Positions 1 through 32,000 of a DNA stretch of 32,000 nt are shown piece by piece. This DNA is from Candidatus Heimdallarchaeota archaeon (lineage in GTDB: Archaea > Asgardarchaeota > Heimdallarchaeia > Heimdallarchaeales > Heimdallarchaeaceae), in NCBI GenBank assembly GCA_030668875.1, contig DAOVER010000026.1, positions 1 through 32,000 on the forward strand, written 5' to 3'. Under the pieces are notes generated by a model. The model did no database searches. It saw only the letters and a program-made list of their open reading frames with translations, and was not told the DNA's origin. Numbering within the stretch: the first letter of the stretch is position 1; the number at the start of each line of letters is the position of its first letter. Made by a program: the position numbers and the translations under genes.

Positions 1-1
1 A

Positions 2-352
2 ACCACCCAGATGTTCGTCACCATCCCCTTCCTGAAAATCATTGAGATCCTAAAGTACAAAGGAGCAGAACAAGGGATAAAGGTGGAGACCATTCCTGAA
101 CAATACACCTCCAAGAGCAGTTTCCTGGATAATGAATTCCCTAAAAAACGAAGAAATTACAAAGGGAGAAGAATCCACCGAGGGTTGTTCCGTTCTGCTG
201 CTGGTCGCTTGATCAATGCTGATGTTAATGCCGCATATAATATTCTGATAAAAAGCGATCCGAAAGCACTGCCTAAACGTAGTGTGAACGGGGTAGGAGG
301 ATACGTGATGTATCCACTAAGAGTGAGTATAGAATATCTTCGTTCTACATGA
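2..352 (+). CDS. tnpB: TnpB RNA-guided endonuclease, C-terminal part (5'-truncated by the window edge), zinc-finger-less type
   Basis: The frame is open from position 2 (TTQMFVTIPF...). Motifs: IPFxxxxxxLKYK; PEQYTSKSSFLD; GRRIHRGLFRS; RuvC-III INADVNAAYNIL; C-terminal GxxGxxxxPxRV. No Cys in the zinc-ribbon region. Confidence 0.9.
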   Translation, partial: TTQMFVTIPFLKIIEILKYKGAEQGIKVETIPEQYTSKSSFLDNEFPKKRRNYKGRRIHRGLFRSAAGRLINADVNAAYNILIKSDPKALPKRSVNGVGGYVMYPLRVSIEYLRST

Positions 353-386
353 TGACCTCTAAGCACGACATGTACCTAGCTTTGTC

Positions 387-404
387 CAAGAAGACAAGAA
401 GACA
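387..404. repeat. Short tandem repeat (CAAGAAGA)x2 + CA
   Basis: CAAGAAGA at 387-394 and 395-402, inside the putative hairpin loop/stem. Confidence 0.6.
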
Positions 405-422
405 AATAGACATCATGGGTTG

Positions 423-435
423 AGAAAAATAAAAG
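423..435 (-). terminator. Possible oligo-T terminator of the tubulin-like gene
   Basis: Minus strand reads CTTTTATTTTTCT about 25 nt after the stop codon at 461-463. Confidence 0.3.
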
Positions 436-460
436 GGTTGTGAACCAGAGATTTTTTGAT

Positions 461-1600
461 TCAATCTGATAATCTTATGAAAGTTTTTCTCAATTTTTCT
501 TCTTTTTCAATAATCTCCTTTCTACTATCTCTACCTTTTTCGAGAACTTCCCAGAATCTGTCTACATAGTCTGGATGAATACCTGTCAAAACACCCCTAA
601 TGGTGAGATAGGGTTCATCAATCGTGTTTAAAGCTATCCTAACGTCTCCTCTTTCAAAATTCTTGACTATCTTTCTGGTTTCGAAAGTAGATTGGAATGT
701 TGTAGGTGTTGTTATTGTAAGATATCCTTTTTTGGCTCTAGTTACATCTGCTGTTAAGCTAGAATTCTCATCTAGTTCATTGAAGAATAAATCTGAAAAT
801 CTTACATTTTGAGCTTGTTCAAGAGTATCAAATTCCTTATCCAAAGAGACTATAACTCCTAATCCATTTGCTTCTTTGGTGAATGATAAAAAGAAATCAT
901 TCAGACCTGCATTATACTCTTCATGATCAGTTTCTTGTAAAGCTGCAAGAATGGTTGTAGTCATAGTTATTGCTAACAACTCATTACTTTTTTCTAAAGC
1001 AACTGATGCTTCCTCTTTTTCAAAAAATGATAAAAGTTTCTCATTATCGAATAGTAATATAGGACTTTTAGGACCCTTAAAATCAAATCCTAGGAAATGG
1101 AGAGCTTTTGCAGCATTGTATTGAACTAAGGAAGGTTCACCTCTTTCCGGAACGATAAAAATGTTTGTTGGAGGGTCTCCTGTTATGTCAGCTAGAATCT
1201 TACTGGCTAACATTGATCCAGCACTACCTGTTCCTCCACCACTACCTACAATAAGATGTAGTGCTAGATTATCTTCGTTTCTACGATCGTCTCTTTTGTA
1301 AAAAACTACTTTCTCAAGCTTACCTCTAAATTCCATTTCTCTGGATTTGAGTTCTTTATAAACTGAACTTAAGTCGCTATTTGAAGAAGTTTTATTTTTA
1401 TCAAACCACCAATGCTCTTCATAATTCTTCATTTTTATTTGAAAATTGTCTGATTGATTAATTGCTAGAGATTTTACTGTGAGTCTACTCTCCTTCAAGT
1501 GATGAATAATTCTATCTCCAATTCTACAACCAGCATTTCCTATGCCAATAACAGCAATAGAAATTTTCTTTTTGAATAGCTTTCGTTTTAACCAAGACAT
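461..1600 (-). CDS. Tubulin/FtsZ-superfamily GTPase (CetZ/tubulin-like, not canonical FtsZ)
   Basis: T1 VIGIGNAGCRIGD; T4 GSGGGTGSAG (aa 119-128); T5 IVPERGEP..YNAAKAL; T6 LFDNEKL; T7 YNAGLNDF; C-terminal domain ending IRGVLTGI. N-terminus MSWLKRKLFKKK. Confidence 0.88.
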   Translation of the reverse strand: MSWLKRKLFKKKISIAVIGIGNAGCRIGDRIIHHLKESRLTVKSLAINQSDNFQIKMKNYEEHWWFDKNKTSSNSDLSSVYKELKSREMEFRGKLEKVVFYKRDDRRNEDNLALHLIVGSGGGTGSAGSMLASKILADITGDPPTNIFIVPERGEPSLVQYNAAKALHFLGFDFKGPKSPILLFDNEKLLSFFEKEEASVALEKSNELLAITMTTTILAALQETDHEEYNAGLNDFFLSFTKEANGLGVIVSLDKEFDTLEQAQNVRFSDLFFNELDENSSLTADVTRAKKGYLTITTPTTFQSTFETRKIVKNFERGDVRIALNTIDEPYLTIRGVLTGIHPDYVDRFWEVLEKGRDSRKEIIEKEEKLRKTFIRLSD

Positions 1601-2973
1601 TATGATCCATCTCCTGCAACTGCGGTAAAGATTCTTCTCATATTGAGTACCCAGATAATTATTGCCATAGAACTTTTTAGTAATTTACCAGTTGAAATTG
1701 GTACAGTTCTCATATTTGAAATATAGTTTCTTAACTGGAACATAGTTACATTTTCTTGTTTTGCATTATCAGCGTATTTTAGCTCAAATTCGACAACATT
1801 TGCAAATATATAATTGTCTAATTCGATTAAAGCTTTCATCTTAAATTTTACCATCTTAACTCTGAAACTATTCAGGGGAAGATATACTATCAAGAACATA
1901 ATAGCTGCAAGTAGAACAGATATAATAACAACCATAACGGTCCAAGGTTTATCTGCACCTATACCAGTAAAATCAACTAATATTGGAAACCCTAATCGAG
2001 GCATCTCACTAGCAAAACCATAGATAAGTAGATTAATTGTTCCCATTGCCATCGCTATCGTAGTAATAAGTGCAGAAAGTAAACCTGCAACAGGAATATT
2101 TTCTAATTGGCTTATAGATCTGCCAGGAGTATCTCCCAGAGCCCAGATTATGTCATAATTTTCTCTATTTAGAAGGGTTCCGTATTCATCAAGGTAAATC
2201 ACCAATCTTTCTTTTATCGTTTTTAGAACTTTAGAGTAGATTTTTGTATTGAGTATGAGATAATAGGTTGCAAGATAAAAAATATAGAACATCAATGGAC
2301 TAACTATACATGAGATAATCCCAAATGCTGAAGCAATAGAGGGGTTTGTTCCTGTAGTTTGAGGAATGGTTATTAATAGAATCGGCAGGTTAAGACCTAT
2401 TCCTGATAGAAGAGATAAAATAATCATAATTGGATTCTTTGGTAAATACCTATCATAGTATTTTGCATAATACTCCCGTACTGGTTTTTCTATCCATTCT
2501 ACACGCTTTTCTAGTGTTAAACCTAAATATCCATCGTGTGTGTATTTTAGATAGAATAAGGAAAATAGTACTCCTCCTATTAGCGGTATGAGCACAGAAA
2601 CTGTTAAATCTATCATTATTTTGCTCAGATCAAGTGGGGCTGCAAGCTCTTGGAATGGTACAATAACCATTATAATTGTTGGTATAAATAGCAGTACAAC
2701 GTAAAACCACAGTTTAATGTAATTCCACCACTTCAAAGCTAAAATGGAATTAAGCTTAACTTTGAAGAACGCAATTGGAACTAAGTAGAAATAGAGAAAA
2801 GGATTTTCTAGTGCTTTCAAATAGAGTGGGTTCTCTATCATTGCTGCTGTTCTTGGATACTTCTTATAGTGCTTTATAATTAAATCTTCGAACTCAAAAG
2901 AAGGTACCTCAATATCGTTTGGTTTTATCATTTTTGCTTTTATTGAAGTTGATTTAGAAGAACTAGTTTCCAT
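1600..2973 (-). CDS. Polytopic membrane protein of unknown function (about 7-8 hydrophobic segments)
   Basis: 457-aa ORF with multiple long hydrophobic stretches. Its TAA stop overlaps the ATG of the tubulin-like gene at 1600 (TAATG). Confidence 0.8.
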   Translation of the reverse strand: METSSSKSTSIKAKMIKPNDIEVPSFEFEDLIIKHYKKYPRTAAMIENPLYLKALENPFLYFYLVPIAFFKVKLNSILALKWWNYIKLWFYVVLLFIPTIIMVIVPFQELAAPLDLSKIMIDLTVSVLIPLIGGVLFSLFYLKYTHDGYLGLTLEKRVEWIEKPVREYYAKYYDRYLPKNPIMIILSLLSGIGLNLPILLITIPQTTGTNPSIASAFGIISCIVSPLMFYIFYLATYYLILNTKIYSKVLKTIKERLVIYLDEYGTLLNRENYDIIWALGDTPGRSISQLENIPVAGLLSALITTIAMAMGTINLLIYGFASEMPRLGFPILVDFTGIGADKPWTVMVVIISVLLAAIMFLIVYLPLNSFRVKMVKFKMKALIELDNYIFANVVEFELKYADNAKQENVTMFQLRNYISNMRTVPISTGKLLKSSMAIIIWVLNMRRIFTAVAGDGS

Positions 2974-3056
2974 GGCATTTTCATATACCGTTCGCTTGCT
3001 TTTAACAATTTCGCATTGTTACAAAACAAATTTATGTGAATACAGACTTATTAAAC

Positions 3057-4475
3057 ATGATTCAGTTGAAACTTTCAAAAATAGTCTGTACGATAGGGCC
3101 TTCTTCTAGTGATGAATCAACTCTCAAAGAGATGATTAACGCTGGTATGGATGTAGCTCGGTTGAACTTTTCTCATGGGACTCACCAATCACACGAGGAA
3201 GTGTTCAAGAAAATAAGGAATATCGATTCTCAAATCGCTATAGCATTTGATATAAGCGGCCCAAAAATAAGACTGGGAAAACTAGAAGAGAAATATCTTC
3301 TAGAAAAAGATCAGCAAGTTATACTGACTACAGATGATGTAGTTGGAACTAAAGATTTACTTCCAGTTAACTATCCTTCCTTGATAAAAGAAATTGAACA
3401 AGGATCTTATGTTTATATAAATGATGGTTTTGTGAAACTCAAAGTTATACAGAAAGAGAACAACAATCTAGTTTGTCAAGTCATTGATGGTGGTTATATA
3501 TCCTCTAGAAAAGGTGTTAATGTTCCTGATGCTAATCTTTCGATGAGGGTTCCTACAGAGAAAGATATAGTTGATATCAAAAAAGCATGCGAACTGGGTG
3601 CAGATTATCTGTTTATATCCTTTGTAAGAAGCTCTAATGATCTTGCAAAGGTAAGAAAAATTATTAACAAATGTTCTGATAAAACTATTGGATTAGTTTC
3701 AAAGATTGAGCACAAGGATGCAATAGAAAACATCAACGAAATAATTGCTGCAAGCGATGGTATAATGGTTGCAAGAGGTGATCTGGGAGTTGAAGTAGGC
3801 GCAGCTAAAGTTCCTGTCCTTCAGAAAAAAATAATCAGACTTGCTGTGAATATGGCTAAACCTGTAATTGTTGCTACACAGATGCTAGAATCTATGACTA
3901 AGGAGCCACTACCCACACGTGCTGAAGCGAGTGATGTGGCTCATGCTGTTTTTGACGGAGCTGATGCATTAATGTTATCTGGAGAAACAGCTACTGGGAG
4001 ACATCCTGTTACTGTTGTTAGAACTATGACAGAGATAATTCAAGAGACGGAAAATAATCTCTCCTTTTACACTTCTTTTGTTTCAGAATCGAACCTTCCT
4101 AAAGGAGGAGAAATAGGTCAAGCAGCTGTTAAACTTGGTCAAAAATTAGCTGTTGATGCCTTAGTGGCTATTACCCAGACAGGATACTCAGCAAGGATGA
4201 TATCAAGAAATAGAGTGCCTTTGCCTATTTATGCTGTTACTCCCGATGAATCAACGATGAGAAAGACCAATCTACTATGGGCGGTAAAATCTCTCTATCA
4301 TCCTCATAATGGTGATTTTAATCAGATTATATCCAGCACTATCAAGAAACTCCACTCAGAAAAAAACCTCCAACTCAATAGTGACGTTATAGTTGTTGCT
4401 GGGTCAGTTGTCGGACTTCCAGGAAGAATTAATACAATCCAAGTTCTAAATGTTAAAGAAACAATTGGGAGCTAG
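3057..4475 (+). CDS. pyk: Pyruvate kinase
   Basis: KIVCTIGP, ARLNFSHG, DISGPKIR, SKIE, GIMVARGDLGVE, VATQMLESM, PTRAEASDV, MLSGETATG. ATG at 3057 preferred; an in-frame GTG at 3036 is the alternative start. Confidence 0.98.
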   Translation: MIQLKLSKIVCTIGPSSSDESTLKEMINAGMDVARLNFSHGTHQSHEEVFKKIRNIDSQIAIAFDISGPKIRLGKLEEKYLLEKDQQVILTTDDVVGTKDLLPVNYPSLIKEIEQGSYVYINDGFVKLKVIQKENNNLVCQVIDGGYISSRKGVNVPDANLSMRVPTEKDIVDIKKACELGADYLFISFVRSSNDLAKVRKIINKCSDKTIGLVSKIEHKDAIENINEIIAASDGIMVARGDLGVEVGAAKVPVLQKKIIRLAVNMAKPVIVATQMLESMTKEPLPTRAEASDVAHAVFDGADALMLSGETATGRHPVTVVRTMTEIIQETENNLSFYTSFVSESNLPKGGEIGQAAVKLGQKLAVDALVAITQTGYSARMISRNRVPLPIYAVTPDESTMRKTNLLWAVKSLYHPHNGDFNQIISSTIKKLHSEKNLQLNSDVIVVAGSVVGLPGRINTIQVLNVKETIGS

Positions 4476-4556
4476 AGTGATTCTCCTCAACTATTCATTT
4501 TCAATTAAGTAGAAAACTCTTAAAAGGAAGGAAAAATATCAATATTTGAAGTAGAG

Positions 4557-5870
4557 ATGTCAAAGATAGGTTCGTTATTTAGAAAGAAAAAGCGAAAAGG
4601 AAAGGAAGAACAACCAAGTCTTTTCAACGGATTATATTCCTTTAATAATCAAAATATAGTTATGAACAGTCAAACCTCTGAAGAAATCTTACATGGGAGT
4701 TCAATATCTGATACTTTATTCTTAGAAACCGATACAAAATATTCTTCATCTGGTTTTATATTTGTTGGAAATAAAGAGATAAACCTCCTATCTCAAATGA
4801 AGTCACGTCTAGGAGAGAATTTTCCCCCATCTCTGATTTTTTCAGCTTTAGAAAAATATGAGAGTATAAATGAAAAACTTCCTTTTATTGAAATACCCGA
4901 TAAAAATCTCGAAGATCAAACATTTTCCCAAGGTAACCAATGGTATCTAACTAACAAAGACAGAATCGAAGATCGATTATCACGTTTAATCAGAGATGTT
5001 TCTATAGTATTTATTTTCGTTGAAAATAACGCGTTCTTGCTAGGGCTGATGCAACCTCTTCTCAAATTCTTTGAAAATACAAAAACTCAACCAGTACTTG
5101 TTCTTAACCTACCAGTTGATGAAGCTCCTATAAATAATACAGTAAGTATTTTAGTATTTATTCATCATCTCATGAAGAAGGAAGAAGCATTGAACATACC
5201 TTTCATCCTTCTAGAAGGAAATTTACTGCTAAAAGCAAATCCACATCTGAATTTAAGCGAGTTATCTTCAAAGTTTACTGACAGAGTTGCCAACATCTTC
5301 TGCGATATTATACTTGGAGCATTAACCTCATCAACTTTTTATCAAACAGATTTTAGTAATTTTGTTAGAATATTTGAGAACGCTAGAGGTCCATGTAAAT
5401 TAGTTTCACTAGATATATATGATAATAAACCGAACATATCAAGTCTAATAGGTCAAAAACATCTTTATGATTCAAGTTTTTCAGTGAAGAATAATGCAAC
5501 TAGAGGCTTTCTAGTAATTCAACCAGGTAAGAATGGTCTCAACACTAAAACATATAAAAACTTGAGAGACATTTACGCGAATCTTGATGTGAATATATCC
5601 ATACTTGAAAAGCGTCTTACTGGAGCAATTATAAGAGGAATTTTCACTTTTAATGAATTACCAAAATCTTTACTGAATAGATATGAAGAACTCTCTGAAC
5701 TCTATATTGAAATTCTAGATGATCAAAATAATATTAGTGAATATTTTGACTTAGCAAATCTTGAAGATTTATGGAACAAACAACGATACAGAATCAATAT
5801 TAGAGTAAAAGAAGAAAAAATAAAAGAAGAAAAAATAGAAGAAGAAAAAATAGAAGAAGAAGAAGTGTAA
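4557..5870 (+). CDS. Highly divergent tubulin/FtsZ-fold paralogue lacking the GGGTGS motif (probable pseudo-GTPase), with acidic C-terminal tail
   Basis: Colinear by-eye similarity to 461..1600: IILGAL/TILAAL, YQTDFSNF/YNAGLNDF, KLVSLD/VIVSLD, ATRGFLVI/AKKGYLTI, LDVNISI/GDVRIAL, IIRGIFT/TIRGVLT. T1 reads FVGNKEINL and the T4 position reads FVENNAFLLG. Confidence 0.7.
   Translation: MSKIGSLFRKKKRKGKEEQPSLFNGLYSFNNQNIVMNSQTSEEILHGSSISDTLFLETDTKYSSSGFIFVGNKEINLLSQMKSRLGENFPPSLIFSALEKYESINEKLPFIEIPDKNLEDQTFSQGNQWYLTNKDRIEDRLSRLIRDVSIVFIFVENNAFLLGLMQPLLKFFENTKTQPVLVLNLPVDEAPINNTVSILVFIHHLMKKEEALNIPFILLEGNLLLKANPHLNLSELSSKFTDRVANIFCDIILGALTSSTFYQTDFSNFVRIFENARGPCKLVSLDIYDNKPNISSLIGQKHLYDSSFSVKNNATRGFLVIQPGKNGLNTKTYKNLRDIYANLDVNISILEKRLTGAIIRGIFTFNELPKSLLNRYEELSELYIEILDDQNNISEYFDLANLEDLWNKQRYRINIRVKEEKIKEEKIEEEKIEEEEV
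5808..5867 (+). repeat. 15-bp tandem repeat x4 encoding KEEKI-KEEKI-EEEKI-EEEEV
   Basis: AAAGAAGAAAAAATA x2 (5808-5837), GAAGAAGAAAAAATA (5838-5852), GAAGAAGAAGAAGTG (5853-5867). Confidence 0.9.
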
Positions 5871-6039
5871 ACTTATTCTTGTTAGTTATACATTTTTTGC
5901 CATGTTTTAAATATCCATATTCACGTCTTAGCCTTCCTTTTTGGCAAATTCTTGGCATATGTAAAGCGAAAAGTATATAATAGCTCAAAAATGCCTTTTA
6001 CCAAATTAAGTCTCGCTGGTGAATGTTTCAGTCATTACC

Positions 6040-6047
6040 TTTAAATA
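6040..6047 (+). promoter_or_regulatory. Candidate archaeal TATA box TTTAAATA upstream of the CD36-like gene
   Basis: Matches the TTTAWATA consensus 48 nt upstream of ATG 6096; SD-like GAGGA at 6084-6088. Specificity is low in AT-rich DNA. Confidence 0.35.
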
Positions 6048-6095
6048 TCTATTAGCGAGACGAAACGATAAATAATTATTAATGAGGATAATAGA

Positions 6096-9000
6096 ATGAA
6101 AGGTAAATTCCGTACTATTATAGGTGCTTTGATTTTAACAATTACTGTAAGCTCATCAGTATCAATGGGTGTTTTGCTCCCTCTTCACTCCTCGAATCTA
6201 ATTACCCAAATTTATGTTGATATGAACAGTAATGCTTGTTTGACAGATAGTGATTTCTTGCCAAATGACGGGGTTGGTAATTTCTCTGAATGGATGTATA
6301 CAGGCTTAGAGACAAATGATTCAAATTTTGTTGATCAAGCAATTTTTGAATTCTTCAATGTTACAGATAGAGAGGGCTATCTCGACTATAATACGCCCAT
6401 ATCGTACTTCTTTGTACAAGGTGAACTAGCTTTTGACATTATTATTAACAAAACAGTTCTAGAGTACAATGTAGAAGATGATTATGTAGTTTATGCTTAT
6501 AGAAAACAATTTCTCTTCAATGAAGAAGACTCAACCTTAACTGGTGATGAGACCGTTTTGAATTTCAATTATCTTTGGCCATATTATATTGAATATTTTG
6601 GAAATGGCACAGAGTATGGTTTTCAAAGCTTTATTGCCTCAAGACTACTTCAAGAAGAATTACTAGGCTTTAATGCATCATTAGGTTATACTTTTAATGA
6701 ATTAGCTTATGCTGTTATGAACAGGACCTACGCTGAAGAAGAAGGCATACTTAATCTTGGCGTTTATTTGCCCCACAATTGGTTAAGTGTAAGACCTGCT
6801 TTTCCAGATCTTAACCTTGATAGCGCAACAAGTTACAAAATACTATATGATGCTACATACAATGGTCATGATTATTCTTTCCTAACAGGAGAAGCTGGTT
6901 CAGCTAAATACTTCCTTGACCTAGTAAGGGGTCTTGAATTTGAAGGACAATATGATTTAATTGTTGATGTTGAACAACTTCTAGCAGATATTTACGGAAT
7001 TGATACTCCACAAGAGCAAGAATACGCAAAATCCTTTGCAGCTTATATGAATTATTTACTTGGAAAGCCTTCACTTGATTGGCTTTATGAAAACAAAATA
7101 TCATATGCTTGTGAGCGAACTGCTATGGAATGGGTGTTAGGTATTGAAGATCCTCTTATGGGTGGAAAAAGATTCCCCTTAGTTTACAACCAAACCTTAT
7201 CAAGTTCAAGCATTGATTGGGATTTAGATATGTATTATGCTGAACAACTTGGGACAAATGATGTAGCTGATGTTGGTAAAATCATAGCAATCGCAAATAT
7301 TCCAGGATATTATTATGCTCAGTCTATGGAACTCTTCGTAGAAGATAACTTTGCATATGTAATAGAAGGTGGGACAGATATTAAAATTGTAAATATGACT
7401 GATCCCTTATTCAAAGCAATCGGTCAATTCGGAGACTTCATTATTGACGATGTTGAACCCAATCCTACTTATGATCCAATTGGTGTAGATGGTTATATTT
7501 CAAATCTTGTTGCAGTTGATTCATTTATTTATGCGGTTGAAGGTGAAGCTGGTTTAGAAATACTCAATGCAACTGATCCAAGTGCTATCTACGAACTTCA
7601 GCAATGGACTAATTTTGGAAATGCTGATATGCGCGATATTGATCACGCAGTTTTCGGGACATCTGTTCCATATGATGCTCTTATAATAGCAAATGGGCAA
7701 TATGGTCTAACCTTTGCAAGATTGCAAACTGATGACAAAATAGTAAGTACAACAATTGTTAATTTTGCAGGATTAAATGGTGATGCAACTTCAGTAGATG
7801 AATACAATGATTATGCTTTTGTAGGTTTAGGAACTGACGGAATTGATGTAGTTAGTATAGATGGTCTCGATGGTTCAATGGCACTTGAACATCACTATGA
7901 TTCAACCGATTTCGCTACCTTTAACAATATTCTAGATGTTAAAGCAGAAAATGGATTTCTATACGTTCTTGATGAAGTTGAGGGATTGTTAATATTTGAT
8001 ATAGAATTTGATGGTGCTTTAACTGAACAAGGTCAATTCGCATTCGGACCTACTGAAACTCCATACATTGATGTTCATATTGAAGGAACAAATGCTTATC
8101 TTACACAAGGAGATTATGGTCTTGTTGTAGTAGATATCTCTAACAAACTCAGTCCTTCTGAAACAGCTAGGTTTGACGGTGCTGAACACAAAGGTATCGC
8201 TTATGGTGTCTATGTTGATGGAAATGATGTTTATCTTTCAGATTATTCTCAAGGATTAGTTCATCTCAATTATGTTTCTAATACTTTCTCAATTGTTAAT
8301 AAAGATCAGTTACACACTTTCGTTGAAGCTTGGCAAAGTGAGAACAATATTCAATTGAATAATTGGGTTCTAAGTGATCCTGAATTCAAAGCTAATGAAA
8401 CATATGATTCATTTGGATTATACACATTTGTTGAAAGGGGTTACAGACAACAATGGACAGAGTATTTCCTTAGACCTTACATCTTCTCCTCATTAACAGA
8501 TACTGCTCTGTTTGTTGATAAAACCGTGTTGGTTTATACAGCTCAAGCTCAGATACCTTATCTCCAAAACGACGAAAACTCCCTATACTGGATGCATGCA
8601 GCCAACTTCATTAATGAAAGTTTCCAACATGCAGGAAGATGGAGTCTTCTTCATGGAGAAGAATTTTTAGCAACTGATTTTGCTATTACTCATTCCTTCC
8701 CTGGTTCGTTAAGAGATGAGTTCCACATGCAATTCATGTTAGTAGAACCTATCACAGGATCTATAATTGAACGCAAAGATAGAGTACAATATAACACAGA
8801 AGCCGTAGATTACAAGGAAACATATGATCTCCTCAATAAGACAACATTTGGATACGAGTGGGAAGTCTTAACGGTAAGCATTTACAATAATTTGCCTGTT
8901 GATCATATTTATAAGACATGGCATGTTACATATCCAGCTTTGCCTGGAGACATGGCAACACTCTTCTGGCATGAAGATATCTATAAAGCTACAAATAATT

Positions 9001-9170
9001 TCTATCATGAAGTAAGAGAAACCTTCTTAGATCTAATTGATAGTGCTGATGCTTTGAGAACATTGGGTGCTTTTGGTTCAATGTTTATAGTTGCTGCCGG
9101 TTTTGTTGTTGCATCTGTTGTGCTTAATATCATGAAGAAGAAGCACGATATTTCACTAATAAAAGAATAG
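6096..9170 (+). CDS. CD36/LIMP-2 (scavenger receptor class B)-like surface protein with an inserted LVIVD-repeat beta-propeller
   Basis: N- and C-terminal TM helices. CD36-like blocks: [20 protein letters not shown]...[53 protein letters not shown]. About seven LVIVD-type repeats (e.g. [22 protein letters not shown]). At least 12 N-x-S/T sequons. Confidence 0.72.
   Translation: [1024 protein letters not shown]
7317..8273 (+). repeat. About seven LVIVD-type repeats (predicted 7-bladed beta-propeller)
   Basis: [143 protein letters not shown]. Confidence 0.85.
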
Positions 9171-9178
9171 ACCTCTCA

Positions 9179-9200
9179 TTCTTTTTCTCCTTTTTTTCCT
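9179..9200 (+). terminator. Oligo-T terminator after the CD36-like gene
   Basis: TTCTTTTTCTCCTTTTTTTCCT starting 9 nt after the stop; T5 and T7 runs are typical of archaeal terminators. Confidence 0.5.
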
Positions 9201-9344
9201 ACTTAAACTTTTAAATAATTAATGTCTAATCATTTTTGCCGGTAAAATTTAACTTTAAATAGTTATAACAGTAATATGATTTATACTTGTGAGAACAGTC
9301 TCAATATTATTATATGTTAATAAGACATATGACAAGAAGACTAA

Positions 9345-9349
9345 GAGGT
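9345..9349 (+). promoter_or_regulatory. Shine-Dalgarno-like GAGGT supporting the TTG start of top6B
   Basis: GAGGT lies 7 nt upstream of TTG at 9357. Confidence 0.5.
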
Positions 9350-9356
9350 AAACACA

Positions 9357-12300
9357 TTGTCTGATGATAAAAGAGCAAAGAAAATGTCAGCAGCTGCATT
9401 CTTTAATGATAATAAAGCAATAGCTGGCTTTGGAAATTCAATGCGGGCAGTATTTACGAGTATCAGAGAACTTGTAGAAAATGGTTTGGATGCTGCAGAA
9501 ATCAGGGGAGTCAACCCTGTTATTTCAATTTATTTACGCAAACTTTCTAGTAGAGAAATTAATGATTTGCTAGATGTAACCCAATATAAAAAGTTGGAAA
9601 AACATCTTGATTTTCTGCAATTAACCTGTAGAGATAATGGGGTTGGAGTTCCAAGCAATCAAATAGCGGATTTGTTTGGACGAGTATTAACAGGAACTAA
9701 ATATGGTGTAATTCAGACTCGTGGTCGATTTGGCCTCGGAGCAAAAATGTGTTTACTTCACTCTATGTCTTCAGTTGATTTACCAGCACGTATCAAGAGT
9801 CGTTACTTCATGGATGATATGACTCATGAACTTCATCTAATGATAGATCTTGAAAGAAATCAACCTATCGTCATGGAACAAAGAGAATATTTATCTGGAG
9901 ACCCAAATGCGTTAGAAGAACCAGGTGTTGAGATTAGCATAACCTTTACTGGCGCTTGGAGATTAGCAAAGAATAGTGTTAAGGAGTACTTCAGACAATT
10001 AGCCATTATTACTCCTTATGCAAGTTTTGACATAAAAGTTCCTGGAGATAAGGAAGGAGAATTTGAGGAATTACATTATGTGAATGTAGTAGATGATATG
10101 CCTCCTCCCCCCCAGCATATTAAAATTCATCCTTGGGGATGTGATATCACTCAATTCAAAGCAGAATTGTCTTCCACTAAAACTAAAAAAATGAAGGCAT
10201 TTCTTGCTGAACATTTTATGGGAGTAACGAATGAAATTGCTGAAGATTTCTTCCAGTTACTAGAAATAGACCCAAACAAATCACCTTCGAATATAACTTC
10301 GAAGGAAATACGAAGAATAGTACATGAAGGTTTTATTAAAGCTTATCAAGAAGCTAAGGATGTTAAGAGGAAACGAGACAGAATATTCCAATTTGATCCA
10401 CCACGAGGAGATGCCCTTTCTCCATTAGGTGCAGGGAGACTAAGGAAAGGTCTAGAGAAAGAATTGCAACCAAAATTTGTTGAAGCTGTTACAAGACCTC
10501 CTAAAGCTTACTCTGGTCATCCTTTTGCAATTGAAGCAACTATGGGTTATGGTGGGAGTGTAAATGAAGCTGCTCAAGCTAAAGGAGCTACCGTTAATGA
10601 TAATAAGATAATTTACAGGTATGCTAACAGAATACCACTGATTTTTGGAGCAGGAAATGATGTAATTACTCAAGTTGTTTCCTCTATCCGATGGAACGAC
10701 TATGGTCTAACTAGACAGTCTGATCCTCTTGCAATTGCAGTTTCATTAGTTAGTACAAAAATACCTTTCCCTGAAACAAGTAAAGAGTATATTTCTAATG
10801 TTCCTGAAATTGAAGAAGAAATAAGATTAGCTCTGATGCAACTAGGAAGGAGACTCAAAACCTTTTTGAGCAGAGCAAAACGAAGAAAAAGAGAACATGC
10901 AAGGTTATCCAGATTTGTTAAATCAGCACCAGTTATAATTGAAAACCTTACCCAAATTCTTGAAGATGAGAACCTTAAATTCACCGATTTCCGACTAGAA
11001 ACAGATCGAATTTCTGCATCTCTAGCTCATGGTTCTCCAAAGAAAGTTCGCTTGTATATGCCAATTGGAACGCGATTATTCGGAGCAAATGTTTGGTGTC
11101 CAAATAATATTCAAACAGCATTAAAAAATAATAATATTGAGTCAGTTTCAGAATTTCTACTTAAAGATTCAAAAGAATTAGCTGCGTTCCTTCAAATGAC
11201 AAAAGCTCAGATTTACGATATAAAGTTAAGAACTATCTCTGAATTAGACAGAGACAACTTGAGTCCAAGTTTTGATACAAAGACCTTAGTGTCTCGTCTT
11301 GTTGAACGAAGGTTCTCCTCTGAAGGTGAAAGACGGTACATTTCCTTGAAAGATGCATTATACAGACGATGGATACAAAATGTTTACCACTATTTAGCAA
11401 CAGATTTTGATAAACTTCGTGCTGTTTCAGGAATGCTAGAGAAGTTCTTCGAAACTAAGAAAGATGAATTACTTAATGATTACTTAGCTAAAGGAGCTAA
11501 GACAGGTAAAAACACTATATCAACTATAGACAAAGCTATTGCTACTTTCAATACTGTATCAGACTTAAAGAAAGAACAACTCTATCCTCCCTTTAAGTAT
11601 TTAAAATCTGAGACTGACAATGTTCTTGGAGAAGATTTGTCAATAGAAGAATTTCTTTACCAGACTGTACAACCCACATCTATTAACTATCATCCAGAAA
11701 TAACTCGAACGCTTATTGAGTATTTGAAAATTGTATTTACACAAATCACTAATAAATTCCCTGCATTTGCTGCAAGCAATATAACAAGAATGAAACCTGA
11801 TTGGACAGATGGTTATACAAAAAATGCCTTCCATAGAAGAAAGATAAAAACAGTTAATGATTTTCTGAACCACTCTACAGATGATCTTATTGATATAAAA
11901 GAACTGGAAAGAATATTGTATGAACAATACATAGAACTAATTGCTTCAAATTCAAAATCTGTTCCTTTGAAAGATTTCTCTTTTGTTGAAATTCAACAGT
12001 TAAAAGAGGATGAAACTCTTGTTATGAAAGATTTAGCTAAACACGGAATAAAGACTCTTGCTCAGTTCTTAAGCTGTACCTCTGAAAAAATATTACTAAA
12101 GAAGTTTAATACTTTAGGTACTCTTTTACTGAAGGAATCAAAGTTCAAATTATCTGCAAATTTACATGATACTAACAGGATTGTTGATCAATCTCACATC
12201 AAAATTATTCCTGAAAATGTTGAAACAGAATTTGTAAGAAATCAAATATTTACAACTTCTTCTTTTTTGGCGAAATCTTCTGTAATATTAAAGAAAATGG

Positions 12301-15300
12301 GAATGAAGAAGAAAGATATTGAGAGAGCAAAGAAGGAACTTGGTACTCCTTTACAGAATTGGGTCGATCATGATGAAATTCTCAAGAAATGTGGTATAGT
12401 AATCTTAGAAGAATTATTCTTTAATGATTCATCCGAATATAATCTTACACCTGAAGAAAAGAAAAAGTATGATGAAAACATCATTTTCCTCCGTTCTCCA
12501 CTGATTTTTGCTCTACCCGAATTAAGAAGTTCCTCCCATCTTCTTACTGAAATTGGTATTAACAATATTGGACGTTTCCTAATATGGTCTAATTCTGAAC
12601 TCTCAGATATCCTTTATCTATCTGTCAATGAGATAAAAGCTCTGAAGAAGAAAATTGTTTATCAAAAACAAATTCAATCTAGGGATGAACTAGGGAAAGG
12701 CTTAACACTTCTTTCAAGGCACTATCCTAATTTGGTGAAATATTTTGATAAAGAAGCACCATCGATTCAGGATTTATATTATGCTTATCAGTCAGAAAAT
12801 TTCTCGTTTAATACAGGTTTTTGGAAAAAACTATACAAACTGAGTGAACTATCTCAACAAGAAGCTATTGATTTAGTTCATCTTTATCCTAAGAACTTCA
12901 AAGATATTGATACATTAAAAGAAGCACTCCTACGTTTGAAATCAAGGAATGTTGAAACTATACGTCAATTCATGGAATTGCAACCAGAGATAATTGAATC
13001 AAAATTGAGTGTCTCAAAGGAAAGGAAAGTTGCTAGAGCTCTCTATGATACGATCCGATCAAGAAGATTTGAAGGAGAACAAGAATTACACAAACAAATA
13101 CTTCTTCTTAGTGAGTATGATGAATTTCAAAGAAATTTTGGTTCTCCTATTTCTAGGATTCCTGAACTTGCTCTGGAAGAATTAGAGAAATTTCGAAGTC
13201 ACGATATATTAGCTGTTCATCAGATATTCGATCATACAGTAGACGAAATAGCTACTGTGCTTGGTCGTGAAAAAGGATCAGTACAACAATTCATGAGCAG
13301 TTTTACCCTCTTACAGAAAGGAACACCATTCTTTGAAAAAGTAGATAGAAACAAATACAAATCACTAGTTTCATTTGAATTTGAGGATCTTGAACGTTTC
13401 TCTTCAATCGAGATTCAATCCCTTATTCAAGCTGGTTACGCTTCAGTTGACCAGATTTTTTATCTAACCCATCCACTTACTTTTTCCTCTTCCATTCTGA
13501 ACTGGAATGTTGTAGACAAATTTAGAAAATTATTACGATCACCTCTTACATTGGTTACATGGGAGAAAACAGTTAAGACAAAAACTTTTGATGAGACTGA
13601 GAATAAAGAAGTTGAAGTTGAGGACGTTCAAATTTCTACATTAACTACTTTACAATTAAATATTTTACAGAATCAAGGTATTTCAAGAATCATCGACCTT
13701 CTTGTAAGCAAACCAGAAACACTTGCAGAAGCTCTTAGCATCAGTATGGAAGAAGCCAAGATACTCCAGAAAGATATCAGAATTAGTGACACTGGAACTG
13801 ATTTAGCAGAATTGGACATCTTCAAATCAGAAATTGTTGATAAATTAGAGGAAAACAATGTTCTTACTCTTGAGGATTTATACTTCTCAACTTCGAAGAG
13901 CAAATGGAGAGTTAAAGAAGTTCCATGGGATATCATAGAATCATTCAAAAGTATTCTCAACCTTCCTCTTGCACATCTGTCAGATATGTTGGATGAAGAT
14001 ATTCTAACTGCTTTAGAGGATGCTAATGTTAAAACTCTGTTAGGATTTATGCTTACAACTCCTGAAAGTTTAATGAATAAAACAGGTATACCTGATGAAA
14101 GATTTGAAACAATAAAACGCGGTATGGATATTTCTGACATATTCAGTTACTTCTCACTTCCAAGTTATTTCCTCCCAGGTTTAACCTTCCAGCAAACCGA
14201 GATTCTAAAAGAAAATGGTCTTAAATCAGTCGCAGAATTTATAATCAGCTCTCCACAGAAAATTAACAAATTAATCAAAGTGCCTGCTAAGCAATTCCGA
14301 GAAATCACTGCAGATTTAACCACTCAAAGCCTACAAGCTCTGTATGATGAGAAAGGAATCTTTGCTTTTGAGACAAAGCTCTTCGATAAAATGGAACAAC
14401 GACTATTGGGAAGGGATTCAATATTTGAATTTGATAGGTTTCAAACCATCCAAGAAATGTATTATACACTGAATAGAGATTTCTATCAAAATAATCAAGA
14501 CCTATGGGAAAAGGTCTCTGCAATCCAAAAAGTATTATCACTTCCTCTGCACATATTCACCGAAATCTCTGAATATGCTCTTGAAATTATGAGCCAAAAT
14601 GGTATTAATTATGTTTATCAGCTACTCTTTATTCATGATTCAGATATAACTGATCCATTACTATTCAGAACTGTATCAACTTATTCTTCCAAAATAATCG
14701 AAATGAGAGCTTTTCATTACTTTTCCAAGCTTCCTGCTTTTGTTTATAATTCAAACTATTTCAAGAGAATATTGAAGGATACTGTTAACAAATCTCTCTC
14801 AGACGTTATTACTGATGAAAAGGTAATCAAAGATTTAGCTGCAAAAGATAAACAATATTTATACGAAAACTATAACTTAACTATCATTCGTTCAATTCTA
14901 GAACTACCACTTAGAATTACTCCTTACTTTACAAGAATAAAGAAAGTTAGAAGGGATGAATATAAAAATACGAAAATTGGTGATGTTTTCGATATTGATT
15001 TAGAAGAACATTCTGCTCTCTCCTCCTTTTACTCTAGATTATATGAAGAAAACTCTTTCAATAAATTAATCTCGCAATTAACTATCCCAATATCTTCAAT
15101 GGGATTACCCCGTGAACTTGCCTTAAAACTAAGCAAATCATCCATAGGTACATTAATAGATTTTTATTCCACTCCTGAGAAACAAGTTTCTGAAATCACT
15201 GGTTTTTCACAGAAGAACATTCGAGAAATAAAAGATGGATTAACATATTCAAACATTGTTTCTTTCCGAGTATCACAAGCTCATAAAATAAAACCTTCTT

Positions 15301-18300
15301 CCTTTGTATCAGAAAAGCAGATTTTCGACCTTATGGGGAAATCGATATCGGATATAGAATCTCTCTTTTACTCCGCAGAACATTTAGGAATCTCAAAATT
15401 ACTCCCTCTTGAAAATTATAAGAAAATCAAGGAAATTCTATCTGGGTCTATAAGATTTGTAGGATTTCTCTCATTTGATGAAATAAGAAGGTTAGAGTAT
15501 CATAATATTAATTCGATAATTGATTTTGCTCTACTCTCTAAAAAAGATCTCTTTACCATTACACAAAACCCCATTTACAAGGAGTTTCATGTTCTAGATT
15601 TGATTTCCTTTGATGAGTTATCAGAGAAAAGGATTCAAGCTGCTATACCTCTCTCATTGTGCCCCTCGATAGAAGAAGATTACTTAGAGAAAATAAAAGA
15701 AATTGGAATAAACTCCATTCAAGATTTTATCTCAAGAATGACAGAAATTAGAGAATCTCATCCTCATCTAGTAAAATTAGATATCTTCCGAGAAGTACAA
15801 ATGTATCTCTCTTCTGTAGCTTATATTGGACTTAATAATGAAAGTGTCCAGAAACTCATTTACTCAGGTGTTGGCGATATCTTATCTTTCATAACTGAAG
15901 ACCCTTCAACTATATCTCTGATTCTTGGAATAAGTGAAAAACAAGTTGATAAATATGTCAAACTTGCAGTTCCAAGTAATTTGGTTGAGAAAGTAGACAA
16001 CAAAGGTGTTCTTCTTACAGAATTTTCTGGATTATCTAGAGGAAGGAGAAATTCCTTACTAAAATCTGGAAAAGAAACAGTTCAAGATCTATTTAGTTCT
16101 CGTTATCAAGCTTATTCTCAATCTAACATCTCTGATGCGTTGATGAGCGAATTTATTGAAAGCTGTAATATGTCGTTATACAGAATTGAAGAAATTGAAC
16201 CAGGAATTAAGGCTAAGCTTTCAAAGAGTGGAATAACAAGAATTATTGATTTATTCTGCAGTACTGATGCAGGACTAAAGAAAGCTCTTGATGGTAAACT
16301 CCCCAAAGAGTTTAAGCAAATTAGAAAAGGTCATTTCACCTTAACAAAAGGAATTCCGCTAAGTTTGAATGAACCCCTGCAAGATATTATTAGAGAACTT
16401 AATATCGAACCTTCCAACAAAAAGATTGAGGACATGTTTGGTTTTGTACCTGAATTTTTGCTTCAATTTACAGAATCTGAAAGAATTGAGAAGGATAAGA
16501 ATTTAGCATTCCTAGAACAGATAGTAAGTTTCTTGAGTCTTAATATTCTATCATTACCGTCATTTGATACCACCACTAAACTGATTCTTTGGAATCGTGG
16601 TATCCGCCATATAATAGAACTATTATCCACGAATATGAACAAAATTGATGGTATCCCATATCAAGTAATCTCAGAGGTTCGATCTTACCAGAAAAATTTT
16701 AGTTTAAGTAGAAGCATGTCAGAGACATTTTCTCCATATATTGATGATGTACTCAATTTACCTGTTAAAAAGCAAATTAGATTCCAGAATTATGGTCTCA
16801 CTAGTGCTTTATTACTAGTTGATTTCATACCTCATCCCATATTCAGTTTCACTGCAAATGAGCAATCTATTCTCCGGATTATTTCAAATAACATGTTCAA
16901 ACCAATAACCTGGTTATCTTCAGATGTATCATTTAAGATTGAAGACATAAACTTACTAATTCAAAATAGAGCTATAAACATCCTTTCAGCTCTGCTTCTA
17001 TTATCTGATCAAGATGATACTAAAGCACTAGATACTTTATCTAATAAATACTATAAACCGATTTCTGCTTACCTCAATTCATCTGTCTTACAACTTAGTG
17101 CCCCTGAATGGGCTCTACAATTATCTAATACAAAGATAATAACAGATGCTAATAGCCTAAAATTACTAAAGAAAGAGAACATTTCTTATCTTGATGAATT
17201 CCTGACATTAGAAAGCAAGTTTTTGAATAACCCTAATCTTATAACCGATGTTTTACCAAAACTACTTTCACTAAAAAGCCTCCCCATATCCTCCATCAGT
17301 GACCTATCACCCAGTAATATTCAAAAATTAAAACGTTCAAGAATAAACAATGTTTATGAGTTTCTTGTAGTTCCTGCTCCATTGCTTTCAAATCTTCTAT
17401 CAATTTCTGTTGAGAATGTTAACGCAACTAAATCTTCAATTGATCTTTCTTCATTAGAAAAAACAGCAAAACTTACTGGTTTGGACCTAGAACTCTTCCC
17501 AGAACTTTCCCAAGATTCTAGAATAATTCTTCAAAGAAGAGGTTGTGTGTCTCTGAATCAAGCATCGAAGATGGATCTAGATCTCATTCCACTTCTTTCA
17601 GAAGATAAGTTACTTTTACAAAACCTTATCGCTATGTTATTTACTCCCACCACATTAATTGGAAAAATACTTAAATTAACAAAGAATGAAATTGATGAAT
17701 TACTAATTCGTGATGTATGTACATATGTAGACCTCTTAGAGCTTCCTCAAAAAACTTGGCCTGCAAAAATAAGGAAAAGTTTGTCAGATAAGGATTCTGA
17801 TCCAACATATCTAATTAAGAACTTACAAAACCTTGAGAAATTCGGAGTGCCTATAGAAAAGCTAGATTTAGCAAAAAGTGTTACTAAAGCGCTAGTAGAT
17901 GCAGGAATTGTAACAATTGATCATCTATACTATCTACCCATAACCTATGTAAGTGCAAGGAGTAAAGTTAAACAACCCATTCTTGAAGAAATTAAGAAGA
18001 AATTATCCTACAATATAAATTTCCTTCAAGATATCTCACATACAACTTTAGCTGGTTGTTATTCGAAAGATTCTTTTACGATAATTAGTTGCTTGATTTA
18101 CTGGAATAATTTATCTAAGGAAATAAGAACAGATTTGGAAGGTTCTCTAGACAGTATCAAACTAATTGAAGAAACAAGATTTATTGAACCACTGACTCCA
18201 ACGGAAACAAAGCTAGAATCTATTGGTATTCACTCGTTAAGATCATTCATTTTATCCCCACAGATTAAAAAAGAAACAGGTTTAGCAACCAAACTATTAC

Positions 18301-21300
18301 CATCTCTATTAGCTAATATTCGTTTCCTAAGTCTAGATCCAAAGCAGATTTCTCGCTTGAAGAAAACTGGTTTTGTTACAGTGGCAGATTTGCTTCTAAA
18401 TACTTCAAAAACAATATCTGTTAAATCCAAATTAGGTAAGAATGCAATTGATGAAATTCTCAATAACATAAAAATTGATAACTTAACCAGTTTGATTAAA
18501 TCGATGGAACAAGAGCATTTACATGATGCATTTTATCTGAGTACTAATGACAAAACATTCTTGAAATCAATAGGTGTTTATAGTTTAGCAGACTTAAACG
18601 AGTATACTGTTCTTGACTGGTTTGTTTCTAAACAAAAAATCCAAAAAATCAAAAAGAAAATTAACGCTTTGTTAGATACTAATATCCTTTACTATCCAGG
18701 AATTACATCTAAACAATATGCAGAAGTTGTTGAACAATACTTCATGAGGAATATATTTACGATCAAAGATCTAATGATATCAACAACAGTCGAGAAGACA
18801 AGTGATTTGATTGAATTTCTAACCATTTTCTCTACTAACAAACCTAAAATCCAATCCCAATATGTGACCTCTCTTTCATTCTTAAAAGGCATTGAAACCA
18901 AGGATTTGTTCGAGAAAAATGTTAAATTAGAAAAATCTGCAACAATTAATGATCTTATAGTAGCATTATACAGAAATTCTGAGGAATTGACCAAAAAGGG
19001 CGATGATATTATCAAACAGATTAACTACCCAATTTCTTTTTCATCAAAACTTAACCTCAATGAAGCAAATGATTTACGAAGCAAAAACATCCTTTCATAT
19101 GGAGATGTACTTACCAAACCAGTAGGTTATTGGGGGACTTTTGCTTCAGCGAAACTAAAGAAGAAGATTCTTGAAATTCTTAGTACAATTACATCACAAA
19201 ACATTGAAAATGAAGGTAAGAAGAGAGTTCAATTAAGTAGCATGAAAATATTCGATACAAACCTTAAGAAACAGCTTACATCAAATTATAAGACAATTGA
19301 TGAAGTTATTCATGCAATAAAAACAGAAGATACTAAAATCTTAAAACCATTGGAAAGGAAAATCACTAAAGTTTTGTCTACTCCTATCTCTCTTCTCAAA
19401 TTACCAAAAATCAAGATTAAATCATGGAAAAGACTTATATCGACTGTATCTACTTTAGAAGAATTCTACTTATTAACAGATCAAGAATTAGTCAAAATTC
19501 TATCCTCAAGCAAGGAAGAAATTGTTAAATTAAAGATCAATCTCGGGTCTGAAAATATCATCTTACCTCCAAGAATAAAGGAAAATAAGATCTTTACTAG
19601 TTCAGATGTTACAGAACTAAGTGCTAATGGGATTTCAAATTATGTACAGCTTTTTGAAGTGACAATAGAAATTTCTAAACTCAGCACTTCGTTAAAGGAT
19701 AAAATTGCCTTCTACAAGGAGTTTGATGTTAAGCAATTGGACGAGAACATAGAAGAAACCATACTCCTGAAAGATTTTGTATTTCTTGACTTTTATGCAG
19801 ATTCTCTGGCTCTAAGTAGAATACAAAAGGAATCTGTAAAGAATCTTTCCTCCTTGCTCTTGTCTCGTGGAACTCATCTATCAAAGATATTTGATATAGA
19901 TCTATTTGATATAGATCCCAATAAAGACAAAAGTAATCTGCTCAATACAACTATAGAGTATTTCCTCTTGATCGAGAAATATCGACCTAAGGTTTACACA
20001 AAAATTGTTGAATCTTTACAAGAAAAATACTCTTCACAATTAAACACTTTGCTTTCTTATCTTAATAGGTCACCAATTCTCCTTTCAGGACCAAATCTGT
20101 CAAATATTAACAAAATAGTTAAACTTCCTTATGAAAATATAAAGGACTTGCTCTTACTATCCAAGGAGAAACTTATTCGAGAAATAAATGATGTTGCTGT
20201 TCAAAGAAATGTTAGAGGATTGACATTATCTGTTTTGAAAGATCTTGATTCCAAGCTGACTTATATTCCAAAAGAGTTTTTGACAGCTTACGAGATAAAC
20301 CAATTAAAGAAAGAGAATATTTATTCCTTTGAAGAAGCTTTGGTTTTCAATAGAAAGTCAACTAGTAGAAAATCTAAGCCTTGGTTACTATCTGAAAAAG
20401 TAAGAAAAATATCCACTATTAACACGCTCTCACTTTCTTCTTATCTCCCCTCATCTAAAATACAAGAAAGACTACTGAAACTTAAAATAACCAATGTGTA
20501 TGAACTGGTTTATTATTGCCAGAATACAGAAAAAGAAGAAGACTTGAGTCTTTGCCAATCTGTTATTCAATCTGTAAGTTCTATTAATATTGAGGAAATT
20601 GAAACAAAAGAGAGAAGTAGATTTACTAAATTCTTTAATGACCCCGATATTCTTTCTTATTTACGAAGTCAAGATATCAGAACTTTTGGACCTTTAGTAC
20701 ATTATTTAGAACAGTTAGAGGATGAAGCTTTTACCCCTGAAATTGAGAAAATCTTATCCGTTATGCGTTTTCCAGTTTCTGTATTGTCAGATAATAAGAA
20801 ACTTGTGCTAAAACTAGAAGGTGAAGGTTATAACCAAGTAGTTAATCTTCTTATTCCTGCAAAAATAATCAATAGTTTGAAAAGCAATATTACCGAGAAT
20901 CAGAAGAAAGTTCTCACCTCTCTGATTAACATGCTTACTTATCAAGAAATATGTCGAATAATCACAAAAGATCATTATCCGATATCAAAACTTAGTTTAA
21001 TCGATGATATTTTGTTAAAAGAGTTAGTAAAGGCTGGATATGCATCAGTAGCTCATCTCAAATCAGCTGAAACAATTATTGCTGATACTAGCAAACTAAA
21101 TCTACAACAAATTTCTCGTATTGTAAGACTCTTTGATTCGTCTATTTATTACATGTCTGAAATGCTTAAAGACTATCCACAAAGTGCTTTTACTTTGTAC
21201 AATAAAGGAGTTAACACACTATGGGATATTTTCCTAGTTGGAAGTAAGGAAATTTCCAAGATTACAGGTATTTCTGTTCGACAGATAACTTCCTATTTAT

Positions 21301-21986
21301 CAACTCTCAATCCTCAAGCAATAAAACTTGCTCAAAAAGACCAAATTGCACTAAAAGAAAAGCTTACCTACTTAACTGTTGAAGATGTTGAACGATTAGA
21401 ACAAAGTAACATCACTTCCATACAACAGTTATTGTTCCTTACAAAGGAAAATAAGACCACCTCTTCGCTCCAGCGAAGTAATGTGAAGAAATTCATCCAG
21501 CTACTTGGAATGCCTTTAAATGCAATAGATATACAAGAGACAATTATTAAACAGCTAGAACAACAAGGTATCACTTTAGTAAAAGATTTCATTATTTATC
21601 CAGCAGAACCTATGGCTGGCAAAGTAGATTTAAGCTATGTTATGATTAAAAGGATTAAGGGAAGACTCCCCTTAGCTACAAAAAAGAAGGCTAAGAAATC
21701 TTCTCAAAAAACTTCTTCAGCAAAACCTACAACCACAAAGAAAACTACAATTGCCAAGAAATCAGTAACAACTCAACGAAAAGCTAAGACAACAACCGCC
21801 TCTTCTAAACCAAAACCAAAAGCTAAGGTTAAGCCAAAAGCTAAAGCTAAACCAAAACCAAAACCAAAATCAACTAAACAGATGACTTTGATGGATATGA
21901 AATCTACTTCAAAAAAGAAATCATCTCCAACTTCAAAAACGAGAAAAAGCTCAAAAACCACTACGAAAAAAGGTGAAAAATCATGA
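9357..21986 (+). CDS. top6B: DNA topoisomerase VI subunit B with a giant (~3600 aa) C-terminal extension of HhH-like repeats and a Lys-rich tail
   Basis: The first ~540 aa match Top6B: SAAAFFNDNKAIAGF, GHKL N-box RELVENGLDA, DNGVG, GTKY..QTRGRFGLGA, H2TH, RYANRIPL, KIPFPETSKEYI, EIRLALMQLGRRL. The single uninterrupted 12.6-kb ORF ends in an ATGA overlap with top6A. Confidence 0.93.
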   Translation: MSDDKRAKKMSAAAFFNDNKAIAGFGNSMRAVFTSIRELVENGLDAAEIRGVNPVISIYLRKLSSREINDLLDVTQYKKLEKHLDFLQLTCRDNGVGVPSNQIADLFGRVLTGTKYGVIQTRGRFGLGAKMCLLHSMSSVDLPARIKSRYFMDDMTHELHLMIDLERNQPIVMEQREYLSGDPNALEEPGVEISITFTGAWRLAKNSVKEYFRQLAIITPYASFDIKVPGDKEGEFEELHYVNVVDDMPPPPQHIKIHPWGCDITQFKAELSSTKTKKMKAFLAEHFMGVTNEIAEDFFQLLEIDPNKSPSNITSKEIRRIVHEGFIKAYQEAKDVKRKRDRIFQFDPPRGDALSPLGAGRLRKGLEKELQPKFVEAVTRPPKAYSGHPFAIEATMGYGGSVNEAAQAKGATVNDNKIIYRYANRIPLIFGAGNDVITQVVSSIRWNDYGLTRQSDPLAIAVSLVSTKIPFPETSKEYISNVPEIEEEIRLALMQLGRRLKTFLSRAKRRKREHARLSRFVKSAPVIIENLTQILEDENLKFTDFRLETDRISASLAHGSPKKVRLYMPIGTRLFGANVWCPNNIQTALKNNNIESVSEFLLKDSKELAAFLQMTKAQIYDIKLRTISELDRDNLSPSFDTKTLVSRLVERRFSSEGERRYISLKDALYRRWIQNVYHYLATDFDKLRAVSGMLEKFFETKKDELLNDYLAKGAKTGKNTISTIDKAIATFNTVSDLKKEQLYPPFKYLKSETDNVLGEDLSIEEFLYQTVQPTSINYHPEITRTLIEYLKIVFTQITNKFPAFAASNITRMKPDWTDGYTKNAFHRRKIKTVNDFLNHSTDDLIDIKELERILYEQYIELIASNSKSVPLKDFSFVEIQQLKEDETLVMKDLAKHGIKTLAQFLSCTSEKILLKKFNTLGTLLLKESKFKLSANLHDTNRIVDQSHIKIIPENVETEFVRNQIFTTSSFLAKSSVILKKMGMKKKDIERAKKELGTPLQNWVDHDEILKKCGIVILEELFFNDSSEYNLTPEEKKKYDENIIFLRSPLIFALPELRSSSHLLTEIGINNIGRFLIWSNSELSDILYLSVNEIKALKKKIVYQKQIQSRDELGKGLTLLSRHYPNLVKYFDKEAPSIQDLYYAYQSENFSFNTGFWKKLYKLSELSQQEAIDLVHLYPKNFKDIDTLKEALLRLKSRNVETIRQFMELQPEIIESKLSVSKERKVARALYDTIRSRRFEGEQELHKQILLLSEYDEFQRNFGSPISRIPELALEELEKFRSHDILAVHQIFDHTVDEIATVLGREKGSVQQFMSSFTLLQKGTPFFEKVDRNKYKSLVSFEFEDLERFSSIEIQSLIQAGYASVDQIFYLTHPLTFSSSILNWNVVDKFRKLLRSPLTLVTWEKTVKTKTFDETENKEVEVEDVQISTLTTLQLNILQNQGISRIIDLLVSKPETLAEALSISMEEAKILQKDIRISDTGTDLAELDIFKSEIVDKLEENNVLTLEDLYFSTSKSKWRVKEVPWDIIESFKSILNLPLAHLSDMLDEDILTALEDANVKTLLGFMLTTPESLMNKTGIPDERFETIKRGMDISDIFSYFSLPSYFLPGLTFQQTEILKENGLKSVAEFIISSPQKINKLIKVPAKQFREITADLTTQSLQALYDEKGIFAFETKLFDKMEQRLLGRDSIFEFDRFQTIQEMYYTLNRDFYQNNQDLWEKVSAIQKVLSLPLHIFTEISEYALEIMSQNGINYVYQLLFIHDSDITDPLLFRTVSTYSSKIIEMRAFHYFSKLPAFVYNSNYFKRILKDTVNKSLSDVITDEKVIKDLAAKDKQYLYENYNLTIIRSILELPLRITPYFTRIKKVRRDEYKNTKIGDVFDIDLEEHSALSSFYSRLYEENSFNKLISQLTIPISSMGLPRELALKLSKSSIGTLIDFYSTPEKQVSEITGFSQKNIREIKDGLTYSNIVSFRVSQAHKIKPSSFVSEKQIFDLMGKSISDIESLFYSAEHLGISKLLPLENYKKIKEILSGSIRFVGFLSFDEIRRLEYHNINSIIDFALLSKKDLFTITQNPIYKEFHVLDLISFDELSEKRIQAAIPLSLCPSIEEDYLEKIKEIGINSIQDFISRMTEIRESHPHLVKLDIFREVQMYLSSVAYIGLNNESVQKLIYSGVGDILSFITEDPSTISLILGISEKQVDKYVKLAVPSNLVEKVDNKGVLLTEFSGLSRGRRNSLLKSGKETVQDLFSSRYQAYSQSNISDALMSEFIESCNMSLYRIEEIEPGIKAKLSKSGITRIIDLFCSTDAGLKKALDGKLPKEFKQIRKGHFTLTKGIPLSLNEPLQDIIRELNIEPSNKKIEDMFGFVPEFLLQFTESERIEKDKNLAFLEQIVSFLSLNILSLPSFDTTTKLILWNRGIRHIIELLSTNMNKIDGIPYQVISEVRSYQKNFSLSRSMSETFSPYIDDVLNLPVKKQIRFQNYGLTSALLLVDFIPHPIFSFTANEQSILRIISNNMFKPITWLSSDVSFKIEDINLLIQNRAINILSALLLLSDQDDTKALDTLSNKYYKPISAYLNSSVLQLSAPEWALQLSNTKIITDANSLKLLKKENISYLDEFLTLESKFLNNPNLITDVLPKLLSLKSLPISSISDLSPSNIQKLKRSRINNVYEFLVVPAPLLSNLLSISVENVNATKSSIDLSSLEKTAKLTGLDLELFPELSQDSRIILQRRGCVSLNQASKMDLDLIPLLSEDKLLLQNLIAMLFTPTTLIGKILKLTKNEIDELLIRDVCTYVDLLELPQKTWPAKIRKSLSDKDSDPTYLIKNLQNLEKFGVPIEKLDLAKSVTKALVDAGIVTIDHLYYLPITYVSARSKVKQPILEEIKKKLSYNINFLQDISHTTLAGCYSKDSFTIISCLIYWNNLSKEIRTDLEGSLDSIKLIEETRFIEPLTPTETKLESIGIHSLRSFILSPQIKKETGLATKLLPSLLANIRFLSLDPKQISRLKKTGFVTVADLLLNTSKTISVKSKLGKNAIDEILNNIKIDNLTSLIKSMEQEHLHDAFYLSTNDKTFLKSIGVYSLADLNEYTVLDWFVSKQKIQKIKKKINALLDTNILYYPGITSKQYAEVVEQYFMRNIFTIKDLMISTTVEKTSDLIEFLTIFSTNKPKIQSQYVTSLSFLKGIETKDLFEKNVKLEKSATINDLIVALYRNSEELTKKGDDIIKQINYPISFSSKLNLNEANDLRSKNILSYGDVLTKPVGYWGTFASAKLKKKILEILSTITSQNIENEGKKRVQLSSMKIFDTNLKKQLTSNYKTIDEVIHAIKTEDTKILKPLERKITKVLSTPISLLKLPKIKIKSWKRLISTVSTLEEFYLLTDQELVKILSSSKEEIVKLKINLGSENIILPPRIKENKIFTSSDVTELSANGISNYVQLFEVTIEISKLSTSLKDKIAFYKEFDVKQLDENIEETILLKDFVFLDFYADSLALSRIQKESVKNLSSLLLSRGTHLSKIFDIDLFDIDPNKDKSNLLNTTIEYFLLIEKYRPKVYTKIVESLQEKYSSQLNTLLSYLNRSPILLSGPNLSNINKIVKLPYENIKDLLLLSKEKLIREINDVAVQRNVRGLTLSVLKDLDSKLTYIPKEFLTAYEINQLKKENIYSFEEALVFNRKSTSRKSKPWLLSEKVRKISTINTLSLSSYLPSSKIQERLLKLKITNVYELVYYCQNTEKEEDLSLCQSVIQSVSSINIEEIETKERSRFTKFFNDPDILSYLRSQDIRTFGPLVHYLEQLEDEAFTPEIEKILSVMRFPVSVLSDNKKLVLKLEGEGYNQVVNLLIPAKIINSLKSNITENQKKVLTSLINMLTYQEICRIITKDHYPISKLSLIDDILLKELVKAGYASVAHLKSAETIIADTSKLNLQQISRIVRLFDSSIYYMSEMLKDYPQSAFTLYNKGVNTLWDIFLVGSKEISKITGISVRQITSYLSTLNPQAIKLAQKDQIALKEKLTYLTVEDVERLEQSNITSIQQLLFLTKENKTTSSLQRSNVKKFIQLLGMPLNAIDIQETIIKQLEQQGITLVKDFIIYPAEPMAGKVDLSYVMIKRIKGRLPLATKKKAKKSSQKTSSAKPTTTKKTTIAKKSVTTQRKAKTTTASSKPKPKAKVKPKAKAKPKPKPKSTKQMTLMDMKSTSKKKSSPTSKTRKSSKTTTKKGEKS
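11115..21670 (+). repeat. Roughly 50 degenerate protein repeats of the form L-x3-G-I-x-T-h-x-D-h (HhH_5 / RadA-N / NusA-AR-like)
   Basis: Examples: LQNQGISRIIDLLVSKPETLAEALSISMEEAKIL, LEDANVKTLLGFMLTTPESLMNKTGIPDERFETIK, LKKTGFVTVADLLLNTSKTISVKSKLGKNAIDEIL, LYNKGVNTLWDIFLVGSKEISKITGISVRQITSYL. Manual count, about +/-10. Confidence 0.75.
21675..21983 (+). repeat. Lys/Thr/Ser/Pro/Ala-rich low-complexity tail including (PK/AK)n
   Basis: KKKAKKSSQKTSSAKPTTTKK...KPKPKAKVKPKAKAKPKPKPK (21807-21869)...KKKSSPTSKTRKSSKTTTKK. Confidence 0.9.
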
Positions 21987-23392
21987 GTTCAGATCATAAA
22001 TTTGTTATTAGTAATTCAACAGTTTTACCTGCTATTGAGAGAACTGCTTCTTTTGATAAGGATATTCTAGTTAGAGAAATATACAGTTGGGCTAGAGAAA
22101 CATTTGACCTCAAACGAGGATCATATGTATTATTCTTAAGAAGCTTCAAGAAATGGCACAAACTTGAACCTACAAGAAAATTATCTAGATACAATCTCCA
22201 AAAGGAAACAATGAGCATTAGCATAAAAAACTCAGTTTCAATAGACAAACTACAATCCGTTAGAGAAGAACTAGAACATTTAACAAAATACTTAATGCCT
22301 TTTGGTGTTACTCACGTAGCAACCAAGAATTCACAAGAAACAAACAATCTTCTTGTTGAATATGCTTTAGATTTCCTAAATCAAGCAATGGTGTCACCTA
22401 ATGATGCAGCTTTTCAGATTCCATCTAGAGCGGGAACAAATGTAGGTTTTGATGAGGATCAAGAATTAGTTCTTATCGGTCGTCAAATGATTGATAGACA
22501 ATTTAGAAATTTAGCTTCAGTAAGTTCTGTTGAGCAAATGACCATTGTTATGAAACTCATTCACGATATTCTTTCCAGAGATATTCACAGTACTAAAAGA
22601 GATATATTCTATATGAATGTAAATGCATTTGATAAGCAGTCTGTTTCTGATTCTCTTATAGAAGATGTGGGAGCAATGTTACAAGTTACTCGTTCATCTT
22701 TGAATATTAGTGCTTCTTCCAAAGGGATTGTTGTTGGACGTATTAGTTTCAAAGAAAAAGGGGATCTCATAGATTGTCGTGCAATAGGAGCTGGCAAAGC
22801 TATATCACCAAATATTGATGATATAGAGAGTATGGAAACTGATGCAGAAATGTGTTTGGTTATTGAGAAGGATGCTGTCTTCAATAGGCTTGCAGAGGAT
22901 CAGTTCTATGATTATGTCCCAAGCATCCTCATAACAGCAAAAGGTCAACCGGATATAGCTACAAGACAATTTTTGAAGAAAATAAACGATGATCTCAGTC
23001 TACCTATATTTGCTATTATGGATGCCGACCCTTATGGTTTTGAAATTATGCGTGTATATAGCGTAGGGAGCAAAGCATTGAGCTTTGAATCAAGTCATCT
23101 AGCCGTACCTAGTATTAAATGGTTGGGTTTACTACCAAGTGATCTTTCTCCTGAAAGTGGATTTGATATTCCAAGAAGTGCTTTAATTAAAATGACTTCT
23201 AAAGACATTCATCGATCTAAACTGATGCTAGATGAGGAATTTGTCAAAAGAAAACCAAAATGGAAAGAGCAACTAGAAATCCAAATAGCAACTGGGTTTA
23301 AAGCTGAAATACAAGCACTTAATGCAAGAGACCCACAATATATTACTAATTTCTATCTTCCACAAAAAATTGAGGCGGGAGATTTTATCTAA
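21983..23392 (+). CDS. top6A: DNA topoisomerase VI subunit A (Spo11 homologue) with an N-terminal ubiquitin-like extension
   Basis: IPSR..TNV, STKRDIFY (catalytic Tyr position), Q..SD.LIED, TOPRIM VIEKDAVF and MDADPYG, KGQPD..TR, KAEIQAL. At 469 aa it is about 100 aa longer than usual at the N-terminus. Confidence 0.96.
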   Translation: MSSDHKFVISNSTVLPAIERTASFDKDILVREIYSWARETFDLKRGSYVLFLRSFKKWHKLEPTRKLSRYNLQKETMSISIKNSVSIDKLQSVREELEHLTKYLMPFGVTHVATKNSQETNNLLVEYALDFLNQAMVSPNDAAFQIPSRAGTNVGFDEDQELVLIGRQMIDRQFRNLASVSSVEQMTIVMKLIHDILSRDIHSTKRDIFYMNVNAFDKQSVSDSLIEDVGAMLQVTRSSLNISASSKGIVVGRISFKEKGDLIDCRAIGAGKAISPNIDDIESMETDAEMCLVIEKDAVFNRLAEDQFYDYVPSILITAKGQPDIATRQFLKKINDDLSLPIFAIMDADPYGFEIMRVYSVGSKALSFESSHLAVPSIKWLGLLPSDLSPESGFDIPRSALIKMTSKDIHRSKLMLDEEFVKRKPKWKEQLEIQIATGFKAEIQALNARDPQYITNFYLPQKIEAGDFI

Positions 23393-23421
23393 AATGATGT
23401 ACCTATCAGGATAAAGATTAG

Positions 23422-23428
23422 AAAAAAA
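23422..23428 (-). terminator. Possible T7 terminator for alba
   Basis: A7 on the plus strand (T7 on the minus strand) about 25 nt downstream of the alba stop, in the convergent gap. Confidence 0.35.
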
Positions 23429-23453
23429 GTTGGCGATTAAGAATCGTTGATCT

Positions 23454-23834
23454 TTACTTTAGCAGGACAATCTCAATTGTGGATACTGTTTTTGGACCAT
23501 AACCTTCTACATCACTTGGCAATTCTTCAGATCCTATAACCACTTTATCAATTACTACGCTGTCTATCGGGTATTTTCTACGAGCTATTTCAGCAACATC
23601 AACTGCTTTCGAGATTTGTCTTCCACGGGCTTGAATTCCACACTTATTATGTTTATTGAGTATTGTAATTGCAACTAAAACATAGCTAATCGTTGGTTTC
23701 TTTCCGATGTAAATAATATGACTCCGCTCTCTGTACTCAGTTGTGGGTTTAGTGGCTTCTTTAGGCGTTTCTTCTTTCTTAGCTTCTTCCTTAGCTTCTT
23801 TCTTAGCTTCTTCCTTAGCTTCTTCTTTACTCAT
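23454..23834 (-). CDS. albA: DNA/RNA-binding protein Alba with a charged repetitive N-terminal extension
   Basis: IYIGKKP..SYV, ARGRQISKAVDVAE, VVIGSE, VSTIEIVL. Start moved to ATG 23834 because AGGTGA (23840-23845, minus strand) is an SD 5 nt upstream and contains the track's GTG start. Confidence 0.95.
   Translation of the reverse strand: MSKEEAKEEAKKEAKEEAKKEETPKEATKPTTEYRERSHIIYIGKKPTISYVLVAITILNKHNKCGIQARGRQISKAVDVAEIARRKYPIDSVVIDKVVIGSEELPSDVEGYGPKTVSTIEIVLLK
23778..23825 (-). repeat. 12-bp tandem repeat x4 encoding the EAKE/EAKK units of Alba
   Basis: Plus strand: CTTAGCTTCTTC, CTTAGCTTCTTT, CTTAGCTTCTTC, CTTAGCTTCTTC. Confidence 0.9.
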
Positions 23835-23999
23835 GAATTTCACCTATATTCCATTGTCTGTCAAATGCTTCAGTATAAGCGTTATTAAAATGTCATTCCC
23901 ACGTTTAAAAATTTTTCCTCCTCCTTAAGTGACACACAAAAGAACAAATAAATACATTAAGGTAAAACAAGAATAGGGCTTAATAAGGCCAAAGGATGT

Positions 24000-25796
24000 T
24001 TGATAGATTTGAAGTTTCCAAGGTTCATAATTGATTCTTTAATCATTGTGCTAAGTATATCTTTGCTTACTTCTATTTATACTATCTTTGGGTGGTTTTT
24101 TCCTCTCTTTGAAAATTACATTATTATTCTTGATATCTTTGTTGGGATAGGTTTTATTATCTATGGATGGTTATTGAGACGATGGTTTCTTAAGAAGAAT
24201 CTTGATGAGAAAGATGGTTCATTGATACATTTTTTTAAGATAATTCTTCCAGTATTTGGTTTAATATTGGTCATTGTATTAGTAATTGGTTTATCTAATC
24301 TATCAAAGATAATTCTCCTAGCAATGATTTCTAACTATTTATTAAATATCTTTCAGATCTTTATTGTATCGATTCTAGTTGGGATTTTCACATTTACATT
24401 TATCGAGAATAATCTTGGAATTCTTCTTTTCAAAGAACCTGTAGTTGAACAAGAAGACAAGCTCGGTTCTGATTTAATGAGAAAGCAGCTAAAGAATCTC
24501 GTTGACAAACAATGGAAATATGGTATGATTATTCTATGGATATCTATTATGATAGCAAATCTACTAGTTTTTCTCGCATATCCTTCCATACCTGCAAATG
24601 AAGTGAGTTTTACCTATCAAAATCTTGATTTTAGTTTTCCTAATTTTGCGTTCACATTCAACACAGAAACAGGTTTTAATCAACAATTCTTCTCTAGTGT
24701 TTCTATCCCTTCATCTGCACTTCTAAATTGGAAATTAATTCAATCTCTCATCAGTCTTATTTTTCTGGGTTTGCTTGTTCTACTCATATATCTGCCTTAT
24801 TCAAAGATTTCAGTGGAAAAAAATAAGATTAATGTAAGTTCAGCACATACTGAAAATGTTCAAGAAATAGATGAGAAACTGGGTACTGTCCCAATTTCCT
24901 TAACCACTTCTGACATTATCGAACATTTCGATGATATGGACACTGAAATTCTAGCTTTTAAAGTTCTGTCTCCACAACCTACAAAAGAATACTTGCCTTC
25001 AAACATAATAAGCCCTAAATCAAGAGGAAGATTTTCAAAAACACTAAATAGAATGAAGAACAGTGATGTAATTCCAGTTATGAACCTGGCGAGCTTGAAT
25101 CTATTTCTGGCTCTCTATATTGTTAGTTTATTTGACAGATTGGGAATAATAACAAGTATTGCAAATGATGTGTTTCAAGATTCATATGCTCTATTAACAC
25201 ATCTTTACTGGGCTGGGTTAGCAGAAGAAGTATCATATCGTTTTCTTTTGTTTGGTGTTCCTTTGTTTGTCATTTATGGAGTAGTTTTTCTATTCATTTT
25301 CATTATAAAGAAGACACTAGTCAAAGAGAAGAAAGAAGAAGATCTTTCAAGATTTGCAATGTGGGTTAAATCCAAAACACCAATAAACCCCCTACTCTAT
25401 TTGAGTGGTAGATGGAAAAAACTGAGAATTCTTGATGTCATATTTCTATTACTTTCGTCATTCGGTTTTGGTTATGTTCACTATCAATTTGGTTGGGATG
25501 CATGGAAAATATTTCAAGCAGGAATCGCTGGAATTATTTTTGGTTATGCTTTCTTTAAATACGGATTACATGCTGCGATAATTTTGCACACAATAAATAA
25601 TTTTGTACTAGGAATGCTAGTATCTCTAAATCTTGGTTTTATGTTATCTGGTGGCATTCTGTTTATTGTTATTACTGTTGCTGGAATATTGGTATTGCTG
25701 AATTTAACAGCAAAGGCACTAACAGTATCTTTTAAATTCCTTAATACTATATTCAAAAGAAGTCAACCAAGTACTGATACCTCTAAACAAAAGTGA
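24000..25796 (+). CDS. CPBP-family (Abi/Rce1, type II CAAX-like) intramembrane glutamic endopeptidase with an extra N-terminal TM region
   Basis: AGLAEEVSYR (EExxxR), FGFGYVH (FxxxH), HAAIILHTINN (HxxxN); many TM segments. The TTG start is uncertain. Confidence 0.88.
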   Translation: MIDLKFPRFIIDSLIIVLSISLLTSIYTIFGWFFPLFENYIIILDIFVGIGFIIYGWLLRRWFLKKNLDEKDGSLIHFFKIILPVFGLILVIVLVIGLSNLSKIILLAMISNYLLNIFQIFIVSILVGIFTFTFIENNLGILLFKEPVVEQEDKLGSDLMRKQLKNLVDKQWKYGMIILWISIMIANLLVFLAYPSIPANEVSFTYQNLDFSFPNFAFTFNTETGFNQQFFSSVSIPSSALLNWKLIQSLISLIFLGLLVLLIYLPYSKISVEKNKINVSSAHTENVQEIDEKLGTVPISLTTSDIIEHFDDMDTEILAFKVLSPQPTKEYLPSNIISPKSRGRFSKTLNRMKNSDVIPVMNLASLNLFLALYIVSLFDRLGIITSIANDVFQDSYALLTHLYWAGLAEEVSYRFLLFGVPLFVIYGVVFLFIFIIKKTLVKEKKEEDLSRFAMWVKSKTPINPLLYLSGRWKKLRILDVIFLLLSSFGFGYVHYQFGWDAWKIFQAGIAGIIFGYAFFKYGLHAAIILHTINNFVLGMLVSLNLGFMLSGGILFIVITVAGILVLLNLTAKALTVSFKFLNTIFKRSQPSTDTSKQK

Positions 25797-25801
25797 AGAA
25801 T

Positions 25802-26386
25802 ATGAGCTACGGGCAAAAATTATTCCTTAAGGTAATCTTAGCAGGAGAAGCTGAAGTAGGAAAAACAAGTTTAAGACGTTCATATCTTGGAGAAGGATTT
25901 GTCAAAAGTCATCTTCAAACGATAGGTGCAGATTTTGCTTCATTACCAAAAACAGTCAAAGATTATAATGTTCTTTATCAGATTTGGGATGTAGCTGGAC
26001 AAGACATATTCGAAAATGTTCGGATGATGTACTATAAGGGTACCCTTGGTGCGATGATGGTATTTGACGCTACAAAAATTAATACTTTTAGAGCATTGGA
26101 TCGTTGGATAAAAGAGCTTGAGAAAGGTACAGAAAGAGGAATTGTTCCATTCTTCATCCTCGGCAATAAGATGGATTTAGTTACTCCTGCAAAAAAAACC
26201 AAACTAAAAGCAGAAGTCAATAAATACATAGCTGGGTTGAACAAAAAATATTCTGACAAGGGATTTACTGTAGAGTATATTGAAACTTCTGCTAAAACCG
26301 GTGATAATGTCCATTCCGCTTTTGAACAATTAGGAGTCAAGATTATAGATTATATTCAACATCGAAAGAAAATGAGGGGTAAATAG
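25802..26386 (+). CDS. Rab-like small GTPase (Ras superfamily)
   Basis: G1 GEAEVGKTS, G2 QTIG, G3 WDVAGQ, G4 NKMD, G5 ETSAK. RabF-like IGADF, YQIW, YYKG, MVFDAT. No C-terminal Cys. ATG at 25802 preferred; an overlapping GTG at 25793 is the alternative. Confidence 0.93.
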   Translation: MSYGQKLFLKVILAGEAEVGKTSLRRSYLGEGFVKSHLQTIGADFASLPKTVKDYNVLYQIWDVAGQDIFENVRMMYYKGTLGAMMVFDATKINTFRALDRWIKELEKGTERGIVPFFILGNKMDLVTPAKKTKLKAEVNKYIAGLNKKYSDKGFTVEYIETSAKTGDNVHSAFEQLGVKIIDYIQHRKKMRGK

Positions 26387-26387
26387 A

Positions 26388-28742
26388 ATGAGTTTAGAGG
26401 AAATTCGAACCCTCATTTTAGATGATAAGAGTAATGAAATTCGACTAAATAACATCAAAATCTATCAACATTTGATAACATTACTTAAGGATAAGGAAGA
26501 TTATATTAGAAAACAAGCTACTTCAATTGTATTTGGTTCCGATTTCATTCCATCAGATAAAATTATTGACGAGTATCTAAGTGATCCTGACCCCTTGCTT
26601 AAGGATATAATTATCAATAAACTTCATTTTTTTGTCCCAATATTATCAAAATATCTTACTCAAGATAAAAGTTTCAAACCAATTTCAGAAATCATCAATT
26701 CGTTGAAAACTAAAACCATCCATGATGCAATAGCGAAATCATATAAGATTACACCCGTACTTACATCCCTTACAGAGCTCTCGATTAGGCTATGTCATTC
26801 TTCACTTGCTCAACAAGAAGAAACTATAATCTCCTTTCAGTTAGTTACTGATCATGCAAAAGAAGTTAAGAAAATACTTGTTTTCGGATTAAAGCAATCA
26901 GAACCTATTTATTCAGAACTTGTTCTACTAACAGTCACTTTGTTTCCAGAATTAGCTACTTTGATAGAAAAACAAATACGAGATGTTGTAGTGAAATCTA
27001 ATTCAGAAGAGCAAGTAAAATATGCATCAATTGCTCTTATGAATTTGCAAGAACCGAAGAATGCAGATGTGCTCATTTCGCGATTATTGAACAAAGAAGA
27101 TTCTATTGATACTAGATTATCAATTATAGAATCACTTGGAAACTTAGGTAATCCAAAAGCGAGTCAAGTATTAATTGATCAATTCTCTAAAGGCAATTCT
27201 CTTGCTTATTATTCAACTCGATCTCTTGCAATGCTTGGAGATAGTGTTCTCCCTCTACTCGTAAAAGAATTGGAGTATGATAACAAAGTCCCTTATATTA
27301 TTGAAACAATGAAACGCATCGGAGAAACTAGTTACGGTTATTTAATGGACGCTCTCAATAAAGGAAAGAGAAATGTGAGAAAGAACGCAGCTCAATGTCT
27401 TACTTTAGTCATGAGCCAGAAATATGGGTATGAAGGAGCAATACGTTTACTTACTTCACAACTCGCAGGAAAAAACACTGCAATTTTGGAGTCAGTTACA
27501 CAAGCATTACTAACTTTAGGAACTCCTTCCATTAGGGTTTTAATCAAAGACTTGGCCGATGATGACCTAAAACTAAGGAAAAATGCATTTGAGGTTTTGC
27601 AATATTTCGGCTATGATAACATCGAACTCGCTTTAGATGGTTTATTGGAAACTGATATCACACTCGGAGTGAAACTTGGTATCGTACTTTACATGTACTA
27701 TCCTGAGGCGGAGATGCAAAAATTAGGTTATAGTTTTGCTATTAGCAAGAACAAGATACGTAGCAAAGACGATGTAACCTACGAACTAATTGCAAAAGGT
27801 TTAAAGGAACTTGATCCTGATATCCGTGAAAAATCATGTGAATTACTTTATTACTTTGGGACAAAAGCCGTTCCAACACTTTCATCAGTCTTATCAGATC
27901 CAAATATCCAAGTTAGAAGGAAAGCTGTGGCATCTCTTAGGAAACTAAAAAGCAAACGAGCTCTTATTACATTAATAAAAGGCGCTAAAGATAATGATGA
28001 TATCATCGCAGAAATATCTACTCGAGCATTGGGTGAACTGAAAGATCCCGGTGTAATTGATGTAATAGTAAACAATATGAAACGCTCAAAAACTTTGGTT
28101 AGAGATGCAGCTGTATATGCTGCTACACAAATAGGTTCCCCTATAGCAAAGAAGCTTTCAGCTCAGTTAAATGCAAGTAATCAGAATTTGGTTAAAGCAA
28201 CAATAGATGCTTTGAGTAAGATGGATAGTAAAACTTTGAGAGTTATGTTGTCAAATTTGCAAACAGCTGAAGAACGTTGGTTTTCAAATATGAAGAAGGT
28301 GGTTCAACAGATGGGTCATTCAGCGATTCCAACGTTACAATCCTTACATAAAAAAGCTAAAAATGTAAAGGTAAATGAAAGACTGCTTATTTTACTCTCG
28401 CTATGTAAAGATACTAATGTAATTCCCAGTTTGATTGAATTAATACTTGAAGATAACCAGAAAATAGGCATTGCAGGTCTAAATAATTTTGGAGAAGATG
28501 GTAAAGATAAAATCGTAGAAGTGTTGCTAGATGCATCTACCAAAACTAGAAAACTATTCATTGAAAAATCTAAAGGATTGGAAGGTGAGCTAACTGTAGC
28601 TTTAATCTCTGCATTTGGACAAGAGAAAAAACTGAAATCTCTAGTTAATCCAATGTTTAAAGTTCACAATAGATCTGTCAGAAAATACTGTCAAACTAAA
28701 AATATGAAATATGAAGATTTCATAGAAAATTGTAAAAAATGA
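26388..28742 (+). CDS. HEAT-repeat (PBS lyase HEAT-like) alpha-solenoid protein
   Basis: Repeats such as DSIDTRLSIIESLGNLG, KRNVRKNAAQCL, DLKLRKNAFEVLQYFG, DPDIREKSCELLYYFG, DPNIQVRRKAVASLRKL, DDIIAEISTRALGELKDP. Starts 1 nt after the GTPase stop. Confidence 0.88.
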   Translation: MSLEEIRTLILDDKSNEIRLNNIKIYQHLITLLKDKEDYIRKQATSIVFGSDFIPSDKIIDEYLSDPDPLLKDIIINKLHFFVPILSKYLTQDKSFKPISEIINSLKTKTIHDAIAKSYKITPVLTSLTELSIRLCHSSLAQQEETIISFQLVTDHAKEVKKILVFGLKQSEPIYSELVLLTVTLFPELATLIEKQIRDVVVKSNSEEQVKYASIALMNLQEPKNADVLISRLLNKEDSIDTRLSIIESLGNLGNPKASQVLIDQFSKGNSLAYYSTRSLAMLGDSVLPLLVKELEYDNKVPYIIETMKRIGETSYGYLMDALNKGKRNVRKNAAQCLTLVMSQKYGYEGAIRLLTSQLAGKNTAILESVTQALLTLGTPSIRVLIKDLADDDLKLRKNAFEVLQYFGYDNIELALDGLLETDITLGVKLGIVLYMYYPEAEMQKLGYSFAISKNKIRSKDDVTYELIAKGLKELDPDIREKSCELLYYFGTKAVPTLSSVLSDPNIQVRRKAVASLRKLKSKRALITLIKGAKDNDDIIAEISTRALGELKDPGVIDVIVNNMKRSKTLVRDAAVYAATQIGSPIAKKLSAQLNASNQNLVKATIDALSKMDSKTLRVMLSNLQTAEERWFSNMKKVVQQMGHSAIPTLQSLHKKAKNVKVNERLLILLSLCKDTNVIPSLIELILEDNQKIGIAGLNNFGEDGKDKIVEVLLDASTKTRKLFIEKSKGLEGELTVALISAFGQEKKLKSLVNPMFKVHNRSVRKYCQTKNMKYEDFIENCKK

Positions 28743-28754
28743 CTCTGCTCTAGA

Positions 28755-29828
28755 TCAATAATTTAAAACGGATTCAATAGTTAACTCGTCTGTGTTGCCT
28801 TTTTCTTGTTTTGAAATTATTTTGCTTAAATTATTTGATAAAACAGGAGATAAAGAAAATTCATATTGGAGAGGTAGTAAAAACTGTACAAGTTTTGTGT
28901 TAGTACATCTCTTAATGCTTTCATCAGACAACTCAGGATTTTTGACATTTGCGAATATTTCATCAACTATTTCCAAAGTATCAATATGAGGGAAAATGGA
29001 ATTAAACAATACTTTAGTCTTATTTGTAGCTTCCTCATGGTTAAAATCACTAAATAGTTGAAATATATGGAAGTAACCCGCTTCTTCTAACCACATAAAC
29101 GATTTAGTATCCACATCATAAAGGCTTATACGTGGAAATTTCTCGATAATGGGTGTTGATACCTTAAATCCTTTCATCTCTTGAAAGGAGTTATTTGGTA
29201 AAAGATCAGCTGATGTAGAAATGATGAGATTTTTAGCATTGTATGTATAATCGTTTGTAATAATGCTATTGTCAGATTCTTCATATTTAAACTCGTTAGA
29301 CTCGCTAATAATGTGGACATTATTTTCCTCAGCGATTTTACTATATGTATCTATGAGGGTATGAATATCAGAACATGCAAATGAATCAGATATTTCAGTC
29401 AGAAAAACTTCATTTTCTCTATTTATGAAAGAGTAATTCCTAGCTATGTCTTCAGTTGCATAATTGTTGTGCTTAATATTTGTATCTGCTATTTTTGTGA
29501 GAACTTCATCCATCAAATCAAATGATTTTTTGGTTCGGAATAGAAGTGCTAAGGGATTTTTTGAGAGTTCAAACTGAGATGTGATAGAGTGCAGATCTTC
29601 TAATAATAATCCGGATTTTGAAAATGCTTTGGCCATCTGTGAACTCGGTAGTTCAGTAACTGGAAGTAGAATACTTGGTGTTAAGAATGAAAACGTATCT
29701 TTCCTATCTTCTCTCTGTAATAGTGTTATATCCTCATCTGGATTGTTTAATGAAATATAATAAGCAAGAGCTGATGCAGATAATCCATCACCTTCTATTA
29801 GAATATCTGTACTGTACATTCCACTCAT
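28755..29828 (-). CDS. Degenerate FAD-dependent oxidoreductase (DAO/sarcosine-oxidase-beta-like) fold protein
   Basis: N-terminal Rossmann-like DILIEGDGLSASALAYYIS; DAO-like blocks TLIDTYSKIAEENNVHI, YNAKNLIIST, FSLSPVLSNNLSKII. The glycine-rich FAD motifs are eroded. Confidence 0.6.
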   Translation of the reverse strand: MSGMYSTDILIEGDGLSASALAYYISLNNPDEDITLLQREDRKDTFSFLTPSILLPVTELPSSQMAKAFSKSGLLLEDLHSITSQFELSKNPLALLFRTKKSFDLMDEVLTKIADTNIKHNNYATEDIARNYSFINRENEVFLTEISDSFACSDIHTLIDTYSKIAEENNVHIISESNEFKYEESDNSIITNDYTYNAKNLIISTSADLLPNNSFQEMKGFKVSTPIIEKFPRISLYDVDTKSFMWLEEAGYFHIFQLFSDFNHEEATNKTKVLFNSIFPHIDTLEIVDEIFANVKNPELSDESIKRCTNTKLVQFLLPLQYEFSLSPVLSNNLSKIISKQEKGNTDELTIESVLNY

Positions 29829-29877
29829 ACGGTATTATTAGGAATACCTATATAAATTTAGAACATTATTTACAGAT

Positions 29878-30147
29878 ATGGCTCATGATATAATTCTAAA
29901 GGTTATCAAACAAGAAGGTAATTGTGCAGCAGGTCACAATGTAGGCGATGAAATCACAATTAGCTTCGAAAAGAATGAAATTAAAGGTAAAATATGCCTT
30001 CACGCACTTTATTCCGTTTTACCTAAAGTGTTTGCAATGGCTTACGGGGCAGAATTTCCTTGGCTAGAAGATGCTGATGTATCAACTCATGCGTGTCCAG
30101 ACGCACACAATCCATTAACCTATCAAGTTACAAGAATTCGAAAATAA
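29878..30147 (+). CDS. TIGR04076-like small Cys-containing protein
   Basis: GNCAAGHNVGDE, ICLHALYSVLP, GAEFPW, CPDAHNPLTYQVTR pattern; 89 aa. Confidence 0.8.
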   Translation: MAHDIILKVIKQEGNCAAGHNVGDEITISFEKNEIKGKICLHALYSVLPKVFAMAYGAEFPWLEDADVSTHACPDAHNPLTYQVTRIRK

Positions 30148-30169
30148 CTTTTCCTTTTTTTTGCTTTTA
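30148..30169 (+). terminator. Oligo-T terminator
   Basis: CTTTTCCTTTTTTTTGCTTTT directly after the stop at 30145-30147. Confidence 0.5.
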
Positions 30170-30232
30170 TATAGTCAAAGCTGATATATATTTTAGTTTA
30201 TCTTAAGCTATTTACATTCAAAGGTAAAGAAA

Positions 30233-31102
30233 TTGAGCAATAAATCTATTCTAGTGGAGCAGGATGGCAATTTTACAGTAAAGCAGTTTCACAACTTTGT
30301 TCAAGGAGTGAAACTGTACTTTGGAGATAACAAAGATTTAGTACATTTTATAAATGACATGATTCTCAATGAAAAATGCTGGAAAAAGATTTTTCAAGAT
30401 AGTGAATATGCAGAAGAAATAATCTTTAACAGAGATATTAATAGTTCAAAGGAATCAAATAAACAACAGGAAGAAAAGAAATTAATTGGATATTTTAGGG
30501 AATATTTTGAAGATCTTATCACTTCTAAAGTTACAAATCTAGAGAAACATCTTATTAAGCATTATACCAGGAAAAATTCGAAAAATGAAGAGAAATATAT
30601 ATTCAAAAATGAAGTAGATGCTTTTGTAAGTAACTTAATAGGTAGATTAGGGATTCATCAACCAAATTTCACAAGCAAATATAGTGAACCGTACCAGAAA
30701 GCTTTTCTTCTAAATAATCTTGAATATGACCAAATCTATAGACCCTCAGAAAAATTTTTATCCGAACTAAAGAAAAATGGTGCAAATTTAATAGTGTTAT
30801 TGAATGGGATATCTAAACATACAACTAAAGCAGGTTTTGACGATATTATAATCTGGAAACAATCTGATAAAGAATGTATCGATGTAAGAATTATTCAAAT
30901 GAAAAGCGGATCTCATCTAAATCTTAAAGGATCCTGGAACCCATTATATAACCATTATTCGAAATCTAGTTCTCTTGTTAGGTATAGAACATCAAAAAAA
31001 AGCAACTTTCTAGATGCGAAGATGAGAAATTGTTTCAGAAGACTGTTGAATTCAGAAATATCTCCTATTAGAAAAGAAATAACAAAAAAAATAATGGTTT
31101 GA
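30233..31102 (+). CDS. Hypothetical protein, possible PD-(D/E)xK nuclease
   Basis: 289-aa ORF with TTG start. GFDDIIIW...VRIIQMKSG resembles the D...(E/Q)xK motif of restriction-endonuclease-like folds. Confidence 0.45.
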   Translation: MSNKSILVEQDGNFTVKQFHNFVQGVKLYFGDNKDLVHFINDMILNEKCWKKIFQDSEYAEEIIFNRDINSSKESNKQQEEKKLIGYFREYFEDLITSKVTNLEKHLIKHYTRKNSKNEEKYIFKNEVDAFVSNLIGRLGIHQPNFTSKYSEPYQKAFLLNNLEYDQIYRPSEKFLSELKKNGANLIVLLNGISKHTTKAGFDDIIIWKQSDKECIDVRIIQMKSGSHLNLKGSWNPLYNHYSKSSSLVRYRTSKKSNFLDAKMRNCFRRLLNSEISPIRKEITKKIMV

Positions 31103-32000
31103 AGAATTTTATTGAACTTATTCTTAAGAAATATAGTTTCTATACTGAATGTGTGGGCGGAGGATTTTGGAGTAACTTTACAAAAAGTGCAGGTTGGACA
31201 CTAGAAAAACTTATCATAGATTTGAAGAAACAATATCCTGATATCTTGAAACGCCCGCTTCAAGATTATTTAAATGCAATAGTCAAGCAGAATCAATTTG
31301 TAGACTTAATTCAAAATGGTTGCACGCAGATTATTTCTCTGAATAAGAACAAACATTGGGAAATCTCATACACATATACATCTGAATCATTGTTTGAAAT
31401 TAAAATAAGAAATGAATTATGGAGTAAGAGAGTCAAATTTTCTGGGGAATATTTTCTACCTTGTTCCTTCAATAGAGTGGATGAACAGAACAAGAATATT
31501 TACATAAAACTCAAAGGATTTCCCCTATCGAAATCAGCAAGCAATATTAATGAAGCAATATGCAATTACTTGAATGATGTAATTAATAAAATCTGTTTCT
31601 CATTTCCAATCTCAGAACAACTTTATTGTGACATTCAAAATGATCCAAAATTACTATTATCTCAAATCAATAAAATCCATAAGAAAATCTATAGAGAATT
31701 CATCCTTTATATGCCTGAAATAAAAGATATTTTGGGTCCAAATGGATTTACTACAGTCTTATATACACTGTCTGAAGATTTAGATTTTAAGGAATATATT
31801 GATGCGATCTTCAATCTCTGGTCAGTTAAACCATATGATGTGGTTCTTCACATGATACACCCAAGTAAACATGTACTATCTGATTTTTACAGCAAAACTC
31901 AAGAAAAACTTCTAGGTGATATAACCAAACTTGAACATAAAATGCTAAGATTAGTATTGGAGTTTTTTACTTCAGATAATTTGAGAAAAAAGAGTAAAAA
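31099..32000 (+). CDS. Hypothetical protein, 3'-truncated by the window edge and absent from the supplied ORF track; may be the frameshifted continuation of 30233..31102
   Basis: I translated this frame by hand. It is stop-free from 31072 to 32000 (LKNFIELILKKYSFYTECVGGGFWSNF...LEFFTSDNLRKKSK). The TTG at 31099 overlaps the upstream TGA (TTGA). Confidence 0.75.
   Translation, partial: MKNFIELILKKYSFYTECVGGGFWSNFTKSAGWTLEKLIIDLKKQYPDILKRPLQDYLNAIVKQNQFVDLIQNGCTQIISLNKNKHWEISYTYTSESLFEIKIRNELWSKRVKFSGEYFLPCSFNRVDEQNKNIYIKLKGFPLSKSASNINEAICNYLNDVINKICFSFPISEQLYCDIQNDPKLLLSQINKIHKKIYREFILYMPEIKDILGPNGFTTVLYTLSEDLDFKEYIDAIFNLWSVKPYDVVLHMIHPSKHVLSDFYSKTQEKLLGDITKLEHKMLRLVLEFFTSDNLRKKSK

Follow-up and report, generated by a model that had tools for sequence, protein, structure and literature searches.

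In a Heimdall-group Asgard archaeon, two distantly related proteins of the tubulin/FtsZ type, one a putative GTP-binder (A) and the other a paralogue without the GTP site (B), belong to a conserved module whose third member (X) is a polytopic membrane protein; the module has the appearance of a membrane-linked filament system. Heimdall-group Asgard archaea are close relatives of eukaryotes. No published description of the A-B-X module was found in the literature. The window analysed is a stretch of 32,000 nucleotides from Candidatus Heimdallarchaeota archaeon (GCA_030668875.1, DAOVER010000026.1:1-32000).

Organisation and distribution of the module

A is a TubZ/CetZ-like tubulin-superfamily GTPase of 379 aa (positions 461..1600, minus strand) and B a tubulin/FtsZ-fold paralogue of 437 aa (4557..5870, plus strand). 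An earlier description made from the DNA sequence alone (the sequence-only reading) had placed the two open reading frames correctly and had described them as divergent and about 3 kb apart; the 2956 nt between them hold the genes for X and for a pyruvate kinase. X (457 aa, 1600..2973, minus strand) has about 6-7 hydrophobic segments, and its gene immediately precedes that of A in all loci examined. In the window its stop codon overlaps the start codon of A (T-A-A-T-G), an arrangement of translational coupling. No Pfam or NCBIfam family was found for X; sister-family X proteins are 25-26% identical to that of the window (E 8e-24 to 5e-31) and the phyletic pattern of X is that of A and B. It is from gene order alone that we infer a function of X as membrane anchor. 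The pyruvate kinase gene (3036..4475, plus strand; Pfam PK 366 bits, PK_C 89 bits) is a conserved neighbour that adjoins B, or its sister-family counterpart (B-like), in the majority of loci across all families, and it may have a functional link to the module. B is immediately followed, in the same orientation, by a gene for a large LVIVD-repeat/CD36-like membrane protein (6096..9170, plus strand; Pfam LVIVD 30.3 bits, CD36 match below the cut-off), which is found at this place in all 14 window-family loci that reach far enough and beside B-like in none of the sister-family loci compared.

A, B and X are restricted to one Heimdallarchaeia order, in whose ancestor the A/B duplication took place. 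Within the window's family, the Heimdallarchaeaceae, A is found in 28 of the 29 other genomes, and the co-occurrence of the two genes that had been asked of a joint system is borne out by 19 genomes in which they lie on the same contig, 1.5-6.2 kb apart. The sister families have a tight B-X-A operon on one strand (13/13 complete loci), out of which B has been inverted in Heimdallarchaeaceae. The B-X-A operon, in which T7 is acidic and GTP-binding motifs are present in both paralogues, is common to all sister-family loci and is taken to be the older state. B, outside the X-A operon and paired with the LVIVD/CD36-like gene in this family, may have a different job.

Nucleotide-binding motifs of the two paralogues

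The T1 and T4 loops of A are both intact, as first described. T1 (residues 19-28, G-I-G-N-A-G-C-R-I-G; 1517..1546, minus strand) aligns to FtsZ GVGGAG and tubulin VGQAG and includes G21-N-A-G-C-R-I-G28; the T4 signature (residues 119-128, G-S-G-G-G-T-G-S-A-G; 1217..1246, minus strand) aligns to tubulin SGGGTGSG and includes G121-G-G-T-G-S126, of which G122, G123 and G125 show no variation across the A-family alignment. The T3 motif of FtsZ and tubulin is GAGN. In its place A has S-S-N, in agreement with the degeneracy noticed earlier, and since the alignment shows this loop to be degenerate throughout the A/B clade, the nucleotide cycle of A may also be unusual. A scores 36.9 bits against the Pfam Tubulin profile (PF00091), whose cut-off is 33, and its AlphaFold2 (AF2) model (pTM 0.81) matches the CetZ structures 3zid and 4b45 in Foldseek (E 1e-15 to 2e-14, TM up to 0.81). 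The protein starts with a basic-hydrophobic peptide, M-S-W-L-K-R-K-L-F-K-K-K (1565..1600, minus strand), which is nearly invariant across the A family; similar peptides also start B and the A-like and B-like proteins of the sister families. That of A may have a role in membrane or X binding.

In B the T1 motif is degenerate and the T4 glycines are lost, in line with the earlier description. The columns aligned with T1 of A and with B-like G-I-G-G-A-G read F-V-G-N-K-E-I-N-L-L (residues 69-78; 4761..4790, plus strand), and those aligned with A S-G-G-G-T-G-S-A-G and B-like G-S-G-G-T-G-V-G read V-E-N-N-A-F-L-L-G-L (residues 155-164; 5019..5048, plus strand). It is only in Heimdallarchaeaceae that B has lost T1 and T4, as well as the Asn of T6, and has N instead of E as the second acid of T7. 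Judged by these motifs, B is a pseudo-GTPase that would be unable to bind GTP. Relative to A, it is extended at the N-terminus by a conserved stretch of 45 residues. Sequence searches with B gave no Pfam match and no PDB sequence match, and the B family comprises only 34 representative clusters among the 1.84 billion proteins searched. In spite of this, the tubulin/FtsZ fold first proposed for B is supported by its AF2 model (pLDDT 76.9, pTM 0.81), in which it is predicted to resemble TubZ, FtsZ and CetZ (Foldseek E 1e-14 to 1e-11), with TubZ 4ei7 as the top match (E 2.6e-14); taken together, the A and B models match TubZ, CetZ and FtsZ with E 1e-15 to 1e-11 over 310-390 columns.

The T7 loop, N-x-D-x-x-D/E, completes the GTPase site of the neighbouring subunit. 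The sequence-only reading held that motif loss was complementary in A and B, A having lost the first Asp of this loop and B the T1/T4 glycines, and inferred that A would bind GTP and B contribute the T7 surface. T7/H8 of the window's A (residues 230-235; 896..913, minus strand; aligned to FtsZ N-V-D-F-A-D) does read N-A-G-L-N-D, without the first Asp, but this is not a trait of the family: of the 54 orthologues matched, 43 have D and 10 have G at position 232, and most read N/Y-A-D-L-N-D. The loss is a trait of the window's subclade, a minority in the family, and the second acid (D235) is retained in 53/54. T7/H8 of B (Q263 to N268, Q-T-D-F-S-N; 5343..5360, plus strand; aligned with FtsZ and B-like) keeps the first Asp, as claimed, and D265 is invariant, the only residue that B retains of the B-like T1, T4 and T7 motifs. 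Position 268, which aligns with FtsZ D212 in our alignment, is N in 33/35 B sequences, against E in B-like and D in FtsZ. B, itself without the second acid, therefore cannot supply what A supposedly misses, and the idea of complementary loss fails. It is this T7 position that is occupied by the catalytic E254 in alpha-tubulin and by a non-catalytic Lys in beta-tubulin (PMC13371889), and two tubulins of one related genome (G045) show the same Glu/Lys pair in the alignment.

Kinship of A and B

The alignment of B with A asserted earlier is not seen in pairwise BLASTP (best E 4.1) but does emerge between family profiles: hhalign matches residues 11-341 of A with 61-364 of B over 301 columns (96% probability, E 3.9e-9), and the B-family HMM picks up A orthologues at E about 1e-11. 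The sister-family paralogues, A-like and B-like, are still closer (99.9% probability, E 3.9e-31). B is thus a true remote paralogue of A. In a tree of the A and B groups with FtsZ and tubulins, A groups with A-like (94/92), B with B-like (95/95) and both groups together (94/94), on stems of 0.87 for A and 1.59 for B; this A/B clade is apart from FtsZ at 100/99. Tubulins and A/B form separate clades whose relative position is made unsafe by long branches. Together with the Pfam scores, the tree agrees, as far as FtsZ and tubulins are concerned, with the independence claimed earlier: A and B stand apart from the single FtsZ of canonical type and from the true tubulins of the related genome.

The B-like proteins of sister families have retained G-I-G-G-A-G, G-S-G-G-T-G-V-G and a D-L-N-E T7 loop, and score 25-41 bits against Pfam Tubulin; these motifs mark them as putative, intact GTPases. 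The sequence-only reading had missed this apparently intact state of B in sister families, as well as X and TubZ as the closest sequence relative.

Predicted A-B complex

The complex model places the T7 face of B on the nucleotide (GTP) face of A, the geometry that had been proposed. It reaches an ipSAE of 0.84, against 0.00 for the best of three controls; in a calibration the mark was reached by 58/80 solved complexes and 2/110 mismatched pairs, and the A-B run, unlike the calibration, used its own alignments and ligands. Contacts agree between runs to at least 89%, with a partner pLDDT of at least 85. On A the predicted interface comprises T1 (22-23), T5 (152-160) and residues 190-202; on B it comprises T7/H8 (258-268) and the C-terminal domain. 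The score may reflect recall of the longitudinal contacts of solved tubulin, FtsZ and TubZ structures.

The predicted contact face of B is better conserved than the rest of the protein (0.70 vs 0.58, p 9e-4), and the contact residues of A are somewhat less conserved than its remainder (0.66 vs 0.76). The top face of B is poorly conserved (0.43 vs 0.61 for the rest of B, p 1e-4), which leans to a terminal or cap role for this protein.

Proposed mechanism and alternatives

On balance, the module is probably a lineage-specific, membrane-associated tubulin-superfamily system with three components, A as the GTPase, B as its paralogue and X as a polytopic membrane protein. A would bind GTP and polymerise head to tail via its intact T7 loop (D235), and B, without GTP binding, would dock by its T7 face to the side of A that carries the GTP. 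The docked B would bring no catalytic carboxylate, giving a non-hydrolysing contact that would cap or stabilise that end of the A filament or make a stable A-GTP/B heterodimer; a possible analogy is the beta-tubulin lysine over the non-exchangeable GTP of alpha-tubulin. Despite the loss of its GTP motifs, B has kept a strongly conserved T7/C-terminal-domain face under purifying selection. X would tether the assembly to the membrane, possibly helped by the basic-hydrophobic N-terminal peptides of A and B.

The same predicted contact of B T7 with the GTP face of A, the invariance of D265 and the G at the first-Asp position of the window's A could also be read as an alternating A/B heteropolymer with complementary T7 loops, in which the first Asp of B completes the GTP site of A and switches on hydrolysis. 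This appears distinctly unlikely: A is not generally deficient, given the first Asp in 43/54 orthologues, and B has lost the second acid at the position aligned to the second Asp of FtsZ, the one held by Glu in catalytic alpha-like and Lys in non-catalytic beta-like tubulins (PMC13371889). Moreover, alternation needs the top face of B, which is the least conserved part of this protein. An unlikely alternative is that A and X alone constitute a membrane-bound homopolymer and that B, recruited elsewhere with the LVIVD/CD36-like surface protein, no longer acts on A. The departure of B from the B-X-A operon in the window's family, its constant LVIVD/CD36-like neighbour, absent from the sister-family loci compared, its long stem and its own conserved N-terminal extension all fit such a divorce; it is hard to reconcile with the persistent linkage of the two genes, which lie a few kilobases apart on one contig in 19 genomes, with a polymerisation (T7) face that is the best-conserved surface of B, and with the predicted A-B contact, which scored far above its controls.

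That the pair is a chromosomally domesticated DNA segregation system of the TubZ type (type III partition), whose A/B filaments move DNA and do not shape membrane, is very improbable. The closest solved sequence relative is indeed a Bacillus cereus plasmid TubZ (4ei7), also the top Foldseek match of B, but no gene for a small DNA-binding adaptor was seen in any locus, the neighbours being X, pyruvate kinase, an HD-domain protein and the LVIVD/CD36-like protein; the genes occupy a fixed chromosomal site, neither plasmid nor virus, kept across an order, with an invariable polytopic membrane partner between or beside them. Least credible of all is the notion of B as a decaying, functionless relic of a duplicate. 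The loss of every nucleotide-binding motif and the lack of a Pfam match would suit it, but 25/29 other genomes of the family, from five genera, have an unbroken open reading frame, the family alignment has 41 invariant columns and conservation is surface-specific. The dN/dS values of B are 0.16 and 0.30, with dS unsaturated, and B is therefore functional and under purifying selection.

Comparison with known tubulin-superfamily systems

TubZ is the tubulin-like partition GTPase of Bacillus plasmids and phages (structures 4ei7, 2xka, 3v3t). Among solved structures it comes closest in sequence, with both domains covered: 4ei7 is matched by the A-like profile with E 2.3e-16 (32-344 vs 40-370) and by the B-like profile with E 5.9e-11; the window's own A family gives a weaker match, in the N-terminal domain only (E 0.002). 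Besides being the top fold match for B, TubZ shares the motif F-D-A...(D/E)-(L/F)...T-P-G that surrounds T7, and it likewise has a long helix at the C-terminus, which in the A-B model is predicted to reach the neighbouring subunit. However, sequence identity is only about 15-18%, the archaeal genes are chromosomal with synteny fixed across the order, and their system comprises a polytopic membrane protein besides two paralogues, one of them apparently nucleotide-dead. Neither a TubR-like adaptor nor a centromere was seen at the archaeal loci.

CetZ proteins are euryarchaeal tubulin-like cell-shape proteins (structures 3zid, 4b45, 4b46). They provide the best fold match for the A model (E 1.2e-15, TM up to 0.81) and its best PDB sequence match, a weak one in the N-terminal domain (E 1e-4 to 6e-5). 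A differs from them in its identity of 16-19%, its degenerate T3 loop and its partners, X and the dead paralogue. One A orthologue (OLS32748.1) is labelled 'CetZ' in GenBank.

Alpha/beta-tubulin, BtubA/B and the Asgard AtubA/B (Heim-alpha/beta) are duplicated pairs with labour divided at T7, and A and B may be another. A keeps the catalytic acid (D235) and B has the non-catalytic N268 where beta-like tubulins have Lys (PMC13371889), and this non-catalytic T7 is predicted to lie over the GTP of A. In contrast to these heterodimers, in which both tubulins bind GTP, B has probably lost nucleotide binding, and A and B are accompanied by a membrane-protein partner. Pfam scores also differ widely (36.9 bits for A and none for B, against 196.9 and 191 bits for the true G045 tubulins); these low scores and the separate tree clade rule out A and B as eukaryote-type tubulins.

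The 'CetZ-like' Asgard group Asg.Tub (Santana-Molina et al. 2023, PMC9871819) also consists of divergent Asgard tubulin-superfamily paralogues, with an unstable position between CetZ and tubulin and uncharacterised neighbours. Its listed members have 454-464 aa and come from LC-3, B3-JM-08 and Thorarchaeales; OLS32748.1 was not found in the accessible part of the supplementary files of that study.

FtsZ with its SepF membrane anchor offers a further parallel, since there, too, a GTPase of the tubulin superfamily is combined with a membrane tether of its own. The window's genome encodes one canonical FtsZ (147.8 bits) as well as a SepF, and FtsZ and A are its only Pfam Tubulin matches. A itself is excluded as an FtsZ by its 19.7 bits against the NCBIfam TIGR00065 cut-off of 295.2, a model to which B has no match, and by the separation of the FtsZ clade. 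Unlike SepF, the presumed tether X is an integral membrane protein of 6-7 helices.

Two tubulin/FtsZ-fold paralogues

Protein A, a tubulin/FtsZ-superfamily GTPase of 379 aa, is encoded at 461-1600 on the minus strand, and its paralogue B (437 aa) at 4557-5870 on the plus strand. Both reading frames lie where the sequence-only reading placed them, with the motifs it described; the source genome is 3.23 Mb long and 92% complete. On reading of the sequence, A carries G-N-A-G-C-R-I-G at T1, G-G-G-T-G-S at T4 and N230-A-G-L-N-D235 at T7/H8, and in the alignment S-S-N occupies the T3 position, against G-A-G-N in FtsZ and tubulin. It scores 36.9 bits to Pfam Tubulin, above the cut-off of 33, and its top matches among PDB sequences are Haloferax CetZ proteins (E 1e-4). 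CetZ is also its fold neighbour, being the best structure match (E 1.2e-15, TM up to 0.81) of the AlphaFold2 model (pLDDT 77.6, pTM 0.81).

B has no match in Pfam, NCBIfam or PDB sequences, and its kinship with A is visible to profile methods only. The alignment of the two proteins claimed from sequence alone is borne out at this level but not by pairwise BLASTP, where no match is significant (best E 4.1). Comparison of the A alignment (25 sequences) with that of B (22) by hhalign gives 96% probability and E 3.9e-9 over 301 columns, covering both domains (A 11-341, B 61-364), and an HMM built from the B family picks up A orthologues, encoded on the contigs that carry B, at E ~1e-11. Modelled with AlphaFold2 (pLDDT 76.9, pTM 0.81), B matches TubZ of Bacillus cereus (E 2.6e-14) as well as CetZ and a large number of FtsZ structures, with target-normalised TM of 0.65-0.77. 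By hhalign, HMM and AlphaFold2 models, B is therefore a tubulin/FtsZ-fold paralogue of A, as had been supposed.

A, B and their orthologues in sister families of the same order (A-like and B-like) also share a short hydrophobic-plus-polybasic start peptide: M-S-W-L-K-R-K-L-F-K-K-K in A (1565-1600, minus strand) and M-S-K-I-G-S-L-F-R-K-K-K-R-K in B (4557-4604, plus strand). It is retained in B, although this protein appears to be nucleotide-dead. The peptide may be a shared handle for binding to the membrane or to X, the polytopic membrane protein encoded upstream of A.

Loss of the nucleotide-binding motifs in B

The first interpretation of the pair was one of complementary motif loss, A having lost the first Asp of T7 and B having kept it. 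Across 54 A orthologues, the second T7 acid (D235) is kept in 53, while the first position is Asp in 43 and Gly in 10, the A of the window belonging to this Gly minority. In B, T7 reads Q-T-D-F-S-N: D265 is invariant, and the second acid position, which aligns with the second Asp of FtsZ N-V-D-F-A-D in our own alignment, is Asn in 33 of 35 sequences. A defect of A is therefore not general, while the most important residue is missing from B, and the complementary-loss reading fails. At the same position, the T7 loops of two bona fide tubulins from genome G045, of a sister family, end in Glu (alpha-like protein) and Lys (beta-like protein), as do those of Asgard and eukaryotic tubulins (PMC13371889).

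A-like proteins retain the second T7 acid together with G-D-x-G, G-x-G-x-T-G and D-N. B-like proteins, which score 25-41 bits to Pfam Tubulin, retain G-I-G-G-A-G at T1, G-S-G-G-T-G-V-G at T4, D-N at T6 and S-S-D-L-N-E at T7. From the B of Heimdallarchaeaceae, the family of the window, T1 and T4 have disappeared, as has the Asn of T6. Judged by these motifs, A would be a GTP-binder and B nucleotide-dead but still endowed with its T7 face, and to this extent the proposed roles, A binding GTP and B offering the T7 surface, hold. B is maintained: dN/dS is 0.16 (dS 0.45) and 0.30 (dS 0.16) in the two unsaturated pairs, and the family has 41 invariant columns, mostly within residues 243-369 together with a 45-residue N-terminal extension.

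Phylogeny, distribution and gene order

A tree of 59 sequences (LG+C20), rooted on the FtsZ of the order, groups A with A-like (94/92), B with B-like (95/95) and these two groups with each other (94/94), which places the duplication before the divergence of the families. The tree separates the A and B clades from FtsZ (100/99) and from the G045 tubulins, in agreement with the suggested independence of the pair from FtsZ and true tubulins, the two outside groups that it covers. The position of A and B relative to tubulin is unsafe because of long branches; the stems measure 1.59 (B) and 0.87 (A) substitutions per site.

In a set of 1.84 billion proteins, the B family accounts for just 34 representative clusters; among 399 genomes of the phylum, it is confined to one order plus one doubtful genome. 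B is present in 25/29 genomes of Heimdallarchaeaceae (f1) and in 1/1, 2/3 and 10/12 of the sister families f2, f3 and f4; A and X follow the same phyletic pattern, with A in 28/29 (f1), 3/3 (f3) and 12/12 (f4) and X in 28/29, 2/3 and 11/12, respectively. The expected co-occurrence of A and B is thus observed, and in 19 genomes of the window's family they share a contig, at a distance of 1.5-6.2 kb. The sole carrier outside the order, G060, has 8% contamination and bears the module on a 4-kb contig, so that mis-binning, rather than a wider range, is possible.

X (1600-2973, minus strand) has ~6-7 hydrophobic segments. It belongs to no Pfam or NCBIfam family, and a protein-atlas search yielded nothing beyond the unnamed cluster of X itself. 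Its stop overlaps the start of A (T-A-A-T-G). All 13 complete sister-family loci have B-like, X and A-like in that order on one strand, overlapping or with short gaps. In loci of the window's family, B has the opposite orientation and diverges from X-A; it directly adjoins them in G011, G019 and G029, among others, and a pyruvate kinase gene lies between in the window and in G016.

Immediately 3' of B, on the same strand, is a gene for an LVIVD-repeat protein of ~1000 aa that matches CD36 below threshold (6096-9170, plus strand; other examples are L017:1085-4015 and L034:4336-7326). All 14 loci of the window's family that extend far enough have it in this position, whereas the arrangement is absent from every sister-family locus retrieved. 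This pairing arose together with the loss of GTP motifs in B. The pyruvate kinase gene (3036-4475, plus strand; also L015:8221-9654 and L016:1382-2848) is, in all families, a neighbour of B or B-like at most loci, in either orientation. The adjacency may be plain synteny; the enzyme is able to form GTP from GDP. Just downstream of A, the window begins inside a TnpB/Cas12f-like gene, of which it contains the 3' part (2-352, plus strand; Pfam Cas12f1-like TNB domain, E 2.8e-11).

A possible A-B filament

When A and B are modelled together with GTP and Mg, the predicted complex reaches an ipSAE of 0.84, the best of three controls giving 0.00; a mark of that level is attained by 58/80 solved complexes and 2/110 mismatched pairs, a calibration made differently from the A-B run, which used its own alignments and ligands. 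The runs share at least 89% of contacts, with a partner pLDDT of 85 or more. The modelled interface is the canonical longitudinal one: A would contribute T1 (22-23), 52-54, 70-74, T5 (152-160), 190-202 and the C-terminal helix, and B its T7/H8 (258-268) and C-terminal domain (312-346, 365-379). Since structures showing such contacts have been solved repeatedly for this superfamily, the score may reflect the predictor's memory of them. The differences in surface conservation do not depend on the complex model. Predicted contact residues of B are more conserved than the rest of the protein (0.70 vs 0.58, p 9e-4), the B equivalents of the nucleotide face of A are less so (0.43 vs 0.61, p 1e-4), and the A equivalents of the T7 face exceed the rest of A (0.81 vs 0.74, p 0.03). 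Polymerisation of A with itself, B being a terminal or capping subunit, would fit these values better, though not decisively, than a strictly alternating polymer.

What we infer of function comes from sequence, models and gene order. The most far-reaching reading is that GTP-bound A and B form an obligate heterodimer or a capped filament, in which the nucleotide under the acid-less T7 of B would be structural and never hydrolysed; X would fix the assembly to the membrane and, in Heimdallarchaeaceae, B would couple it to the CD36/LVIVD-like surface protein, an independent tubulin-like 'division of labour' in the archaeal order closest to eukaryotes. Taken as a whole, this scenario seems to us improbable. 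If true, the module would constitute a cytoskeleton-to-cell-surface linkage, and the sister families would still harbour the active-active form as an evolutionary intermediate.

Relation to known systems

Several known identities were considered for the module. By sequence profile, the closest solved protein is the plasmid TubZ 4ei7 (A-like, E 2.3e-16 over both domains; B-like, 5.9e-11), followed by CetZ (~1e-9) and FtsZ (~1e-8, N-terminal domain only). A TubZRC system is very unlikely: the A/X/B module is chromosomal, of fixed synteny, and includes a membrane protein, and no adaptor gene was seen at its loci. Nor is A an FtsZ: it scores 19.7 bits against an FtsZ cut-off of 295, in a genome that has its own FtsZ. 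Genomes of the order have one canonical FtsZ each, for example at G000:C95 (L001:1306-2469), and the window's genome also has a SepF. Scanning genome contigs with the FtsZ alignment of the order returned mostly bacterial FtsZ (38-46% identity among the best 80 loci); the four archaeal genomes reached gave only FtsZ-like matches and two weak unnamed ones.

In the searched supplements of Santana-Molina et al. 2023, Asg.Tub has different proteins as members, and OLS32748.1, an A orthologue, is absent. FtsZl-1/FtsZl-2 (Makarova and Koonin 2010) occur in another gene context, with a vWA protein, a GTPase and OmpA. Nor is the module identical to the Asgard alpha/beta-tubulins of 2026; the 2025-2026 papers on Asgard tubulin/FtsZ deal with bona fide tubulins and FtsZ1/2 only. 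The two tubulin genes of G045 lie in tandem (C52; L049:3098-4399 and 4383-5681; Pfam 196.9 and 191 bits) and probably correspond to the AtubA/B-type pair already published; the genome has FtsZ and the A-like/X/B-like module besides. Our literature search found no description of the A/X/B module, and nothing on OLS32748 or Heimdallarchaeaceae FtsZ.

The module represents a second, so far unstudied, tubulin-superfamily pair in this order. Few known archaea are as closely related to eukaryotes as Heimdallarchaeia, and the origin of tubulin pairs with divided catalytic roles is an open question. Two stages coexist: the motifs of both paralogues suggest activity in the sister families, and in Heimdallarchaeaceae B would be without GTP binding and lacks the catalytic T7 residue, its polymerisation face being kept despite these losses. 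The presence of both stages in living families makes the route from a homologous co-polymer to a catalytic/non-catalytic pair testable with natural proteins. Moreover, the module has a dedicated integral membrane partner, X; we found no comparable partner described in the works on FtsZ, CetZ, TubZ or tubulin that we consulted, which points to a new mode of filament attachment to membranes.

Follow-up and report, generated by a model that had tools for sequence, protein, structure and literature searches.

Gene organisation and topology of the encoded protein

The window that we analysed is a stretch of 32,000 nucleotides from a Heimdallarchaeota archaeon, and it carries on its forward strand an ORF at positions 6096-9170 that starts with ATG and encodes, without an internal stop, a protein of 1024 residues that we refer to as P0001. 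The features assigned to the gene are listed in Table 1. The sequencing runs listed as holding this DNA are marine-sediment metagenomes and are possibly the source samples; no RNA run is listed.

Table 1. Features of the P0001 gene, with positions in the window.
Feature	Position	Strand	Description or basis
Whole gene, P0001	6096..9170	+	Two-anchor surface protein, divergent CD36-superfamily member with inserted propeller
N-terminal hydrophobic anchor (aa 7-30) after 6-aa tail	6114..6185	+	Hydropathy; HHalign Q7-194 to T21-193
N-terminal barrel strands (aa 31-160), including FEFFNVT strand and sequon N88	6186..6575	+	Orthologue conservation; HHalign; structure match
Expanded helical apex (aa ~161-335)	6576..7100	+	DSSP; identity by region; ESM Atlas match
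Post-apex segment (aa 336-402), 15-residue motif and strand entering propeller	7101..7301	+	HHalign Q316-397 to T467-548; LIMP-2 alignment
Seven-bladed LVIVD beta-propeller (aa 403-740), in hairpin turn corresponding to LIMP-2 ~229-236	7302..8315	+	Pfam LVIVD; AF2; VIA; junction mapping
C-terminal barrel half (aa 741-965)	8316..8990	+	PF01130; HHalign Q743-1010, 83%; predicted co-fold with N flank
EPxTG block (aa 877-900), within C-terminal barrel half; source of Pfam CD36 match	8724-8795	+	
Stalk helix and C-terminal hydrophobic anchor (aa 966-1014), then ~10-aa tail	8991..9137	+	Hydropathy; AF2 model

Hydropathy analysis (Kyte-Doolittle, 19-residue threshold) returned only two stretches over threshold, at aa 7-30 and aa 986-1015, the most hydrophobic core of the latter being aa ~990-1014; there is one at each terminus, as the initial annotation had proposed. 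The tails outside these anchors are 6 aa (N) and ~10 aa (C), and by HHalign the anchors align with those of canonical Asgard CD36-family proteins. We conclude that P0001 has the CD36-like topology of short tails and a single large ectodomain; its orientation would be that of a surface glycoprotein crossing the membrane twice, the two short tails being intracellular and ~960 aa lying outside.

The ectodomain is rich in N-glycosylation sequons, again in keeping with the initial annotation: P0001 has 13 where 7.5 are expected (family mean 14.6 against 7.7), and those at N88, N170 and N365 are retained in 24/24 orthologues. Cysteines, on the other hand, number one to three per family member, with C339 alone invariant, and the disulfides conserved in eukaryotic CD36 ectodomains are absent from the family. 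Three short motifs had been likened to CD36 and LIMP-2, namely FEFFNVTD (aa 84-91), a 15-residue motif (aa 341-355) and the block at aa 877-900 (HMQFML..VQYN). All are present, and each contains residues that are invariant across the 24 orthologues.

About seven LVIVD repeats had also been read in the middle of the ectodomain, and this was borne out. The Pfam LVIVD profile (PF08309) matches P0001 at 30.3 bits (E 2.6e-7; cut-off 20.2 bits) and matches 23 of the 24 orthologues, and the AlphaFold2 model has 28 strands forming seven four-stranded blades over aa ~404-741 (pLDDT mostly 83-93), which align to seven-bladed propellers with a Z of ~29 in VIA-align. The insert is, then, an LVIVD-repeat beta-propeller. 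Pfam describes LVIVD as a repeat found in surface proteins of archaea and bacteria. The point of insertion is a hairpin turn corresponding to LIMP-2 residues ~229-236, away from the apex, which has a helical expansion of its own. A search of the window's own genome for a donor of the propeller gave only partial matches, to other LVIVD-type propeller proteins with 29-42% identity to that of P0001.

Relationship of the flanks to the CD36 family

The HMM comparison suggested in the initial annotation gave an LVIVD match over the cut-off, a CD36 match below it and no match to DUF3068. The Pfam CD36 profile (PF01130) scored 20.8 bits (E 1.5e-4) over 52 aa, aligning aa 857-908 of P0001 to profile positions 346-398; since this falls short of the gathering score of 26.5 bits, we treat P0001 as a superfamily relative outside the Pfam-defined membership. 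PF01130 was matched by 14 of the 24 orthologues at E <= 1 (best 1.6e-6), and the N part of one orthologue matched profile positions 56-148. Direct sequence searches were silent: phmmer with P0001 as the query gave no match among the canonical Asgard CD36 ORFs, no CD36-family chain was returned from the PDB sequences when HMMER was run with P0001 or with full-family, N-flank and C-flank profiles, and a search of NCBIfam gave no family. A word-based search for shorter, propeller-less relatives recovered nothing beyond fragments of this family and a single LVIVD protein, and a separate one with the canonical profile returned just four proteins. The matches to the Vps4 MIT domain (E 0.09-0.7; apex helices aa ~237-279) and to HIV gp41 (E 0.17) among the PDB sequences were non-significant and were treated as chance.

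A short, sub-threshold Pfam match together with HMMER profiles that find nothing among the PDB sequences is what might be expected if P0001 were an unrelated surface protein with two anchors whose short motifs resembled those of CD36 by coincidence. Profile-profile comparison argues against this. The canonical CD36-family proteins of other Asgard genomes score up to 330 bits with PF01130, and as a set they match human LIMP-2 at E 1.1e-41 and CD36 at E 2.2e-32. The whole-family P0001 profile aligned to them by HHalign in three collinear blocks, and when the propeller columns were removed these became a single alignment from end to end with a score of 88.7 (probability 96.6%, E 5.6e-10), where reversed and block-shuffled controls scored 16-29 and reached at most 1.9%; with canonical proteins of the same order the propeller-less profile reached 96.9%. 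The blocks that align P0001 with canonical proteins also align a canonical Asgard protein with human LIMP-2. As the three motifs lie within these blocks (88.7 against 16-29 in controls), their parallels with CD36 and LIMP-2 are more than chance. Judged from sequence profiles, the P0001 family is thus collinear and homologous from end to end with bona fide CD36 members, a link that is visible to profile methods only.

The structure of the flanks provides a second line of evidence. Searches with the full-length model in Foldseek and VIA-align returned propellers only, the propeller domain filling the result lists, and because of this dominance the N flank was folded alone, from family sequences only. 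In Foldseek against the PDB, LIMP-2 or CD36 occupied 11 of the 12 top rows, with a best E of 0.018 and all E > 0.001. It can be seen from comparison with 48,161 chains that only LIMP-2 (4f7b) and CD36 (5lgd) reached Z >= 5, the next chain having a Z of 3.7. The match to 4f7b had a Z of 7.4, within the 'middling' range of the structure-comparison tool (rmsd 4.0, 181 aligned, residues 37-234), and that to 5lgd a Z of 7.2 (rmsd 4.1, 187 aligned). Superposition on CD36/LIMP-2, the lack of which would have refuted the initial annotation, was therefore found for the N flank. The top match in the ESM Atlas was an archaeal cluster, 94% PF01130, with a TM of 0.58 over 299/372 residues (next <= 0.27).

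In the full-length prediction the C flank has low confidence (pLDDT 22-50 over aa 740-850). When the two flanks were predicted as a complex the score was 0.79 (best of three controls 0.00), passing a mark that most solved complexes (58 of 80) and few mismatched pairs (2 of 110) reach, and this pass may partly reflect likeness to solved CD36-family structures, since such structures exist. Contact agreement between runs was at least 75% and partner pLDDT at least 63, and the predicted complex has the first and last barrel strands paired with each other. The models point to a CD36/LIMP-2-type barrel fold in the N half of P0001, with which the C half is predicted to co-fold. Of all regions in the family, conservation is highest at the apex, with a mean pairwise identity of 67% against 46.5% for the propeller.

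The collinear alignment at 96.6-96.9% with clean shuffled controls, the independent structural search that returned LIMP-2 and CD36 alone for the N flank, the common topology and the predicted co-folding of the flanks make a chance resemblance extremely improbable in our view, and we hold with high confidence that P0001 is a CD36-type protein. We conclude that its flanks are homologous to the CD36/LIMP-2 family and that the propeller has been inserted into the ectodomain. The homology claimed in the initial annotation stands, supported by HHalign, the N-flank match and the predicted co-fold, but the divergence is far greater than had been implied (20.8 bits against a threshold of 26.5).

It had also been cautioned that the EPxTG block resembles prokaryotic DUF3068/PorA proteins. 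PF11271 (PorA/DUF3068) did not match P0001 at E <= 10 or any of the 24 orthologues at E <= 1; the canonical Asgard relatives have weak PorA matches in the same C-terminal region (at most 32.5 bits). In an ESM Atlas feature search with the C flank, clusters of PorA and of CD36 scored 0.88, short of the 0.9 line set for the tool, and these are leads only.

Distribution and canonical Asgard relatives

The propeller-bearing variant is a single-copy gene in 27 of 30 Heimdallarchaeaceae genomes, and none of 369 other Asgard genomes has it. The distribution of canonical CD36 is the reverse, this form being absent from Heimdallarchaeaceae and present in several other Asgard lineages; the contig scan used Asgard-specific peptide patterns, and its all-Asgard result says nothing on bacteria or other archaea. 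The best explanation is that P0001 is a Heimdallarchaeaceae-specific form of an archaeal CD36 family that has its canonical members in sister lineages. The initial annotation had suggested a eukaryotic-signature receptor. Kinship with CD36 was confirmed, but the notion of a signature confined to eukaryotes was not, given the canonical members in several Asgard lineages. Neither does P0001 group within a widespread, distant prokaryotic family, as its nearest relatives are Asgard proteins, with maxima of 330 bits for the CD36 profile, which was built from eukaryotic proteins, and 32.5 bits for PorA.

The canonical Asgard proteins (for example P0044/P0045; loci L005-L018 and L022-L048), of which P0044/P0045 carry the annotation 'hypothetical protein' in MAGs of Heimdallarchaeota and Kariarchaeaceae, have two terminal anchors and an expanded helical apex, like P0001. 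They have in common with it the FxxxN-x-T strand, RT..EW, the TG..D(I/V)..V strand and EPxTG..R.Q(I/Y)N. Canonical members of the Heimdall order are likewise poor in cysteine (0-1 Cys), and we therefore conclude that disulfides are not universal in archaeal CD36 members; Loki-type members contain 5-8. Unlike P0001 (20.8 bits), canonical proteins pass PF01130 at 175-330 bits, and they lack a propeller, their sole large insertion being at the apex (270 to ~900 aa).

In the tree, the P0001 family forms a very long branch (~3.6 changes per column) between eukaryotes and the canonical Asgard proteins, and a branch of this length means that its function may have shifted. AU tests rejected neither placement with the Heimdall canonical proteins (p 0.387) nor the grouping of all Asgard proteins together (p 0.233), and so a fast-evolving orthologue and an old paralogue are both compatible with the data.

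Possible functions and comparison with known systems

With the architecture, homology, N-half fold and phyletic pattern of P0001 established as above, we favour as the probable explanation overall a diverged CD36/LIMP-2-type two-pass glycoprotein with an apex expansion and a nested propeller that most likely handles lipids. Its ectodomain barrel would be made up of the N flank (aa ~31-402) and the C flank (aa ~741-965) and would bear the enlarged helical apex (aa ~161-335), with the seven-bladed LVIVD propeller (aa ~403-740) looped out from a hairpin turn. By analogy with CD36, SR-B1, LIMP-2 and LmcA/PgfA, P0001 would most likely bind lipids or other hydrophobic ligands at the conserved apex and exchange them between the membrane and either the outside or the cell envelope, with the propeller as an additional surface for docking. 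The literature gives relatives a lipid role (PMC10715195, PMC9678360). For P0001 itself we put lipid handling forward tentatively, at a little less than even chances, and its ligand, tunnel and transport direction are surmised.

The barrel may instead have been kept as a scaffold, with P0001 serving as an adhesin or receptor whose propeller and apex recognise proteins, glycans or particles (S-layer, partner cells or viruses, for example) and which does not transport lipid. The extremely fast divergence from canonical CD36 (~3.6 changes per column; 20.8 bits to PF01130), the gain of an LVIVD-type propeller and the fact that the P0001 form replaced the canonical form in Heimdallarchaeaceae rather than being added to it would all fit, and eukaryotic CD36 members also serve as recognition receptors (PMC10715195). 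However, the blocks that define the family barrel have been retained, with residues that do not vary among 24 orthologues, the apex is more conserved than the propeller (67% against 46.5%), and every characterised relative handles hydrophobic ligands. We consider this reading unlikely, while giving it appreciable weight.

The gene neighbourhood raises a further possibility, that P0001 is the outward part of a module with a tubulin-like GTPase, a polytopic membrane protein and a degenerate tubulin-like protein, coupling surface recognition to membrane-linked filaments. The order tubulin-like, polytopic membrane protein, (pyruvate kinase), ORF 4557-5870, P0001, Top6B is found in genera g1, g2 and g5, the last three genes of this order are also retained at the g4 locus, and ORF 4557-5870 lies immediately upstream of P0001 on the same strand at 8/8 loci with a readable flank; ORF 1600-2973 has several hydrophobic segments. 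Yet the functionally unrelated Top6B is an equally conserved neighbour, so this may be plain synteny of close relatives, and a gap of 225 nt separates P0001 from the upstream gene. Cytoplasmic tails of ~6 and ~10 aa would offer little to bind a filament, and none of these neighbours occurs at the canonical CD36 loci of other Asgard genomes within the flanks read. Such a module thus seems to us very unlikely. Much the same can be said of the most far-reaching proposal, which we offer as speculation with small odds: that in Heimdallarchaeaceae an ancestral CD36-type lipid receptor of archaea, remodelled into one with two sites, apex and propeller, acts with the tubulin-like/membrane-protein module in recognition and uptake as a forerunner of the receptor role of CD36 in eukaryotic engulfment and, more broadly, that the SR-B family inferred for the last eukaryotic common ancestor was not invented in eukaryotes but came from archaeal CD36.

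Returning to the protein as a diverged CD36-type glycoprotein, P0001 represents a very divergent CD36/LIMP-2 relative in a Heimdall-group Asgard archaeon with a propeller spliced into its outer part. No description of a propeller-bearing CD36-like family in archaea was found in the literature searched, and the only broad CD36/SR-B survey that we found is limited to eukaryotes and traces the family to the last eukaryotic common ancestor (Boohar et al., 2023; PMC10715195). A remodelled member in a close archaeal relative of eukaryotes, together with canonical ones in sister Asgard lineages, makes the origin of a eukaryotic receptor for lipid uptake and recognition directly testable in archaea. 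P0001 is also a candidate for lipid handling or partner contact in these sediment archaea, and it indicates that an entire folded domain can be accommodated within a side hairpin of the CD36 barrel, an arrangement unreported for the CD36 family.

In having a seven-bladed propeller with LVIVD repeats P0001 resembles the LVIVD surface proteins (PF08309), but its propeller is nested in a loop of another domain and is not free-standing or terminal. Actinobacterial PorA/DUF3068 proteins (LmcA; PgfA/MSMEG_0317; PF11271), a family of prokaryotic envelope proteins, are reported to have limited structural homology to CD36 and to handle lipids, and DUF3068 is stated to be restricted to actinobacteria (PMC9678360); no P0001-family member matches PF11271 at E <= 1. 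Among eukaryotic SR-Bs, those of Dictyostelium (LmpA), oomycetes and ciliates have, like P0001, two TM segments and an extra helical apex between the barrel halves; the survey reports expansions at the apex only and, unlike in P0001, no folded beta-propeller elsewhere in the barrel (PMC10715195). P0001 differs from the human class B scavenger receptors LIMP-2/SCARB2, CD36 and SR-B1 (PF01130; PDB 4f7b, 4q4f, 5lgd) in the absence of conserved disulfides, in an apex of ~175 aa where they have a three-helix bundle and in the 338-aa propeller inserted near LIMP-2 229-236. It has in common with them the hairpin topology with short tails and a heavily glycosylatable ectodomain, and with LIMP-2 and CD36, to which its identity is ~18% over the aligned structure, an FFNVT sequon and an EPxTG block that match by transitive alignment.

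Sequence of P0001 and its link to the CD36 superfamily

P0001 (1024 aa), the product of an intact ORF in the window, has only two hydropathy segments of anchor grade, at aa 7-30 and about 990-1014, beyond which lie tails 6 and about 10 residues long, in agreement with the two-terminal-anchor topology proposed in the initial annotation. About seven LVIVD repeats in the middle of the ectodomain and many N-glycosylation sequons had also been described there, and both observations held. We found 13 sequons where 7.5 are predicted from composition, about twice as many; the mean for the family of P0001 and its orthologues is 14.6 against 7.7, and N88, N170 and N365 are retained in 24/24 orthologues. 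Cysteines are near-absent from the family, as they are from the Heimdall-order members of the canonical Asgard CD36 proteins (the propeller-less PF01130 members). Mean identity within the family is highest in the helical apex (67%), falling to 50-58% in the barrel halves and 46.5% in the propeller.

The HMM search proposed as a check gave a divided outcome: Pfam detected the LVIVD repeats (E 2.6e-7), but CD36 (PF01130) was matched below threshold: aa 857-908 aligned with profile positions 346-398 and scored 20.8 bits, where the cut-off is 26.5. A single-sequence search of P0001 against canonical Asgard CD36 ORFs gave no match. An HMM of the P0001 family did find a canonical protein, 607 aa long and from a sister family, with 29.8 bits in three collinear pieces, and HHalign of the full family profile against the canonical one returned the collinear blocks Q7-194/T21-193, Q316-397/T467-548 and Q743-1010/T556-768 (the last at 83%). 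When the propeller columns (aa 403-740) were cut, these became one end-to-end match (probability 96.6%, E 5.6e-10, score 88.7); controls comprising one reversed and five block-shuffled profiles scored 16-29, with probabilities of at most 1.9%. By canonical subset, the probability was 96.9% for same-order (Heimdall) proteins and 88% for the Loki type. The three motifs in which the initial annotation saw parallels to CD36/LIMP-2 (aa 84-91, 341-355 and 877-900), each with residues invariant across 24 orthologues, all lie inside the collinear blocks; carried to LIMP-2 via the canonical protein, the FFNVT sequon of P0001 lines up with the LIMP-2 FYFFNVT sequon. We conclude from the profile comparisons that P0001 is, as judged by sequence, a divergent CD36-superfamily member lying below the Pfam threshold.

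Predicted fold of the flanks and site of the propeller

An AlphaFold2 model from the family alignment folds aa ~404-741 into seven blades of four strands each, 28 strands in all (pLDDT mostly 83-93), and in structure comparison, where Foldseek was also run, this region matches seven-bladed propellers at Z ~29. In the full-length model the N flank is of moderate quality and aa 740-850 are poor (pLDDT 22-50), and the propeller filled every list in whole-model structure searches. The N flank (aa 31-402) was folded separately (pLDDT 70); only P0001-family sequences were used, so its fold was not borrowed from canonical CD36 rows. A Foldseek comparison with CD36/LIMP-2 structures had been suggested in the initial annotation, and against the PDB it placed LIMP-2/CD36 chains in 11 of the 12 top positions (best E 0.018, probability 0.99, 120 columns; no E-value below 0.001). 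When 48,161 representative chains were searched with VIA-align, only two reached Z >= 5, namely LIMP-2 4f7b (Z 7.4, rmsd 4.0, 181 aligned, residues 37-234) and CD36 5lgd (Z 7.2, rmsd 4.1, 187 aligned, residues 35-233); the next had Z 3.7. The top ESM Atlas match is an 869-aa archaeal cluster, 94% of whose members carry PF01130, with TM 0.58 (all others at most 0.27); since it spans 299/372 residues, the enlarged helical apex is common to P0001 and canonical archaeal members.

A complex predicted for the N and C flanks (the latter aa ~741-965) scored 0.79, against 0.00 for the best of 3 controls, a mark reached by 58/80 solved complexes and 2/110 mismatched pairs. Contacts agreed by at least 75% between runs, partner pLDDT was at least 63, and the barrel's first and last strands are paired. 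The prediction supports, but does not prove, that the two flanks form one domain; the pass may partly reflect likeness to solved structures, as CD36-family structures have been solved.

In HHalign, the final strand of the N flank (aa ~395-401) corresponds to canonical positions 546-548, and the alignment resumes at aa 743, opposite position 556. In the canonical protein only seven residues separate these points, which correspond in LIMP-2 to the turn of the IVEW-NGKT-SLDWW hairpin, and the N-flank structural alignment stops at residue 234 of LIMP-2 and 233 of CD36, in agreement with the sequence-mapped junction. We therefore conclude that the propeller stands in place of the hairpin turn (LIMP-2 ~229-236), away from the apex. 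An insertion at this turn was found in none of the large canonical Asgard CD36 proteins checked.

Distribution and gene neighbourhood

Searched with the N-flank profile, 27/30 Heimdallarchaeaceae genomes carry the P0001 type, one copy each, in all five genera and both single-contig genomes; in other Asgard genomes it was found in 0/369. PF01130 lies far above cut-off in 28 of the 399 genomes of the phylum (up to 238 bits in six-frame searches, 175-330 bits for extracted ORFs): 0/30 in Heimdallarchaeaceae, 1/1, 2/3, 4/12 and 1/2 in sister families f2, f3, f4 and f6, and 20/135 in family f20. These complementary distributions fit the replacement of the canonical gene by a fast-evolving form specific to this lineage. 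The tree cannot prove this: the P0001 family has a branch of ~3.6 changes per column, attached between eukaryotes and canonical Asgard proteins, and both a clade with Heimdall canonical proteins (p 0.387) and all-Asgard monophyly (p 0.233) survive AU tests. A full-text literature search returned no paper on the CD36/P0001 family in archaea, and prokaryotes are absent from the text of a eukaryote-wide SR-B survey (Boohar et al., 2023, PMC10715195). P0001 is a CD36-superfamily protein below the Pfam threshold that carries a nested propeller, and its type is limited to a single Asgard family.

The window derives from a Heimdall-group Asgard archaeon, and the homologues nearest to P0001 carry the name Candidatus Heimdallarchaeaceae. 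Its neighbours in the window are archaeal in character; among them are genes for both Topo VI subunits (A and B), for Alba and for a Ras-family GTPase, as well as one of the tubulin/FtsZ family.

Coordinates of P0001 and other features in the window
Feature	Position	Strand	Remark
Short ORF at window edge	11-352	+	Cas12f1/TnpB TNB domain match (E 2.6e-11); probably the tail end of a TnpB-like gene linked to a transposon
Tubulin/FtsZ-family gene	461-1600	-	
Polytopic membrane protein	1600-2973	-	Without Pfam match
Pyruvate kinase	3036-4475	+	
Soluble 437-aa ORF	4557-5870	+	Glu/Lys-rich tail; P0001 follows
P0001	6096-9170	+	
P0001 aa ~237-279	6804-6932		Conserved apex helices
4209-aa ORF	9357-21986	+	N-terminus is Topo VI B subunit (transducer domain aa 349-515); the rest runs to thousands of residues and has matches of RAD51D_N-like and HhH types
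Topo VI A	21983-23392		Directly after 4209-aa ORF
Ras-family small GTPase (197 aa), then immediately 784-aa HEAT-repeat protein	25793-28742	+	Asgard-typical pairing of eukaryote-like genes

The order from the tubulin/FtsZ-family gene to P0001 recurs, whether or not the kinase is present, in genera g1, g2 and g5 of Heimdallarchaeaceae; the 437-aa ORF still adjoins P0001 in g4, and is directly upstream in 8/8 loci read. P0001 thus keeps company with genes for a tubulin-like GTPase and a polytopic membrane protein and with a degenerate tubulin-like gene. Since Top6B next door is equally conserved, the arrangement may reflect no more than synteny. The apex helices show a recurring, non-significant likeness to the Vps4 MIT three-helix domain (E 0.09-0.7), which is probably chance.

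Possible function and canonical relatives

CD36, SR-B1 and LIMP-2 handle hydrophobic ligands through an apex-to-membrane tunnel (PMC10715195), and such handling is common to all characterised relatives; the actinobacterial DUF3068 proteins LmcA and PgfA, with limited structural homology to CD36, take part in lipid trafficking in the envelope (PMC9678360). Because of these precedents we tentatively favour a reading by analogy, in which P0001 could be a surface handler of lipid or another hydrophobic ligand, its conserved apex would be the primary site and the propeller an added docking surface. The main alternative is a re-purposed adhesin or receptor, which we consider somewhat less likely.

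By record title, the canonical Asgard proteins (600-1650 aa) belong to Heimdall-, Hod-, Prometh- (Loki), Hermod- and Odinarchaeota MAGs; some of the contigs are 100-500 kb long. Plain phmmer links one of these proteins to human LIMP-2 (E 1.1e-41) and human CD36 (E 2.2e-32), and their profile matches an Artemia LIMP-2-like protein with 229 bits. A library-wide profile search gave 7077 cluster representatives at E <= 0.001, in which the best named eukaryotic matches were mostly from Amoebozoa. Several matches of 940-1100 aa (P0084, P0091 and P0136) hold a tandem pair of complete CD36 domains (PF01130 about 780 bits); P0136, the sole named one, is a spider protein (Parasteatoda). In some Promethearchaeota (Loki-type), two canonical genes on one contig are separated by a few kb up to about 17 kb (L034/L046 on SHMU01000004.1; G263:C33; G273:C4), which suggests local duplication.

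The PF01130 match in canonical Asgard proteins is always in two parts (positions ~3-180 and ~140-460), split by a large insertion without Pfam match; in same-order proteins (loci L014-L018; P0053, P0056, P0059 and P0061) of up to 1648 aa these insertions, also without Pfam match, span ~270 to 900+ aa. The insertion falls between LIMP-2 chain positions 114 and 119 (4q4f), which we read from the alignment as the apex. Eukaryotic SR-B proteins have lineage-specific apex expansions (Boohar et al., 2023, PMC10715195), and the canonical Asgard insertion would thus occupy the same site.

Follow-up and report, generated by a model that had tools for sequence, protein, structure and literature searches.

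A giant topoisomerase VI B subunit with a long arm of HhH-like units in Heimdallarchaeia

In a genome of the Heimdallarchaeaceae, the ATPase subunit of topoisomerase VI (Topo VI) was found to be encoded by one uninterrupted frame in which an intact catalytic core is followed by a long arm of HhH-type units and a basic tail. The encoded chain of 4209 aa (about 470 kDa) is approximately eight times larger than usual for this subunit. Its gene lies in a window of 32,000 nucleotides, i.e. the whole stretch of DNA that was analysed, and all features described below are on the forward strand. The best reading of our results is a long, folded arm by which an active Topo VI would be kept attached to DNA and PCNA; such a function is a prediction, which we consider about equally apt to stand or to fall. 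The first-pass annotation of this DNA knew of no description of such a giant Top6B-HhH architecture, and none was found in the papers searched. To our knowledge, the targeting of Topo VI in cells is largely unknown.

Catalytic core and gene organization

Gene top6B (9357..21986) begins with a TTG codon, 7 nt downstream of an SD-like GAGGT (9345..9349) read directly from the sequence, and runs through 4209 codons plus stop in a single frame. Its first 545 residues (9357..10991) correspond to the Top6B core with GHKL ATPase, H2TH and transducer regions, as recognised by NCBIfam, Pfam and alignment with 2zbk_B. Two NCBIfam top6b equivalogs matched residues 5-543 above cut-off (PRK04184, E 3.6e-134; TIGR01052, E 3.9e-116), and the transducer (aa 349-515, 10401-10901) matched Pfam Topo-VIb_trans (E 2.3e-54, profile positions 1-158/159). 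Likewise, the core aligned end to end with canonical Top6B proteins, i.e. with residues 6-492 of the S. shibatae protein (2zbk_B, 530 aa; E 7e-88) and with that of M. mazei (2q2e_B, 621 aa including an Ig-like C-terminal domain; E 1e-59). The ATP-binding motifs (N-box, G1 and G2) were kept as ELVENGLDA, DNGVGVP and GRFGLGAK, aligned to those of S. shibatae; the switch lysine was present (SKE opposite GKE), the WKxY motif read WNDY, and the H2TH region was covered, at the level of alignment, by the unbroken match to 2zbk_B. Judged from its sequence, the catalytic core is thus intact, as had been claimed from the first inspection.

The TGA stop of top6B shares an ATGA (21983-21986) with the ATG start of top6A (21983..23392, 469 aa). 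The product of the latter matched Pfam TP6A_N (2e-21) and TOP6A-Spo11_Toprim (8e-58), displays a readable RDIFY tyrosine motif and carries an N-terminal extension of about 110 aa. The same gene order was kept in relatives and is also that of canonical top6B-top6A operons, so that the extension, as noted earlier, sits within a normal operon. The two genes are, in all likelihood, co-transcribed and translationally coupled through the ATGA overlap, and the full-length B subunit would presumably be made as one chain. This genome has a single Top6B. Synteny of the locus with a gene for the chromatin protein Alba was conserved.

Particular lineages are known to carry additions of their own at the C-terminus of Top6B (Villain et al. 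2022, PMC9348778). Yet, the known C-terminal domains are either Ig-like or made up of a helix or two, and measure 0-100 residues, whereas the addition described here comprises about 3660 residues. Lokiarchaeia-type Top6B proteins (1013-1156 aa, families f14/f25), which are also of Asgard origin, display a long C-terminal addition as well, with a K/P-rich region, a Rho_N/SAP-like motif and the sequence QTTLPII. In contrast to the protein studied here, they contained zero HhH units according to the unit HMM, and their extra length is partly due to an insertion in the core.

Distribution, integrity and conservation of the frame

A search for other Top6B proteins above 1000 aa, suggested in the first-pass annotation, yielded long collinear frames throughout Heimdallarchaeia. 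Long frames with a Top6B transducer (about 1100 to 4340 aa) occurred in nearly all of 82 genomes from this class, including closed ones (G044, 4185 aa; G045, 4305 aa; G056, 2312 aa), and collinear orthologues from the same family measured 4140-4341 aa. A total of 68 giant homologues were recorded in a database of 5.8 billion proteins, and length was nearly fixed within families. The most widely shared part is the proximal arm (aa 541-2330, 10977..16346), to which the Hodarchaeales-type protein of G056 (2312 aa) is collinear over its entire arm (residues 9-2323 here against 18-2290 of G056 by BLASTP, 27% identity).

Three points favour an artefact, be it a misassembly, read-through from one gene into a second or a pseudogene tail in decay: the genome was assembled from a metagenome, the frame starts with TTG, and no RNA run was among the datasets listed as containing positions 12000-18000. 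Yet, the same collinear frame was present in dozens of independent assemblies, closed genomes included, and no stop followed the core. Logan contigs of 12.6 and 16 kb covered the frame without indels or joints, breaking only at a low-complexity KPKAK run (21802-21879), and their three fixed differences from the window were one silent and two missense. Moreover, dN/dS amounted to 0.12 over 3560 codons of the arm, with almost no indels. An artefact, against which the first-pass annotation had advised checking, is therefore exceedingly improbable and effectively refuted.

Synonymous sites were saturated within the genus (pS about 0.7-0.8), and the closer relatives P0003 and P0005 were therefore used for dN/dS. 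Values were 0.03-0.07 for the core and 0.08-0.18 for the proximal arm. Orthologues were collinear at 42% identity, whereas units inside one protein shared only 10-32%; the array is thus conserved unit by unit and is under purifying selection. The whole class Heimdallarchaeia, which comprises the closest known relatives of eukaryotes, invests 1,800 to 11,000 extra, strongly constrained coding bases in the arm of the B subunit.

Co-occurrence with gyrase as a driver of the extension, an idea taken from PMC9348778, was considered and rejected. A match to the GyrA C-terminal domain was found in families f1-f6 and f27, and also in f14/f25, which lack an HhH arm on Top6B; it was not found in f7 (0/9) and f20 (0/2), both of which possess HhH arms. 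Among the genomes searched, gyrase was thus neither necessary nor sufficient for the arm.

Repeat units of the arm

Residues ~578-4106 (11088..21674) form an arm of (HhH)2-like five-helix units of the Rad51-NTD/alphaCTD type, on which Pfam, the unit profile, AlphaFold (AF2) models and hhalign concurred; the earlier assignment of the extension to the HhH type was thereby upheld. Pfam RAD51D_N reached 6e-28 summed over stretches, HHH_5 and RNA_pol_A_CTD matched as well, and a precomputed annotation read HHH_XRCC3_RpoA (PF26169). Among PDB sequences, the unit profile matched RNAP alphaCTD (2e-5), NusA (0.003) and the RAD51 NTD (0.007). Modelling of arm fragments, likewise suggested at the outset, predicted HhH-type units in pieces of 1171 residues (pLDDT 86.5, pTM 0.72) and 1131 residues (pLDDT 85.1, pTM 0.56). 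Whole-model Foldseek searches of the PDB returned nothing at E <= 0.001 for either of these ~1100-residue models, and only local matches of single units are therefore informative. Such units matched the class of Rad51/RadA NTD, alphaCTD and NusA AR domains (Z 5.8-8.1, rmsd 1.7-2.5, 56-64 aa); superpositions on RAD51-paralogue NTDs (VIA-align) reached Z 7.1-8.1 with rmsd 2.2-2.3 over 56-60 aa, where Z below 8 is, for helical domains, modest taken alone. Two predicted beta-hairpin insertions lie between units (aa ~1326-1347 and ~1400-1428, 13332..13640; DSSP, strands at residues 797-818 and 871-899 of AF2 model m9c6f521b4c7b).

The domains that a single unit matched by profile, Pfam and fold (NTDs of Rad51/RadA and RAD51 paralogues, RNAP alpha CTD, NusA AR1/AR2) occur in one or two copies per protein, whereas here dozens are arranged in tandem and, in the models, apparently packed into one continuous structure. 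The models suggest a long, folded and possibly rigid array. The repeat motif displayed a period of 54-72 aa, extending to about 122 aa where every other unit is degenerate. A hand-seeded unit HMM, used instead of a free-running iterative HMM that had drifted to a two-unit model of 182 positions, recognised 22-31 units. Profile-profile comparison (hhalign) gave 23 units at a probability of at least 90% and 32 at a probability of at least 50%, 21 of the units found being the template's own members. Counting the helix pattern of the AlphaFold models (4-5 helices per unit) gave about 16 units in residues 530-1700 and about 17-18 in 3000-4110, from which the whole arm would hold about 50 by extrapolation. 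The first estimate of some 50 repeats therefore agrees with the predicted structures, whereas sequence profiles recognise only 23-32.

Topoisomerase V of Methanopyrus kandleri, a type IC enzyme with 12 tandem (HhH)2 domains (PMC9489208), displays a like layout, in which a topoisomerase core is followed by a long (HhH)2-type array. Its (HhH)2 domains wrap DNA and three of them are AP lyases (PMC9489208). Similarly, many units of the present arm might bind duplex DNA, wrap or gather the DNA on either side, and alter processivity or the choice of crossings. Structural matches to Topo V were weak: entry 8df9_B was the top whole-model Foldseek match, albeit a non-significant one (E 0.039), and a single unit gave Z 4.5. 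Wrapping is further favoured by the HhH-type fold of the units and by the presumed exit of the arm from the transducer beside the DNA gate, which the transducer end adjoins in established Topo VI structures. In addition, a 1123-aa paralogue from family f7 keeps canonical HHH_5/IMS_HHH motifs, so that, given the HhH-type fold too, parts of the arm may bind DNA directly.

Yet, the arm exceeds that of Topo V fourfold in length, its charge is neutral to acidic, and G-h-G hairpins are almost missing. Its net charge was +8 over 3554 aa, with an acidic block at aa 1401-2330, and arms from sister lineages (families f2-f5) were acidic (net -29 to -115, pI 5.1-5.8). A single G[IVLFM]G was found in these 3554 residues, with 0-1 per arm across families. 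Of the 21 units that were aligned, about 17 had G or N in hairpin 1 and about 5 had G in hairpin 2, i.e. the second glycine was present in only around one quarter of the recognisable units. Redundant units that bind DNA non-specifically would also hardly be expected to show such positional conservation and near-fixed length. Charge and scarcity of G-h-G suggest that the arm is not a generic DNA binder, and DNA wrapping is thus rated as unlikely. The earlier proposal of a wrapping or scaffolding arm converging on the Topo V design was sustained for its layout and was not supported as to wrapping by the whole arm. The likeness is one of analogy and not of membership: the N-terminus here is a Top6B core of type IIB without any type IC domain, and the two cores are unrelated.

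Another reading is a protein-interaction scaffold or chromosome-axis element, with an arm that would act as a docking platform and recruits segregation, repair or chromatin proteins or self-associates, and with secondary binding at its tip. Acidic or neutral units resemble, in fold, the protein-binding NusA AR2 and RAD51C/D NTDs, each unit is conserved in a position-specific manner, the high pTM from AF2 hints at a defined architecture, and the conserved synteny with the Alba gene fits as well. Against this, the unit profile matched only Top6B in this genome, apart from one weak match on contig C71, and the unit type was restricted to 34 representative clusters among 1.84 billion proteins. No cognate partner family can thus be named, and a role of this kind appears rather improbable. 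Shorter, core-less proteins matching HhH units only were also considered as stand-alone HhH arrays and dismissed, since the two inspected spanned entire contigs of 3.2-3.7 kb and are therefore fragments.

Basic tail and modules at the arm tip

The protein ends with a disordered, basic tail rich in K, T, S and P (aa 4107-4209, 21675..21983; net +37, pI 11.6), where AF2 pLDDT fell below 40 at the end of the second model. This tail evolves fast (dN/dS 0.39-0.43), and basic tails were found in families f1-f4. Within it, a PIP-like motif, KQMTLMDM (aa 4174-4181, 21876..21899), was delineated by family conservation and a PCNA model. Its Q, T, L and D were invariant in 10 family members, in contrast to the hypervariable remainder of the tail, and KQxTLxD occurred in nearly all Heimdallarchaeaceae tails. 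With respect to the PIP consensus Q-x-x-[LIVM]-x-x-[FYW]-[FYW], Q and L are kept, and M/V/I/L followed by a variable residue, small or polar, stands in place of the two aromatics.

The motif resembles the PIP peptide of A. fulgidus Fen1, KTTQSTLDSFFK, a consensus peptide for archaeal PIP clients (PDB 1RXM, PMC4929162). As in archaeal PIP clients (Fen1, RFC-L, PolB), a basic run precedes Q-x-T-L-x-D near a disordered C-terminus and the modelled pocket is the same, but these clients display an aromatic pair and a motif at the very end, whereas here the pair is substituted and the motif sits 22-39 residues before the C-terminus. No PIP of Topo VI was described in the papers searched. Modelling with the organism's own PCNA (contig C12, 261 aa) placed the motif in the canonical PIP pocket (ipSAE 0.80, best control 0.03; run agreement at least 49%, partner pLDDT at least 51), with predicted contacts between tail residues 4171-4181 and PCNA residues 41, 44-48, 231-232 and 248-255. 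Of 80 solved complexes, 58 attained the docking mark applied, as did 2 of 110 mismatched pairs. PIP-PCNA complexes are textbook structures, so the motif may have passed through its similarity to known complexes and not because it truly binds.

Other lineages displayed PIP-like C-terminal motifs of their own (KQTTLLDM, RQKSLNAFQ, KQKSLDEYS, QKTLDAML, G[QR]LDS[YF]M and VDKFF). None was seen in f3/f4 tails, so a tether to PCNA cannot explain the arm in every family. Family f2 carried two SAP domains at the arm tip (E 1.3e-19). Lineages thus differ in their DNA- or clamp-binding module, and features of this type (basic tails, SAP domains, PIP-like motifs) are concentrated at the tip.

Proposed role of the arm

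This concentration at the tip fits a tether or scaffold better than wrapping. In the tethering model that we prefer, the HhH array would act mainly as a long folded arm and not as a DNA-wrapping surface, and the grip on DNA or the replisome would be provided by the modules at its tip. The polycationic tail would bind DNA non-specifically and the non-canonical PIP motif would dock it on PCNA. An A2B2 holoenzyme would carry two arms of this kind, by which Topo VI, in other respects ordinary, would be held on chromosomal DNA that is being replicated or bears loaded clamps. Its decatenation and relaxation activities would thereby be gathered at the crossings of sister duplexes. Acidic or neutral units may double as protein-docking sites, like NusA AR repeats and RAD51-paralogue NTDs.

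A bolder version, which we regard as quite doubtful, sees Topo VI in these close relatives of eukaryotes not as a free enzyme but as a replisome- and chromosome-anchored machine. Its two rigid arms, possibly of the order of 100 nm, would each use the PIP motif and the polycationic or SAP-bearing tip to clip onto PCNA rings or DNA of the two sister duplexes, with the decatenase kept in between. If true, prokaryotes would possess an equivalent to eukaryotic Topo II in its chromatin-tethering and axis-forming role, and to the scaffolds of accessory factors that surround Spo11. The architecture offers testable handles on the coupling of a type IIB enzyme to replication or chromosome organisation, on the role of acidic HhH arrays, and on whether tethered type II topoisomerases predate eukaryotes.

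In public databases these sequences are named plainly "DNA topoisomerase VI subunit B", and the architecture would consequently escape phylogenetic studies in which sequences are trimmed to the core.

Gene structure and catalytic core

Gene top6B occupied positions 9357-21986 (+) as a single uninterrupted frame of 4209 codons, with a GAGGT motif (9345-9349, +) located 7 nt ahead of its TTG start. Its TGA stop and the ATG of top6A (21983-23392, +; 469 aa) shared an ATGA overlap, as reported in the first-pass annotation, and the product of this second gene displayed TP6A_N (2e-21) and the Top6A/Spo11 Toprim domain (8e-58). Both NCBIfam Top6B equivalogs matched residues 5-543 above cut-offs (3.6e-134 and 3.9e-116), and over the same residues the protein aligned end to end with the S. 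shibatae structure 2zbk_B (E 7e-88). In this alignment the N-box (ELVENGLDA), G1 (DNGVG), G2 (GRFGLGAK) and the transducer switch lysine were all kept, the sole listed departure among core motifs being WNDY for WKxY. By every sequence criterion the protein belonged to Top6B, and the core, previously described as intact, looks catalytically competent because of these equivalog matches, the alignment and the kept motifs. Top6A itself carried an N-terminal extension of about 110 aa, with a weak ubiquitin-like/FERM_f0 Pfam match below cut-off (E 0.0048; aa 1-125, window 21983-22357).

Distribution and authenticity of the giant frame

An assembly accident could in principle generate such a frame. 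Against this stands its distribution, since throughout the genus, family, order and class almost every genome had the Top6B transducer embedded in an exceptionally long open frame. Frame lengths were near-constant inside each family: 4140-4305 aa in the Heimdallarchaeaceae (f1, two closed genomes included), 4244 aa in f2, 3473-3587 aa in f3 and f4, 2312-2346 aa in f5 (one closed genome included) and at least 1323 aa in f6, where contig ends interrupted the frame. Family f7 had both a protein of about 1120 aa and a further Top6B of normal size, about 500 aa (e.g. 1123 aa in G071:C39, locus L023:952-4320, and 510 aa in G071:C20). Outside the class, frames reached about 2290 aa (f20) and 1353 aa (f27). 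The full frame was followed by top6A in 16 fetched loci, and a 5.8-billion-protein database held 68 homologues of 2314-4341 aa, labelled as Heimdallarchaeaceae, Kariarchaeaceae or Hodarchaeales and named plainly "DNA topoisomerase VI subunit B" by NCBI and JGI.

Selection also argues against an artefact. Compared with the DNA of two close relatives, dN/dS was lowest in the core (0.03-0.07), reached 0.12 across residues 541-4100 and rose to 0.39-0.43 in the tail, and practically no indels occurred outside the tail. Likewise, two Logan contigs (12.6 and 16 kb) spanned 9227-21801 and 9000-21801 gap-free and broke only at the KPKAK low-complexity run; the two sequencing runs concerned are not independent, as they may stem from the sample that yielded the window's DNA. 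In two other samples every bin was covered with strain SNPs only. Three fixed differences from the window were recorded (A216A, S1762A and V3435G). An accidental origin is thus extremely improbable.

Composition of the arm

Beyond the core, Pfam recognized RAD51D_N (6e-28, stretches summed), HHH_5 and RNA_pol_A_CTD, to which precomputed annotation added HHH_XRCC3_RpoA. The repeated unit, some 55-70 residues long, displayed h-x3-(G/N)-(I/V/L)-x-(T/S)-h-x-(D/E)-h followed by a second degenerate hairpin, and was assigned to the (HhH)2/Rad51-NTD/alphaCTD fold class in a form departing from the canonical G-h-G hairpin. A 21-unit profile compared with PDB sequences retrieved the RNAP alphaCTD (2e-5), NusA AR (0.003) and RAD51 NTD (0.007). 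AlphaFold2 models built with orthologue alignments were confident and almost all-helical (residues 530-1700: pLDDT 86.5, pTM 0.72, 56 sequences; residues 3000-4130: pLDDT 85.1, pTM 0.56, 19 sequences), apart from two predicted beta-hairpins at about 1326-1347 and 1400-1428. Predicted single units superposed on RAD51-paralogue NTDs with Z values of 7.1 and 8.1 (rmsd 2.2-2.3, 56-60 residues), which are modest for helical domains and consistent with the sequence evidence; further superpositions involved the RAD51C NTD, yeast Rad51 NTD, NusA AR2, alphaCTD and SAM domains.

The first-pass annotation had counted about 50 HhH-like repeats. The nature of the units was borne out, while their number depended on the approach: the unit HMM gave 22-31 and a profile-profile scan 23 at a probability of at least 90% or 32 at 50% or more (21 being the template's own members). 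The helix pattern repeated about 16 times in the model of 530-1700 and about 17-18 times in 3000-4110, from which the arm would hold roughly 50 units. In stretches such as 2156-2400 recognizable units lay about 122 residues apart, alternate ones being too diverged to score.

Within the window's genome, profile searches found the unit in Top6B only. Among 1.84 billion proteins, a 930-residue piece of the arm matched only 34 representative clusters, all giant Top6Bs or HhH-only sequences. Two short HhH-only proteins were checked as possible stand-alone forms and rejected as fragments, since they occupied entire contigs of 3.2-3.7 kb.

Conservation and charge of the arm

The window's Top6B and that of its relative G044 were collinear over 4100 residues with 42% identity; units within the protein shared 10-32%. 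Residues 9-2323 were collinear with the whole 2312-aa Hodarchaeales-type protein, which marks the proximal arm as the ancestral portion held in common and the distal portion as the variable one. The arm as a whole is an old, position-specific structure, and the high pTM values, a measure of model confidence, suggest that neighbouring units are packed in a defined manner and not as beads on a string.

Its net charge was only +8 over 3554 residues (-20 in block 1401-2330) and ranged from -29 to -115 in f2-f5 (pI 5.1-5.8). Glycine amounted to 2-4%, and G-h-G hairpins numbered 0-1 per arm. The exception was the short f7 paralogue, whose six units displayed canonical HhH motifs (HHH_5 4.5e-27, IMS_HHH) with 3-4 G-h-G hairpins kept. 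Judged by composition, the arm lacks the make-up of a generic DNA binder.

These features bear on the DNA-wrapping or scaffolding arm proposed initially, by convergence on the Topo V design. In Topo V, DNA is wrapped by 12 (HhH)2 domains (PMC9489208), and the likeness to the giant Top6B is one of layout only: predicted units superposed weakly on Topo V (Z 4.5), which was nominally the top hit (E 0.039) in a Foldseek search of the whole arm models that gave no significant match. Wrapping of DNA along the arm is unlikely in view of the neutral to acidic charge, the scarcity of G-h-G hairpins and position-wise conservation. Being acidic or neutral, with each unit conserved in its place, the arm is more probably a spacer or a scaffold on which proteins dock than a surface that wraps DNA. 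That the arm would serve as a protein hub with no dominant tether function is also rather improbable.

The arm tip and a predicted PCNA contact

Proteins of f1-f4 terminated in polycationic tails rich in K, T, S and P, whose final 110 residues had a net charge of +16 to +40 (+37 in the window's Top6B), and two SAP domains (1.3e-19) were added at the f2 tip. The f2 protein end (P0069:3700-4099; L016, G024) consisted of a repeated block, basic KPKAK linker plus SAP, in two copies. The motif [KR]Q-x-T-L-x-[DE]-h, lying 22-39 residues before the C-terminus, was present in nearly all Heimdallarchaeaceae tails; its Q, T, L and D did not vary, in an alignment that was hypervariable elsewhere. Other lineages ended in RQKSLNAFQ, KQKSLDEYS, QKTLDAML, VDKFF or G[QR]LDS[YF]M; no PIP-like motif was seen in f3 and f4 tails. 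All these motifs resemble the archaeal PIP consensus KTTQSTLDSFFK (PMC4929162). Candidate nucleic-acid or clamp binders are thereby located at the arm tip.

The window's motif, KQMTLMDM (residues 4174-4181), was submitted to controlled complex prediction with PCNA from the same genome (contig C12, 261 aa), using alignments of 22 PCNAs and 10 tails. An ipSAE of 0.80 was obtained in three runs, the best of three controls giving 0.03. Of 80 solved complexes 58 reached the ipSAE mark, as did 2 of 110 mismatched pairs. The runs agreed to 49% or more, and partner pLDDT did not fall below 51. Predicted contacts joined tail residues 4171-4181 to PCNA 41, 44-48, 231-232 and 248-255, which we take to be equivalents of the hydrophobic pocket holding the PIP box and of the C-terminal strand in human PCNA-p21. 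The model supports binding of the tail to PCNA but, PIP-PCNA complexes being textbook, denotes likeness to them and no proof that this copy binds.

An ordinary Topo VI A2B2 engine may thus bear a long folded arm on each B subunit, whose distal tip would attach to DNA without specificity by way of the basic tail (of SAP domains in the case of f2) and, in the window's family, to PCNA. The enzyme would then be leashed to clamp-loaded, newly replicated DNA and so be locally enriched at crossings of sister duplexes. This tether has, in our judgement, about an even chance of being correct.

Gyrase and other enlarged Top6B proteins

Top6B C-terminal additions have been linked to gyrase presence (Villain et al., PMC9348778). 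The window's genome encoded gyrB (contig C15, L034:10736-12001, -) just upstream of, and overlapping, gyrA (L034:5602-10779, -), whose product reached 1725 aa because of intein (Intein_splicing 5e-24) and LAGLIDADG homing-endonuclease (LAGLIDADG_3 5e-34) insertions. There gyrA and top6B lay on separate contigs; in f5 and f6 (Hodarchaeales-type) gyrA was immediately upstream of the giant top6B (e.g. G061:C23 45935-47954; G048:C9 112467-114490). Among 300 Asgard genomes, the GyrA C-terminal domain was matched in the Lokiarchaeia-type families f14 and f25, whose Top6B lacked HhH units, and in none of the nine f7 and two f20 genomes searched, both families having HhH arms. Among the genomes searched, gyrase therefore fails to account for the arm.

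The Lokiarchaeia-type Top6B (L073:3220-6687, -; L074:285-3653, +; L075:2912-5950, -) was also about twice normal size (1013-1156 aa) but differently built, with a transducer start near residue 720, a K/P-rich tail, a Rho_N/SAP-like motif, a QTTLPIITT motif and a small conserved C-terminal domain, winged-helix-like by eye. Neither a giant HhH-bearing Top6B nor a Topo VI PIP motif was mentioned in the freely accessible main texts of topoisomerase VI phylogeny and structure papers, an archaeal topoisomerase review or the 2025 Asgard replisome paper, in line with the earlier impression that the architecture was undescribed.

Neighbouring genes

The gene upstream of top6B (6096-9170, +), conserved as its neighbour in L042 and L043, encoded 1024 aa with LVIVD repeats and a faint match to the CD36 family. 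Next after top6A, on the other strand, came an Alba chromatin-protein gene (23454-23843, -; Pfam Alba 4.5e-12) encoding an N-terminal extension of about 40 aa; an Alba gene occupied the same position in the relative L043. Three tightly packed genes with overlapping or abutting start and stop codons followed (24000-28742, +), coding for a 598-aa protein with no Pfam match, a Ras/Roc/Arf-like small GTPase (197 aa, Ras 1.5e-35) and a 784-aa HEAT-repeat protein. A fragment of a Cas12f1-like/TnpB TNB domain (11-352, +; 2.6e-11) lay at the window edge, and a 379-aa protein (461-1600, -) gave a weak Tubulin/FtsZ GTPase-domain match (5.8e-9).

Follow-up and report, generated by a model that had tools for sequence, protein, structure and literature searches.

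A family-restricted gene trio encoding a CPBP-type membrane protein, a Rab-like GTPase and a HEAT-repeat protein in Heimdallarchaeaceae

Small GTPases are paired with alpha-solenoid effectors in several well-described systems, among them Ran with importin beta, Arf with adaptors and coatomer, and the Rabs with their effectors. Such pairs are also used in prokaryotes; parts of PMC7519303 and PMC7668184 describe how the bacterial GTPase MglA pairs with SgmX, a TPR protein. Ras-superfamily switches number in the dozens in Asgard archaea. According to passages in PMC10933270 and PMC4915359 the roles of these switches are unknown, and the cysteine anchors of eukaryotic Rabs are absent from them. 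Here we describe a locus in which one such switch lies between the genes for a CPBP-type membrane protein and a HEAT-repeat protein. A literature search found no paper on a CPBP–GTPase–HEAT module.

Gene order and its conservation

The DNA comes from a Heimdallarchaeaceae archaeon whose genome is 92% complete and 3.2 Mb in size. The window is the whole stretch that was analysed, 32,000 nucleotides in length. The trio and its surroundings contain the following features.

23905..23918, no strand assigned: intergenic block TTAAAA..TTTCC, unchanged in all nine loci of the alignment (T62–A67 and T71–C75 of the window row)
23948..23954, + strand: conserved A/T box ATAAATA, 46 nt upstream of the CPBP TTG start, from a nine-locus alignment
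24000–25796, + strand: polytopic membrane protein, CPBP/Rce1-like at its C-terminus, 598 aa, TTG start
25793–26386, + strand: Rab-like small GTPase, 197 aa from a GTG start, or 194 aa from the ATG at 25802
26388–28742, + strand: HEAT-repeat protein of the PBS-lyase/alphaRep repeat type, 784 aa, ATG start
28755..29828, - strand: DAO-type FAD-fold protein, very divergent, with a degenerate dinucleotide motif, 357 aa, convergent
29878..30147, + strand: TIGR04076-family protein, 89 aa (TIGR04076 at 1.5e-17)

A tight three-gene operon at 24000–28742 had been proposed in a sequence-only reading of this DNA, and it was confirmed when the open reading frames, the strand and both junctions were re-read. 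Letter by letter, the TGA stop of the CPBP gene (25794–25796) overlaps the GTPase GTG at 25793 as GTGA, and the GTPase TAG stop ends at 26386 with the HEAT ATG at 26388, a gap of 1 nt. If the GTPase starts instead at the ATG at 25802, 5 nt separate it from the CPBP stop. The three genes share one strand, are minimally spaced and are kept together across species, as is expected of an operon, and the spacing suggests that they are co-transcribed. The genome gives 38 Ras-family matches, and among its 34 Ras-like open reading frames the trio GTPase is the only one with tight same-strand neighbours on both sides.

The conserved A/T box is found upstream of the first gene, CPBP, only. Across nine Alba–CPBP intergenic regions A108, A109 and A111 of the window row are invariant within this ATAAATA-like block, a candidate for the archaeal TATA box that serves the transcription unit. 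The TTAAAA..TTTCC block is closer to the divergent Alba gene and may be the TATA box of that gene.

Every related locus of sufficient length has the order CPBP–GTPase–HEAT, as a conserved-neighbourhood search suggested by the earlier reading now confirms. Within the genus the CPBP gene is followed by the GTPase gene in 20 of 20 loci and then by the HEAT gene in 19, the contig of the twentieth stopping inside the GTPase gene. Five of six loci from other genera of the family have the full trio, the sixth contig stopping after the GTPase, and the order is the same in all eight metagenome contigs that include downstream DNA (11 contigs were found). The trio proteins have diverged to 31–55% identity across the family while the order and the tight junctions are kept, which is more than would be expected by chance. 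Of 25 GTPase–HEAT junctions, 18 overlap by 4 nt, six are 0–2 nt and one is 24 nt; the CPBP–GTPase junction varies from -14 to +39 nt (24 loci). At two loci (L083 and L084) the upstream synteny, in Top6A and the Alba orientation, is broken and the trio is intact.

The entire block Alba–CPBP–GTPase–HEAT–DAO-like–TIGR04076 is syntenic across the family. The DAO-like gene is always adjacent to the trio there, and the TIGR04076 gene is the end of the block, 3' of which the window departs from its relatives. Conserved trio order is weaker evidence than it appears, because two of the syntenic block neighbours sit on other strands. Of the 29 other family genomes, 28 have the HEAT orthologue, and a full-length orthologue is absent from 52 other genomes of the class; one genome (G008, 86% complete) lacks all three genes. 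The module is limited to one family, with a CPBP-less GTPase–HEAT pair in a second, and it is therefore no ancestor of the eukaryotic systems (Arf–adaptin, Ran–karyopherin, Rab–effector) to which it had been likened.

The three proteins

The GTPase matches the Pfam Ras family at 1.5e-35 (122.6 bits, cut-off 21.6). Motifs G1 to G5 are intact (GxxxxGKT as G18..K24 T25, the switch I Thr as T43, DxxGQ as D66..G69 Q70, NKxD as N125 K126 D128, SAK as S166 A167 K168), the catalytic Gln70 is retained, and these residues are invariant or nearly so in an alignment of 25 sequences, which places the protein in the Ras superfamily. It carries IGADF, WDVAGQ and YYKG; IGADF and YYKG were compared with the RabF motifs. 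The comparison draws on part of PMC4915359. A Rab-like identity, rather than one nearer to Ras, Rho, Arf or Ran, is borne out by solved structures, since the best 60 PDB matches listed are all Rab or Ypt proteins, with Rab7 first (7.8e-37). Phylogenetically the GTPase belongs to a long-stem clade of its own (support 100/100) that contains one family only. The basic C-terminal tail (HRKKMRGK) lacks cysteine. Four or five Lys/Arg are present in the last 12 residues of all 25 orthologues, and none of the 25 has a C-terminal cysteine.

The HEAT protein matches Pfam HEAT_2 over four stretches (1.1e-32), as well as HEAT, HEAT_PBS, Cnd1, HEAT_EZ, SCD and Arm, and tandem HEAT repeats are thus present; from these profiles it is a putative alpha-solenoid. 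Its PDB matches are artificial alphaRep chains (8.2e-45) and one HEAT-repeat protein, and nothing else. Pfam and PDB sequence searches gave no membership of Adaptin_N, importin-beta or similar families; identity with an adaptin, karyopherin or coatomer large subunit is ruled out by sequence, the repeats being of the prokaryotic PBS-lyase/alphaRep type. The repeat units at residues 460–630 match the NblB and CpcE/F families and alphaRep scaffolds, and the language-model neighbours of the protein are bacterial HEAT_PBS clusters (score 0.95). Among 5.8 billion clusters only 36 are strong relatives of the N-terminal 460 residues, and the named ones are all from Heimdallarchaeota. Conservation peaks at about residues 310–420 and 505–560. 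The only PADLOC match is restricted to a repeat segment of HEAT-ARM_XIII (41.8 bits) and does not make this a defence protein; the CPBP protein and the GTPase have no match among the PADLOC defence families.

The CPBP protein has about 12 hydrophobic segments. Its N-terminal half is family-specific, residues 273–355 are a charged loop, and the C-terminal part is a CPBP/Rce1-like domain. A Pfam search with the whole 598-aa protein gave no match. The last 248 residues match PF02517 at 33.1 bits (cut-off 22.4), and a six-frame search of the genome at 38.1 bits; together with the three motifs EEVSYR at 409, FGYVH at 490 and HTINN at 530 this upholds the earlier assignment to the CPBP family. No solved structure was found by sequence for the CPBP profile. 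The key residues are E409, E410, R414, H494, H530 and N534. In an alignment of 22 sequences EExxxR, FxxxH and HxxxN/D are intact in the window protein and in 16 of the 22 orthologues. The other six carry H494Q, H530N and N534E/S and have thus lost both catalytic histidines. These histidine-less genes are under purifying selection, with dN/dS of 0.19–0.30 over the whole gene and 0.10–0.34 over the CPBP domain (15 pairs).

Possible roles of the trio

The GTPase–HEAT pair is the firm core of the module. The earlier proposal of a GTPase–effector module acting at the membrane gains comparative evidence for this partnership, from translational coupling, a pair in a second family and rare fusions; its appeal to Rce1, a CPBP protease that matures Ras-family proteins, does not hold. 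In the second family (genome G024) an 826-aa HEAT protein is encoded 92 nt after a Rab-like GTPase. It is colinear with the HEAT family of the window (hhalign probability 97.6%, E 3.9e-12, residues 106–480 against 113–495), and as a query against 300 Asgard genomes it matches solely itself and, in 21 of 27 genomes of the family, the HEAT gene of the trio. The GTPase of this pair sits in a polytomy, and its best match in the window genome is a paralogue (C95_39212, 200 bits) rather than the trio GTPase (176 bits).

Natural HEAT–GTPase fusions are rare and come from the same genus. Among 17 matches, the top-ranking longer relative of the GTPase is a 1089-aa fusion of a HEAT solenoid and a Ras domain, found in one of 82 genomes of the class; a second, of 395 aa with Ras and HEAT, is found in none of 300 genomes of the phylum. 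The GTPase of both is paralogous (340 bits to the C68_10671 type against 152 to the trio GTPase), and the matches of their HEAT parts may reflect no more than generic repeats. The comparative evidence suggests that the GTPase and HEAT protein of the trio may bind each other physically.

The reading that we favour, tentatively and at somewhat less than even chances, is a Heimdallarchaeaceae-specific module in which a coupled GTPase–HEAT core is joined by a CPBP platform for an anchorless switch, with proteolysis as an accessory. The trio would be transcribed as a single unit from a promoter 5' of the CPBP gene, and overlapping stop and start codons would allow the GTPase and the HEAT solenoid to be co-produced. 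The solenoid would be a dedicated partner of the GTPase, most likely an effector or scaffold that engages the GTP state. With no lipid-anchor signal, the GTPase would reach the membrane through its polybasic tail, through the 12-pass CPBP protein or through both. We read the CPBP protein as a putative membrane platform and not a maturase; its main conserved role would be that of a receptor or platform that works through basic cytoplasmic loops, of which the GRWKK motif is one example. This reading is favoured by the purifying selection on the histidine-less orthologues and by the Lys/Arg retained in the GTPase tail. Proteolysis would be an accessory activity, lost in one subclade, and the GTPase would not be a CaaX-type substrate. 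We infer both the recruitment of the GTPase to the membrane and the direction of signalling.

The CPBP protein could instead be unrelated to the pair, an ordinary intramembrane protease, for instance of the sorting or immunity type seen in bacteria, that shares a promoter or a stable position; in the limit the trio would be no more than syntenic neighbours in a young family. We consider this rather unlikely. No CPBP gene accompanies the second-family pair, and the membrane protein may thus have arrived later as an unrelated neighbour. The CPBP–GTPase spacing is the looser one, up to 39 nt, and the neighbours on other strands are no less syntenic. Other Heimdall genomes have 2–16 CPBP genes elsewhere, none of five generic Asgard CPBP loci is near a GTPase, and bacterial CPBP enzymes such as myxosortase act as sorting proteases, as described in part of PMC11980579. 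However, the adjacency persists at 31% protein identity and through upstream rearrangement, and the histidine-less subclade retains the gene in place under purifying selection. A related CPBP subfamily of 600–640 aa in another family of the class (f7) also argues against this alternative. It has the same basic loop motif and adjoins small-GTPase genes (one Ras-like, two Arf-like) in eight of nine f7 loci retrieved, the ninth being a 2.9-kb contig that ends too soon. All three catalytic motifs are kept in these f7 relatives.

The HEAT solenoid may act on the GTPase rather than downstream of it. SmgGDS and Ric-8 are ARM/HEAT-type factors, and on their model the HEAT protein would be an exchange factor or holding chaperone, produced at a constant ratio so as to load the switch or hold it in solution. 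Tight 1:1 translational coupling is no less expected for a stoichiometric chaperone or regulator than for an effector, and domain profile searches of the block found no longin, roadblock, TBC or other recognised GTPase regulator. The fusions (P0086 and P0088) show that GTPase and HEAT repeats are workable in one chain. The HEAT protein resembles no known exchange factor in sequence, however, and while the data do not separate a regulator from an effector, we regard this alternative as unlikely.

A bolder reading, and a quite improbable one, is that Heimdallarchaeaceae place a Rab-like switch on a membrane and link it to a solenoid scaffold with no prenylation involved. The CPBP protein would be a dedicated polytopic receptor of protease origin, by now a pseudo-enzyme in one subclade, to which the basic-tailed GTPase is recruited; in its GTP form the GTPase would build the HEAT protein into an adaptor- or coat-like layer at the membrane. 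GDI and REP are themselves FAD-fold proteins that lack flavin, and for that reason the adjacent degenerate FAD-fold protein might be a GDI/REP-like holder of the GDP-form GTPase.

Least probable of all is that the CPBP protein acts as Rce1 does on prenylated Ras and Rho and trims the adjacent GTPase at its C-terminus: the two genes are adjacent, the GTPase tail is conserved and the CPBP triad is intact in most orthologues, yet the tails have no cysteine, none of the 34 Ras-like open reading frames ends in CaaX, the genome gives no match to the PPTA prenyltransferase alpha subunit and one weak match (22 bits) to the prenyltransferase beta repeat, and the GTPase tails are unchanged where the CPBP protein has lost the two histidines that Rce1 needs (part of PMC13734883). 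Neither the prenylated CaaX substrates nor the prenyltransferase of an Rce1-type system was thus found in this organism, and CaaX-type processing of the trio GTPase is largely refuted.

The trio is a concrete candidate for how anchorless Rab-like switches find a membrane and a partner. With one switch genetically tied to one solenoid and one membrane protein, the Asgard question is narrowed to three proteins, and a CPBP domain is seen drifting from enzyme to apparent scaffold. A receptor, switch and HEAT layer, if true, would be the first defined receptor–switch–effector set for any Asgard small GTPase. Given its limited family range, the module informs by analogy on the origins of GTPase–solenoid–membrane systems and is not a direct ancestor of the eukaryotic trafficking machinery.

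Comparison with described systems

The trio GTPase shares the Ras-superfamily fold, the G1–G5 motifs and the catalytic Gln with Asgard Rab-like GTPases and with Rab7/Ypt7. C-terminal cysteines are likewise absent from other Asgard Rab-like proteins, according to passages in PMC4915359 and PMC10933270. It differs in forming a separate long-stem clade with a conserved polybasic tail and in sharing an operon, invariably, with the same two partner genes, an arrangement that those passages do not describe. Eukaryotic Rabs proper have prenylatable C-terminal cysteines and a REP/GGTase system, and the trio GTPase does not belong with them.

The CPBP protein has EExxxR, FxxxH and HxxxN in common with Rce1/CPBP (PF02517) proteases, including Methanococcus maripaludis Rce1 and bacterial myxosortase. 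It is twice as large as is usual for them, has charged loops and begins with a family-specific half of six helices, and unlike them it has orthologues (the 6 of 22) from which the catalytic histidines are gone. The HEAT protein shares its repeat units with PBS-lyase-type proteins (NblB, CpcE/F) and alphaRep, although it scores far under the equivalog cut-offs of these families (for NblB 59.7 against 300 bits).

As in Ran–importin beta, Arf–adaptor/coatomer and Rab–effector systems, a Ras-superfamily switch is combined in the trio with a large helical-repeat protein. The pairing is deduced here from gene order and fusions, in contrast to those systems and to MglA–SgmX, and in place of the adaptin, karyopherin or TPR repeats of the known pairs the trio protein has prokaryotic PBS-type HEAT repeats.

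Layout and conservation of the trio

Three consecutive genes encode a CPBP membrane protein (gene 1), a Rab-like GTPase (gene 2) and a HEAT-repeat protein (gene 3). We tentatively read this trio as a lineage-specific switch module: its core would be the GTPase with the solenoid that is co-translated as its partner, and the CPBP protein would give a switch having only a polybasic tail its platform at the membrane. The genes and their neighbours are arranged as follows.

Genes of the trio and its surroundings
Within 9357-23392, upstream of the trio: Top6B-like fusion ORF, 4209 aa, N-terminal start like topoisomerase VI B subunit
Within 9357-23392, after the Top6B-like ORF: Top6A, 469 aa, Pfam TP6A_N and Toprim
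23454-23843, - strand: Alba gene, upstream of gene 1 and divergent from the trio
24000-25796, + strand: gene 1, CPBP membrane protein, 598 aa, ORF with TTG start
25793-26386, + strand: gene 2, GTPase, 197 aa, ORF with GTG start, first ATG at 25802
26388-28742, + strand: gene 3, HEAT protein, 784 aa, ORF with ATG start
28755-29828, - strand: gene for a 357-aa protein, downstream of the trio and convergent on the HEAT gene
Downstream of the 357-aa gene: TIGR04076 gene, by family match

The TGA stop of gene 1 (25794-25796) overlaps the GTG at 25793, and the alternative ATG start of the GTPase lies 5 nt beyond that stop. The TAG of gene 2 ends at 26386 and is followed by 1 nt and the ATG of gene 3. 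The sequence-only reading had described a tight operon carrying Rab-type motifs; this base-by-base reading, with the ORF list, therefore confirms its coordinates, gaps and motifs. Two A/T blocks are common to nine aligned Alba-CPBP intergenic regions, one of which, ATAAATA at 23948-23954, lies 46 nt 5' of the gene 1 start and is a plausible candidate for an archaeal TATA box. Bacterial promoter and terminator models matched no more often than in shuffled sequences (32 versus 30.9 and 2 versus 2.8, respectively), and such counts are uninformative in an archaeal host.

Some features of the surroundings are recorded here in their own right. The Top6A gene overlaps the end of the 4209-aa Top6B-like ORF by 4 nt (9357-23392), and in the Alba protein the Alba domain (42-91) is preceded by an N-terminal extension, about 40 residues long and rich in Lys/Glu. 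Two overlapping ORFs (289 aa and >300 aa; 30233-31998, + strand) are without a Pfam or PADLOC family. In relatives a UbiA gene follows TIGR04076 at that place, and the two ORFs may be a local insertion in place of this prenyltransferase gene. PADLOC found no known anti-phage defence system at the trio.

The membrane protein is present in 22 of the 23 other genomes of the genus and, used as a query, in none of 16 genomes from other families of the order. Seven window proteins were mapped on each of 20 same-genus loci, the fragmentary loci of two genomes (G014 and G015) being excluded. The GTPase gene directly follows the membrane protein gene in all 20, and the HEAT gene comes next in 19, the remaining contig stopping within the GTPase gene. 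Four other genera of the family contribute six loci; the trio is in order at five of these, the sixth contig being too short. Metagenomes searched with the alignment of the membrane protein added 11 loci, with the same order in all eight that have downstream DNA. The three genes are co-conserved in these neighbourhoods, in line with the earlier proposal of a GTPase-effector module. The lowest identities to the window proteins are 55% for the GTPase, 40% for the HEAT protein and 31% for the membrane protein. All three genes are absent from one genome that is 86% complete (G008). Upstream synteny is variable: two loci (L083, L084) have no Top6A within the 5 kb fetched and an inverted Alba gene, and no Alba gene was found in a third (L082).

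Alternatively, gene 1 alone, or the whole trio, could be a set of stable neighbours only, which we consider unlikely. The GTPase and HEAT genes share a 4-nt overlap (TTGA/ATGA type) in 18 of 25 loci, are separated by 0-2 nt in six and by 24 nt in one, which makes this junction a conserved translational coupling. Between membrane protein and GTPase the spacing, known for 24 loci, lies in the range -14 to +39 nt and is simply short. In the window genome (3.2 Mb, 99 contigs, 92% complete), which has 38 Ras-family matches, the GTPase of the trio is the only one of 34 Ras-like ORFs with tight same-strand neighbours on both sides. The other GTPases adjoin FIST, PAS, YdjM and Memo genes and a weak longin-like gene. 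At G000:C69:11226-12681, an ORF of 287 aa whose longin match (Fuz/Mon1 type, E 2.5e-4) is weak runs 17 nt into the start of another Ras-like GTPase gene, and the two are a candidate longin-GTPase pair.

The GTPase and its solenoid partner

The GTPase, one half of the proposed core, matches Pfam Ras (1.5e-35), and its alignment shows little or no variation in any G motif or at the catalytic Gln70. The best 60 solved-structure matches to its profile are exclusively Rab/Ypt proteins, led by Rab7 (7.8e-37). The protein scores 371 bits against its own family profile and the best paralogue 199 bits, and the trio GTPases form a 100/100 clade on a long stem in a maximum-likelihood tree of 48 rows; by these comparisons they represent a separate orthologous group. 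A class-wide search with the profile gave three tiers, consisting of the family orthologues (288-380 bits), members of three other families of the order (213-233 bits) and ordinary paralogues (about 200 bits). All 25 orthologues have a basic tail, in which 4-5 of the last 12 residues are Lys/Arg, and none of them has a C-terminal cysteine.

The HEAT protein has a Pfam HEAT_2 match (1.1e-32). NCBIfam gave sub-threshold matches only, to NblB and CpcE/F-like families, the matching solved structures in the PDB are limited to artificial alphaRep proteins and one HEAT-repeat protein, and its language-model neighbours are bacterial HEAT_PBS clusters. These matches place the repeats in the prokaryotic PBS-lyase type. 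Conservation peaks at residues ~310-420 and 505-560. The protein was found in 28 of the 29 other genomes of the family, and in full length it is absent from all 52 remaining genomes of the class. A search of 5.8 billion clusters with residues 1-460 yielded 36 strong relatives; those that are named are all from Heimdallarchaeota and are annotated as HEAT repeat or hypothetical protein.

The GTPase-HEAT pair does not extend to two other families of the order (f3 and f4). No HEAT gene lies beside their second-tier GTPases (213-233 bits), whose neighbours are housekeeping genes: TatD, ADP-PFK, tRNA synthetase, EutA, LanC-like and CheR genes. In a further family, f2, represented by one genome, a gene for an 826-aa HEAT protein starts 92 nt beyond a GTPase gene (226 bits). 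This protein is colinear with the window HEAT family (probability 97.6%, E 3.9e-12, columns 106-480 versus 113-495) and, as a query against 300 Asgard genomes, recovers apart from itself only the HEAT gene of the trio, in 21 of the 27 genomes of the family, so the two solenoids are each other's only relatives, each after a Rab-like GTPase. The f2 GTPase is closer to a paralogue of the window genome (C95_39212, 200 bits) than to the window GTPase (176 bits), and is in a polytomy with the trio clade in the 48-row tree. The gene upstream of it encodes a soluble 318-aa protein, not a CPBP protein. Alternatively, the solenoid would be a regulator or chaperone of the GTPase and not its effector, which seems to us quite improbable.

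Seventeen longer proteins match the GTPase. In the best of them, the fusion P0086 (1089 aa), a PBS-type HEAT solenoid is joined through a linker to a C-terminal, Rab-like Ras domain (886-1055), and a 395-aa protein (P0088) has the opposite domain order. The former occurs in one of 82 class genomes, of the same genus as the window (G015:C116:2-3025, L208), and the latter in none of 300 phylum genomes, being seen on a metagenome contig only; the latter may resemble the HEAT family no more than generic repeats would. The GTPase domains of both are of a paralogous type (C68_10671; 340 bits versus 152 for the window GTPase). As Rosetta-stone proof of the trio pair the fusions were rejected: the ORFs are real, the GTPase is paralogous and the fusions are rare. 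They show that in this lineage HEAT solenoids of the PBS type cooperate with Rab-like domains, which is not direct evidence for the trio pair.

The 357-aa neighbour is family-restricted (17 matches), and its gene and the HEAT gene always converge, 12 nt apart. It has no Pfam match. Of 13 remote relatives scanned, drawn from 1.84 billion representatives, 10 are ordinary DAO oxidoreductases, and its language-model neighbours also point to DAO flavoenzymes. No PDB match is significant (sarcosine oxidase beta and GMC oxidoreductase, E 0.04-0.1), and in the dinucleotide motif one glycine only is invariant, with GNNLTS in some genera. The protein is a degenerate, very divergent DAO-type FAD-fold protein. 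It has no GDI family match, and a GDI/REP-like role, an idea prompted by PMC4915359, would be speculative.

The CPBP protein and Rce1-type maturation

The whole gene 1 protein has no Pfam match. Its last 248 residues match the Rce1-like domain PF02517 at 33.1 bits (cut-off 22.4), and the same region scores 38.1 bits in a six-frame genome search; the CPBP profile has no match among PDB sequences at E <= 1. Hydropathy indicates about twelve hydrophobic segments, with charged loops at 273-355 and 443-474, and the CPBP motifs are EEVSYR at 409, FGYVH at 490 and HTINN at 530. E409, E410 and R414 are invariant across 22 orthologues. H494, H530 and N/D534 are retained in 16, and the other six, one subclade, carry H494Q, H530N and N534E/S. 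An orthologue excluded from this alignment (L032, G021:C244:6163-7965) has one in-frame TAA, which is either a sequencing error or the mark of a recently broken copy. Rce1 requires a Glu-His-His triad, according to PMC13734883. The histidine-less genes have dN/dS values of 0.19-0.30 over the whole gene and 0.10-0.34 over the CPBP domain (15 pairs), and are not decaying. Judged by sequence, at least part of what the membrane protein is conserved to do must be non-catalytic.

The sequence-only reading had invoked Rce1, a CPBP protease that matures Ras-family proteins. None of the 34 Ras-like ORFs of the window genome has a CaaX ending, PPTA has no match in this genome, 92% complete, and the prenyltransferase beta repeat has one weak match. 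The GTPase tails of the histidine-less subclade are the same as in the other orthologues. Given the lost histidines, the missing CaaX endings and PPTA and the unchanged tails, CaaX-type maturation of the GTPase is not supported, and Rce1-like trimming by the CPBP protein, for which the 16 orthologues with intact positions would speak, is very improbable.

Gene 1 is the sole CPBP gene of the window genome; other Heimdall genomes hold 2-16. A related subfamily of 600-640 aa occurs in 10 of 11 genomes of f7, a different family of the class (E 1e-32 to 1e-44), retains all catalytic motifs and has a basic loop motif, RGKYK, the counterpart of GRWKK in the trio protein. At eight of nine loci its neighbours are a HycI-like gene and a cluster of three convergent GTPase genes, one of them Ras-like and two Arf-like; the ninth is a 2.9-kb contig that ends too soon to show neighbours. 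The f7 genomes with this arrangement are nearly all of one genus, and the CPBP-GTPase neighbourhood is suggestive only. No GTPase is near generic Asgard CPBP genes at five loci. The f7 Ras-like GTPase was rejected as an orthologue of the trio GTPase, scoring 74 bits, about 15th best in its genome (G071). At one locus of that genome (L141, G071:C7, 4376-10524) the CPBP protein has 640 aa and carries zinc ribbons at its N-terminus; its gene and that of a HycI-like protease face the cluster, in which the two Arf-like GTPases are 320 aa long and the third GTPase is Ras-like.

Comparison with known systems

The CPBP-GTPase-HEAT trio is undescribed in the main texts of the literature found, supplements to which could list the genes. 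No literature linking Asgard archaea with Rce1 was found, and that on Asgard small GTPases and HEAT repeats held nothing on the trio in the text available. An Asgard solenoid preprint (10.64898/2026.10.28.762692), in its accessible part, does not link solenoids to GTPases and has no wording on gene neighbours. As a set of only three proteins, the trio lends itself to testing how the Rab-like switches of Asgard archaea come into contact with membranes. It belongs to a known kind of system, the small GTPase with a solenoid partner, of which it is a new form.
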